DNA of 64,000 nt from the human T2T-CHM13v2.0 reference genome, Homo sapiens (GCF_009914755.1 NC_060930.1); one strand, 5' to 3'. Counted from the first letter of the stretch, positions 1 through 64,000 are shown. Translations and numbers: made by a program. The notes: generated from the sequence alone by a model not told the origin.

Positions 1-359
1 CCTGACAATAGCTCATTTCTTATGATCCATATGGTTATACCACAGTTTGCTTAGTCTTGCATGGCTGAAAGATATCTTGGTTGTTTACAGTTTTTAGTGA
101 ACATATGTAAAGCTGCTATAAATATTCATGTACAGGTTTTTGTGTGGATATCAACCTTGAATTAACTTGGGTAAATACCTAAGAGCACGATTGATGGTAA
201 GTCTCTCCTTAACTTTATAAGAAACTTCTAAACTGTCTTTCAAAGTGGCTTTACCATTTTCCATTCCCATTAGCAGTGAGTGGGAATTCTTGTTGCTCTG
301 TATATTTTCAGCATTTTTTATTGTAAGTTTAAAAAATTTTAGCTACTCTAATAGTGTAG

Positions 360-684
<325 letters not shown>

Positions 685-1141
685 ATTGGCATTTCCCTAA
701 TGACAGATGATCTTAAGCATATTTTCAAGTATTATTTACCACCCATATATCTTCTTTGGTGGTGTCTGTTGAGATCTTTCACCCACTTCTAAAATCAAGA
801 TTTTTTTCCCAATTATTGTGTTTTAATTTTGTTCACATATTATCTTTACGAGTCCTTTGTCACATCTGTAACTTCCAGTTTTTTGACAAGTATTTTCTTC
901 CAGTCTGTGCCTTGTCTTCTTTTCATTCACTTACCAGTGTTTTTGTAAAGCAAAAACTATTAATTATGATAAAGTCTAATTGATTTGTTTTCTCTTTCAT
1001 GGATTGTATTTTTGGTGTTTTATCTAAAAACTCAAACTCAAGGTTAAGATTTTTTCCTTTATATTCTTCCAGAAGTTTTATGGCTGTGCATATTATTTTT
1101 AAGTCTATGATACATTTTGAGTTACTTTTTTATAGGTGTGA

Positions 1142-1422
<281 letters not shown>

Positions 1423-2018
1423 AGATGGATGCCAATTGTTTCAGCATCATTATTGAAAGGAGATTCCCTTCTTCATTGGATGACCTTTGTACTTGTATTC
1501 AAAATCAGGTGACTCTATTTTTGTCCTTCCATTTCTGGCCTCTCCATTCTGTTCTGTTGATCTATGTGTCTGTCCTTTTGCCAATACCACACTCTCTTGA
1601 TCACTGTCCTTTGCAGAAAGACTGGAAATAATATCTAATAATTTTGAAAGGTATGTTTTCATCATCATTCAGTTGAAAATATTATCTAACTTCCCTTATG
1701 TTTTCTTCTTTGATCCGTAGGTTATTTAGAAGGAAGATTTAAAATTTTCAATACTTTTTTGCCCCTAGACAACTTATTATTGATTTCCAATAAAATCTAT
1801 TTTGGTCAGAGAACATATTCTGTATGATTTCAGTCCTTTGAAATATGTTGTTACTTGTTTTATGTCTCAACATATGACCTGTGTTAGTGAATGTACCATA
1901 TTCACTTTACAAAATATATATTCTATATATTCTGGAGTTGTTGAACACAGTGACTGTAAATGTGAGATCAAGATGGTTGATAGTGTGGTTCATTTGTATT
2001 TTTAAAAAACTAAGAAAA

Positions 2019-2314
<296 letters not shown>

Positions 2315-2727
2315 TTAAAAAAAACTAAGAAAAAATAGAGCATCTTTAACTTCCCACCATATATTTGGCATTTCCAGTGTTGGTCACTCCTATCTGAAGA
2401 CTCAGGTTACCATCTGGTATGATTTCTTTCAACCTGGGAAACTCCTTCAGTATTTTTCTTGTAGTAGAGTTATGTTTGCAACAAATTATCCTAGTTTTAT
2501 TTTATCTGGAGACACCTTTTCATTTTTCTTCCCTGAAAATATTTTTACTGGATGTGTAATTCTGAGTTAGGTTGTTTTCTTACAGCACTCAAAAAAATGC
2601 CATTTCATTGTCTTCTGACCACCATAGTTTCTGATGACAAATTATGAACACATGGACTGGTCATTCTCATAATTGTTCTCATGTATGTAACGTGTCATTT
2701 TTCTCTGATTATTCTCACGATTTTCTG

Positions 2728-3142
2728 TGACCATAGGCTGCTCAGGGCTGGACTTGGATATGGCCATAAAGTGGTACTGTAGGAAGTGCAGTATCCTGGA
2801 ATTAATTCCAGACCTTGGAATTAACAGGGCTGGGCCCCTTAGCACCTGCCCTTAGCTCTCCTTTCCCCAGGTCCCTAGAAACCCCCTCCTGATCTACACA
2901 CACACACACACACATGCACACACAACTTCTAACAGGGCCCTTCTCGTTTTTCTCTCCCCCCTGGTTCCTTCCACTCTCCCCTTTCTCTTATGATCCATTT
3001 CGTCTCCCTTCCGCTCTCTGGACCAAGGCCCCAGGCCCGGACTCCAGGGTTGGAGCTCACAGGCTGATTCCTGGGATGAGCAGCCTCCACCTGCAGGAGC
3101 AGCAGCAGGAACAAGGGAGGGGACAGGAGGGCAAGGCCCCAT
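2728..3142 (-). pseudogene. Putative relic of a divergent MHC class I-like gene: leader exon (3142-3061) plus start of alpha1 exon (2795 to ~2728)
   Basis: aaaATGG; signal-peptide-like LALLSPPLFLLLLLQVEAA one frame off the ATG; GTGAG donor at 3060; CAG acceptor at 2796; then HFLQYHFMAISKSSPEQP, which aligns without gaps to class [19 protein letters not shown]; cut off by L1. Confidence 0.5.
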
Positions 3143-4216
3143 TTTGGAGGCTGAGGGACTAGGTCATGTGGTATCAATGGTTTGGGGGTGGATGAGCCCC
3201 AGATATGATCCCACTGTTTTGGCCTGGAGGTGTCTCTTCCCTGAAGCCAAAATCCAGAGTCACTCAGTGGTGGGAGGAAACGTCAGTGTCAACATGGATT
3301 TTGGGAAGCTGGATGGACTCAGAGCCTGACTTGAGATCGGGAACCCCCTTGTATGCAGAGCCCTGTCCAGGTGCTGGGAGCAGGAGAGCCTGGGAGGTCC
3401 TGGCTAGGGAGAAAGGGGAGCGGGGTCTCTGTCCTCGGCCCTGTGGCCACACGGGGGCGTCGCTGCGCTGCTCTCGGATTCTGAGTGCTCTCCTGGACGG
3501 GGCTGCGGGCTGAATGGGCAGACGGGGCTGAACCTGAAGTCATCCACGCTGAGATGGAGGTTCCTCCTGAGCACCTCTGGAATCCACAGGACTCAGGTTA
3601 GATTTGTTTGTCTTGCAACGTGAGGCAATTGTGATGTAGCAAGATCTGGCTCTAGAATTCTTATGGCAAAATAGCTGTCATAGAATCCAACTAGAATGAG
3701 AGTCCAGGGCCTGGGTTGACTGCCCTGGGCACACCTGACTCTTGATGGGGTTGCCAAAATGTAGCTTGGCATTTACAAAAATTCTTTCCAAAGATTGCAT
3801 CAAAGTCCAAAAGAATTATGTACAATTTCATTTCTGATGTCTCTGGCTGTGCTTTCGAAAGGGCAGGAAGAGCCATGGAAAGAGGCTGAAAGGCGCCTCT
3901 GGGAATTCTCAAATCTCTTTTCATAGCAGTAACTTGGACCTAGACAGCAAAGCCTGAAAGACACAGGTAGAAGGATCGCGAGGCGCAGCCCTCCCTTCTG
4001 ATCAGCACAGGTATGGCTGTCTGGGCGCTTTTGCCCCTCTGTGTTCAGCAGGATGGACTCTGCAGTGAGGCGCAGCCCCTGTCTCCCCACTGCCCCAGAT
4101 CAGAAGCATGTTTCCTGATCTTGTTTTCCACACGCTCCTTTTCTTTTTCTGTCTTGTGACCACGAATAGAATAGACAGGCAAGGTCCTGTAAGACCAGGT
4201 AAAAGATGTTACTGAT

Positions 4217-4497
<281 letters not shown>

Positions 4498-4603
4498 TTA
4501 GTGAAATCATGATTGTGAAGGAACAATGGCAAATGGAGAGAAAGAGCAGAGAGACAGACATAGAGATAGATACACACGTACACACACACATAGAGAAAAT
4601 GAA

Positions 4604-4658
4604 CATCCATCCATCCATCCATCCATCCATCCATCCATCTACCCATCCACCCATCCAC
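4604..4658 (+). repeat. (CCAT)n microsatellite
   Basis: catccatccatcc run. Confidence 0.9.
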
Positions 4659-7600
4659 CTTTCTATCTCCTTGCAAGGTAGGTTCATCAACACTTTTACA
4701 TTTATACCCCAGCAAAAATCTTTTTTTGGCTCACACCTGCCCTCCTTCATCCAGCCAACTGACATATTTGCTGAGGTCTTGCCACGTGCCGCACTGGGTG
4801 CTGAGCATTGGAGTCTAAACAGGAACAGACCCCTGGGATGCACTCCCGTGGGGCCCTTCACTGTCCCGTCCCTGGCTGTGAGACATCCTCATCTCCCTGA
4901 GGCTCTTGTTTCTGGTCACTGGGAAAAGTCCCTGGCCCACCTCTCTATTGATACCTGGGAGACTCTATCGCTACTTTGAATAAAGCACTGATTTTCAGCA
5001 TTTATTCTGTATCCACACTTACTAATGCCCTTTCAATTTAGAAGTTGTTACAAACGGGAGGGGTTATAACCTTAGGCACGTTGTTTAAGAGAATTGTAAA
5101 AATAAGGAAACATGATGGCAATGGGCTTTTCTGCTTTCTCCCAGAACACTTCATATTCATTTTCTCACCTGTGTTTGGTTGGTTGCAAGGTGGCTTCCAC
5201 ACCCCCAAGTTTATTTCAAGTAGCAGAAAACACTTGCTTAGAAAACAAGTACTTTGGGAAATGCAGGGTCTCAGCCTCTGTCCTCAGGACTCCACACATC
5301 AGAAAGACATGTGCGTCTCCTGCCACAATCCTGGAGGTGCCCGTGGACTGCAGGTTCGCTCCTCACTGACTTTACTCATGTCCTACTGGAAAAGGATGGA
5401 GCTGCTAGAAATGTCCCAATGGCTTGGAACACTCAATTTCTCTGTGTGCACTGCAAGCAAACTGACAGTTTGACTTTTCAATTCTATTCAACACCTGAAA
5501 ATAAACTGAATTTTCAGTATATTTCCTTCCAGAGAGTAAACTGAAAAGGGAACCTTTCTAAATTCAGTTATGATTTCCTGAAACATCGAAGAAGGCAAAT
5601 GTGGGGGCCCTTAAAGACAAGAGAATTCTCTGACCTCAAATTTCATGTGGCAGCTGTAAGGTGGAGCTGGCAGCATCTGTCCCCACCTCTGGGTACACAG
5701 CAGAATGTGCCAGCTTTAGGGACCCCGGAGGACACAGCCGCACAGTGTCCGGGGGCATCCAGCAAACCCTCAGGAAGGACTCGATCCACGCAGGAGCCTC
5801 CTTAAGCAACTTCTCCCTGAAGAAACCCTGAAGTCTTAGAAATCCATAAAGAAAAAAGATATTCATGTCTCTGATAAAGAAAAGAAATGTCAGCAATCCA
5901 GCACTGAGAAGGGAAGCTACGAGACCACATTTTCTGCATGTGGAGAAGACACGTCTAATGGAGAGGTGGGAACTTGTCTCAAAAGTGTTGGGCCGCAGTG
6001 AGAGGGTGTGGTCGTCACTGCCACCACCCGCTGCTCACTCAGTGACCCCTCCCCATTGTAACTAACGGGCCAGTGAAGAGAAACACTTTTCGTCTGCTTG
6101 TACTGAAATAAGGCTATTACAATAAATCATCTCTGTGGTTGATTTTTCATTTAAGGATGGGATAACTGGAGAAATTGGTGCCTGCAGTGCAGGTTTTAAA
6201 GAAGTTCCTAGAAGCCCTTCTGAGGCCATCTCCAGGAGGCTGCCCCAGCGGGTATGAGGCCTTGCGCTTCTGCCATCCTGTGTGTCCCTGTGATGGAATT
6301 TTGGCCCAGCTAGGGATGGCAAGAGGCCAGGTCATCGCAGGTGGTCTGCAGGCCTGGTGAGGAAGGACAATGACAGACGGGGAGGCAGAAAGGCACACAT
6401 ATGACCAGACCTCCCCCTGGGTCCTGCTCCCATTCCTCTGTCCATCACTCTTGCTCTGTCTGCCCTAGGGGAAATTTCCTGAAGGAAACAGGAAAAGGAA
6501 CCTCTATTCCTGGCTGCATATCTTTTATGTAGGCCTTTCCTGTTATTCAAGCATATCCCCAGCAGATGGCAGAGAAGACATTTCAATTTCGTGCCTCTGC
6601 TTTTCCTCCCCCTCCTCCAACCGGAAAGTCAGGACCAAGGGAATGGATGAAGGCATTAAAGGTATAAATGAGAATGGGTGATAATTTCCCTTTCTCTGAG
6701 CTGGGGAGTCCCATTGCAAGGGTGGGAATAGAAATGTCCAGTGTAACCATTCAGAGATGACAGATACTGCCCTGAAAACAGTCACAAAATCAAACCATGA
6801 TGTGCCTCCCTGGGCTCCTTGGCTCTGGGCTGCTGCTTTCTTTTACTGAGAATCTAAGAGGTGCTGAGCATTCAGTTAAAACGGGACTCAAGGGTTCCTG
6901 CATTGTCCTCTGCCTTAATTGCATTTGAAAATATATTTTGTCAGTTCAATCCTTCTCCTGCCCGTCTCTGTTTCTCTTTTTAAAGAAGCTGAACATTGGC
7001 ACCTTCAAAAGAAAATTGCTAACATGTGAAATAATATATTGTCTAGGATTTAGTTGAAAATAACCTGGTGTTGGGCTATGGTTGAGGATGTAGATAAATC
7101 AAGAGTGGGTGTTACTGAGTGAAGGGTACAGTGAAGGTTACTTTACTCTTCTGTCTACTTTTGTGTTTGCTTAAAATATTTGTACAAGTTTAAAAAAATA
7201 AGAACCAGGGTTACCAGGGGGCATGGCATATGCTGAATAATCATGAGATACCGGTTATGATTTCAAACAAATCTCCAATAAAAATAGATAATTTGAAGTC
7301 AAACCACAGGGACAAAATGTTTTTAGATGTCTCCAAATTCCTCACTTCCCTCCTCTAAATTCAGGTGGGTCACTTCATACTTTCTCCCAACCGCAGGTTC
7401 CCAATAGGCAGGTCCTAGAGCCCAACCTTGGTGGGGCAGGGAGTAGGGATTTAAAAACTGCATGATGATCAACAGCAGGAAAGAGGATTGGGGCTGAGAG
7501 GGGAGGAGAGGCAGGCAGGAGACCCCTGGGGAGTTGCTGCCCCAAGGAACTCCTTCTTCACCCTCTGAGAGAAAGTGTCACAGGACCACAGACCCTTGGT

Positions 7601-7789
7601 CTTCATAGGTCCCATAACCTCCCCCGAATTGTATGTAAAATTGTGTGGGAATGCAGGTGAGTGCATTTCAGCTGGGGCTGGCTTTGACAAGGCTGTGGCC
7701 TTCAGTAGATATCAAAGTAGTCATCTAGGTCTCGTGTAGATGATGGAAAACTCGATGGGAGGGAGACACGGTGCCTTGACCCAGAGTCA

Positions 7790-8112
7790 ATGCCAATAAA
7801 CTTGGCTAGGACATAGTACCCAGTCATTTAATCAAAACCTAATCTAGATGTTGCTGTGAAGATATTTAGTACATGTGGTTAACATTTACAATCAGTTGAC
7901 TTTATGAAAAGGAAATTACCCTCAATAATGTAGATGGACCTCATCCAATCAGTAGAAGGCTTTAAGAGCAGAAACTACAGTTTCCCAGAAAAGAAGAAAT
8001 TCTGTCTTAAGACTACCATATCAACTTCTGTCTGCATTTTCAGCCTGCTGGCGTATCCTACAGATTTCACACTTGCCACCGTAATAATTGCATGAGTCAG
8101 TTTCATAACACG

Positions 8113-8166
<54 letters not shown>

Positions 8167-8230
8167 TATTGGTTCTGTTTCTCTGATGAATCCAGAATAA
8201 TACAGATTTTGGTACTTAGAGTGATTCTAG
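7790..8230 (+). mobile_element. MLT2 (ERVL) LTR with internal (CA)n at 8118-8164 and the start of internal sequence
   Basis: tgttgctgtgaag...catccaatcagt...ttattggttctgtttctctg...aataca followed by gattttggtac. Confidence 0.75.
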
Positions 8231-8249
8231 AGGAAGAGAATCCTTTTAA

Positions 8250-9283
8250 AACGTTTATAGCCAACAATAAAAAACTTTATTAAAAATGTTGAAAAGCATA
8301 AAACGGTAATTATAAATTAGCAAACACCCAACAAGAAAAGCACTTATTTTCTTTTCCTTATACAGTACAAGAAAGAGTAATTGGGATCTCATTCACTTTC
8401 AGCCACCATTTGCCCTAGATGTCCTTCACTCAAAACAAGTTTTTAGCTTGTGTTTTTGGAGTGGAAACTCACATGGCTACTAAGAAACAACTCTAAAAAT
8501 GTAACTTAGACACTCAAAATTCCATGTGCCATGTTAACATGTAATGATGGTTCATATTACAGCATCTCACAATGGGTAAGCATTATTTCCAAAGTAAAAT
8601 TAAGTCACATTTGTGGTTGCTAGTGAATGCGGCAGAAATGGACCCTGAAGATTCAGGCATTGTTCTGCTCTGGAGTAGGACATCTGTGGCTCCAGCAAAC
8701 TGTACAAAGGCTTTTTTTTTTTTTAATGTATCTTCCGTGATACTTCAATTATTTCACCTTATTAATCATTTTCTTGCAAACAAAACTGAAAATATCAGTT
8801 CATAATGTGTTTCCATACACCTTGCCCTTATTCAAATGGTTATGAACAAGTGGTCTTCCATTTTCTATTGCCGCTGTAATTATTTGTTCCTGATCTGGCA
8901 ACACCTTCTTCAGCTCCTTTCTCTGGCCACCGAGATTAACAGTCCAACAAGCGGTCTTTTGATTCACTAAGTGGCTTAATAGGACAACGTTGATTTGAGC
9001 CAATACTTCTGGCATGTTCATTTCAATTTGTAACTTTTTTCTGAATTCATCCCCACAAGGTGAGCTGGAAAACTGCAACCATAACCAAAGCTAGAAAATA
9101 CTGGAAGTAGCCAATATTTCTCTTCATCACCAAAGACTGGTCTCTAATTTTTACTATTGTTCTATTTTTTCCAGCCAGCCAACAGTAGTAGCTGAAAAGC
9201 GAGAGCACACTGATGAAGAACACTGCGGGCACAAAGAAAAGGAAAAGTATGTGGAGCTTTGCTGTGTATCTCTCAGTTCATTC
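8250..9283 (-). pseudogene. ZDHHC20P1: Processed pseudogene of palmitoyltransferase ZDHHC20 (3' part of CDS plus 3' UTR)
   Basis: Minus-strand peptides FFISVLSLFSYYCWLAGKNRT, VFGDEEKYWLLPVFSSFGYGCSFP and IKPLSESK are intronless and frameshifted; AATAAA (tttatt) at 8276-8281. Confidence 0.85.
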
Positions 9284-9669
9284 TACTCACTAGAACGTGG
9301 CGTTCTCAGGAATTGACGTCCTCCAGGCCCCCAGATGAGGGTAGTGAGCACCCTGAGAGCCAGCTGGACTCCCCTCTTGGTGTGTTACTGCACAGCCACA
9401 GCCTCTGGGTAGGGAGTTGTCCTGCACTTCTGGAATCATCTTTTTGGTCATGGTGGCTACTGCTGTACTGTCCTTCTGAGGTCAGTGAGATAGGGTGTTC
9501 ACAGCCTCCCTTGAAAGGAAACAAGAGACTTGTCAGGTTGATGGAGAGAACAAGCTGTTCGACAGTGCGCAAACCATATCCTGGGCTTGTGGTTAGAACA
9601 TCCTGCAGCAAAGAGGTAGAAGAGCCAAGGGAGGCATCCCCACATCTGAGGAAGCCCAGAAACCCATGA

Positions 9670-10028
9670 ATAGTGTCCTTGGGCTGACCTATGCTCATTA
9701 CAATAGTAGCAAACACAACTCTGAGAGGGAAGTTAAGATGCTAATGAGACGTAAGATGTGTGTGCTGATATGTACAACCACAGTGCATGCACGTTCAAGA
9801 GACCACAGAACATGCTTAAAACAATACCCCTTCCCACCTATTCATGAATAATCATGTAAGACTCCCGTGAGGGGAGGGTACTGTCTCTCTTTTGAGCAGC
9901 TGCTCTGATCAGCTGTCAGAGTGTACTTTCACTTTGCAATAAATTCTCTTGCTGACTTTTACTTTGGACTTGCTCTCAAATTCTTTTGTGTGGCAAAGTC
10001 AAGAACCTGAACCGGCCCATTGGCTACA
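9670..10028 (+). mobile_element. ERV1-class LTR 3' part
   Basis: aataaattctcttgc...ctctcaaattcttttgtg...caagaacctgaacc...ggctaca is a typical ERV1 LTR U5 end; 5' boundary uncertain. Confidence 0.5.
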
Positions 10029-11449
10029 TTTCCTTCCTTTTTTCTTTCTTTCTGTATCTTGTTGCTAGGGATAACTTTGCCCCTGCTGGCAGCATGCCCC
10101 TGAGGATGGCACCCTGTGGCTGGCGTCTTCCTTGGCTTGGCCTCGGGTCACTAAGCATAGCCCATGGTAGGAGGTTCTGAGAATGAGTGGCACTGCCTTG
10201 TGCAACGGTCCCCATGGGAGTGGCCCACAGGTGCTTGCATCTGTGGCATTTTCACAACTGTTTAAAAAGACTCAAGAATGTACTGTGGGAGGAGAGCAGG
10301 TCTGGAGACTCACCTGTGTCCCCCACCTGCTCATCTGCATGGCCATGTGCCTGACATGGTCAGAAATGAGAAATGCTGCTGCCCCTTTGCAAAGCACTAC
10401 TTAGTTTTTCTCTTCTTGAAGGTGGTGGCACGATGCCCAGGTTGAGATGGACGCAGGAGTCAGCATCCTAAAGTAAAAGGAGAGACTTTAACAGAAATAC
10501 CTGAGCTTTTCAATGAGAATGAACAGGGCCTTTTACCCTCTGGCAACTGTGTATTTCCCATTGACATGTTTCTTGTCCTCAGAATGGTTTTCCCTTTTTG
10601 CAGGTGGTTTATTGAAAAAGGAAAGGACAGAAAAGAAAAAGCAGGAGAAGGTGTATGGGAAGCTGGGACCCTGGCCCTGTGCAGGGGAGATACAAGGTGC
10701 TTCTGGGGAGGCTGCCGCCATCTGGGGCACTGGCACATGGGGCACGGCAGGGCTCGCCTTCCTGATGATGCCGCCTATCCCAGTTGCCCACCGGAAGTTG
10801 CAGTGCCCAGATTAGTTTTGTATTGATGGAAATTTAAAAAAAATTATATTACATAATTTTATGCTTTTTGAAAATAGCTAATAAACTTTTATGGCTAAGT
10901 TGTTAGTAACGGTAATCTCTCTAATCTGCTTAAAGACGGTCAAATCTGCAGGGTTCCCATCTCCACTGGACACCTGTGCTTCCTGTGGGGTCTATTTTCC
11001 GGCGGCTTTCCCTGTTGGTTGCCCCTGTGACTGCTGACATCCTGCCTTCTTGGTGGAAACCACACTCTTCCTTGCCCAGTGAGGGTTGGAAAATTGGATG
11101 ACTAAACTCGACGAAGATAGCAAATAACATTTGTTCTGCGTGGGTGCCATCATCACCTGCACTTGAAAGCAAGGCTGAGGTGCAGAAGACACAAAATGTG
11201 GCCATGTCCCTTGGCTGGCAAGTGGCCTAGGGGCAATGTGAGCCTGAGTGTATGACACTGTGACACAGGACAGGGTGCGTCACAGTGTTGCCCATTGTGA
11301 CTGCAGGGCCAAAAGGAACCAGGGCTGAGAGGAACCTGGAGACATGCTGGGGTGGGGCCAAACGAGGGCTTGGAGAGAGCCTCCACCCACCCTCACAGGG
11401 CCTGGTGGAGACAGACCGAGGAGGGGCACCTGCCCCTCTCCCCTTGCAG

Positions 11450-14400
11450 AGTGGAATGATAGCTGATGACATCATTTTGAAAGTCACAGTACTACAGAGA
11501 TGTTTGGACACTCATCAGAGGCAGACCTGCTGTGGGAAAGTCAAGGCCTTGGTGCGGAAACCTAAGATTCTGCAAACTGGAACAGGGTTATCCTATGGGT
11601 GCCCTTTAGAACTCTCTGGGCATGCAGAGGAGGCTCGCCCTTCTCTAGTAATGGTTCCCACTTCCTACACTGGAAGTTGCTGCAGAAACCTCACCCCTAT
11701 GATGCAGTGGGAATTCCACTCAGGAGCTTTGCAGTAACAGCCGTTATGTCCCCGTAGGAGCCTGAGGAGCAGTTCTGGGATTGGAATTTAAGGGTGTTTG
11801 ATCAAAGGGCCAGAATCAAGCTGGATAAATTAAAAAAAACACCTTTGGCTTGGGAGCACTTTCTCAGGGTATGGGTTTATCAAGGACCTCAGGGCATGGG
11901 GCAAACCCACTGCTGGGGTGGACCCATGTAGACTGGAAAAAATGATGTCCAACTCTCAGTAAGTTAGACATGAGTTAGTTGTCCTGGAACATGTAGAGGA
12001 TGGATAATGAGGCTGAGGGAAGTGGGTGTGTGGGATGGAGACATCATGTGAACCAGAATGCCCACTAGGGCCATGCTCCACAGAGGACCCATAGGGCACA
12101 CCTTCCACCAGAGCCTCAGGAATGTGCTGGTGAGAGGGACTTGCATTGCTAAGAAGCGTCGGGGTGGTGTCCTCTGCAGGCTGGGTGTGATGGCAGGAAG
12201 GAGGTCCTATAGTTGGGCTCATTGATATTCCTGAGAAAAGTGTGGCCTTGAAAAGGCAGAGAACTAAATGGTGACAGTGGCCTGCAAAAGCCAGAGGGCA
12301 CGGTTAACTTGACAATCTCAGAGGAGCAGCTGAGGCAGCTTGATCTGCAGGGAGTTGTGGGGAAGGTTAATAGAGGGTGGTGTCAGAAAAGACAGCAGCC
12401 AACAAGGGCACTGCTTGACATCTATGATAAGAAAGCAAGAATTGATGAGCAGGGGGCTGAGGGTGTTTAACTCAATACAAAGTCATGATCCCATTCTCAA
12501 TTCCTAAATGTCAACCAAGTTTCAGATTCAGATCCCAGTTACAGAGAAGGAGTCCCTATCCCAGGAGGAAGGACCCTGGAACCTCATGGCAAGTATATGC
12601 TGGAACAATTCCCTCTGTCTTTCTGCAAAGGAGCCTACAGTCATTTACTCAGGGGACTGTACACTAGGAAAGGGAAACAGGCAGAATTTGGGGGAGTGTT
12701 GACATTGGGTGTGAGCTAATATTGATGCCTACAGGCCTACAGCACCATTATGTCCCCAGCACAGTGGGGCTTACAGAAGCTGGGAATAAATCTGGACACA
12801 TCACAAAGAGACTACTGGGTCCACAGACCCAGCCCTGTTTATCTCCCCATTCTCCAAGTGTGTAATTGGCATTGATGCCCTGGCAGCTGGAGTAACCCCC
12901 ACATTGGGTCCCAAGTCTCTGGAATAAGGGCTGTCATTTTCTGAAAGCCAAAGGGAAACCTCTGCAACTGACTTCATCTTGGCCAAATAAAAAATGATAT
13001 TGAGTCCCAGGGTGAGTCTTATGAAAGGTGCTGTAGGTATTGTAGGTGTAGCACCGCCATTAGGGAGCTGAAGGATGAGGGGTGCTGTTGGAGTTGCCTA
13101 TTATCTTCATGTAATCCAGCAATCTGTCCCCAAGGAAGCCTGATGGGGCCTAAAGAATGAATAAGATTACTTCAGACTTGAAAAAGTAGGAGTCATAATT
13201 GCAGCTGCCATGCTGGCTGGATATCACGGGTAGAGCAGATTGATAAGGCCTCAGGCACAGAGTGTGCAGCTGTGGATTTGGTGAGTGCATTCCTTTCCAT
13301 TCCAATGAGAAAAACTATACATGAAGTGATTCATGTGGGATCCACAACACATTTATTGATAATTGGCCTCAGGGTTATTGTAACTGACCTGCCCTCTATA
13401 GTATAGTCTTAAGAGATCTGAAGAACCTGGCATCCTATAGAATGGTAAACCAGCTTATTTCATCAACAACATCATGTTGACTAGGATGGATGAGTAGGAG
13501 GTGGAAAGTATGCTGAAGGCCTTGGCAAAACACGTGCTCTCCAGAAGATGGAAGATAAACCATACAGAGATTCAGGAGTGGCCACTGTGGTGAAGTTTTA
13601 TTCATCCAGTGGTTGAGGACATCCAGGAGTTTCTCCTCCACAGTAAAAGACAAAGTGTTGCATCTTGCATCCTCACTACAAGGAAGGAAGCACACTGCCT
13701 GGTGAGCCTCTTTGAGTTCTGACAATACCACATCCCACATCTATTGTTTTGACCTACACTCTAGGAGAAATAGGAGGGGACTTGCTTCAATTAGGCCTGC
13801 TGAGGAAAGGACACTGGCAGATTCAGGCCATGAGGCAGCGCCATCCCTCAGACCCACCTAGAGGTGTCAGTCCTGGGGAAAGATGCAGGATGGAGCTGAA
13901 ACAAGCACCAGTGGGGGAGTCACATGGACGGCCTGGGATTCTGGAGTAAGGCCATGTCATCCACAGCAGAGACATATGCCCCTGTTAGAAGCAACTTTTG
14001 GTATGTTACTGGCCTTGATAAGATAGAATCCTTGCCATGGGACAGCAAACAACCATGTGATTTCAAATGCCCATATGAATTGGCTTCTGTAACTCAGAAA
14101 GTCATAGATCGGACAGACCCCAAAGCATCCATCATGAGATAGAAATGGTCCATCTGGATTGAGCATGAATCCTATGTTGACACCTCCAGAAAACATCCAA
14201 ACCTGAAGTGGCACTAAACAACCAAGCAGACAAATTGAAGTTAGCCAGCCTTCACCATCGGGCAGCCCAGGCCTAGCAGGATGGGTTCATGAATGGAGCA
14301 AGCACAGTGGCAGGGATGAGGCTAAATATGGGTCCAGAAGCACTGACTACCACCTACCAAGACAGATCCAGCTGCTGCCACCTCTGAATGTCCAACTCAT

Positions 14401-15762
14401 TAGCATTTGAGGCCAATGATATGCCTCAGTGGGGCTATATTTCTTTAGGTGACTAAAGCAACACTCGCTGCTAAGTGATTAGTTGAGCCACTTCCATTCT
14501 GGAAGGGCCAGAGGTTCATCTTTACAGGGTTAGGCACCATTCCATGAGTGGGTTTTCCTGTCCTGCTCTCAGACCCTCAGTCAGCACCACTCTCCAGGGA
14601 CTGTTGACATTCCTGATTCACAGGCATGGCATTGCTCTTAGCACACTGTCTTCCTGGCGGAACCCACTTGACAGGGAAGCAGGTGCAGCATTTTCATGGC
14701 CATGGGATCCACTGGTTCTATCACCATCTGCACCACCCAGGGTCTGCCAGCCACTAAGAATGCTGGACAGGTCTTCTACAGGCACAACTCAGTGCCAGCC
14801 TGGAGGAAGCACTCTGAGGAGTGGGTGCTGTCTTTCAGGACATGGTGCATTTATTAAATCAGAGACATCTCTACAGTGCCGTGTTCTCAGTAGGAAGAAC
14901 ATGTGGGTCCAGAAACTAAGGAGTGAAAGTGGGTATGGCTCCATGTCTCATTCCTTAGATTCACCTGCTGTGGGATTTTGCACTTCTCATCTCCCAAACC
15001 TGTGCTCTGCAGGGTAGAAGGTCCTGGATTCTAAAGGAAGGTACTCTTAAATCAGGACAAATGAGAGCCTACTGAAGAACACATTACTATTGCCCCCAGA
15101 GAGATTTGGACAGTATGTGCCCAGAGACCAGCAAGTGAGGAGTCCCCTCCTCTCCAGGCACAGGTAATAGATCCTAATCTCCAGGAGGAGGTTGGGTTGC
15201 TGTCACAATGAGGGCAGGAGGAATGTGTGTGGAACCCAGTGATCCACTTGAGGGGTCTCCTGGTTCCCCTTGTCCCATTGTAAGTGTTAGTGGAATTGTC
15301 CAGCAACCAATCCTGAGGGAATTTGATTTCCAAGGGCCCAGAAACCTCAGGAAGGAAAATTTGAACCATGCTCCCAGATAATCTCCCAAGGCCCTGCTCC
15401 TGTGCTCTGACATCCTCAGCAGCATTGGTGCAGACACCCTGCTTTCCATGGGCTGTTCCCAACCAGTGATGGGTGACAAGAGGGACACTAAGGGAGGCCC
15501 ATGTCTGGAAGACAAGGGCCAACTGTGACGAGAGGACTCCTCTATGGCCTTGCTCAACTCTCGTTAGATTGCCTATGGTCTAGGATGTGTCCAACAAACC
15601 TCCTCTCCTGTCCCTCACTTGGGGGTCACGCTTGCATCTCAGTCTGCTGTCTCTCCCAAGGTTTCCTGGATCTTTTCCCATATTTTCTGGCAGGTGAGTC
15701 CTCTAATAAAATACTGCAACTTTAATCTCATGTCATCTGCTTCTTGGAGAACATGGACCAAC
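11450..15762 (+). mobile_element. Degenerate HERV16 (ERV3-16A3/ERVL) internal sequence with 3' LTR16 (~15300-15762); HCP5-paralogous element
   Basis: Decayed ERVL pol motif near 13670-13740 (TTRKEAHCLVSLFEF*QYHIPH); LTR end aataaaatactgc...ctgcttcttggagaacatggaccaaca; HERV16 upstream of class I genes is an established part of the duplicon. Confidence 0.7.
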
Positions 15763-17409
15763 AAAATCATTTCCATTTACACACCAGTGACCTCTTACTT
15801 TTCCAGTTTGTAAAATCCTTTTTTTTATCCAACTTCTTCCACCTGCTCCAGTTTTGCTAGTATTTGTGTTGTTTTCTTTGAGTAAATTGATGTTCACTGT
15901 TTTAAGTCACTAAGTCTTGGGGTAGTTTGTTACACAGCAACAGATAGCTAATAAACCTCTCTTATGTTTCGATTATTCCATAGTGGTTATCTACATCTGA
16001 TTTATTTCCTTCTATTTTTATAATATTATCCATACATAATGTTTCCCGTTTCTCTCCACCTATTCTCTTCTTGATTTTTCTTTTCCTTCCCACCATTTTT
16101 TCCTACTTCTCATGAAATATTCCTAACATATAAAATAACCCTATGTGGTTATGATATAAGGAAGCATTTTCTGAATCTGTATGTTAAAAGTTTAATGCCA
16201 CAGTGTATGGGATACAAGTAAAGAACAGGAAGTTATTAACAGAGTCTGAGTAAAAAGTGCCTGGTGTAATTCTGCGGCCAAGACAGTGACTTTGAACTCT
16301 TACAGGCTGATGCAAAAATAATTGCAGTTTTTGCCATTACAATAATTCTTACCAAGAACTATTCACATTGGACCAAAGCCAATTGTAATGATCCATGTGA
16401 TGGAGAGAGCCAGAATGCTATGAAAGTGGCCTTGACCAGAAATAGGTCATTTGATCCTTGGCTCATTGACATCTCCATAGATTTTTGGTGTACAATGTTC
16501 GGTCTGATGTGCAAGGTAATTCCATCTTGCAAAGGATTCGATGTTACATTCTACCACACACACACCTGAATTAAACTTTTACAGAATTGGAAATGCACAT
16601 TACTGATCAAAATAAATTAAACAGGAAAAAATTATATAGGAATAACCAGTGATAGAATAGCAAATAGGAATGGAAAACACAATAGGATTGCTTAAAAAAT
16701 ACTGTAGAAGTACAGAATAGCAGTGCTATTTAGAATCATAGTGATGTCCAAATCATGTCTACCACATCTCATTAAAAACCAGAGCGAAAGATGTCAAGTT
16801 TATTATGGAATGCCCACCCAGTAGCCAGTTTTTGGAAAATCTTGTTCCTAAGTTGGAGCTAAGCATTTTGGGCTACTGTATCCAACCAAAGTTACTGACA
16901 TCATGCTAAGCTAGATGTGTTGGCTGAGGTACGAGATTCACATTTTTTCTACCTTAAAAGCAATCTGATTTGGCAAATATTTTTAAAGATGATATTTGAA
17001 TGAGAAAATTGGCATTTGGGACATTCTTAAACTAAATTTGAGACATCTTAGGCAAAACAAATACTTATTTTTAAGGCACTATTGTTATGGCACTGAAGTC
17101 TTGGAACTATTTGATCTAGTTACTGTAAGTTCTCAGCTGTGTTGCAACTCATTAAAGAGAATATTGTTATTAAAGGTATTTGCAAGAAAAACTTAGAGAT
17201 ACTATAGTATCTCCTTTCTCTGTCTCAAACTTTTTTCCCCTCAATACCCAAGGCTCTGTGATGTCTCAAATTTTAATCATTACTTTAAAAAGAGAAGTTT
17301 AAAGCATTAAAGAATTATAATCAGATGAAAGCAGCTTTGGATTTATAAAATTCTGAAACAATAATTTTAATTTTGCTTTTAACATATATGCAAATTCTTT
17401 GATACTCTC

Positions 17410-17890
17410 CACTTTGCAGAGGTGCAGGTTCATTCCCTCCCTGTGAGTGTGGCCTGGACTTAATGATTCACTTCTATCTGATGGAGTGACTGTTGGTGTA
17501 GAACAAAAAACTTACCGTAGCTTCTACCTTTGCTCTCTCTGTCTCTGGGATCATGAACTCTGGGGGAAGCCAGCTGCTGTGCCATAAGCAGACCTGTGGA
17601 AAGGTCCATGTGGCTAGGACCGAGGCCTCCCGGGACCAGACAACAAGGAACTGAGGCCTTTTCCAATAGCCATGTGAGTGAGCCATTTTTCATGCAAATC
17701 CCCAGCCCAGTTGAGCCCTCAGATGATGCAGCCCTGGCTGACAACTGGACTGCAACCTTGTGAGAGGCCCTGAGCCAGAAACACTCAGGGAAACCTCTCC
17801 TGGATTCCTGAGCATTGGAAACTGTGGGAGATGATAAATATTTGTTGCTTTGAGCTGTTACATTTTCAGTAATTTGTAATGTAACAGTAA
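17410..17890 (+). mobile_element. MLT1 (MaLR) LTR
   Basis: gaagccagctgc...aggaactgaggcc...gccatgtgagtgagcc...cagatgatgcagccctggctgac...tgtgagaggccctgagccag. Confidence 0.75.
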
Positions 17891-17964
17891 AAAAAAATAC
17901 AGCTTCACAAGAGAAGATGAATAGTTGCACTTTAATTTTCATTTGCTCTAAATTTATTAGTGTT

Positions 17965-18272
17965 ATTGTTATCATCATTATTATTGAGACAGGGTCTTGC
18001 TCTGTCACTCAGGCTGCAGTGCTGTGGCAGGAGGACAGCTCACTGCAGCCTCGACCTCCTAGGCTCATGTGATCTTCCCACCTCAGCTGTCTGAGTAGCT
18101 GGGAGTACAGACATGCACCACCATGCCTGGCTAAAATTTTTGTATTTTTGGTAGAGACAAGGGTTTTGCCATGCTGCCTAGGCTGATCTCGAACTCATGA
18201 AATCAAGCTCTCTGCCTGACTCCACCTCCAAAAGTGCTGGGATTACAGGCATGAGCCACCACCACACCCAAC
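17965..18272 (-). mobile_element. Alu (AluJ)
   Basis: gagacagggtcttgctctgtcactcaggctg ... ggattacaggcatgagccacc. Confidence 0.88.
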
Positions 18273-18464
18273 CTAAATTAATTATAAAATATTAAACATG
18301 TCATTTGGTTTTAAGAGGTAAGAGGAATTTCCATGGCTAAATAGGATGTATTTTATTATCATTCACAATTATTGCTTTATTTGAACTTCAATTTCCACCT
18401 GTGTCCCAATTAAACTCAAAAGAAAGACCCAAGCCTTGCTAGGCTGATTCTATCATCCCCCCCA

Positions 18465-19345
18465 TGATAGACGTGTAACCTTGGTCATTCACCTGACCCC
18501 AGTTATTCAACCAACAATAATGTAAGTCCTGCCTTGAAGGGATTTTTGCATATATAATTAAGGTCCTAAATCAATTGACTTTAAGACAGGGATTATCCCT
18601 GGTCGGGCTGTCCTCATCTGGCGAGCCCCTGAAAGGACTGGGTTCTTCCTGATCAGAGAGATTCACAGTGTGAGAGGGATTCAGTGTGAGGGGGTTCCTC
18701 CAATGTGGATTCTAAAAATGAAGGGGCTGTGTGGCAAAGAATGCTGGTGGGCACCAGGAATTGAGAGCAGCCTCTCTCTACCTTGACAGTAGGCAAGGAA
18801 CAGGAACCTTAGTCCTACAACTGGCAGAAACTGAATTATGTCGCCTCTGTATAAGCCTGAAGGAGGCCCTCAAAATGAAAACACAGTTTTGGGAAACCCT
18901 AAACAGAGAACCCTCCAATCATGCTCAGATTTCTGACTAAGGAACTGTAAATAAATAAATAAGTGTTGTTTGGTCAAGCGTGGTAGCTCATGCCTGTAAT
19001 CCTGAGGTTTGTGGGAATGACACAGGAGGATTACTTGCAGCCAGGAGTGAGACTAGCCTGGGCAATTTGAGGAGACCTTCCTCTCTACAAAAAGGAATTT
19101 TTTTTTTTTTTAATTTACCTGAGCACGGTGGTACTTGCCTGTAGTCCCAGGTACTCCAGACACTGAGGCAGGGGGACCTCTAGAGGCCAGGAGTTTGAGG
19201 TTGCAGGGAACCATGATCATGCAACTGCACTTCACCGTGGATAACAGAGGGAGACCATGTCTCTAAAAATAAATAAATAAATACAATAAATGGGTGTTGT
19301 TTAAAGCCAGTGTTTGTGGTAATTTGTTATGCAGTCATACAAAAG
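18465..19345 (+). mobile_element. MLT1 LTR interrupted by AluJ (18972-19289)
   Basis: gggatttttgca...attatccctgg...caaggaacaggaaccttagtcctacaac; resumes after the Alu with ttgtggtaatttgttatgcag. Confidence 0.7.
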
Positions 19346-20363
19346 TCATACACAGACTCAACAGACACATGGAATGAATTTATAAATTGATAAGCACACT
19401 ACATGAGTAAAATAAAATATTTCCTTTTTCCAGTATTTTTCATTTTATAATATTCCATGATGCGATTAAATTTTTATACAATCATATTTCATTCAACTAG
19501 TCAACAAAAATTAATTTAGTGCCTATGCTGAACCAGGTATGCCCTCATATGCTCAAGTGCCTGACATTCTAGAAGCTTCACAAGACCGAAGTGGAGCCAC
19601 TGGAGTGTTTTAGGTGAAGAAACGACACACTTTGACTCACAGTAGCAGGACCACTGTGGAGAGAACACTCAGGTGGCAGGTAATGGAACAGTGCTAGAGC
19701 CACTATTCAGGAGTGACAGAGTGGTGGGGACTAAGGGAAGAGGAGGGCCTGAGGGATGAGAGGGACGGAGGGAAGGGCTGGAGAAGCAGGAGGTGAGGAG
19801 AAGGAGCAGAGGGACAGAATTTGAAAGCAGCAGAATTCTTAGCTTTAAACACATTGTTTTATAAATTTTTAATACATCCATCTACAGAGCCTAGCAGGGT
19901 GTTCCTTGCATTTGGCCTTTAACACCTTATGTGGGACTGCCTAAAAATTAATTGCTTTTTCTGCTTTTTTTCAGGTTTAAAAAAATACTAAGTGTTCCAA
20001 TAAAACATGCACACCACTTAGATGCGGATACTTCCTAAAAACAGGAAGTGCATGAGCACTGGTGAGGGGCATTGTGACTGCGTTGAACACTTGCAACTTT
20101 GAGGTGAATGAATGTATTGGCTCCTGGTTGCAATATACAATCACACGTTGTGCTACTTTGTATTGTCAGGAGATGTCCTGGACTCCCACAGAAACTCAGG
20201 GCTATGGAATGAAGGTAATTTTAGAATACAACAAGAGTCACAGATACATAGTCTGGGAAAGCAAAACTTAGGAGCTCTGAGAGTTGTACAACTGTAATGC
20301 ATTTAGACACATTTATATATCAAGGGGCCAAAGTAACAGTTTTTACACATAAGATTCCTGATT

Positions 20364-20682
<319 letters not shown>

Positions 20683-20784
20683 TTACCAAGATTCTACTAC
20701 TCACTGCAGCTAATAAAAAAAAAAAAAAAAGAAAGAAAGAAACTGGTCTCTGTCCTATTTCATATGCTCAGGTACAACTTTTCC

Positions 20785-21002
20785 AGAGAAGAAGAGGAGG
20801 GGGGCGGGGAGGAGCAGGAGGAGGAGGAAAGAAGGAGGAGAAGGAGAAGGAGAAGGAGAAGGAGAGGAAGAGGAAGAGGAAGAAGAAGAAGAAGAAGAAG
20901 AAGAAGAAGAAGAAGAAGAAGAAGAAGAAGAAGAAGAAGAAGAAGAAGAAGAAGAAGAAGAAGAAGAAGAAGAAGAAGAAGAAGAAAAGGAAGAAGAAGA
21001 AA
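20785..21002 (+). repeat. Polypurine tract containing a pure (GAA)36
   Basis: GGA, GGAGAA and GGAAGA units, then uninterrupted GAA at 20879-20986. Confidence 0.95.
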
Positions 21003-21349
21003 CTGTCTCTACACCTTCATTCTCAGGACAAGTTCATTGTCTGGCACCAAGCTCCTTGGGGTGAATTTTCTTCCAAAAGAGTCCGGGGAGTCCAGGTATG
21101 GAATGGGAGGCAGAAAGTTCAATCAAGGGACTGGGATTTCGGAATGAATAATGAAGGGAGATGGACTGGGTCCATGCCGAAGGTTTCTCCCTGGTTTCTC
21201 AGCCCCCGGGCGAAGACTCAGGGAGACATTGAGACACACCCTGCACAGGAGGGGGAGGGGGAGGGGGAGGGCAAAGTCCCAGGGCCCCAGGAGTGGCTCT
21301 CAAGGGCTCAGGCCCCGAGGCGGTGTCTGGGGTTGGGAGGCTCAGTATT

Positions 21350-21505
21350 GAGAATTCCCCATCTCCCCAGAGTTTCTCTTTCTCTCCCAACCCGTGTCAG
21401 GTCCTTCTTCCTGGATACTCATAACGCGGCCCCATTTCTCACTCCCATTGGGCGTCGCGTTTCTAGAGAAGCCAATCAGTGTCGCCGCAGTTCCCAGGTT
21501 CTAAA
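21350..21505 (+). promoter_or_regulatory. HLA-F: HLA-F proximal promoter: enhancer A-like kB site, ISRE, SXY module, CCAAT, TATA variant
   Basis: GAGAATTCCCC 21350-60; AGTTTCTCTTTCT 21371-83; X1 ccttcttcctggatactc; X2 position TAACGC 21422-27; Y box ATTGG 21447-51; CCAAT 21472-76; TCTAAA 21500-05. Confidence 0.85.
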
Positions 21506-21558
21506 GTCCCACGCACCCCGCGGGACTCATATTTTTCCCAGACGCGGAGGTTGGGGTC

Positions 21559-24503
<2,945 letters not shown>

Positions 24504-24706
24504 GACAGCTTCCTTGTGTGGGACTGAGAAGCAAGATATCAATGTAGCAGAATTGCACTTGTGCCTCACGAACATACATAAATTTTAAAAATAAAGAATA
24601 AAAATATATCTTTTTATAGATACAGGTAGATATGTTTTTATAGCATGCACGTAAATGTGTGTGTGTGTGTGTGTGAAGAGAAAGAGTGAATAGAGAGATT
24701 AAGATT

Positions 24707-25247
24707 CTTTTAATGGTGAAAAGATATACATATATTTGGAATTAGCCAGCTTGACTCAGTTTAGGTGATCCCAATTTTGGTGGCAACAACCAAAGCATCG
24801 TAGTCAGGAGCCAGTCGAACATATGCCTTCCTCTCTCCATCAGACTGAATCAGAGTGTTGACTTTGGCCACATCAATGTCACAAACTTCTTCACAGCCTG
24901 TTTGATCTGGTGCTTGTTGGCTTTAACATCCACAGTGAACACAAGTAGGCTGTTGTTTTCTATCTTCTTCACAGCCTACTCAGTGGTCAGCGGAAACTTG
25001 ATGATAACATGGTGGTCAAGCTTATTTCTCCTGGGGGTGCTCTTCCAAGGATATTTGGGCTGCCTCCGGAGTCACAGTGTCTTGGGCCGCCGGAAGGTGG
25101 GTGACATGTGGATCTTGTTTTTTTTGTGGCTGTGGACATCTTTCAACACTGCCTTCTTGGCCTTGCAAAGCCTTCGCTTTGGCTTCGGCTTTAGGAGGGG
25201 CAGGAGCTTCCTTCTTCGTTCTTGGCACCATCTTATGAAAAGGGTCC
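24707..25247 (-). pseudogene. RPL23AP1: Processed pseudogene of ribosomal protein L23a
   Basis: ATG 25231 [22 protein letters not shown] through KIGIT* (stop 24761-63); +1 and -1 frameshifts, internal stops; 5' pyrimidine (TOP-like) leader; TSD AGATTAAGATT at 24696-24706 and 25248-25258. Confidence 0.95.
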
Positions 25248-25267
25248 AGATTAAGATTTTTGACTGA
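24975..25267 (+). CDS. HLA-F: Alternative terminal coding exon of HLA-F (long isoform, 442 aa), antisense to RPL23AP1
   Basis: Acceptor tcttcttcacag at 24974; phase 1 matches exon 6; reads [14 protein letters not shown]...KRVQIKIFD*; 1036+293=1329 nt; AATAAA at 25367. Confidence 0.8.
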
Positions 25268-26079
25268 GTCATTCTAAAGTAAGTTGCAAGACCCATGATA
25301 CTAGACCACTAAATACTTCATCACACACCTCCTAAGAATAAGAACCAACATTATCACACCAAAGAAAATAAATAATTCCATAATATTATTTAAAGTCCTT
25401 TTATGTTCAAATATCTCCACTTCTTTCAGTACATTTTTGTACCTATTTTTTATAGCTTGTTTTCTTAAAATGTCCACTCGTTGCCTTTGGTTATATTTCT
25501 TTAATTACCTACAATCTATAACAATCAACCCATCTTTTTTCTTTTAGAATGGCATTACCTGTTTCAGAGATGAGGCCAAATACCTGTGGAATCTTCTCCA
25601 CACTGAATTTATCATATTATTTCCCCTGATGCCTTTAACTTTTTTCCTCTAACTGCTATGCCTCCTAAGGACCTATGTAGCTCTGGGTTAAACATTTGGC
25701 AGCAATGTTTACAGGAGGAGCTGTGACCGCACATTCATCACATCAGGAGGCACACAAAGCCTAGGGTTACCAGGACTCTTTCTGACCCCATACAGCCAAA
25801 TTTATCCTGACTTCCCCGAGATGCAGAACCATGGGCTGGGTGTTTAGTGGGTATGAGTGTGATATTCTGGCAATAGGAGGTTCTGCCACTCTCCCCATTC
25901 CTCACGAGCTTTAGTTCCCCATACCCTGAGGTTCTGAGCTCCAGACCTTCAACCATCAGGCCAGGCCCCTCCAGACCTAGACTCCCTTCCTGTCTTCTCC
26001 AGCCCCACTCTGCTTGTATCTACTTCCGGATCACTTTCCCTCTACAGGCCCAGCTCCTGAGTGTCTCTACCTCTCAAAC

Positions 26080-26300
26080 AAGTATTCTCATCCAGGAGCA
26101 ATTTTCCCACCAGAGGACATTAGCTATGTCTGGAAAAATGTTTTGTTGCCATGACTGGAGTGAGGAGGAGGTGCTACCAGCATCTTGTGGGGAATGACCA
26201 GGGATGCTGAACATCCTGCAGTGCACAAGTCAGCCCAATCACCCACATAACAGATAATTATCCAGCCCCAATACCAAGATTGCCAAGGGTAAGGAGGCCT
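26080..26300 (+). mobile_element. MER20 (hAT) DNA transposon
   Basis: gaggacatt...atgtctgga...gtgctaccagcatct...cagggatgctg...catcctgcagtgcacaag...taattatccagcccca. Confidence 0.7.
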
Positions 26301-27499
26301 GCCAGGACTTTCTCTCCCTTGAGTACAAGCTTCCTTGAACTGAGGGACACCCTGAAGGAAAAGTGTGGTCCCACCCCAGTCATCTCTCCCTTCCCTGGAG
26401 CTCCATCTGTATGCCTGTAGTGCTTAGGCCTGTAACCTGGGGTCCAGGAACCCACCTTCCCATGAGACTGCATGCAGAAGTGATGATATGTGCACACATG
26501 ACTTCATTACAGGGCATTGGATATTGATATTCATCAGGTCAGCTGGGGCCCAAGACACTACTCTTCTGCCAACAGGCCGCAATCCTCTGCATTAGAGAGA
26601 GGGTAAAGATTGAGGGAGGCCCTAACTTCAAACCTTCTATCACTGCTAGTGAAGTGCCAAAAAGAAGTGCAAGGTCATCTGCCCTTGTAGGAACCACACA
26701 GGAAGGCAGAGTGTCCACCAATGTCAAATTCCATCAAAGAAATAATATTTTGACAAAAAATGCAAGTCACCTTTCTAAGTCCCAGACAGCAGCTCAAAAT
26801 AAAAAGCATTAAACCCCTCAAATCTTAGACCAGGTGAAATTATTGAAGCTGCAGTAAGGTCTTGTGGGACCTGCAGTTAGAGAGAAGGGACAACTCAATT
26901 TGGGACTGCAGCAGAAACCCCTACATCATGGGGTTCCTGGAAGGGACCCTCTCCCTTCAGCGACGCATTACGAGGCCATTTCTAGGTAAAAAGGTAGAAT
27001 TTCCTTGGATTCCTGAGGTTTATTTTACACTTACTGCTTATTCTTTGACTTTATAGAAGCCAACTTCAGTTTGAACATCTTGCAATTAATTTTTTTTGGC
27101 TCTAAGTGGAGAATTTGAACTTGTTTCTGAAGAAAACCAGGGGCTCCTTATGTGAGCAAGCAACCTTCCCTGTGGCCCCCTTATGCAATAAACATAAGCC
27201 ATTGTGAGCCAGCAAAATTTAAAGCAAGGAAAGCAGTAAACCCTCCATTTCAGCATGTTTCAGCCTGTCTAGTGATGTTCTAGTCTTGCCTCACTCTTAA
27301 CATTTTAAAATTTATAATTTTATTTGATTTTGATTTAATAAGAATTCATATGTATTCATTTCTTTTGGGTTTGTCACCAAAAGCCTCCTCCAATCACCTG
27401 TGGAGTAAAGACAAGTAAATAAATGCATGGTGTTCCCATTTATCAGTGCTCACTGCATCTTACAAGTGTATCAGCCCCACTTCAGCTGATAGTACCAGG

Positions 27500-28665
27500 A
27501 AACCTTAATACCCACATACAAAATAATGATGTTGGACAAAATTCATAGCATCACCTTACACCATATTCAAAAATTAACTCAATTAACTCAGAATGGTTCA
27601 AGGAACTCAACTTAGGAGTTCAACCTATAAATCTTTTAGAAGAAAACATTGAAGAAAATCTTAGGAACATTGGATGTGGCAATGGCTTCTTGGCTGGTGA
27701 GCAAAAGCACAACCAATAAAAGAAAAACAATAAATTAGACTATCAAAATTTAAAAACCTTTTTTATATATCAAGGGACACTATTAACAGAGTTAAAAGAA
27801 AATGCACAGAATGGGAGGAAATATTTGCCAGTTATATACCTGATAAAGAATTAATATCCAGAATACATAAAGAACTATGACTTAACAACAGAAAAACAAA
27901 CAATCTCATTCAAAAATGAGTGAACAACATGAATAGACAATTCTCCAAAGAAGATATACAAATGGGCAATAGGCACATGAAAATATGCTGAACTTCACTA
28001 GTCCAAGTGTTGGCGAAGATGTGGAGAAGTCACAACACTTGTACACTGCTGGTGAGAGTGTACAGTGGTATAGCGACCATGAAAAACAGTATGATGCTTC
28101 CTCAAGAAAGTAAAAACACAATTTCCATAGGAGCCAACAATTCCACTTTTGGGCATATACCCAAAAGAATTGAAAGCAGGAACTCACACAGATAATTGTA
28201 CACTCATGCTCGTAGCAGCACTATTCCCAATGGCCAAAAGGTGGAAGCAACCGAGTGTCCATCGGAGGATGATTAGATAAACGACCCATGGTGCACATAG
28301 CATGGAATATTATTCAGCCTTAAAAGTGAATGAAATTCAGGTTGGATGAACCTTGAGAACACTATAAGTGAAATGAGCCAGAAACAAAAAGACAAATATA
28401 ATATTTCACTTATGTGATGCAGCTAAAATAGGCAAATTCATAGAAACAGAGAGTAAAATAGAATTTACCAGAAATTGAGGGTAGGGAGAATGGGCAGCTT
28501 TGGTTTAATGGGTCCAGTTTCTGTTGGGATGATGAAAATGTTCTGGAAATGCATATTGGTGGTGGTTACACAACATTGTAAATGTGCTTTAGGCCACCGA
28601 ATTGTACACTGAAAAAGTGGTTAGAAGGTAAATTACATGGTATGTATGTTTTACCACAATATTAA
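27500..28665 (+). mobile_element. L1 (L1MB-like) ORF2 end and 3' UTR
   Basis: aaaattaactc...gaaaatatttgc...gaagatatacaaatgg...catggaatattattcagccttaaa...ttttaccacaat. Confidence 0.8.
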
Positions 28666-28681
28666 CAAGTATATCAACACT

Positions 28682-29270
28682 AAATCCAATCACTTTTCAC
28701 TCCTCTCCTGCCACCACCCGAGAGCCACCCTCTCAAGAATTGTAAACCAGAAGGGCTTTCCAGCTGGGCTGCCTGCTGCCTCTCATGCCCACTGTCCATT
28801 ACTCACACAAAGGCAGAGTGAGCCTCTCAAACGAAAATTAGGACATATCCTATGAACACCTCAGCCCTTTTCTTTCCTAGGCACAATGAAACCTCAGTCT
28901 CTCACCGTTTCCTACAAGCCCCTCATCATAGGACCCCTGTGGCCTCATCCCGCCATTCTCAGCCCAGCTCACTCGTCTCCACTCACACCAGCCTTTTGTC
29001 ACTGCTCCATCCTGTCTCTGCTACCTGCCCCTGCTGTGACTCCCACATGCACCTGCTCCCCGGGGGTCCACATGGCTCACTCCTCACACCATTCGAGTCT
29101 CTGTTCAAATGTCCCATGGTCAAGTTCTCAGAAACGTCATGCCCAGTTACCTTTTCTGAAATCTATTCCCTGCCATTCCCGCCACTCCCACCAATCTTCT
29201 AGCCTAGGTGTATTTTTTATCAGTGGCAATTATCACTGATACTGTGACAGATTCTATTTGTTTATTGTCT
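28682..29270. mobile_element. L2 fragment (paralogous to 55411-55760)
   Basis: aatccaatcacttttcactcc...ctcaaacgaaaattagga...ctctgttcaaatgtc. Confidence 0.6.
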
Positions 29271-29275
29271 GTTGG

Positions 29276-29318
29276 TGTATCAGGGTTACCAAGACAGAAA
29301 GACCCAATAGAGTAGATG

Positions 29319-29364
<46 letters not shown>

Positions 29365-29838
29365 CAAGAGGGGATTTATTAGTGGAAATGGCTCACATAG
29401 TTATGGAGGCTGATAAGATCCATGAGAGGCCACCTGCAAGCTGGAGAACCAAGGAAGACAGTAGCCTGGCTCAGTCCAAGGCCAAAGGCCTGAGGGGCCA
29501 GAGGAGGAGGTGGGAGGATAAAGGGTTGACTGGTGCAACACTCAAGAGTCCAAAGACCATACAACCTGGAGTTCTGATGTCCAAGGGCAGGAAAAGTGTC
29601 CCAGATTGAGAGAGAGAGAGAGAGAAAATTTGACTCCTTTCTGCTTTTTTGTTCTATCTGGGCCCCTAGGTGATTGGATTGTGGCTGCCCACAGCGAGAG
29701 AGGATTTTCCCCGCTCAGTCACTCACATGCCAATCCCTTCCAGAAACACCCTCGCAGGCACACCCAGAAATAATGTTATACCAGCTATCTAGGCATCCCT
29801 TAACCCAGTCAATATGACACCTAAAATTAACCATTACA
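29276..29838 (-). mobile_element. MLT2 LTR with (GATA)n at 29318-29364
   Basis: tgtatcagggtt...ggctcacatagttatggaggctg...cccagaaataatgtt...aaaattaaccattaca. Confidence 0.8.
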
Positions 29839-30049
29839 GTCAGTATCACTGAAATGTATGTTCTTTGATAAAGGGATCTGGTCTGTTTCCTTACCATTGT
29901 TTCTCACCATCATAATCAGTAAATAGCTCTCAGTAAGTATTTGTTAAATGAATAAATATGTCAGTACAATCACAGTATGACAGTATAATAAGGCTTTAAA
30001 ATGTTTAAAGCAGTCTCTGGTTTAATATTTATCACTTGAGTAGTCTATG

Positions 30050-30351
30050 AATTTATTTATTTTTGGAGACAAATTCTCACTCTGTAGCCCGGTCTGGAGG
30101 GCAGTGGCATGATCACAGCTCACTTCAGCCTCAACCTTCCAGGCTCGAACAATCTTCCCACCTCAAACACTGGGGTACCTAGGACTACAGGCTCATGCCA
30201 CCATGCCCAGCTAATTTTTTTTTGTATTTTTTGTAGAGACAGGATTTTGCCATGTTGCCCAGGCTGGTCTTGAACTTCTGGGCTCAGACAATCCACCCTC
30301 CTTGGCCTTCCAATGTGTTGAGATTACAGGCTTGAGGCACCGCACCTGGCC
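30050..30351 (-). mobile_element. Alu (AluJ)
   Basis: Antisense Alu body ending caccgcacctggcc. Confidence 0.85.
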
Positions 30352-30492
30352 TGAGTAGTCTATGAATTTTTAAAATCCCAACCACAGGAGAATCTTTATG
30401 TACAAACATGCTTGTCAAAATATTACCTACAAAAAGATAAGATGAAAGCAGATGGATCTAAAAGAACTCAGTTACATCACCTCCTTATATGA

Positions 30493-30840
<348 letters not shown>

Positions 30841-30987
30841 TAAACTTTATACAGAGTTTACAACATGGAAAACTACTTGTATAATAATACATTCAAAAAG
30901 CAACATTCAAGATAACCCATGACATATGAATGCAACCTTGTACAATAAAGATACCTATAAAAATATATACATAGAGAACAACAAAAT

Positions 30988-31300
30988 GGGCCAGGCGCCT
31001 TGGCTCATTCCTGTAATCCCAGCACTTTGAGAAGCTGAGGCAGGTGGATCACTTGAGGTCGGGAGTTCGAGACCAGACTGGCCAATATGGCAAAACCCTG
31101 TCTCTACTAAAAATACAAAAAATTTGCTGGGCCTGGTGGCGCATGCGTGTAATCTCAGCTACTCAGGAGGCTGAGGCATGGAAATCACTTGAACCCGAGA
31201 GGCGGAGGTTGCAGTGAGCTGAGGTCGCACCACTGCACTCCAGCCTCAGTGACAAAGTGAAATTGTGTTTCAGAAACAAAAACGAAAACAAAAACAAACC
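30988..31300 (+). mobile_element. Alu (AluS)
   Basis: ggccaggcgccttggctcattcctgtaatcccagc...cactccagcc plus A-rich tail. Confidence 0.9.
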
Positions 31301-31561
31301 ACCACCAACAAAATGGAAATCAGCACCACGCAAAGGACAGCTCCAGGGACCAACAGTCACACTGAGTCCAGGAAGGTTCAACAATACAATAGCAGTGATA
31401 TTTTTGAGGGGAGACCTAGGTGGTATTTCTTCTGTGTATTTTATTTTTTTTAATTCAAGTAGGCATTGATCTGTGTATTTTAAAGTCTTCTGTGATCAAA
31501 TAGATTTTCACATTTCTAATATTCAAAATAAAGCATTTGAAGTAAAATAACAATGAAAAGT

Positions 31562-31716
31562 GGCTGAGTGCACACCTGTAGTCCCAGCTACTCAGGAGGC
31601 TGAGATGGGAGAATCACTTGAGCCCAGGATTTTGAGGCTGTCGTGTGCTATTATCACACCTGTGAATAGTCACTTCTCTCCAGCTTGGACAACATAGCAA
31701 GACCCCATCTAAAATA
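31562..31716 (+). mobile_element. Alu monomer (FRAM/FLAM-like)
   Basis: cacctgtagtcccagctactcaggaggctgag...gaccccatctaaaa. Confidence 0.7.
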
Positions 31717-32699
31717 ATAGTAATACAAAGAAGTTCAGATCTCCTTCCAACCTCAGCCTAAAGCAAATTTCTCATTTGAAATCCATAGGGCAGAAATGCC
31801 GATTATGGCACCTCCAGAGAGTAGAAAAATATTCTTCCTCCACTCCATGACTCATCCTTTGGTTACAGCGTTTAGCTGAGCAATGAAGTCAATGCTAAGA
31901 ATACCATCAATTTATAAAATACTGATTATCTCATTTATAGACATAAAAATACTATAATTATATATATATTTATGTAAAATTACCATCACACCTAAGACAG
32001 CGAGATGGATTTTTCCCTTCCACAGATGAAAATATGAGTCCCTGAGAACATAAAATCTTCATTTGAGCTCACTGAAAATGTTGGCCTTGAGAATTAGGAG
32101 ACACTCAGTCTCCTGCAGGCCCCCTGGGCATGAGCCACACCAGTGGAGGCCACACAACAGCAGGAAGAGCAACTGAGAACCCTGGAAGGTTCACACTTGT
32201 AGAGGGTGCACATCCAGTGAAATGCAGTTGATGGATGGGCCAAGGTAATAATCCAGCTCCTTCCTTCAGCTGGGGGAGGCAGATGGGTGAGTCAGCTACG
32301 CATGAGGTGTATGGTGTTCCTAGAGCTATTGTTAGTTCCTCTGCTGTGAACTCCACCCCGGGCATAAAAAAATTATATACTCACTGGTAAGCAGGATCCT
32401 TTTTAGGAAAGCAAATGACTTTCCTAACATAAGGTCAAACATTTCCCTCCAAATGAATCATCCTAGTTGGATAATCTCTTCACTCCCACTGAAATTGCCC
32501 CAGAGTTGCACCTGAGCATTTGGATCCAAGACAGAAAGTCATTTTGGGGGTTGGGTCTGGCTGATCTGGGAGTGTTGTGAAGAAAGGCTTTCTACTTACA
32601 GAAGAACAAGGGTGAGCTCTGAGTAGGAGATGACATCCTGAGGGGGAAAGACAGATGGGCAGATGCTCAAGCAAACTCAGGAGTTTACCATATAAAAGA

Positions 32700-33262
32700 T
32701 TTTGGAATCTATTCTTCAGCCTCTTTTTTACTGTGATACAATATACATGAACACAAAATTTACCACTGTACCCATTGTACAATAGGTGTACAATGCAGTG
32801 ACAATTAGTAGGTTCGCAATGTTATGTAGCCATCATCACTCTCTAGTTCCAGAGTATTTCATCACCTCAGGGGAAACTCTGCACCATTAAGCAGTCACCC
32901 TCCATTTCCTCCTGCCACCAGACCCTGTCACCACAAGTCTGCTTTCTTTCTCTATAGATTGGTCTCTTCTGAAGATTTCACAAAAATGGGTTCATGAAAT
33001 ATGTATCCTTTTGTAGCTGATTTCCTTCACTTATCATGTTTTTGAGATTCAGCAATGTTGTAGCATGTATCAGTATTTCATTCCTTTTATGGCTAAATCA
33101 TATTCCATTGTAGAAATACACTACATGTTGTTTATTCATTCATTAGTCAATGGGCATTTTCTTTTAAACCAAATAGGAAAAACAAAGGAAGAATTAAACA
33201 CCAAAAATATACATGTTACTACTAGCTTTTATAGGACTACTATATATAGTACTATATATATA

Positions 33263-33294
<32 letters not shown>

Positions 33295-34150
33295 AACACC
33301 AAAAATATACATATTACTACTAGCTTTTATAGTATGACTACTATATATAGTACTATATATATAATTTCATAGTAGTACTATATATAGTTATATATATGTA
33401 GTACTATGTATAGTCATATATATGTATATATATGTATATATATGTATATATATGTGTGTATATATATATATTTATATATATATAAAATCCATTATTTCTG
33501 AAGGAGAGTTTTTCCAGACACACAATTCCTGCATGACAGTCTTTTTTTTTCTGACCTCTAAATTTGTCAACATTCCAATGCCTTCTGAACTCTATGGTTT
33601 CTGAAGAAAACTGGGCTGCAATCTTATTGAGGATCCATTGAACCTGAAAAGTTCCTTCTCTGTTATTCATTTCAATATGCTCTGTTTGTCATTGGCTTTT
33701 GACAGGTTGATTATAATGTTCTCTTGGTGTGGACCTCTTTAAATTTAATTTTTTTTGCTGCTTAAAATTTGTCAAGTTTGTTGGATGAATAATGTTTTTC
33801 ATCAAATTTGGAAGGTTTGGAGTTATTCTTTAAATAGTCATTCTTCTCCTTTCTCTCTCTCCTTTCTTTGAGGACTCCCAAAGTGCATGTGCTTGATGTT
33901 GTCTCACAGATCTTTAAAGTTCTGTTTATTTTTCTTCATAATTTTTTTTCTTTCTGCTACTGAACTAGAGAATTTCAATTGTCTTATCTTCAAGCTTGCT
34001 GATTCTCCATTCTGCATGGTGAAATTTGCTCTGGAGCCCCTCTAGTGAATTTTTCATTTCAGTTATTGCACTTTTCAGCTCCAAACTTTTTATCTGGTCT
34101 CTTTGTAAAATTTCTACCTTTTTATTGATGTTCTCTATTTGGGGAAACCT
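32700..34150 (-). mobile_element. Old L1 fragments flanking a (TA)/(CA)-rich block (33195-33485)
   Basis: Antisense L1 3'-end phrases; ORF1-like KSLELKSAITEMKNSLEGLQSKF...RISKLED in ORF 33965-34282. Confidence 0.7.
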
Positions 34151-37079
34151 GCAACCACCATCTTCTGAAGCTCTGCCCATGTCAAGAGGTCTGTGCATAC
34201 CTCTCTCTTCCATCCCCCAGTTTTCCAACTTTATTTTGCTCAAGTTCCTGACTGACCAAGCAACCCATGAGCCACTGCCCATGACTCATTCATTCATGCA
34301 CTACTGGGGCATCATTTCACACCCTCCACCTTGCATGGGCCTTTTTGGGTTTTGATTCCTAGTTCCTGGCTCAACAGCCATTTCCAAAGCTGTTCTTGTG
34401 TTAGCTCCCAAGCCTACTGCTCTTGTTGTAGATTCTCCTCTTAATGTCTGAGTCACAGCATTTATTTCATAGATTTTTAATAATTGGACTAATTTTTTCC
34501 AATGCAGCATTTCTAAGGACTTTCAGTAATGGAGATTCTATATTAGCTTAGAGAGAATTGTTTCAAAACATCAGAAATGTATACTTGAATGAAGGACAAC
34601 ATGCATGGAGAAAGGTGGACAAACCATAAGTAGGCCGTGGATTTTCACAAAGTGAACACTCAGGTAAATAGCAGCCACATCAAGGAATAGCATTGCCAGC
34701 CTCCAGGAAACACCACTGGGTTCTACTTGGTCATAAATCACCCTCCCCAACCCTAGAGCAGACACTTTCTTGATTTCTAATATGATAGATTAGTTCTGTC
34801 AGTTCTGGACACAGTCACTGCCATGTCCCAGGTCTTGCTGTGTGTGGTCACTATTCACTCCCGTGGCAGTCAGGTGCTCAGCTTTATAAATAGCTCACAC
34901 TTCTTGTCTCTCCACTGTTGATAGACATTTGTGTTGTATTCAGAGTCTAGAAATCGTGCTGCTATAAATAATATTTTCATATATTTTGGGACACAAATGC
35001 ATGCATTTCTATTGGTATATAACAAAAAGTGGAATTGCTGGGTCATAGGTGATTAGAAACTTGGTTTAGTCTCTCAAAAAACAAGTTTCTACTGAATAGA
35101 TAACTGGTGGAAGAGGGTAAATCTTTTATTTTAGAAATTATGCAGCTAGTATATGAAAAGAAATGAAAGACTGAGACTTTTGCAATTTGTAATGAATTAA
35201 CAGATTTAGCCACTGAACAGCAATGGCAATTAACATCACAAAAAAGAAATAACTAGTATTGAATTCTTCCTCTTGATGAAAAACATGATATAGTACCATC
35301 AATCCTCATGGCAAAAAAAAAAAAAAAAAAAAAAACCCTGAATATACGCAAACCTCTATAACAAACTACCAATTTACAGAAAATACAGGTCATAGAGATA
35401 CATTAAACCACACCTTGGGGTGCAATCTGCAAAATGCAAAGGACAGGAAACTACCAGACAATATAAATTTCAAGCAGGAATCTATGGAATAAATGAGGAT
35501 AAAAATATACTCTTAAAGGTAAAACTAAACTATAACTTTAGATGATAAAAATATAAAATTGTACAAAGAAGTGATGGCCATGTAAGCCAGGATGTGCTTT
35601 TATTTGAAGAAGAGAAGAGTTTATCATTGAGCTGGGGCAGTTGATGGGGCTTCTAGGTCAGCTGCCAAACTTCTCCCTCTCTCTGATGGTTAAAGGGTGT
35701 TTACTTTTGATTAAAGGGCACCATTTTTAGATCTTTTATCTTTTATGGTACCCGTGGGGTTTTTTATGACAAAAACACTAATAAAGAATAAAATAGTATG
35801 TGACATATGGTTCTTGTTCTGCATCAAGCCTCCTTCCCACCCTCCGCTCCAGACACTGAGCACCCAGAACTACTGGCAACCCCAGGATACTTGGCAGGGC
35901 TACCTTACATCTGGGTGTGTGTCCAGCTCACATTGCCAGAGGCAATGTCCAGGGTCTATTCTTTGAGGCCTAGATAAACCTGACAGGACACAGCTGAGGG
36001 AAAAGCCTGGCCCCACTCTGGAGGCTCTGGCCATCGGTGTAGAGGGGACAGGTCCTCACCTCTCCACAGGTGCAGTTACAGTCAGAGCCTCTTCTCTGCA
36101 TGGGAGTGAGGCTTGGTCCTTCCCCCAAACACGGGGACAGGGATCTCTCCAGAAGTGGAGATGACACCATTCCTCCTCTAACATGGTCCAATCTCGTGCT
36201 TGTTCTGCTTTACAGGAAAGTTGACTCATACTGGTGTCCAGTGAAGAAACCCAGGCGCATAAGAGGGACAGTTGGATCTCAGGTTTGTGCTTGATCTGGA
36301 AAAGGAAGAGCAGAGACCACTAGGAGGCACCACTGCACTGCTCATGAGCCCAGGAGGTGGATGCCGGGGCTGAGCTCAGGGTGGAGAGATGTCATTGCTC
36401 ATCCTCCAGGTTCCAGGTGAAAACCCACCTGCCCAGCCCATCTGGTTCTCCCTGGTTCTTCAATTCTAGGGAGGACTGTCTTCTTCTCACCTCCCCGGAC
36501 GATGCTTCTTGACACAGGAAAGAGGATGTGCTGCTAGGGTCATCATGTCCTGGTTTATTGTGTTGTCAGTAGAATGAAATCAAAATACATACTTCATAAA
36601 TAATAAAATAACCCATAATAAGTAAACATTTACAATTTACTCACACCATTGAGGTTTCCTCCAGGTGTGAGCACAGCTGCAGACACACCTTGTCGCTTCA
36701 GTCAGGACACAGGACAGAGTAAAATGGGAAGAAACCACAGTCACTGCAGAAAGGGCCCCCATGGAAGAGGCCTGGCAGGGAGGCCAGCTGCCCCAGGGCC
36801 ACCATATTTAGAGATGACTTCCCCTTTCTAGGCAGGACTGGGATTTTAAAATTCTTTTTGTATTCATAGTTGTTCTGAAATTGCAGGATGATGAGACCCA
36901 GCACTGGTGAGTTATACTGTCTCTTTCTTCCCTATTAAATTCTGTGCCAAACAGCACCTTCATATATTTATCTCCTCTTCCTGGAGAGAATAAAAACAAT
37001 GGAAAAATTGAACCATACAAACATACTTTAAATATGTGCTGTCAGAAGTAGCTACTAAAGGATTAATTCCACCAAAGTG

Positions 37080-37525
37080 AGGGAAGGTTTGAAAAGAAAA
37101 ACATTGTATTCCCATATTCAAAGCAGCATTATTCACGATAGCCAAGACAACACACACCAACACATGAATGAAGAAAATGTGGTATATATCGACAACGGAA
37201 TATCACTCAGCCTTAAAAAGGAAACCTGGTCACAGGCTGCAACAGGGATGAACCTGAAGGACACTGCTAAGTAAAATAAGCCAATCACAAAGAAAACCCA
37301 ATACTGCACATTTCCATTTATATGAGGTGTCTAAACTGAAAGTAGACTAATGGCTGCTAGGGGCTCGGTGAGGGGGATGGATGAATGTTTGTTCAATGGG
37401 CATAGAGTTTCAGTGTTGCAAGATGAAAAGTTCTAGAGATCTGTTGCACAACTATGTATTTACAGTTAATACTGTACTACTGTATACTTTAAAATAGTTA
37501 AGATACCAAATTTTACATAATGTAG
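37080..37525 (+). mobile_element. L1 3' end fragment
   Basis: gcagcattattcacgatagccaag...gatgaacctgaaggac...gatgaaaagttctagagatctgttgcacaac. Confidence 0.75.
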
Positions 37526-40500
37526 TTTTTGGCCCAAGGAAAAGACTAATTAGCCCTGTTACTAATTTAGGGAAAAAGTACATTAATTCATTAAAAATAT
37601 ATTAGTATGCGCTTACCTTAGATACAGAAAACTATGAGACAAAAAGAGAGATCCCTGCTACCCCAGCTATCACCCATGAACCAGGAAAATCAGCACCTCC
37701 TGAAACTAGACAGAAAGGCTCACAGGCCCAGCCTTGACATGTTGAATCAGTCTGCATTTTGGCTGGAACCCAGGTGGCTCCACTGCATGTAAAGCACCTT
37801 CCCAGATAGTGATGGAGGGAGATCCTAGGACAGTGACTCTGCTCCACGGGGAGAAGCCTCCAGTCCAGATGGGAGCAGCCAGAAGGGCCCAGGAGGGACA
37901 TTTCCAAGAAGATAAAATTAACAGAATGTCCAAAGTGTCCAACGTCTTGAAAGAATCATACAAACAAAAGAGATATCGAACTTAAATTAATGAGAGTTAA
38001 TAAAATAAACAAAAACAAATGCAAGTATTAACTCCAAGAAGAACCAATGTTGTACAGGCAGTGAAAAGTAGTCCAGTTGACATATGAGAGGATTAGTCAT
38101 GGTAAAAGAAACAAGAGATGGCTGAACTAAACATAATCACTATATAAATATACTGGGAAGAGTGAAAGAGAACAAGTACTCTTAACTGTTGCATCCACCA
38201 TTGCGCTGTGCAACAATGGGTGCATCTGAAAAAAATCAAGCAATAATAATAAAGAAATGGTAGAGATACAGAAGTAAAGTCAAAAGAATCAGCTAAAAAA
38301 CTTGAAAGTGGTTGGCCCCTAGAAAGGCAGAAATTGAGAAGAGGCAGAGAGGACTCTCATTTTTCTCAAGAGATTCTGCACAAATATTTGACTCTTTCAA
38401 TTGTGCACAATTATAAATTTGATTAAAATAAAAACAAAAGCTTCAGTGAATATGCAAGTTTATGTCTAATGACAACCGCATTCAACAATGATATTTAAGG
38501 GTTAACTAAAATGTGAAAATACTTAAACATGAAACAGGCATGTATAAATGTGTTTTTGACACCAAACGTGAACACAAATGTGAAATAATACACCTGTAAA
38601 CACATCTCTGGATAGATAGCCCACGATTGAATTCTCTACCCCACCTCCTTTACTGGTTGACCTGTGAACACAGGCAGGCAGTGGACCAGGACCCAACTAG
38701 GTTCCTTCATCCTCTTGCTTCTAGGCAGGCCTTGCATCCACTTTTGCTGCACAGAGGGCTCCCATCCCTGCCTTGGTCCGTTTCACAGGTGATCCCCTAA
38801 CTCTCCCTGCCACCACTGCCTTACCTGAGTGGAGCTGAGGCTACCCTGACCAAGAAGAGCACCACCCATCTGTGCCCCAAGGCCAGAAAGTTAAAAGGAA
38901 CCTCACAACAGGGTCAGGAACTATCCCACCTCCCCACCTACCAATCAGTCTGAACTGATAATGGGAGATGCTGATACTTGCTTTACTCATCCTCATTCCC
39001 AGTTCATTTATTCTTCATTAATTCAGTCCAATCTCCCCAGTGGTCACTTAACCCCAGAAGCAGACTGATCTCTATTCTTCTTAATCAGGAAAGTCCAAAG
39101 CACTCCCTGTCCTCTCCCTCATATCAGACTTCAGCTCTGCATCTGCAAGATGCAGAGGTCCTCTGCAAGGCAGGTGTCTTCCCACAGGGTCAGCCCCTAA
39201 ACACTGGCTGCAGATGTCCCCTCCATCCCTTCCCAGCCCTTTCTGTGTTGCTGTGAATCTGTCCATCACCGAGAACTGGTGGGGAGATGTGGGGGAGGTG
39301 GGGAGATTTCTTTGTGCTGTGTCAAGGCATCAAGACAGACCTCTCCTTCTCTCTTGAACCTCATACTCTATCCCTTCCCAGACACTTGAAATAAAACACA
39401 GACCAGAAATGTCTACTTAAAGGGTAAATTTCTATAGTATAAAATTATGAAGACATAGTAGATATGAGGTAATGCATGAGAGTGTGACAGGGTGAGGGGA
39501 CCTCAAGGTGCCAGGAAAGCTGGTCCTGGGCTCCCCAGAAGGAGCCGTAACCAGGACACTCACTCATAAATCTCATTTATAATAATAATACAATGACCGC
39601 ATATGTAATATATTAAAATATAATCAAATGATAACAAAAATAATGTGGCACAGCTGCAAACCCCTCATATATACTAACGCTTTTCATCCACCCAACCACA
39701 AGAAATAAATGCTGTTAGCTTCCCCATTTCATAGATGAGGAAACTGAGGCACCAAGTGGGAAAGTGCTGGTGAGACCTGGGCAGGGAGTTGAATTCTGGC
39801 CATCTGGCTGCAGAGTGTAGCTGCCCTCAGTGGAGCCAGTAGACCCAGGAGTTGACACCAGAGACTGAAATCCCAGCTGTGCACTGCCCTGGTGGTCTCC
39901 TGTCCCAACCGGGCGTTGATCCGGGCCTTGCAGGCTCACGTGCTCTGGAGAAAATAGAGAAACCAATAAATGCTCCCCTGGGTGCAGAGTGCTGCTTTTT
40001 ACTCCCTGAGGATTTCTCCCTCCTCAGTCACTCCAAAATCAGATTCACCCTTTCTCTGAGGGAAGATGATGCTCCCACATTTTTCTCCCTCCTATGGCAC
40101 TTTTCTCAGCCCCTGCCAGTCCCTTCCCATGACTTCATGAAGATCAGCACTTGCCCTGTGCCCACTATGCACTCTGTAGGGACTGAAAGGGCCGCAGGAC
40201 TAAATGACAAGACTCCAGAAGAAACTCAGTGCCCTCCCCTCCTCTCAAGCCTGGCCAGCTTGGACACAGTGGGAGGCCTCCCCAGAGAGAGGCCCTGGCT
40301 CCACGTACTTCCAGGCCTGGGCTGGGTCACACACAAGGCCTTTCTCTCCCTCTTTCCCCAGGCCCTCCTTTCCTGCAGAAGCACCTGCACACCAGGGCAG
40401 GCCCTGCCCACTGTGGGTTCCGCCCTCCACCTACAGCTCAGTGTTCCTCCCCTTCCAGTCCTGAGCAGGCAGCTCCTACCTGGAGAGCCCACCAGGAAGC

Positions 40501-43500
40501 CCAGCAGGCCTGTCAGGCCCAGGATGGAAACACGTGGCTGCCATGGGGTCTGCACCTGACCTGACCCTGGAGACCCCCTTGCTCAAGAAGGCTCTGCTTC
40601 CCTTGACACCCAGGTCCATGACCTGCACTTGGGATGCCCTGCTCCTGCCTGGTCCACTCATCCCTGGAAATCCAGCTCCACCCCAGGGCTGTTGCTTGGT
40701 GAGGCTGCAAGGCCTTCCTGTCTGGTTCCTAGCAGGGATTCCACCCAGGCCACTGCCCTCACACCCACAGAGGATCTTCTTCTTCTCCCTATGGAATAAG
40801 GGATTTCTTGAGACCCCTCAGCCTGAGGCTGCCTCCGCCCACTCTGCACCTGGGGATTGCCACAGCCACAGCCACCATCTCCCACATGGACCCTTCTAGA
40901 GAGAGAGTTTCAAATTTGAATTCCTGTTCCATTCAATATGCTTTACAGCATCGGTATTGGAGGAAATCCTATTAAGAATATCCAGCTGAAATTATGAACA
41001 TCTTTATTGGACATCAACATTGAAAGCAGGAATTTTGAGAAATTAGCATGTGATTTTCACAACCTTTTTCTGGCCAATGCCCCAGTGACCTACAAGGAAA
41101 CCTTTACTGCCCACAGGGAACCAGAACTGACAATTCCTCTACAGGAGATGCTGCAGGTGAGAGCAGGAGCAACCAGACCTGCACTGCCCCTGCTGTGGGT
41201 GCCCCAAAAAACATGGTCCTGGGGACTGTGTTCCTGGGGGCTAGACAAGGTAACACTTGGACATATGATGAAAACAGGGACCACAGCTGCCCTGACAAGG
41301 AGCTGGTTCCTGCTTCCCAAATGGCCCAGGGATGTCTGCTTATATACTCCTCCATAACATCTGCACAGAAACTCAGGGAGGCAGGGCCATGTGGTGGGAA
41401 CCTCCAGTGATGCAGAGGACATGATACCCCCAAGACAGCTCCTGGAGGAGGCCCATGGGGAGCTGCAAAGTGGACAGAGATGGCCGTGTGCACTCAGGAC
41501 CCTCCCTGTTACAAGGGGACCTCAAAGGGGCTGCACAGGCAGGCCTCCCAGTCTGGGCTTCGTGGGTCTTTTTCTTGGTGTCCTCCTGATGGCTGGAGAA
41601 ACAGGAGAGAGGGATGCAGAGAGGAAGAGACTAGGGGCACCGCCTTTCCTCGGATTCCTCTCCAGTTTCTAGCTCCTCCCCAGATCACAGCCGCCTTTAC
41701 TATTTACTCCCACTGAAGCCATGATCATCCAGGCCCTCAGCAATCAGCACGTGATTCTCAACTCACCCCACCTGGACGCACCGTGGTGAGCCCAAGAAAC
41801 AAGAGAGACCAGGATGGGGACAGAGCAGGTGCCACGGCCCTCCCTGCTGCCCACTCCTCACCTGCAGCAGGAGGAGGCCACCACTGGACATTTGAGGGCC
41901 GTGGCCCAGCCCTGGCTTGGGCAGGACTTAGGGGTGTAGATGGAGATGTGGCTCCCATTCCCCTCCCAAATACCCCAATGTCCATCCCCTGTTCCAGGAC
42001 CTTGTTACCTACATGTCTATCTGTGCAGGAGCTATGAGGGGACCCTGCTGCCCAGAGAGGAGTCCTTCCATCTCCAGCCACTGCCCCGTTTTCTCACCTG
42101 GACTCTGCAGCTGATGTTGTCTTCTTCTTGCACCAAAGGACACAGAGAATACTACTACTACTACTAATACTAATAATAATGACAGTAGCAATAGCAGCAT
42201 ACAGAATGGCTGCCATTGACTCTGAAGCACCAGGGCCTTCTCTAAAAAAAGGGCCTTGTGACACACTGAGCACGCAAAGCCACAGCCGTCCCTGCTATCC
42301 CCACCCTGGCCTGACCTCCCTAGGTCGAAACCCTTGAGAGTTGCCCCAGGCTCACCAGAGGGCACAGGGTGAGTGCTGTGATTCCCTCTGTGTCCCATGT
42401 AGCAGGTGAACCTCTGCTCCTCTCCTCGGGGAATCCTGGTGGCCATGCAGGTCTGGTAGGTCCCATTCCCATTGGGCAGGACACCCCTAGACTGCTGGGC
42501 ATCCTGGCTCAAAGATGCCTCATCCTGATGCCAGGTCAGAGAGATATTCCAGGGATAGAAGATGGAGGCCAGCACATCATGGTGACATTGCCTTCTAAGG
42601 CCCCACTGTGCATCTCATTCACTGTGGGGGTCATTGGAGACAAAAGGGCAGAGCCAGTGAGGCATGTGGCCAAGCCTTTCTCCCCTCTAAGGGAGATGCA
42701 GGGAACAGGACTGGTCCTCTCTATTGTTCTGACTCTCGCTGAAACCCACACTGACCCCAGACCTTCTGCAAATCGGTCCTTACCTGGGGTCCAATTCCCC
42801 TAGGCTTGCTGGAAGATGGGCCTCAGGACTGTGGCCTCACACTCTGGGACTCCGGCTTTGATGCTGAGGAGAGGGTTGTCAGGGGTGGGCTCCTGGGTCG
42901 TGGGGCTAGGAGGTAGCTCTCCAGGATGGGCAGGCTGGGAGGCAGATGAGGCAGCCCTGGCCTTGAGGCCTTCCTTTCCTGCCTAATGCCCACCCCAGGT
43001 TCAGGCTTCTATAGGAGGACCCACTACTTTCACAGTACCTGTTTTTCTGATACCTCCAGAATTTCAGATATCACCATAGCTTTTGCATGTAGTCTGCCTG
43101 CACAGGGCAATAGTGTGTCTTGGTCTGCATGGCATTTTCCTCCCAGAAATTTGTGACATTCATAGCCAAAGTCTGAGCTCTGGAGGACCGGGGCACTGTC
43201 CATTACTGAGTCTCCAGGTTGGGAGAGAGGAAGAGCTTCCCATATGTGTAGAAATGCCTAAAGCCCCTGGTGCTGCTGGCTTCCTGATCTCACAAACCCT
43301 AATCTCCTGGAGGGAATGCAAGGCTGCCTGCCCCTACCCAGCAGTGACTTCTCCATTCCAGTCCAAGTGAGGAACTCGGACCAGGAAGGACCCCTCCCTG
43401 GCCCTCTTCCATCCCTCCCTGTGTGGGCTGAGCCCCGCTGAGCACCATTCCTCACCCCTACTCACAGCCAAATCCAGTGGGAAGAGACAGGTCCTGCTCT

Positions 43501-44494
43501 CTGCCCCCAACTCTCCTGGAAAAGGCCTCTCCCATTACTCTTGCCCACTGCCCACTCTCACCTCCTTTCTGGCCCTTGATATGATCCAGGGTCCTCCTGA
43601 GCTCCTGCCCATTCTCTGTCAAGTCTTCAGTCTCTGTGTCCCAGGTCTCAGCTCCCAGGACTGCTTCTGCCCACTGTCCCCGGGGCCCTGCCCTGCCTTT
43701 CTGCCTGTCACAGAGCAGGAAGAGCTGACCATCCAGATGTCCCTCAGCGAGAAACCCTGACTGCACAGATCCATCCCGGGACAGCACCGTGAGGTTGTAA
43801 CAAAGACTGTGGGGCTCTGGGGAAGAGGAAATCACAGATGAAACTTCTTCCTGGAAGTAACTTCACATCAATGTTTAACACACAGGTCTGCCGTCCCGAC
43901 CTTCCTGAGGAGGCAGGAAATGCACACGGGCAAAGGGACAAGAATGAGGATTTCAGACGCAAGGAAAACTGGGAAGGTGGGAGGATAGAGGAGGGGACTG
44001 AGGAACAGAAGAAGGGGGAATGGGGATGGCAAACTTGTAGGCCAGGTGCCAGGGCAGGGCAGCCACAGGCCCCCTCAGGGTATAGGGAGGAGGCCAATGG
44101 AAGGGGCTGCCCTGCAGGTTCAAGGGAGGAGCATGAAGGCAGTGGTGGAAGGAAGGTCTTGCCAGAGGGGAGAGCAGAAACTGTAAGGGACCCAGGCTCA
44201 GAGGGACCCATGACCACCATGGCTGTGGTGCACAGGTGAGGGTGAGATGGAGGCAAGGTCCACTGCCTTTGAGGAAGGCTCAACATGGACAAGGTGGGGG
44301 CAAGGGAGACTTGGCTGTGAGGCAGGAGGGGCAGGTAGGCTGTGGTGCCAGAGACGTTTTCTACGAGGTCCATATCCCAGGGAGAAGCAATGGTGTGGGC
44401 TTCAGAGTGGCATGGCAATGCCCCAAGTAGGGAGGTGGATGGACCAGTTGGTGTCCCCTGGGGTGGGCTGGTGGCAAGGGTCTTAAAGAGTCAG

Positions 44495-45074
44495 TGCATC
44501 TTTTCAACAAATGGTGCTAGGAAAACCAGATGTTCACATGCCAAAAAAAAAAAAAAAATGAAGTTGGATCCCTAACTTACACCACATATGAAAATTAACT
44601 AAGAAAAACATCAAAGACCTAAACTCAAGAACTAAAACTGAAAAACTCTTACAATAAAACATAGGGAATTATCTTCATGCCATAGAATTTGATAGCACTT
44701 TCTTGGATATAACACCAAAGATACAAAAACAAAGAAAAAATTGATAAATTGGACTCATCAAAATAAAAAAGTTCATTAAAAACACAATAAACACAGTGAA
44801 AAAGCAACCCCCAGAATGAAAGAAAATATTTGCAAATCATATATATCTGATAAGAGATTAATATCCAGAATACATAAAGAACTCCTACAACTCAAACAGG
44901 AGACATTCAACTAATACAAAAGTAGGCAAAGGACTTGCATAGCCAATTCCCCAAACAAGATGTACAAATGGCCAACAGACACATGAAAAGATGCTCAGCA
45001 TCAGCAGTCATTAGGGAAATGCAAATCAAAACCACAATGAACTATTACTTTACACCAATTAGTTTGGCTATTAT

Positions 45075-45120
<46 letters not shown>

Positions 45121-45245
45121 TATCAAGTTTGGCAAACAGGTTGCGAAACTGGAACCTTTGTGTAATGCATTTGGAAATACAAAATAGGGCACCTGTTATG
45201 GAAAACAGTGTGTTGATTCCTCCAAAAATTAAAAAATGAATTACC
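44495..45245 (+). mobile_element. L1 ORF2 fragment with (CA)n at 45078-45116, in MICE intron 1
   Basis: ttcaacaaatggtgctagg...aaaattaact...gaaaatatttgcaaatcat...gggaaatgcaaatcaaaaccacaatga. Confidence 0.82.
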
Positions 45246-45246
45246 A

Positions 45247-45543
45247 GCTAGGTGTGGTGGCTCACGCCTGTAATCCCAGCACTTTGGGAGGCTTAGGCAG
45301 GCAGATCACGAGGTCAGGAGATTGAGACCATCCCGGTCAACATGGTGAAACCCAGTCTCTATTAAAATACAAAATATTAGCTAGGTGTGGTGGTGGGCAC
45401 TTGTAATCCCAGCTACTTAGGAGGCTAAGGCAGGGGAATCACTTGAATCCGGGAGGCGGAGCTTGCAGTGAGCCGAGACCGCGCCACTGCACTCCAACTT
45501 TGGCGACAGAGGGAGGCGCCGTCTCAAAAAAAAAAAAAAAAAG
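45247..45543 (+). mobile_element. Alu (AluSc-like)
   Basis: gctaggtgtggtggctcacgcctgtaatccc...gatcacgaggtcaggagattgagaccatcc...gtctcaaaaa. Confidence 0.9.
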
Positions 45544-46379
45544 AAGCAGTTGGACACACGGCCTGTGTTGGGTCTGGGTAGAGGAGGACAGATGTGCAGG
45601 GCAAGGACTGGAGGATGGGGTGAGCATGGTGTGGGGGTGACCCTGGGGGAACTTTGGTTAGGGTGAGGACAGGAGGGGAGGGTGCTCTGAGTGAGGGTGG
45701 GGCTTGGGAAAGATGAGAACTTGCTGAGGGCCCAAGGCAGCTGGGCAAGAGGTAGGAGCAGCACAAGGTCCCAAGGCGGAGAGGGGCGGAGGGACCAGGG
45801 AGGGATGGTCCAGCACCCGTGGGCTGGAGTGGGGGGTCCTCAAGAGGGTGGGGCTGAGGATGAAGGAGTAGGGAAGGGGCCACCGTGAGGCAGGGCCCAG
45901 AGCAGGCACCTGCACTAGAGGGGAGGGGGCATCTGCCCTGCCCTGTGCCCTGCCTAAGGCCCAACCAACATTAGCACTAGGGCTCCCCTTGGGTGGTCTA
46001 GAGGGGAGTGGGACGGAGGGAAGACCCTGGGACAAAAGGCGGCACCAGAGAGTTAGGGTCAGGGAGAGTTAGGAGTGGGAGGCATAGGGGCAGCCCTGGG
46101 TTAAGGCTGCTTCTAGGAAAGGCCCATAAGGGAGGCAGGAGGGACCTGCGGTGGCGGGGGCAGGGGATGAGGCAGAGGACATCCTAGAAATGTATCAGAG
46201 AACTGCAGATAGGAAGGGGTAACAGGGAGCTGGGAGGGCAACAGGACCCAAGGTGCCCTGAGGGCAGGGGAGGAGGTGGGAGGGAATCTGGTGTCCTTAG
46301 ATCACCGGAGTTAATAGTAGCAGGGAAGGATGCAAGACAAGAGAGGATCCCCGGCAGCGGGAGGCCAGGGGAGAATGAG

Positions 46380-46610
46380 CTGGGGATGAGAGAAGTCGCA
46401 GGAAGAATCCTCTGCCCGGAGCCTGCAGACTCCAACCCCTCAGCGTGAGGGTCAGGAGCCCCACAGTCCCCACAGCAGCAGGAAGCACTAGCTCCGGGTC
46501 CCGAGAAAGGAGGGCCCCAACTCCAGGAGATGCGGCCCAGGAGCTGAGAACACGTCGGCTCCGGGAGAGGACAGGGCTTCAGGGACCTTAGGGCCGCCCC
46601 CAGCACCGAG
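46380..46610 (+). pseudogene. HCG9P5: HCG9-paralogous segment antisense to MICE intron 1
   Basis: Position in MIC intron 1 matches the recalled HCG9 paralog arrangement; no independent coding signal. Confidence 0.4.
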
Positions 46611-47159
46611 GGAGGTGGCTGCCTCAGCGGCCGCGCTGGAAGGGCCCTCGAATGCCATTCACAGGAGCAGCCCAGGAACCCAGGGGCCTCAGAAAGACGG
46701 GTTTGTCCGAAAAGTGAGAGGAGACGGAGGAGAGGAGAGGAGAGAAAGTGCAGGACAAGACCAGAAAATGCAGGGGGCGGGTGATGAGCGATCCCGAGGA
46801 GGACTGAAAAGAGACGTGGAAGCAGGGTTGAGGTGTGGCGGGAACGGGCCGCGTCCACTCCCCGCACCCCCGACAGCGCACCTGAGCCCCGCCTCGGTCG
46901 CACAGCGCTCGCCGCTACCCACCCGGACCCCCAGAAACGCCCCGCCGCTGCCGCTCCGCCGAGGACCGCCAGGAACCCCACTTACCAGCAGCAGCTCCCT
47001 GGGGTGCAAAAAGGGCAGTGCGGATCAGGAACAGCAGGACTAGGCTCATCTCCATGGCCCAGACTTTGCTTTCCTCGCAGTGGCTCAAGCGGCTGCCAAC
47101 CCAGCGGAGCCGCGAAGGCCCACCAGAAATTTCCTGTCACCTGGCCCCACCCCAGTGAC

Positions 47160-47250
47160 CGCTCACCCAATGAAAACTGGCGCCCGCAGCTTAGGGCCAA
47201 TCACGAGCTTGGAGGGCGGGGCCACACTCAGAAGGGAACGTTCCAGCGGT
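47160..47250 (-). promoter_or_regulatory. MIC-type proximal promoter in a CpG island: heat-shock element, GC box, two inverted CCAAT boxes
   Basis: AGAAG-GGAAC-GTTCC 47230-47244; gggcggggcc 47214-23; CCAAT at 47167-71 and 47197-201; CpG-rich 46500-47480. Confidence 0.75.
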
Positions 47251-48637
47251 CAGGAGACCTGGAGAACTTTGGCTGGCGGGACCTGGAGCCCAGAAAAGGG
47301 GGAGCGCGCGGAAGCGCCGCCAAATGCGGGGACTGGCTCCGAGCAGCTGAGAGTACAGCCCCAACCGCATGAGCACGACCTGGGCCCTGCCGCCCTCCCT
47401 GTATTGCGACCACCCCATCCCCGCACCCCCACCCCTAGGATAGCGTGCCTCACCAAGACCGTTTCGCCAGCCACCCCATCAAGCTGACTGTCATTCGCTT
47501 GTTCTTTCCAGGACACACTTACAGAAGAGACGAGGCCTGGTTATTCTTCCAACACACTCCCCTCAGCCGCGCACAGCGTTACTGGCTATGTGGCCAGTGA
47601 CCAGATTTGCAGACCTGTTTCCAGACCTCAGCTACCTCTGTTTCTGAAGCACCTGCCCCAGCTGATCCGCTAAGACGACAAATCTCTTAGACGTTTCAGC
47701 TTTACAATCTCCTTCTCCTCCCTTTTACTCAAAGCTAGGTCCCCTTTCTTATGGTCACTTCCTGTAAGTGTGTGAGGTCTCCCGGGGCTGCCTCTCTATT
47801 CAGCCCCTGGGTGATCAAAAGGCCAAGGAGGCAGCTTGCCAGTGTCCACTCCAACACCAAGCTCTCCCCAGACTCCCTTTTCCAGCCTGCTTTAGGACAT
47901 CTGTACCTCTGAGACCATAGTAGCTTCCAATGTGACAGGTCTACAAGGACACTCTACACGTCTCGCATGACATCATCCTCTCTTCCTCCCCTGTTTCTCT
48001 TTCCGTGGTGCCTTCTGATTTCCCCCTTTTCCTTCTCAAGTACTCAAAGCTCCTCCAACCCTATTTTGATCCCACAGCCACTACTTTAGTCTCGGCTTTC
48101 AGCCTAGATCACTGCACAGGATTCAGCCTAGATTACTGTACAGGCTTCCTAAACACTGTGACTGTCCCAGCTATAGTCAGAGTGCTCTAAGACCCCCACA
48201 GCACCCCATGTGCTGAATGTCACACGTGAGGTCTCTACCATGGAAGCCACAGCTGCCACAACCTCCTGTCTGTCACCACCCCCATTTCTCTGGTGACATC
48301 CCTCTTTCCAGTGTTGCAGTAAAAGTGGGCTCCCCAATCTCCTTGCCCTGTCCCACCGGGATGCCACTGCCTAAGCAGTCTCCTGCTTCCAGATTACTGT
48401 CACTTCTGCCTCTGAGCCCATTAGACCGTGTCACATCCTTAAATCTTCCCAATTAGGCTGGTCAGAGTGTAGTGGTGTTTACAACTAATTGATCACAACC
48501 AATTACAGATTTCTTTTTTCCTTCTCCGCTCCCACTGCTTTACTTGACTAGCCTTTAAAAAAAGAAAATCTTCCCAATTAGATAATAGCGACTGTGGCAC
48601 GATGTTGTGATTATGCTAAAAGCCACTGACCAGTACA

Positions 48638-49294
48638 TTTTTTTTTTTAACCAGGAACACCTGCACTTTATTGAATGCCATTGTAGAAAAGTGTGTGAGG
48701 ATAAAGGGCTGATACAGAACTCAGCTCTGGGGCCAGGACGAGGAATGGAAGTTGGAGTATGTGGAATACAGGTCATGGGCAGAGCTCCTGGCCTGGATGA
48801 TGCCTCCTGATCTATCGACAGACTGGGAAGATCAACACTAGGATGATGATGGTGAGCAGAATGGTCATGATGATGCACACAATCAGGGCTCAGATGTTCA
48901 GGTACTTGGCAGTGGAGGCATAGGCCTGGGCCCCAGTCAGGTCTCCAACCATCTTCCTGTCCCTAGACTTCAGGGAGTAGGTGAATGCTATGAATCCCAG
49001 GCAGTGGGGGTTCATGAAGAGGATGTTGGACAGGGACCAGACAACATAGTCAGACACAGGAGGTCTCGCTGCAGATATGGATCATGGTGGACATTGAGGG
49101 AGCAGGGTTGTGGGGCGCCCCCAGCACAGCCACCTCATGCTCCTCCTTGAGCATCTCATAGCTGGGGTTGGGGGGCGGGGGAGGGCAGCCACTGTTGGCA
49201 GGAATGAAGAAGGTTTGGGCAGTGTGGTTCATGGTGTCCAGCAAAGACCAGCTGTGGTCAGGTTGCTGGGATGGTTCTGAGTGGGCCCTGGACT
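48638..49294 (-). pseudogene. IFITM4P: Processed pseudogene of an IFITM3-type interferon-induced transmembrane protein
   Basis: ATG 49232 MNHTAQTFF...[21 protein letters not shown]; +1 frameshift gives TGA at 49050-52; parental stop 48812-14; AATAAA, poly-A (poly-T 48638-48648) and TSD GTACATTTTT at 48633 and 49295. Confidence 0.93.
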
Positions 49295-49428
49295 GTACAT
49301 TTTTAAATGGTAAATTACGTGGCACATAAATTATATCTCGATAATAAAACACCATGCAAAAGCCTCTTTCTACTGAAAGAATCATCTCGTCCCCAACACA
49401 CACGTCTCTTACTCTTTGGAACATCTAG

Positions 49429-49607
49429 CCAGTGGTCCTCAAACCTAGCCACTTCACAGAACCACCTGGAGAGTTTTTAATATCCACGGTCCCAGGTCAC
49501 AGCCAAAACCAATTGAATCAGTAAGGCTAGGTTGGACCTAAGCTTCAATATCTTTTAAAGCTCTCTACGTGCTTCCAATGTGTAGGCAAGTTTTAGAACC
49601 ACTGTTC
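49429..49607. mobile_element. MER5A-like DNA transposon
   Basis: cagtggtcctcaaac...accacctggagag...ttttaaagctctc...agaaccactg. Confidence 0.65.
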
Positions 49608-49672
49608 TAGCCCATGGTTTGAACCTCCCTGATGGGTACCAACTTTGCCTGCATTCTTGAACTCCATCTACT

Positions 49673-49843
49673 ATTTATTTATTTATTTATTTTTAAGAGG
49701 GGGAGATCTCACTCTGCCGCCAGTTGGAGGGCATCAGTGTGATCACAGCTCACTGCAGCTTCAGATGCCTGGGCCCAAGCAATCCAGCCACTTCAGCCTC
49801 CTGAGTACCTGGGACTGTAGGTGAGTGTCACCATGCCCAGCTG
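49673..49843 (-). mobile_element. Alu right-arm fragment
   Basis: tctcactctg...gatcacagctcactgcagc...gggactgtagg...ccatgcccagct. Confidence 0.7.
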
Positions 49844-50549
49844 TCATCTACCATCTTGTACCATCCCCCACTACACGATGAACAGTCCATGATCTGGAAC
49901 TGTGTTCATTCTATCTTTGTCACTCTTACAAACATTTTTTAAAACTGAACTATACCTATAATTACTAACCATTCCTCTTAAAACTCCTAGCCTACACATT
50001 TCTGTGAGTGAAAATTTAAGCATCACAGGGTTTTAACAATTACTTAGATTTCCCATCCACATTCACTGATTATTTATTTTGATCATCATAATCTATTGCG
50101 CACAGCAGGGACTGGGGTCCTGTCCCCACCTTAGGGGGATTATTTACACTCCTAAAGATTACAAGAGTAGTGAGGGGCAGAGAGGTGGTCTCAGCTCTCC
50201 TGACAGAGGTCTCCCTTCCCTCCACAGTGTCTACCCTCCCTCCAGGACGACCTTCCTCCCTGTGCCAGCTCTAGCAAAGGGTCTCATTCAGCTCACCCCA
50301 AAAAATACTTTTAATACTTAAATAACGACAATAATAATAATATACAAGGTTAGTTCCAAGGCATGTAGAGGTGATGGCCAGCAGAGGTGAAGCCAATCCA
50401 CCCTTTCTGGGCTAGGGGAAGCCCAGATGGTCTTCCGCTCGGGGTGAGGCACTCCCCAGGGTCCAGGCCTGGCTGCCCGTCCCCCACCAAGTCTCCCAGG
50501 CCTTCTGTCCAATGCCCTCTCCCTCCACCCCACCTCCAGCCCCTTCTGC

Positions 50550-51420
50550 TCTGCCCCATCAACTACGTTTTCTTCCTCAGGACTCGCCTTAGACCTCTGA
50601 ACTCCGGGGCACAGAGGCGACTTCCTCCTCGCAGACTTTAGGCGCCACTGCTGGGTCCGGAAAAGAAAGAGAAAGGACCCAGTGCGGTCGCTTACAGAAC
50701 CCAGGGCGGGGTTGGGCTGGGCGCCCGCGCGCGTTTTCAAGCCTGCGGCCCGGAGTTCACTGCGAGGACTGAGATCACCCGTCACCCCGCCCTGGTCTAC
50801 AAGTGTTTGCTGATATAGAAACGGAATAACGGCGCTGTGGGCTGGGGAGGACGGAGTTGCCTTCAGGCTTCTGGTCTCCAGCCGCGGGGCACTCACAGCT
50901 GCCGCTGTGAAAATGCAGACCTGTGGGGCAGGAATTCCGAGTCCGGGGTGGAGCGCGATGTGGAATCTGACTCGCTTGAAACAGCACCGCGGTGGATTCG
51001 GATCCGGGTGAGTAGGGAAATGCGCCTCAGCCCCTCCCACGGGCCGCCCACGGATTCCAGGATCCGAAAACGCTTCCAGCTGCTCCGCCACCCCAGGAAG
51101 GCAGCGCCTGCCTCTGGGCGGTTCTGACGGAAACTGGCTCCTCCGCCTGCAGGAAAACTCACAACTAAGGGGCCAGGAGAAAGCCTCTCAGGGTCCCGCC
51201 CCTTCAGTGAGGATCCTAAATTTACATCCCGAGTGTGGCCCCATCAAAGACTGGAGCGACGTTCACTGAAATGATACAAGACCAGCAGGGGCGCAGGGCA
51301 CTGCGGCCCTCAGAATGCGGTGACAGCGCCGCCTCGCGTCCCTTCCCCGACCTGCCCCAGGCGGACGCGGTGACGTGTGTTGGCCTCGAGGCTGGAATAC
51401 ACCGGGGATCAAGTGCAGAG
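50550..51420. promoter_or_regulatory. CpG island about 3.5-4 kb upstream of MICE; candidate upstream MIC-type promoter
   Basis: High CpG/GC content outside recognisable repeats; minus-strand donor GCT|GTGAGT at 50896; GC boxes. Confidence 0.6.
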
Positions 51421-52139
51421 AAGGGAGAAAGTAGGGAAGGATGGCTGGGGGGTGGGGGTGGGGGGAGCGTGTTGAAGAAAAAAGGGAAGAGAGAGGAAGG
51501 AAAGAGGAGAAAAAAGGTGAAGAAGAGAATAACATTTAAAATATAGAGTTTTATTATTTCTAACTTTTATTTTTGGTTTTTATCTAGTTTTGGTATGTAT
51601 GAATATTCTTAACATAGCTTTATCTCTGTCTCTCTCTCTGAATCTGTAAATATACAGTAATATATATACACACGTAAGCCTCTACCTGCCGATGTGTCAG
51701 GGTGTGTCTCTTGGGCACAGAAACAAGGTTTTTGTTTTGTTTTGTTTTACATAAGCAAAGTACAAATCTCAAAGAAGATATATTTTAAAAGCCATTTTAT
51801 TGGGACTTGCTTTGCATACAATCAAATGTATCTAAAATGTATCTATTTGAAATGCATAGCTCGTTGTGTTTTGGCTGTTGTACACACCCACATCTCCACT
51901 ACCACAATGAAGATGTAGAACATTTCCATCGTCCTCCAAAGAACTGCTATGCAATACAATTTTATAGGGTCATAAAAGAGGTAAGATCAGTTTTAAGTAT
52001 TGTTATGAGAAGATGTGTGCGTCTCATACTTTTAACCATTTATTAAAAGATGAGGATATACTGAATTATAATGCCAGTAATACCACTTCCATAATGTATA
52101 TTTTAAGTAGGGAAAAACCTGGAAGATTTCTCACCAAAG

Positions 52140-52471
52140 TTTTTTTTTTTTTTTTTTTTTGAGACAGAGTCTAGCTCTGTCGCCCAGGCTGGAGTGCAGT
52201 GGCGCGATCTCGGCTCACTGCAAGCTCCGCCTCCTGGGTTCACGCCATTCTCCTGGGTTCACGCCATCCTCCTGCCTCAGCCTCCCGAGTAGCTGGGACT
52301 ACAGACGCCCGCCACCACACTAATTTTTTGTATTTTTTTGTATTTTTTTTTTTGGTAGAGACGGGGTTTCACCGTGTTGGCCAGGATAGTCTCGATCTCC
52401 TGACCTCGTGATCTGCCCGCCTCGGCCTCCCAAAGTGCTGGGATTACAGTCGTGAGCCACCGCGCCTGGCC
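52140..52471 (-). mobile_element. AluY inserted in the A tail of the adjacent AluSx
   Basis: AluY diagnostics (gcaagctccgcctcc, tcgatctcctgacctcgtgatc); 19-bp internal tandem duplication at 52231-52268. Confidence 0.9.
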
Positions 52472-52777
<306 letters not shown>

Positions 52778-52884
52778 CTCACCAAAGTCTTGACAGTGAC
52801 TCCAGGGACTACAATAACTTGGTGATTTTCACTTTCTCTGAAATGTTGGAATTTTATATTACAGTATTAACTTGGATTTGGCTT

Positions 52885-53035
52885 GGCCCGGTGGCTTGTA
52901 CCTGTAATTTCAGCTCTGGAAGGTGAGGCAGAATTGCTTGAGACCAGGAGTTCGAGGCTGCATTGAGCTATGATTGTGTTACTGCACTCCAGCCTGGGTG
53001 ACGAATGGAGACATTGTTTCAAAAAAAGAAAAATA
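52885..53035 (+). mobile_element. Alu monomer (FLAM/FRAM-like)
   Basis: ggcccggtggcttgtacctgtaat...cactccagcctgggtgac. Confidence 0.7.
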
Positions 53036-54278
53036 AATGCAATTAAAAATAAAAATAAACCTGAATTTGTATGGAGGTTAAGGAAGAGTATATCTCAGTT
53101 TGAAACATTATGAAGCTAAGCCCCAAACCCAAATAGTTAGAGATTTTTAAATACCAAAGTGTTAATTAAAACTCAACACCAGAAACTCTCTTTTAAGAGT
53201 ATCCTTCATATTTTCATGGCATTGACTCTTTCTTAGTGTCTTTGACAGAAATGTTTTTAGTGGAGTAGAGATACATGTAATAAAATTTACAGAAGGGCTA
53301 TAATAAAGAGGGAAACGCAAAATCGAGTCTGACACAGGAGACCCTGTTCCATTTATACTCAAAGCAACTTTGAAAACTGCGCCGTCATGGTGTCTTTGGG
53401 TTGAGACAAAGTCGAAGCAAATTTTGTTCCTAGAGTATTGATTTCCCCTTTCCAATGGCTAAAGGCTTTCGGAACTAGTCTGAAAACTCAGGCTCTGACT
53501 TTGGATCTAAAGAAGTGTCAAGAATGTGCGGGCAGTGGCGCTGCATGAATCTAGCGGGTCTGGGCGATGCTCTCTCCGGCTCTACCCAGTAGCAATTGCG
53601 GTAAGGACAGGACGCAGCGAAATTGTACCAGTGAGTCAGAGGCCAAAGGAGGAATCCTGGCCCAACAGCGCAGAGTGTGCTTTGTTAAGGTGGGGATCAG
53701 GTAGCGGAGGGAAGGCAAGGACACTCGGAATAAATGGCAGAGGAAGAAGGCGCGCGAGGGAAGACCCAAAGCCTTCCGACCCCTCCTTCCTTTCCTTCCT
53801 GTTGGGGTTGAAGGGCACCAGCCGGTGGGGTGCAGAGAATGGGAACAACTAGAGAGGGCGTGCCCCACACAGGCGTCCCGGCTCCCTTCTCCCAGCTACT
53901 ACTGATGAGTTCAAACTAGGAGGACACTAAGACGTGTCTTTTGCAAGGTAGACTCCTTATCTCGCACTCTGTCTGGTTTTCTAAATCCATCCTAATGAAA
54001 CACAAAAACCAAGAGCCAAATTCTGCGTGTGACTTTTCTGACCACTATAAGGTCCTCCCCCTCCCCATTTCTTGCGTGCTCCCCCCTTGCCTCGCCCCCT
54101 CCCCTTTGTCTCCACTTCCCCGCTCCTAAGTATCTCCTGCTTTCTTCAGAGGACTTCTCATGAAGTACAGACTCCTCCACCTCCAGGAAAAAGAGACAAA
54201 GTCCACTGAGAAGGACCTGAGGGATGCCTGTGACCCCGCCCCTGAGGTCAGCCCCTCCCGCATCGCTGGCTTTGACTC

Positions 54279-54340
54279 TGTATGTGTGTGTGTGTGTGTG
54301 TGTTTGTGTGTGTGCGCGCGCTTGTGTGTGTGTCTGTGTG
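54279..54340 (+). repeat. (TG)n with embedded (CG)n
   Basis: tgtgtgtg...gcgcgcgc...tgtgtg. Confidence 0.9.
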
Positions 54341-57300
54341 AATGTTAATGGAGAGTCAAAGTGCTAAACTCGGCATCTATCATAGGAAACTTCCTCACCT
54401 TGGCACTGCATGCAAGAGTCAGCGTATTTATGTGCACCTGTGCCTTTATTTCAGGAGCTGGAACAATTTTATTCATGAGATCCGCAGAGTGCCAACGCCC
54501 CCACCCCAGAAAGCTTAAGGGACTCTGCATTAGAGAAGAGGGTGAGATTGGAGGGGCCCCTGACTCCAAATCTCCTGATCCCCCCCCCACAAAGAGATGC
54601 TGAAAAAAAGTGCTGGACAATCCATTCCCTCCTGGGACCAGAGAGGAAGCCAGAGGCACCGTGGATGTCAAATTCCAGCAAAGAAACAATTACAGCAAAA
54701 TCTCCATGTCACATTTTTAAGCTTACACAATGGCTCAAATAGAACCAGCATCAAAAATCCCGAATTCCTGGTTCAGGTGGGATCACTGAAGTCTGCTGTT
54801 AGGCTTGGCAGGACCTGCAGGTAGAAAGAATGGCATCTCTATTTAGAGCTGCAGCCCAGTAGCCCCTGCTTCTTGGGCTCTTTGAAAAGACCCTCTCCCT
54901 TCAGCAGTGCACAGTGAGGCCATTTCTGGGGAAGAAATGTAGACTCTCCTTGGGGGAGGTTTTTATACTTAGTTACTGACTTTGCATTCGTTGACTTCAT
55001 CTTTGAACATCTTACAGTTACATAATTTGCTTTGACTCTAAGTGTAGAACAAGGAACTGTTCCTGAAGCAGAAAACTAAGGGTTGGTGACCTGCACTGTC
55101 ACCCCTCTCCATGGTGCTCTGATGCAATAAAATTGTGAGCCAACAAATCCATGGATAGGTAAACAGTAAACCATTTCAGCAAATGTTTCAGATGCTCCTT
55201 CGTGCCTAGCAATGTTCTAGCTTTACCCCAGCCTTAACATTCTAAAGTTTATATTTTCCTTGGTGTTGTTTTTAAAATAATTCATGTATGTTTATTACCA
55301 TGGGTTTGTTGCTGTAAACTCCTGGGAATGAACTGTAGAATTAAGTTAAGTAAATAAATGTGTGATTCTCCATTGACTTATTGCTAACACCATCTTAAAT
55401 ATTTGACCCCAAATCCAATCACTTCTCACTCCTCTACTACTTTACCCCAGAGCCAATCCTCTCTAGGATAGTAAATCAGATGGGCCTTCCAGCTGGGCTG
55501 CCTGCTGCTTCTCACACCTGCTGTCCATCACCCATGCAACAGGCAGAGCGAGCCTTTCAAATGGGAATTACTGCACATCCTCACCATCACATCCCACGGA
55601 CACTCCATCCTCTTCCTTTCTTAGTGCAATGAAATCCCAGTCTCCCACCATTTCCTACTAGCCCCTCAACACAGGGCATCTGTGGCCTCATCCCACTACT
55701 CTCAATAGAGCTTGCTGGTCTCCATTCACACCAGCCTCTTGTCACTGCTCTGTTCTTGTCTCTGGCTTAGAGCTACTTCCTGCTATGGTCCTTGGACTTG
55801 TGATGTGCAAGAAGTTCTCAGGTATGGGAGGGACTAGAATGATGGCTTTGCCCCATCTCACATGTAGGGATCCCACTGCTCTTGGGGGATTTGCTGAGTC
55901 ACTTCTCCCTGTTTCTGCTGGGGCTGGGGATGGTTAACCCAGTCAAGCCACACACCCTGAGAGGAAACCAGGTAGACAGGCTGACTGACAAGGAGGGTAC
56001 AGCCTGTCAAGTGGCCAATGACCCCAGTCAGAAGAGGTGAAGGGTGAGAGAGGAGGCTGCTGGGAACCAGAAGCTTGGCAGCCAGGAAGACTGAGAACAA
56101 TCAGGCTGACAGTAGAGGCTGTTCACTCTAAGCCCCAGGGTGCGGGGGAGGGTCCTTTACACCAGGGAGCTTCAGGTCTCGTGACTGTTTCTGGGCTCTG
56201 TACTCTCCTGATCCTCCATGAGGATTTTAAACAGTGAGATAAGGTATCCAGGGCCCCAGGAATCTGAATTACCTTTACCAAAGAGATCATTCTTCCATTT
56301 CATTTCTTATAAGATATGAAATATTAAATCAAACTAATACAGGATTAATGTGAAGCTAGCAGGTGTTTTGTGGATGGATTCCCCTGGCTGTTTATACTGG
56401 GGGAAGAAACAGGCCTGGCCCCATTCACAGATGAGAACAACAGGGTAGCCATACTCAGAGGACCTCAATACTGGGTGCTCCCAACCCTGCAGGAAAGACC
56501 CTCCCTGCAAACAGATGTACAGGAGGGTGACTGCAGGATCCCATGCTGTCTCTTTCTCCTCTCCTGAATCCTGGGTTTACCTTCCTAATTTCAGCTAAGT
56601 AGCTATATTAACCAGTTATTTAAGACTCACAGGGCCCCTCTCTACCATGGCACCTAACAGGGTCTTCTCTCCTCAAAAGAACTTCAGGAGGGGTCTACTC
56701 AATAAAAAGCAGCATGGAAGGGGCGGTAGGGGCAGCTCATCTCTAACTCCTGAAATAGACAGGATGGAGCCACCGTCTCATTCCTCACTTATCCTATGGT
56801 CCTGCCTCAAATACAGTCTCCTGCAGGCTCTGCTGGGTCTTTTTATTATCATTCTCCAGGTGGTGACCGGGTCCCTGATGCTGATGTGGTGCTCACAGCT
56901 TCCTGAAATATGACCCTTGGGGCCCAACACCAACAGGAGTTGAGGCCGGGGAGAAGCTTCAAGCTGTAGGGGATCTTTGGATTTGAAAGTAGGGGTTGGT
57001 CACGGGCTGTCTGTAATGCTCAGGGTGTCAAGGCTGAGAGTGGCTGAGCTGAATCTGCTCATTAGCATGTTCTCCACTGTTTGAGAGCTGCCTTGTGCAG
57101 ACCAGCAAGACACAGATTGTTCACAGCTCCCCTTGTCTCTTGGAAGACCCTGACTTCTCTTTCCCCAGCTGTGCAGCTGATGAGCTCTATCTCCTCCCAA
57201 GCATAGCAAGGGGAGGATGGTGGGAGTGAGGCCCACTCCTCTGATGCCCCAGAACCCCTTCCACGTAATCTCAATATCCAGGCCTGGTGTATCTCCCTGG

Positions 57301-58066
57301 ACCATCATTTCTTTTCTGGGAATGAAAGGGTTACAATATCTCCCTCCTAGATTTCCCTTGTCACTCACTCACCCTGAATAGACTTCTTACTCTATTAGTT
57401 ATTGTTCTCATATCATTTCTTTGAAGCTGTGGTAAAATATTATCAGCCATTAATAAAACATGGAGGTTAGGTTCTCTTTTTGGATTCTGAGGATCTGCTG
57501 TGCTGGGGCAGGGGCAGGTGGGGAGAGAAGGGCGGGTGGAGGGCCAGGTGCTGAGTGGTGTGTGGCCTCGCTCTGTGCTCAACAAAGCTCCTGCTGTGGT
57601 CATTTCCTGTTTATTTGTCTGGATCTCTCCTTGCATTGTGATTGGTGCCTGGTCTTTAGGGGTGGGTGCTGCTCCAGGTCGGAGGCCTCACACAACTCCA
57701 GGCTGAGCCTTTCTTCAAGTCCATGGAGGTCAAGGGCAGATACTGGCAGCTCTCCATCCTGCCCTCGCCTCCACTTTATCTGGCATATTTTTATATGTTG
57801 ATCTGATCCTCCTCATAAGGGATGTATATGAGCATTATTTTGTAGGAGAGCCGCTATGTCCCACAGTGGCCATGCTCTGTCCCTGACACCAGGATCCTGT
57901 GTGCTTTGTTGTTGTCGTCCCCTAAAGACCCAGGACAGCCTCTGCACATGGGGCTTCTCAGATGACACAGATTGATCGTTCCCACCTCTGCCTTCTTTCC
58001 TGTTCCATTTCCAGAATGCTTCTATTGTTTCCCTTTTATTGTAGTAAGTCAAATTTTTGAATTAAG

Positions 58067-58195
58067 GCCTGGGCACACTCACTCACGCCTGTAATCTTAG
58101 CACTTTGGGAAGGCTAAGGCAAAGGGATTGCTTGAGGCCAGTAGTTAAAGACCAACCTCGGCAACATAACAAGACCCAGTCTCTTCCAAAACAAA
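58067..58195 (+). mobile_element. Alu left monomer (FLAM)
   Basis: ggcctgggcac...cctgtaatcttagcactttggg...gacccagtctct. Confidence 0.7.
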
Positions 58196-58849
58196 TTGAA
58201 TTCGCATTGTGAATAGATATGTTATTGCCATGTCATAAATAAATTCTTGTCCCTTTTTCTGTGGGAGCACCCTGTGGTCTGGGTCCTGGCAGGAAAGATA
58301 TGGCACAGAAGGAAGACACGTTTTAAAGAGGTTCTGGCAGGGCTAAGAAAGTCACAAGGGGCACTGAAGCTCCCTGGGATGATCTGTAGCAGGAAATGGT
58401 TTGCATTTCTGAGCTTGAAAGAGCAAGGAAGGGAGCAGTTTCTAGAACTCAGGCAAATCTGTAGCTTTCACTAGGGGCAGCCCGCCATGCCTATGGCTGT
58501 AGATAGAGGCCTGAAGTGATTACAGAATCACAGAGCTGCCCAGAGTAAGTGAGGGAAATGAAAACCCTGAGTTACTCCTCCTCCCACACTCCCATCTCCT
58601 GCAGGTGCCTGTTATCATCCACACCCAAGCACAAGCCAGATGGTGAAGGAGCACAGGCCATGTCGTCTGTCTGTCATAGTTGCCTCCCAGTGTAGGGGGC
58701 AGGATGGAAGAGAGTGGATGATGGCTCTGTGAGGAGATGGAAGCTGAGAATAATGCACTTGCTTACAGTGTTCACATTCTTCATGGAATTTACTTAAATA
58801 CACTAGCATTTTCTCTAATCCAAAATTATACCTTTAAAAAGCAACGTTT

Positions 58850-59162
<313 letters not shown>

Positions 59163-61276
59163 TTAGCAGGTAGTAACATTGAAGAGTACCTAACTCTCCT
59201 TCCCTATCTCCACATGGGACGTATAACTCATAAATAAATACCTTAAATTATTTGAGTATAAGCCATAAAAGCAGAGTCTGGCTCATATAAGCAAAAGGAA
59301 GTTGCTGGGCAGCTGTGGGTGAGGTTCACAGAATCATAGATGCTTCCAAAGTACCAGGACAGCACCAAGGAGCAGGCAGCAAGCCCTGACCAGTCTCACT
59401 GGACTCACCTGTGGAGTGGGAGAATTGTCACTGTTTCCTGATATCTTGTCATTGCTGAGCTTTAAATTCTGGAATAGTTTACTTAAATGGCTTAGTTTGG
59501 ATCTCATAAATTTCTTATTTGCTTGTGATTTAATTTCAGGGATAGAGTCAATATTTGAATTTGACTCTATCCCTAAAAATGAATTCAATTTTGAAGTTGA
59601 ATCCAAATTCCATTTCAAGGATAGAGTCAATAGGAATAGAGTCAATGTTTTCCCTTAATGGGAGCTCCTTTTCTCCATTTATCTTCTTAAAGCAGGGGGA
59701 AGGGGATGAGTCTTTCAAGTTCCCATGGACCCATGGACATCATGAGATCAACCTAATTGCCCTCATTCCATTTTCCTTTACTTTGCAGAAAAGAAACAAA
59801 TTCCTTTCCACCCAAAATATGACAGCGCCTGTGGTCCAGGGCTGGAGCCCATAGTGGATGCCCAGCAGCCAACTTCCTGGAATTGAGACCTCCCCAGCAG
59901 GCTTGGGGGTGAAAAGAGAAACTAGACTCCAAAAGGGACACCAGTGCTCTGTTGGGGAGAGAGGAGCACACCACTGCATCCCACCCTGAAGAATGGGAGT
60001 GAGAAGAGAGGACAGGTGAACCCACCATGGCTCCAGTGAGATGGGAGCGGGGAACGCCCAAGAAGGAGGACAGCCATGGGGTGGCCCCAGCCAAAGCCAC
60101 CAGACATCATTACATGTCTGGGGCCCTCTCAGGCCGACATGAGTTTTACTGCTCCACACACTGTTTTGTTAAGAGCTAGCTGTCAGTAGATCAGTGAGAG
60201 AGCAACTTTGATACAGAGGAAACCATGCCTGAAATGGGTCAGCCCAGAAGAATTTAGTAGTAGGTTCTATGCTTCCCTCCAGGGCCTCATGGGCGTGGGC
60301 AACTTTTTTTTTTTTCCAGCCACTCACCCTAGGTAATGAAGAAAGCTCTCTGAACTGTGTCCTTGCTGGGCACACAGGCCCCTACCACATGTACATGGCA
60401 TGGGAGTCATGGCTAAGGCAGGGTAAGACTCCTATTTGAGGCCAGGAAAAGCTAATGACCCTACATTTGGTTCAGTCCTTGTGGGGTCCTGACTAGGGTG
60501 TGGGCCACTGTGTTCCCACAGATGCTCTGTTAGCCCTTAGGCTGTGAGATACACAGGCAAATGTTATATTGAAGCCTTTGTTTCTCTTACACGGAGGCAA
60601 CACTACTGCAGCAGAGCAAACCTTATTGTATCAGTGCACCAACCCCAAGTTCATGTTCATTACAGCAGGAAAAACTAACATGTGGTGAATTCTGCCTCCA
60701 CAAGGGACAAGGACCTGATAAGACTACAATGACCAGGATGGCCAATATCCCTGTCTTCTTGCAACTCAAACTTTGCCTGGTTACCACCTACTTGCCCCAA
60801 CTCCTTGGACTCCAGCCCTCCGAGGACAGCCAGACATCTGAAGGAAGTGCCAGGCACAGATGCCAGGTTGCATAAGTGCTGGCCCCTGAGCAACTGGAGA
60901 AGCTGTTAGGTCCCAGCTGGCCTAGAGATCCCTGGCTCAGGGAGTATAACTGGATGCCTTGAACAAAGACATGGGGTCACTGGAAAGAGAGGACCGGCTG
61001 TCCCTCCCCACTAAGAAATAATTAACTGTTAGATGAGGGGGAATTCCTTTTCAAGGGCTCTGTGGACTGTGCTGCTCTGGAGGGGGTGGGGAGAGGGAGG
61101 AGCCCTGAGGTCTGGGCTGGGGTGTGGTTGGGAAGGAGCTGAGAGCTGAGAGCTGTAACTACACAAGGAGCTGCAGGGGTGAGGTTGGTGCAGGGTGGGA
61201 TTTAGAGGATTTCCCCCAGACTCCTGTGCTGATCCCCTTCATCTCCTCCACCCCCACCCTTGGTGTCTGTCAACAT

Positions 61277-61402
61277 GCGGGGGTGCCCTCATCTTCCCAC
61301 TGCCCCTGGAGCTGTTCTACTCTTCCACGCTTGCCTTGGGGTTTTCAGAGCAGCATCTTTGTGAGTCCTGGAGTGCTAGGGACCAGGAGGGGAGAGGAGG
61401 CA
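61277..61402 (-). pseudogene. MCCD1 exon-1 fragment (unprocessed pseudogene remnant)
   Basis: Translates SWSLALQDSQRCCSENPKASVEE*NSSRGSGKMRAPP versus recalled MCCD1 SWSLAPQGSHGCCSQNPKASMEEQTSSRGNGKMTSPP; stop at 61317-19. Confidence 0.8.
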
Positions 61403-61969
61403 ATAGCCTCCTTTAATTTGGCAACAGCTTTTCGTTATCATCTCCACTTTCCAAGGCAGGAAAAGTGAAGGCAACAGCTCTGAGAGATCCTGGAAGAGGA
61501 AAAACCATGGCGGGTGAGGCAGGGAGCTGTCTGAGTTTCCTAGCAGACATCAGGAGCCCGCCCTTCCAGGCCTGGGCTTTGCTTCAGTGCCTGGCCCTGC
61601 ATAGGCCCCTGCCCCTGTCCCGTTCTGCTGCCCCCACCTCCCTCTCAGCCTGGCCCCAGACAGAATCCAGACCAACTCCTGTCTGCTGTGAAAAATGTTC
61701 CTGCCAGTTTAGGCAGATCTTGCTTTAGAGCACTGGTGCCCAGCCTTCCACAGGTCTTGTGTCTGTTTTTCTTGGCACTATGTTTCTTCTCATGTATTCT
61801 TCTGAATTGGCAAGGCAGGAATTACATCACTGGTTTGCAGATGAGGAAACTGACTCATATGGTTTCATTCAGCACTCATTCACTGTGAAAGTGTCTGTCA
61901 GGGCCAATTGTGGGCCAGATGTGCCCAGGGTTCTATAGCTAGCTGGTGGAAAGGCCTGAAGGGTTCATA

Positions 61970-62375
61970 TTCAGGTCCACTTGACTTGAAAACTCATATT
62001 GACCTTACTTATGTACTAATTCCCACTTTACAATCCATGCCACAAACTTTATTGTCTTAAGAAGTTGCCACAGCAGCCTTCAGCAGCCACCTTGTCATCA
62101 GTCAGCAGTCATCAACATTGAGGCAAGACCCTACTCCAGCAAAAACATTAGTATTAGCTGAAGCCTCAGATGACTGTTAGCATTTTTTAGCAGTAGTGTA
62201 ATTTTTAATTAAGGTATGTACATATCTATTTTATACATAATGCTATTGTATACTTAATAGGCTAAAGTATAAATATAACTTTTATGTACACTACAAAAAC
62301 AAAAAAATTGTGTGACTTGTTTTGTTTGCATGATCTGAAACCAAATCTGCAATCTCTCTGAGATATGTCTGTAAT
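61970..62375 (+). mobile_element. Tigger1 fragment
   Basis: cagtcatcaacattgaggcaagaccct...ccagcaaaa...gctgaagcctcagatgac...gcaatctctctgagatatgtctgta. Confidence 0.75.
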
Positions 62376-64000
62376 TTCCCTTTCCCTCTTCTTGCTGGCC
62401 CAGAATGACCTTGTTTCTTGTCCCTGTCTAGCCCTGCCTGTTACAGGGGTTTGCCTTCTCTGGTAGGTCTGGACACTTTGTATCCCCTGTAACCTTGCCT
62501 CCTGGCATATGACACTAGTACTAGCCTCAAGCTCTGTTGGACTAGCGAGCCTCACTCCACACCTCCTGAACTAGAACCAAAGCTCTGTGCACACACCATT
62601 CATGTGAGTCTGTAGAGATCTCAGCTTCCTGCAGGGTGTTCTGAAAGGGTGTTCTGTTGTGACTGGAGGGCATAGCCACAGGTCTCTGGGCAGAGGTGGC
62701 TCAGAAAAGAGTGGGTGGCCCCAGTTTGGGTCATCTGGGAAGGGGAAGATTTTCAGATAAAAACCCATGCCTTAGAAGACAAAACTACCCAAGAGCTGGC
62801 AGCAGCTAACCAGCTTGCTATCTGGGATACCACTTTGCAGTGGGAGGGAAGATAGCCTCTACCATGGTGTAGGGGTCCAGGGACCAGGCAGGGAGGTCTT
62901 CCTAGTGGTCAGTGCTTCTCACAGTTGGGAGATGAATCACCTTTCGATGAGGCCAAAGACCTCATGTTCCTCACTAGCTGACTCGTTCCCACTCAGTGGA
63001 AAAAGAACCCAGAACCTTTGCAAAATTTTAGGAGAGAAGGACTTTCCCTCTTGTCTCTTAGTGCCAGGGTTATGCATGACTCATACTTGAATTGCAATGT
63101 GTACACAGCTTAAAGTCTTAATTATTAGAACATAAGAGGCCCAAACCACTGTTGTTATAGATATGTAAAACTATGCAGTACAAAATTAAACAACCCCCAA
63201 CCAATTAACAGTGGAGATAAATTATCAATATTTGTAAATTTAAAACAAGATCGACAGCCCTTTAGAAAAACAACAAAAAATGAGACTTTTGCAAGACAAT
63301 CTAAATGATACGCTAATAACAAACCTTCATGAAAATGACATTTCGACCATCTGAGTTTCTGCTTTAAGTTACAAATTCCAAAAGGTACTAATCCCCAATA
63401 ATTTACAGTAGGGAGCCCTAAGCCACAAAGAAAGGTGTCAGGGCACACCTGAGACCTGAAGTAAGAACATACCCTCCCTCAGGGTCACGAGTGAATCCTC
63501 TAAGACCCCTCCTCCCTCAGACACTCCCTCCAGTCATCAGAAGGTCCACACAGCACTAAGACCCAACCACCTCACTGTCTTCACCTCCATGGAGAGAGCC
63601 CAGGTGACAGCCACCCCTGCTCCTCCTCCCTCATCTCCCACAGCCTCAGCACCATCGTCCGCCTCGAGTCCACCAGGACTGAGCTCCTCATGCCCTTTCC
63701 CTGTTTGTGTCAGTCACACTGGGTCCCCCATATACCCAGCACTTGCATCCCCACAAGGCTCCGCACGCTCTATTCTCTCCCCCCACCATGTCCCCTACCT
63801 AACTCCAGAAATCTTCCCTCTGTACTCCCTGGAATCCTCAGTCCATGATCAGCAAAACCTCCTCATTCTCTCTCAGGATGCTCCCTCACCTCGAAGCTCT
63901 AGCAGGAACCAGGTCTTCCTGAGGATGTGACCCGCTCTGAAGTTCCCCTACATGGGGGAGTTTCCCAGCAACTTGTACCCCTGGGTTCAGAGGTGAGGTG

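What the first reader, a model, noticed from the sequence alone, without database searches (positions are those of the whole stretch)
2728..3142. Apparently unannotated relic of a divergent MHC class I-like gene at the edge of the alpha block
Seen on the minus strand: aaaATGG at 3142, an 82-nt exon ending at a GTGAG donor, with a signal-peptide-like stretch (LALLSPPLFLLLLLQVEAAHPRNQP) one base out of frame; a 265-nt intron; ttccag; then ILHFLQYHFMAISKSSPEQPMVTE. This aligns without gaps to the class I alpha1 start (H-x-L-x-Y-x-x-x-A-[IV]-S-[KR]-x5-P; 6/18 identities to HLA-F) but is far more diverged than an HLA or MIC duplicate. It ends abruptly at an old L1. Inference: the remnant of an ancient non-classical class I lineage that may still be intact in non-primate mammals in the ZFP57-proximal region. 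The match is short, so chance cannot be excluded.
Basis: partly seen in the sequence, partly recalled or inferred. Interest (0 to 1): 0.8.

Follow-up and report, generated by a model that had tools for sequence, protein, structure and literature searches.

The report
Relic of a lost class I lineage

Summary
Against HLA-F, Pfam MHC_I and the PDB, the 24-residue peptide alone is at noise level. The decisive evidence comes from relatives.

- Window 2725-6477 (minus strand) is one of only three paralogous copies in the human genome. The other two lie in the kappa block (upstream of MICC) and the beta block (between MICA and MICB).
- The beta copy has no L1 there. Its frame continues into a recognisable alpha1 domain (33 of 34 PDB hits are class I or class I-like, best E 6e-4, in exact register).
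- A library search found predicted class I proteins in Tupaia chinensis (whole), Chrysochloris asiatica (lacks a signal peptide) and Choloepus didactylus (alpha2 onward). Between them they match both the relic's leader and its alpha1.
- The window fragment is 12/21 identical to the Tupaia alpha1 start and 15/21 to its leader.
- In trees the relics and these proteins form a clade (99/94 and 98/98) apart from HLA, MIC, HFE, MR1, AZGP1 and FCGRT.

Two alpha3 relics of the same lineage lie elsewhere in the beta block. I found no description in print.

The parts
3143..6477 (-). 5' flank shared with the kappa and beta copies. It holds an Alu at about 4217-4500. The RefSeq 'silencer' 3983-4097 lies inside it.
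   Evidence: Colinear blastn: window 2811-6477 against C6:30258412-30261964, and window 2983-6159 against C6:31295152-31298385, at 75-81% identity. K2P distances are 0.17-0.23 and star-like. The silencer comes from the hub's table.
3061..3142 (-). Leader (signal peptide) exon relic. The ATG is at 3142 and GTGAG follows at 3060. The hydrophobic core is one base out of frame with the ATG.
   Evidence: The ORF holding this frame is the best of 2675 window ORFs against the Tupaia leader (Smith-Waterman 73, next best 42). Identity is 15/21. The same ATG and frame offset are present in all three human copies.
2816..3060 (-). Intron 1 relic with a (TG)n microsatellite at 2896-2924. It ends at the AG (2815-2814) that aligns within 1 nt with the paralogs' acceptor.
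   Evidence: Alignment A1; Tandem Repeats Finder.
2789..2810 (-). Net 20-nt insertion (approximate bounds) found only in the window copy.
   Evidence: Alignment A1. There are 25 nt between the AG and CAC in the window, against 5 nt in the beta copy.
2725..2813 (-). Start of the alpha1 exon. The homologous frame reads HFLQYHFMAISKSSPEQPMVT (2788-2726), about 22 codons, and is then cut off.
   Evidence: Ungapped DNA homology to the kappa and beta copies up to GGTCACAG at 2725. Identity to Tupaia P0007 residues 31-51 is 12/21, E 1e-5. It ranks third of 2675 ORFs, behind only HLA-F and MICE alpha1. It falls inside the lineage clade, support 99/94.
1..2724 (-). Old dispersed LINE (L1 by my recall of ORF1/ORF2 sequence), sense on the minus strand, carrying Alu insertions. 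It runs past the window start and replaces the rest of the gene.
   Evidence: 39 other genomic places at 67-93% identity. GC falls from 0.61 to 0.32-0.44. The rest of alpha1 is absent from 18 kb beyond the window start and from the whole genome. The L1 family name was not confirmed: Pfam and the PDB gave nothing.

Best explanation
Window 2725-3142 (minus strand), together with its 3.3-kb 5' flank, is a dead, truncated copy of the 5' end (leader exon, intron 1, first 22 codons of alpha1) of a distinct class I-like gene lineage. The lineage is predicted as a whole gene in Tupaia chinensis and as partial models in Chrysochloris asiatica and Choloepus didactylus. In human it survives only as fragments.

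Shown:
- There are three paralogous 5' fragments, at the alpha-block edge (this one), the kappa block and the beta block.
- There are two 3' fragments (alpha3 plus a small following exon) at the two ends of the beta block.
- All of them group with the non-human proteins and away from HLA and MIC.

Inferred:
- The gene was already broken before the 5' fragment was copied. All three copies share the one-base offset between the ATG and the signal-peptide frame. The kappa and beta copies, the only two that reach that far, also share a truncation in intron 2.
- The 5' fragment was then spread with the block duplications, roughly 45-100 million years ago.
- In the window copy, a LINE insertion or an associated rearrangement later removed everything after codon 22.
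- The window copy encodes no protein.
- Judging from its relatives, the intact ancestor was a non-classical, probably secreted class I-like molecule. Six of the eight peptide-terminus-binding residues of classical class I are changed, and no transmembrane segment is visible.
For: Copy number and colinearity:
- Genome searches find the 5' block at only three places, all in the MHC.
- Alignment is colinear through the leader, intron, (TG)n and alpha1 start, up to the LINE junction.

Class I nature of the paralogs:
- The beta-copy ORF (72 aa) gives 34 PDB hits at E<=10. Of these, 33 are class I, MIC or ULBP. The best is 6.3e-4, aligned residues 2-45 to 2-45.
- Pfam MHC_I is its only hit, at E 0.12.
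- ESM Atlas: the best three of the 30 hits returned are MHC_I clusters, scoring 0.92-0.93.

Orthologous lineage:
- phmmer over 1.84 billion representatives gave 6 hits at E<=0.001. Four belong to this lineage: P0001, P0002, P0004, P0006.
- Sources name the hits as Tupaia chinensis (P0004, P0007), Chrysochloris asiatica (P0006) and Choloepus didactylus (P0008).
- P0006, P0007, P0004 and P0008 pass the Pfam MHC_I and C1-set cut-offs. P0002 passes MHC_I.
- The kappa and beta relics are 49-54% identical to them over 61-75 aa (E 1e-10 to 1e-15). The same proteins match MICE at 35-42% and HLA-F at 33-42%.

The window itself:
- 12/21 identical to the Tupaia alpha1 start, E 1e-5, and 15/21 to its leader.
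- Each piece is the top-scoring ORF outside HLA-F and MICE among 2675 window ORFs.

Trees:
- The alpha1 clade has support 99/97 without the window row and 99/94 with it.
- The alpha3 clade, including the two human 3' relics, has support 98/98.
Against: - The window peptide alone gives no Pfam MHC_I hit and no PDB hit at E<=10. tblastn with HLA-F or with the lineage proteins does not report it. Its assignment rests on 21-23 residues plus DNA paralogy.
- The 23-residue window row fills only 26% of the tree columns.
- The beta copy's Pfam score (12.3 bits) is below the cut-off of 28.3.
- The non-human 'intact' genes are automated predictions. P0004 and P0007 differ in alpha2, P0006 has an odd N- and C-terminus, and P0008 lacks alpha1.
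- Only three named species were found.
- No alpha2 of the lineage was found in human.
- The trees contain no classical class I genes from Tupaia, Chrysochloris or Choloepus for contrast.
- The order of events (gene death before copying) is inferred only from shared frame offsets. Gene conversion could mimic this.
Confidence: 0.9

Rival explanations
1. Chance resemblance: an arbitrary ATG, GT and AG, plus a short peptide that happens to look like the start of alpha1.
For: The peptide gives nothing against Pfam or the PDB. The HLA-F alignment scores about 16-17 bits by my own hand scoring, which no call computed. That is the same as many random hits in 6 kb. The frames do not mesh.
Against: The leader and alpha1 pieces each rank first among ORFs outside HLA-F and MICE against the Tupaia protein. 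They lie in the right order on one strand. DNA paralogy to two copies whose frame continues into a full alpha1 is unambiguous.
Confidence: 0.01
2. It is a diverged partial duplicate of a known human family (MIC or HLA), not a separate lineage.
For: Within the human genome, the next-best match of the beta-copy ORF is MICE alpha1 (43% over 47 aa, E 0.115). MICA alpha1 matches it better (36%, E 4.7e-4) than HLA-F does (29.5%, E 0.11). The copies lie in the same duplicated blocks as MIC and HLA genes.
Against: The relics are 49-54% identical to the Tupaia and Chrysochloris proteins. The same proteins match MICE and HLA-F at 33-42%. They form a clade (99/97) separate from the MIC and HLA clades. 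The relic 5' region has no DNA similarity to the MICA, MICB or HLA-F 5' regions beyond Alu (shuffle z of 1.1 or less). The full-length relatives are closer to classical class I than to MIC.
Confidence: 0.05
3. The protein-coding gene is dead, but the segment (or its beta-block paralog) has been kept as a non-coding element: a promoter or first exon of a lncRNA, or a regulatory element. This reading adds to the pseudogene reading rather than excluding it.
For: - Divergence between copies is lower in the part holding the promoter, exon 1 and alpha1 (K2P 0.17-0.19) than further upstream (0.23).
- A RefSeq 'silencer' (3983-4097) lies in the shared flank (hub table).
- P0001, a 67-aa predicted protein, is 95% identical to 43 residues of the beta-copy ORF and then continues differently. 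This suggests the exon is spliced into a transcript in some species.
- By recalled coordinates, the beta copy lies near the start of LINC01149. The order MICA, LINC01149, HCP5 appears in passages of PMC6562477 and PMC9616569.
Against: RefSeq annotates no transcript over window 2725-3142 (hub table). The difference in divergence is small and was not tested against CpG content. The LINC01149 overlap rests on recalled coordinates and an offset I estimated. The source species of P0001 is unknown.
Confidence: 0.12
4. The segment is part of an interspersed repeat consensus.
For: It abuts a LINE and Alus.
Against: Window 2735-3145 has only two other genomic matches, both in the MHC. All 18 remaining matches cover only the (TG)n tract. 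By contrast, 2345-2724 has 39 dispersed copies.
Confidence: 0.01

Closest known systems
Predicted class I proteins of Tupaia chinensis (P0007, P0004), Chrysochloris asiatica (P0006) and Choloepus didactylus (P0008), which their sources auto-name as H-2 or HLA class I 'alpha chain(-like)'
   Same: The leader motif PPLFLLLLL..AAHP..QP and the alpha1 start H.L.Y...A(I/V)S..SPGQP.VT match the relic. The alpha3 matches the two human 3' relics. They share a clade with the relics.
   Different: They are open reading frames with alpha2 and alpha3, and P0007 and P0006 also have alpha1. The window copy keeps only the leader and 22 codons and has shifted frames. Their genomic position is unknown to me.
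HLA class I gene fragments and pseudogenes of the alpha block (HLA-V, -P and others) and HLA-X
   Same: They are truncated class I remnants left by block duplication in the same region. HLA-X and HCP5 are described in passages of PMC6562477. MHC-V is discussed as an ancient remnant in passages of PMC12674619.
   Different: Those are close relatives of the HLA genes. This relic is only about 30-40% identical to HLA alpha1 and belongs to another clade. HLA-X lies next to HCP5 (GRCh38 31,461,846-31,462,490, PMC6562477). By my offset estimate that is about 20 kb from the beta copy.
MIC genes and pseudogenes (MICA, MICB, MICC, MICD, MICE)
   Same: They are divergent class I-like genes carried in the same duplicated blocks. 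MICE alpha1 is the best other human match of the beta-copy ORF.
   Different: They form a separate clade. The 5' regions share no DNA homology. Intron 1 is about 250-330 nt in the relic, against about 6.9 kb in MICA (ATG at 31259519, alpha1 at 31266431).
AZGP1 (zinc-alpha2-glycoprotein), a soluble class I-like protein
   Same: This is a functional analogy only. The lineage proteins show no transmembrane segment after alpha3 (by eye), as in soluble ZAG (recalled).
   Different: There is no specific sequence relationship; AZGP1 sits elsewhere in both trees. Secretion of the lineage proteins is inferred, not shown.

Membership tests
MHC class I superfamily (Pfam PF00129 MHC_I, alpha1-alpha2) | Profile match of the alpha1 sequence | tested here: inconclusive
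   The window ORF gives no hit at E<=10. The beta paralog ORF has MHC_I as its only hit, at E 0.12 and 12.3 bits, below the cut-off of 28.3. The lineage proteins P0006, P0007, P0004, P0008 and P0002 pass at 38.7-92.6 bits. A 22-codon fragment cannot reach the cut-off.
MHC class I superfamily | Gene layout: leader exon, phase-1 intron, alpha1 exon starting at G-x-H-x-L | tested here: met
   In the beta copy, the ATG frame (82 nt, phase 1), the GTGAG donor and the AG|GG CCC CAC acceptor join in frame. In the window copy the layout is recognisable, but a 20-nt insertion breaks the phase. PDB alignments start at mature residue 2.
MHC class I superfamily | Membrane-proximal Ig C1-set alpha3 domain | tested here: not met
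   There is no alpha2 or alpha3 of this gene in the window or in 18 kb beyond its start. None was found in the 37-kb kappa and beta flanks. Separate alpha3 relics of the lineage exist at C6:31369056 and C6:31070058. As a gene, the window copy is only a fragment.
Tupaia/Chrysochloris/Choloepus class I-like lineage (unnamed) | Groups with these proteins to the exclusion of HLA, MIC, HFE, MR1, AZGP1 and FCGRT | tested here: met
   The alpha1 tree gives 99/97 without the window row and 99/94 with it. The alpha3 tree gives 98/98 for the 3' relics. Identity is 49-57%, against 30-43% to HLA and MIC.
Tupaia/Chrysochloris/Choloepus class I-like lineage (unnamed) | Orthologous genomic position (synteny) | not testable with these tools
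   No mammalian genome other than the window's own is held. Only contig lengths are given for the proteins.
MIC family | Clusters with MICA, MICB and MICE; long intron 1; shared 5' region | tested here: not met
   It forms a separate clade. There is no 5' DNA homology. Intron 1 is short.
Classical (peptide-presenting) class I | The eight conserved residues that bind peptide termini (Y7, Y59, Y84, T143, K146, W147, Y159, Y171; list and numbering recalled) | tested here: not met
   On the HMMER alignment of P0007 to an HLA chain, Y7 is kept. Y59 becomes F, T143 R, K146 Q, W147 L, Y159 W and Y171 L. Y84 is probably kept, by eye. The cysteines at 101 and 164 align as conserved; those at 203 and 259 look kept by eye. 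This applies to the intact relatives. The window fragment reaches only Y7, which it keeps.

The most novel reading that the evidence does not exclude
The human MHC carries at least five fragments of a class I-like lineage that I could not find described. Three are 5' ends, at the alpha-block edge, in the kappa block and in the beta block. Two are alpha3-bearing 3' ends, at the two ends of the beta block.

The lineage would be MHC-linked, as old as the eutherian radiation, and probably secreted. It appears as predicted genes in Scandentia (whole) and, in part, in Afrotheria and Xenarthra, and it died on the primate stem.

Because the 5' and 3' halves flank MIC-containing segments (5' at 31.298 Mb, MICB, then 3' at 31.369 Mb), the gene may have been split by the very rearrangements that built the MIC/HLA duplicons. 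If so, its pieces would be datable markers of how the alpha, kappa and beta blocks arose. It would also be a rare case of cross-order orthology for an MHC-linked class I gene.
Probability: 0.45. Interest if true: 0.7.

Novelty: new member of a known kind. Interest (0 to 1): 0.6.

Why it matters
- Apart from a few conserved class I-like genes outside the MHC, class I genes are generally held to show orthology only between closely related taxa (passages of PMC6636196). An MHC-linked lineage shared by tree shrew, golden mole and sloth, and present as relics in human, would be an exception.
- It would give a new marker for the history of the alpha, kappa and beta blocks.
- It would add unannotated class I pseudogene fragments to a medically much-studied region. 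One of them probably lies at or near the 5' end of the lncRNA LINC01149, between MICA and HCP5.
- It would point to a possibly secreted class I-like protein, of unknown function, that could be studied in species that still have it.
- For the window itself, the element is a dead fragment with no expected protein function.

Tried and rejected
- Pfam on the four window ORFs around the finding gave no MHC_I hit at E<=10. The only hit was a spurious DDE_Tnp_1_2 match at E 0.095.
- phmmer of the 25-aa window peptide against the PDB gave 0 hits at E<=10.
- tblastn with HLA-F against window 1-6000 gave only noise. The alpha1-start alignment was not in the part of the output I could see, which was cut at the 20,000-character limit.
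- tblastn with P0007, P0006, P0008 and P0002 against window -18000..64000 at E<=1 did not report the relic. I read this as a seeding failure on a 21-residue match. BLASTP and Smith-Waterman do find it.
- The 5.8-billion-protein word search with the beta ORF, lengths 'longer', scored none of 171 candidates at E<=10.
- A search for alpha2 and alpha3 downstream of the kappa and beta copies, and telomeric of the window, found nothing.
- A search for the missing remainder of the window copy elsewhere in the genome found only the beta and kappa copies.
- DNA homology of the relic 5' region to the MICA, MICB and MICC 5' regions: only Alu matched.
- By eye, the relic's upstream region seemed to carry class I X2 and Y boxes. 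Local alignment to the HLA-F and MICA 5' regions is no better than shuffles (z 0.7-1.1), so I dropped this.
- Confirming the LINE as L1 failed. Pfam on 5 ORFs gave no L1 domain, and the PDB gave 0 hits. The L1 name therefore rests on my recall of ORF1/ORF2 sequence.
- AlphaFold2 of P0007 with a 5-sequence alignment gave mean pLDDT 38.5. The model is unusable, and I ran no fold search on it.
- The sheep MHC paper PMC4613773 (passages only) uses 'class I-like' for ordinary predicted class I genes and is not relevant.

Full report
**Observation.**
- The ATG is at 3142-3140, and 82 nt follow up to GTGAG at 3060.
- A further 265 nt lead to 'ttccag' (AG at 2797-2796).
- The frame then reads ILHFLQYHFMAISKSSPEQPMVTE.
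- The hydrophobic, signal-like stretch is one base out of frame with the ATG.

The three frames cannot be spliced into one reading frame as they stand.

- Pfam finds no MHC_I match in any of four ORFs at E<=10.
- phmmer of the peptide against all PDB chains finds nothing at E<=10.
- tblastn with the window's own HLA-F protein gives only noise-level hits in window 1-6000.
- By my hand scoring, the 6/18 alignment to HLA-F is worth about 16-17 bits. That equals many random hits.

**Paralogs.** The window's genome is searchable.
- Window 2735-3145 has only two other real matches, both in the MHC: C6:30261589-30261964 and C6:31298221-31298651. The other 18 matches cover only the (TG)n tract.
- With longer queries, and after fetching the regions, the homology is colinear. 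Window 2811-6477 matches the first locus and window 2983-6159 the second, at 75-81% identity.
- By the PF00129 map of the chromosome, the first copy lies about 17 kb upstream of the MICC remnant, in the kappa block.
- The second lies between MICA (31266431) and MICB (31358721), in the beta block.
- A multiple alignment (A1) shows homology through the leader, the intron, a shared (TG)n tract and the start of the alpha1-like exon, up to GGTCACAG at window 2725.
- From 2724 the window is a dispersed repeat: 39 other places among the 40 scored, some matching from the first base.
- The 'ttccag' acceptor lies in a net 20-nt insertion found only in the window copy. The AG that corresponds to the paralogs' acceptor is at 2815-2814.

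**The paralogs show what the exon was.** In the beta copy, which has no LINE at that point, the same frame runs open for 72 codons (L011:3158-3373).
- phmmer against the PDB gives 34 hits at E<=10. Of these, 33 are class I, MIC or ULBP chains. The best is E 6.3e-4, aligned residue 2-45 to 2-45 of the mature chain.
- Pfam's only hit is MHC_I, at E 0.12, below the cut-off.
- The best three of the 30 ESM Atlas hits returned are MHC_I clusters, scoring 0.92-0.93.
- In the beta copy the ATG frame, the GTGAG donor and the acceptor AG|GG CCC CAC join in phase 1, as in class I genes.
- Within the human genome, the next-best match of this ORF is MICE alpha1 (43%, E 0.115).
- MICA alpha1 (36%, E 4.7e-4) matches it better than HLA-F (29.5%, E 0.11).

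**Intact relatives.** phmmer of the beta ORF over 1.84 billion representative proteins gave 6 hits at E<=0.001.
- Two (P0003, P0005) are repetitive proteins with no class I features by eye. I did not follow them.
- P0001 (67 aa) is 95% identical to part of the ORF.
- P0002 (112 aa), P0004 (329 aa) and P0006 (393 aa) are 48-53% identical.
- Word searches with P0006 and P0007 returned only four proteins, at E<=1e-10 and at E<=1e-15.
- P0006, P0007, P0004 and P0008 pass the Pfam MHC_I and C1-set cut-offs. P0002 passes MHC_I.
- P0007's best PDB matches are classical class I chains (H-2Dd, E 2.2e-53).
- P0007 begins MGLCTRACPPLFLLLLLGEAAAHPMTQPWSHSLRYDLTAISQPSPGQPEVTALGYLDG. It therefore matches both the relic's signal-like frame and its alpha1 frame.

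**Direct tests on the window.**
- BLASTP of the window ORF 2642-2851 against P0007 gives 12/21 identities at P0007 residues 31-51, E 1e-5.
- The ORF holding the signal-like frame gives 15/21 identities at residues 8-28. Its E is 0.37 after composition adjustment.
- As a control, I scored all 2675 stop-to-stop ORFs of 15 aa or more in the window by Smith-Waterman.
  - Against the alpha1 of P0007, P0006 and P0002, the relic ORF is third (55-56), behind only HLA-F and MICE alpha1. The next best scores 38-46.
  - Against the P0007 leader, the relic ORF is first (73, next 42).
- tblastn of the lineage proteins gives 49-54% identity over 61-75 aa (E 1e-10 to 1e-15) on the kappa and beta copies. The same proteins match MICE and HLA-F at 33-42%.

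**Trees (IQ-TREE, support given as ultrafast bootstrap / SH-aLRT).**
- For alpha1, the group {P0007, P0006, P0002, beta relic, kappa relic} has 99/97.
- Adding the 23-residue window fragment gives 99/94. That row fills only 26% of the columns.
- HLA-A/B/C/E/F/G, MICA/B/E with a ULBP, and HFE, MR1, AZGP1 and FCGRT all lie outside this group.
- No classical genes of the three non-human species were available for contrast.

**More fragments.** Scanning the human genome with P0007, followed by tblastn, found two alpha3 exons of this lineage. Each has a small following exon (..SLP.EEPA..).
- They lie at C6:31369056-31369615, about 6 kb beyond MICB, and at C6:31070058-31070628.
- They are 58-67% identical to the lineage alpha3, against 39-51% to HLA-F.
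- They are 80% identical to each other over about 1.4 kb, and there is no third copy.
- In the alpha3 tree they join P0006, P0007 and P0008 at 98/98.
- No alpha2 of the lineage was found in human.

**Decay and history (inference).**
- All three 5' copies share the same ATG and the same one-base offset to the hydrophobic core.
- Compared with P0007, keeping the T|GG junction codon also implies a one-base loss at the end of the exon, again shared by all three.
- The kappa and beta copies are cut in intron 2 by a shared antisense LINE and continue colinearly without alpha2.
- I therefore read the 5' fragment as already dead and truncated when it was copied.
- K2P distances among the three copies are equal within each segment: 0.17-0.19 near the exon and 0.23 upstream. 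This is a star-like pattern.
- At 1-2.2e-9 substitutions per site per year (recalled rates), that is roughly 45-100 million years.
- The window copy was later cut at codon 22 by a sense-strand LINE. The sequence after that LINE is unrelated to the paralogs, and the missing part is nowhere in the genome.
- On a larger scale, window 25248-29351 (the HLA-F 3' flank) is also paralogous to C6:31275647-31278450. The relic therefore belongs to a large duplicated unit that includes the class I gene position.

**What the intact protein may be (inference).**
- On the alignment, P0007 keeps Y7 and the cysteines at 101 and 164.
- The alpha3 cysteines look kept by eye.
- It changes six of the eight residues that hold peptide termini in classical class I. 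The residue list and numbering are recalled.
- No transmembrane stretch follows alpha3 in P0007, P0008 or P0002 (by eye).
- This fits a non-classical, possibly secreted molecule.
- The structure prediction failed (pLDDT 38.5).

**Literature.** I found no description of this lineage or of these relics. What I saw of each paper:
- PMC6562477 (passages): places HLA-X next to HCP5, so the beta copy is not HLA-X.
- PMC6636196 (abstract and passages): reports paralogy between orders, apart from one pseudogene pair.
- PMC12674619 (passages): no mention of LINC01149, ZFP57 or tree shrew.
- PMC9616569 and PMC4613773 (passages): not relevant to the lineage.

Subscription journals and supplementary files were not seen, and GENCODE annotation could not be checked. 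The RefSeq table supplied with the finding has no feature at 2725-3142.

**Limits.**
- Synteny and intactness in other mammals rest on automated protein predictions from three named species.
- The L1 family name and the link to LINC01149 are recalled, not tested.

Noticed in passing
G000:C6:31369056-31369615 (+) and G000:C6:31070058-31070628 (+) (L029, L031): Two alpha3-plus-small-exon relics of the same lineage, at the two ends of the beta block. They are 80% identical to each other over about 1.4 kb, and I saw no annotation for them. Together with the beta 5' relic, they bracket the HCP5-MICB segment.
   Followed up: yes
G000:C6:31043396-31045601 (-) (L020): Another divergent class I-like pseudogene with alpha1 and alpha2 (PF00129 40.7 and 25.8 bits). 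Its alpha1 start, THSLCYDFITLSQPSPGQ, is 51% identical to P0007 over 33 aa. It sits alone in the alpha1 tree, and I do not recognise it as a named locus.
   Followed up: partly
G000:C6:31173913-31174086 (-): An isolated class I alpha2 fragment (PF00129 positions 121-178, 44.1 bits) between HLA-C and HLA-B.
   Followed up: no
G000:C6:30260689-30260785 (+) (L010:1685-1785): The kappa copy carries an extra local duplicate of the alpha1 start, about 1.25 kb upstream of the real one.
   Followed up: partly
window 25248-29351: The HLA-F 3' flank is paralogous (75-77%) to C6:31275647-31278450, downstream of MICA. It lies at a similar distance from the relic copies in both blocks, which indicates one large ancestral duplicon.
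   Followed up: partly
window 3983-4097: The RefSeq 'silencer' lies inside the 5' flank shared by the three relic copies, about 840-955 nt upstream of the relic ATG.
   Followed up: no
P0001 (library protein, 67 aa): A predicted protein that is 95% identical to residues 27-69 of the beta-copy ORF and then continues with unrelated sequence. This hints that the alpha1 relic exon is spliced into a transcript in some species. The species is unknown.
   Followed up: no
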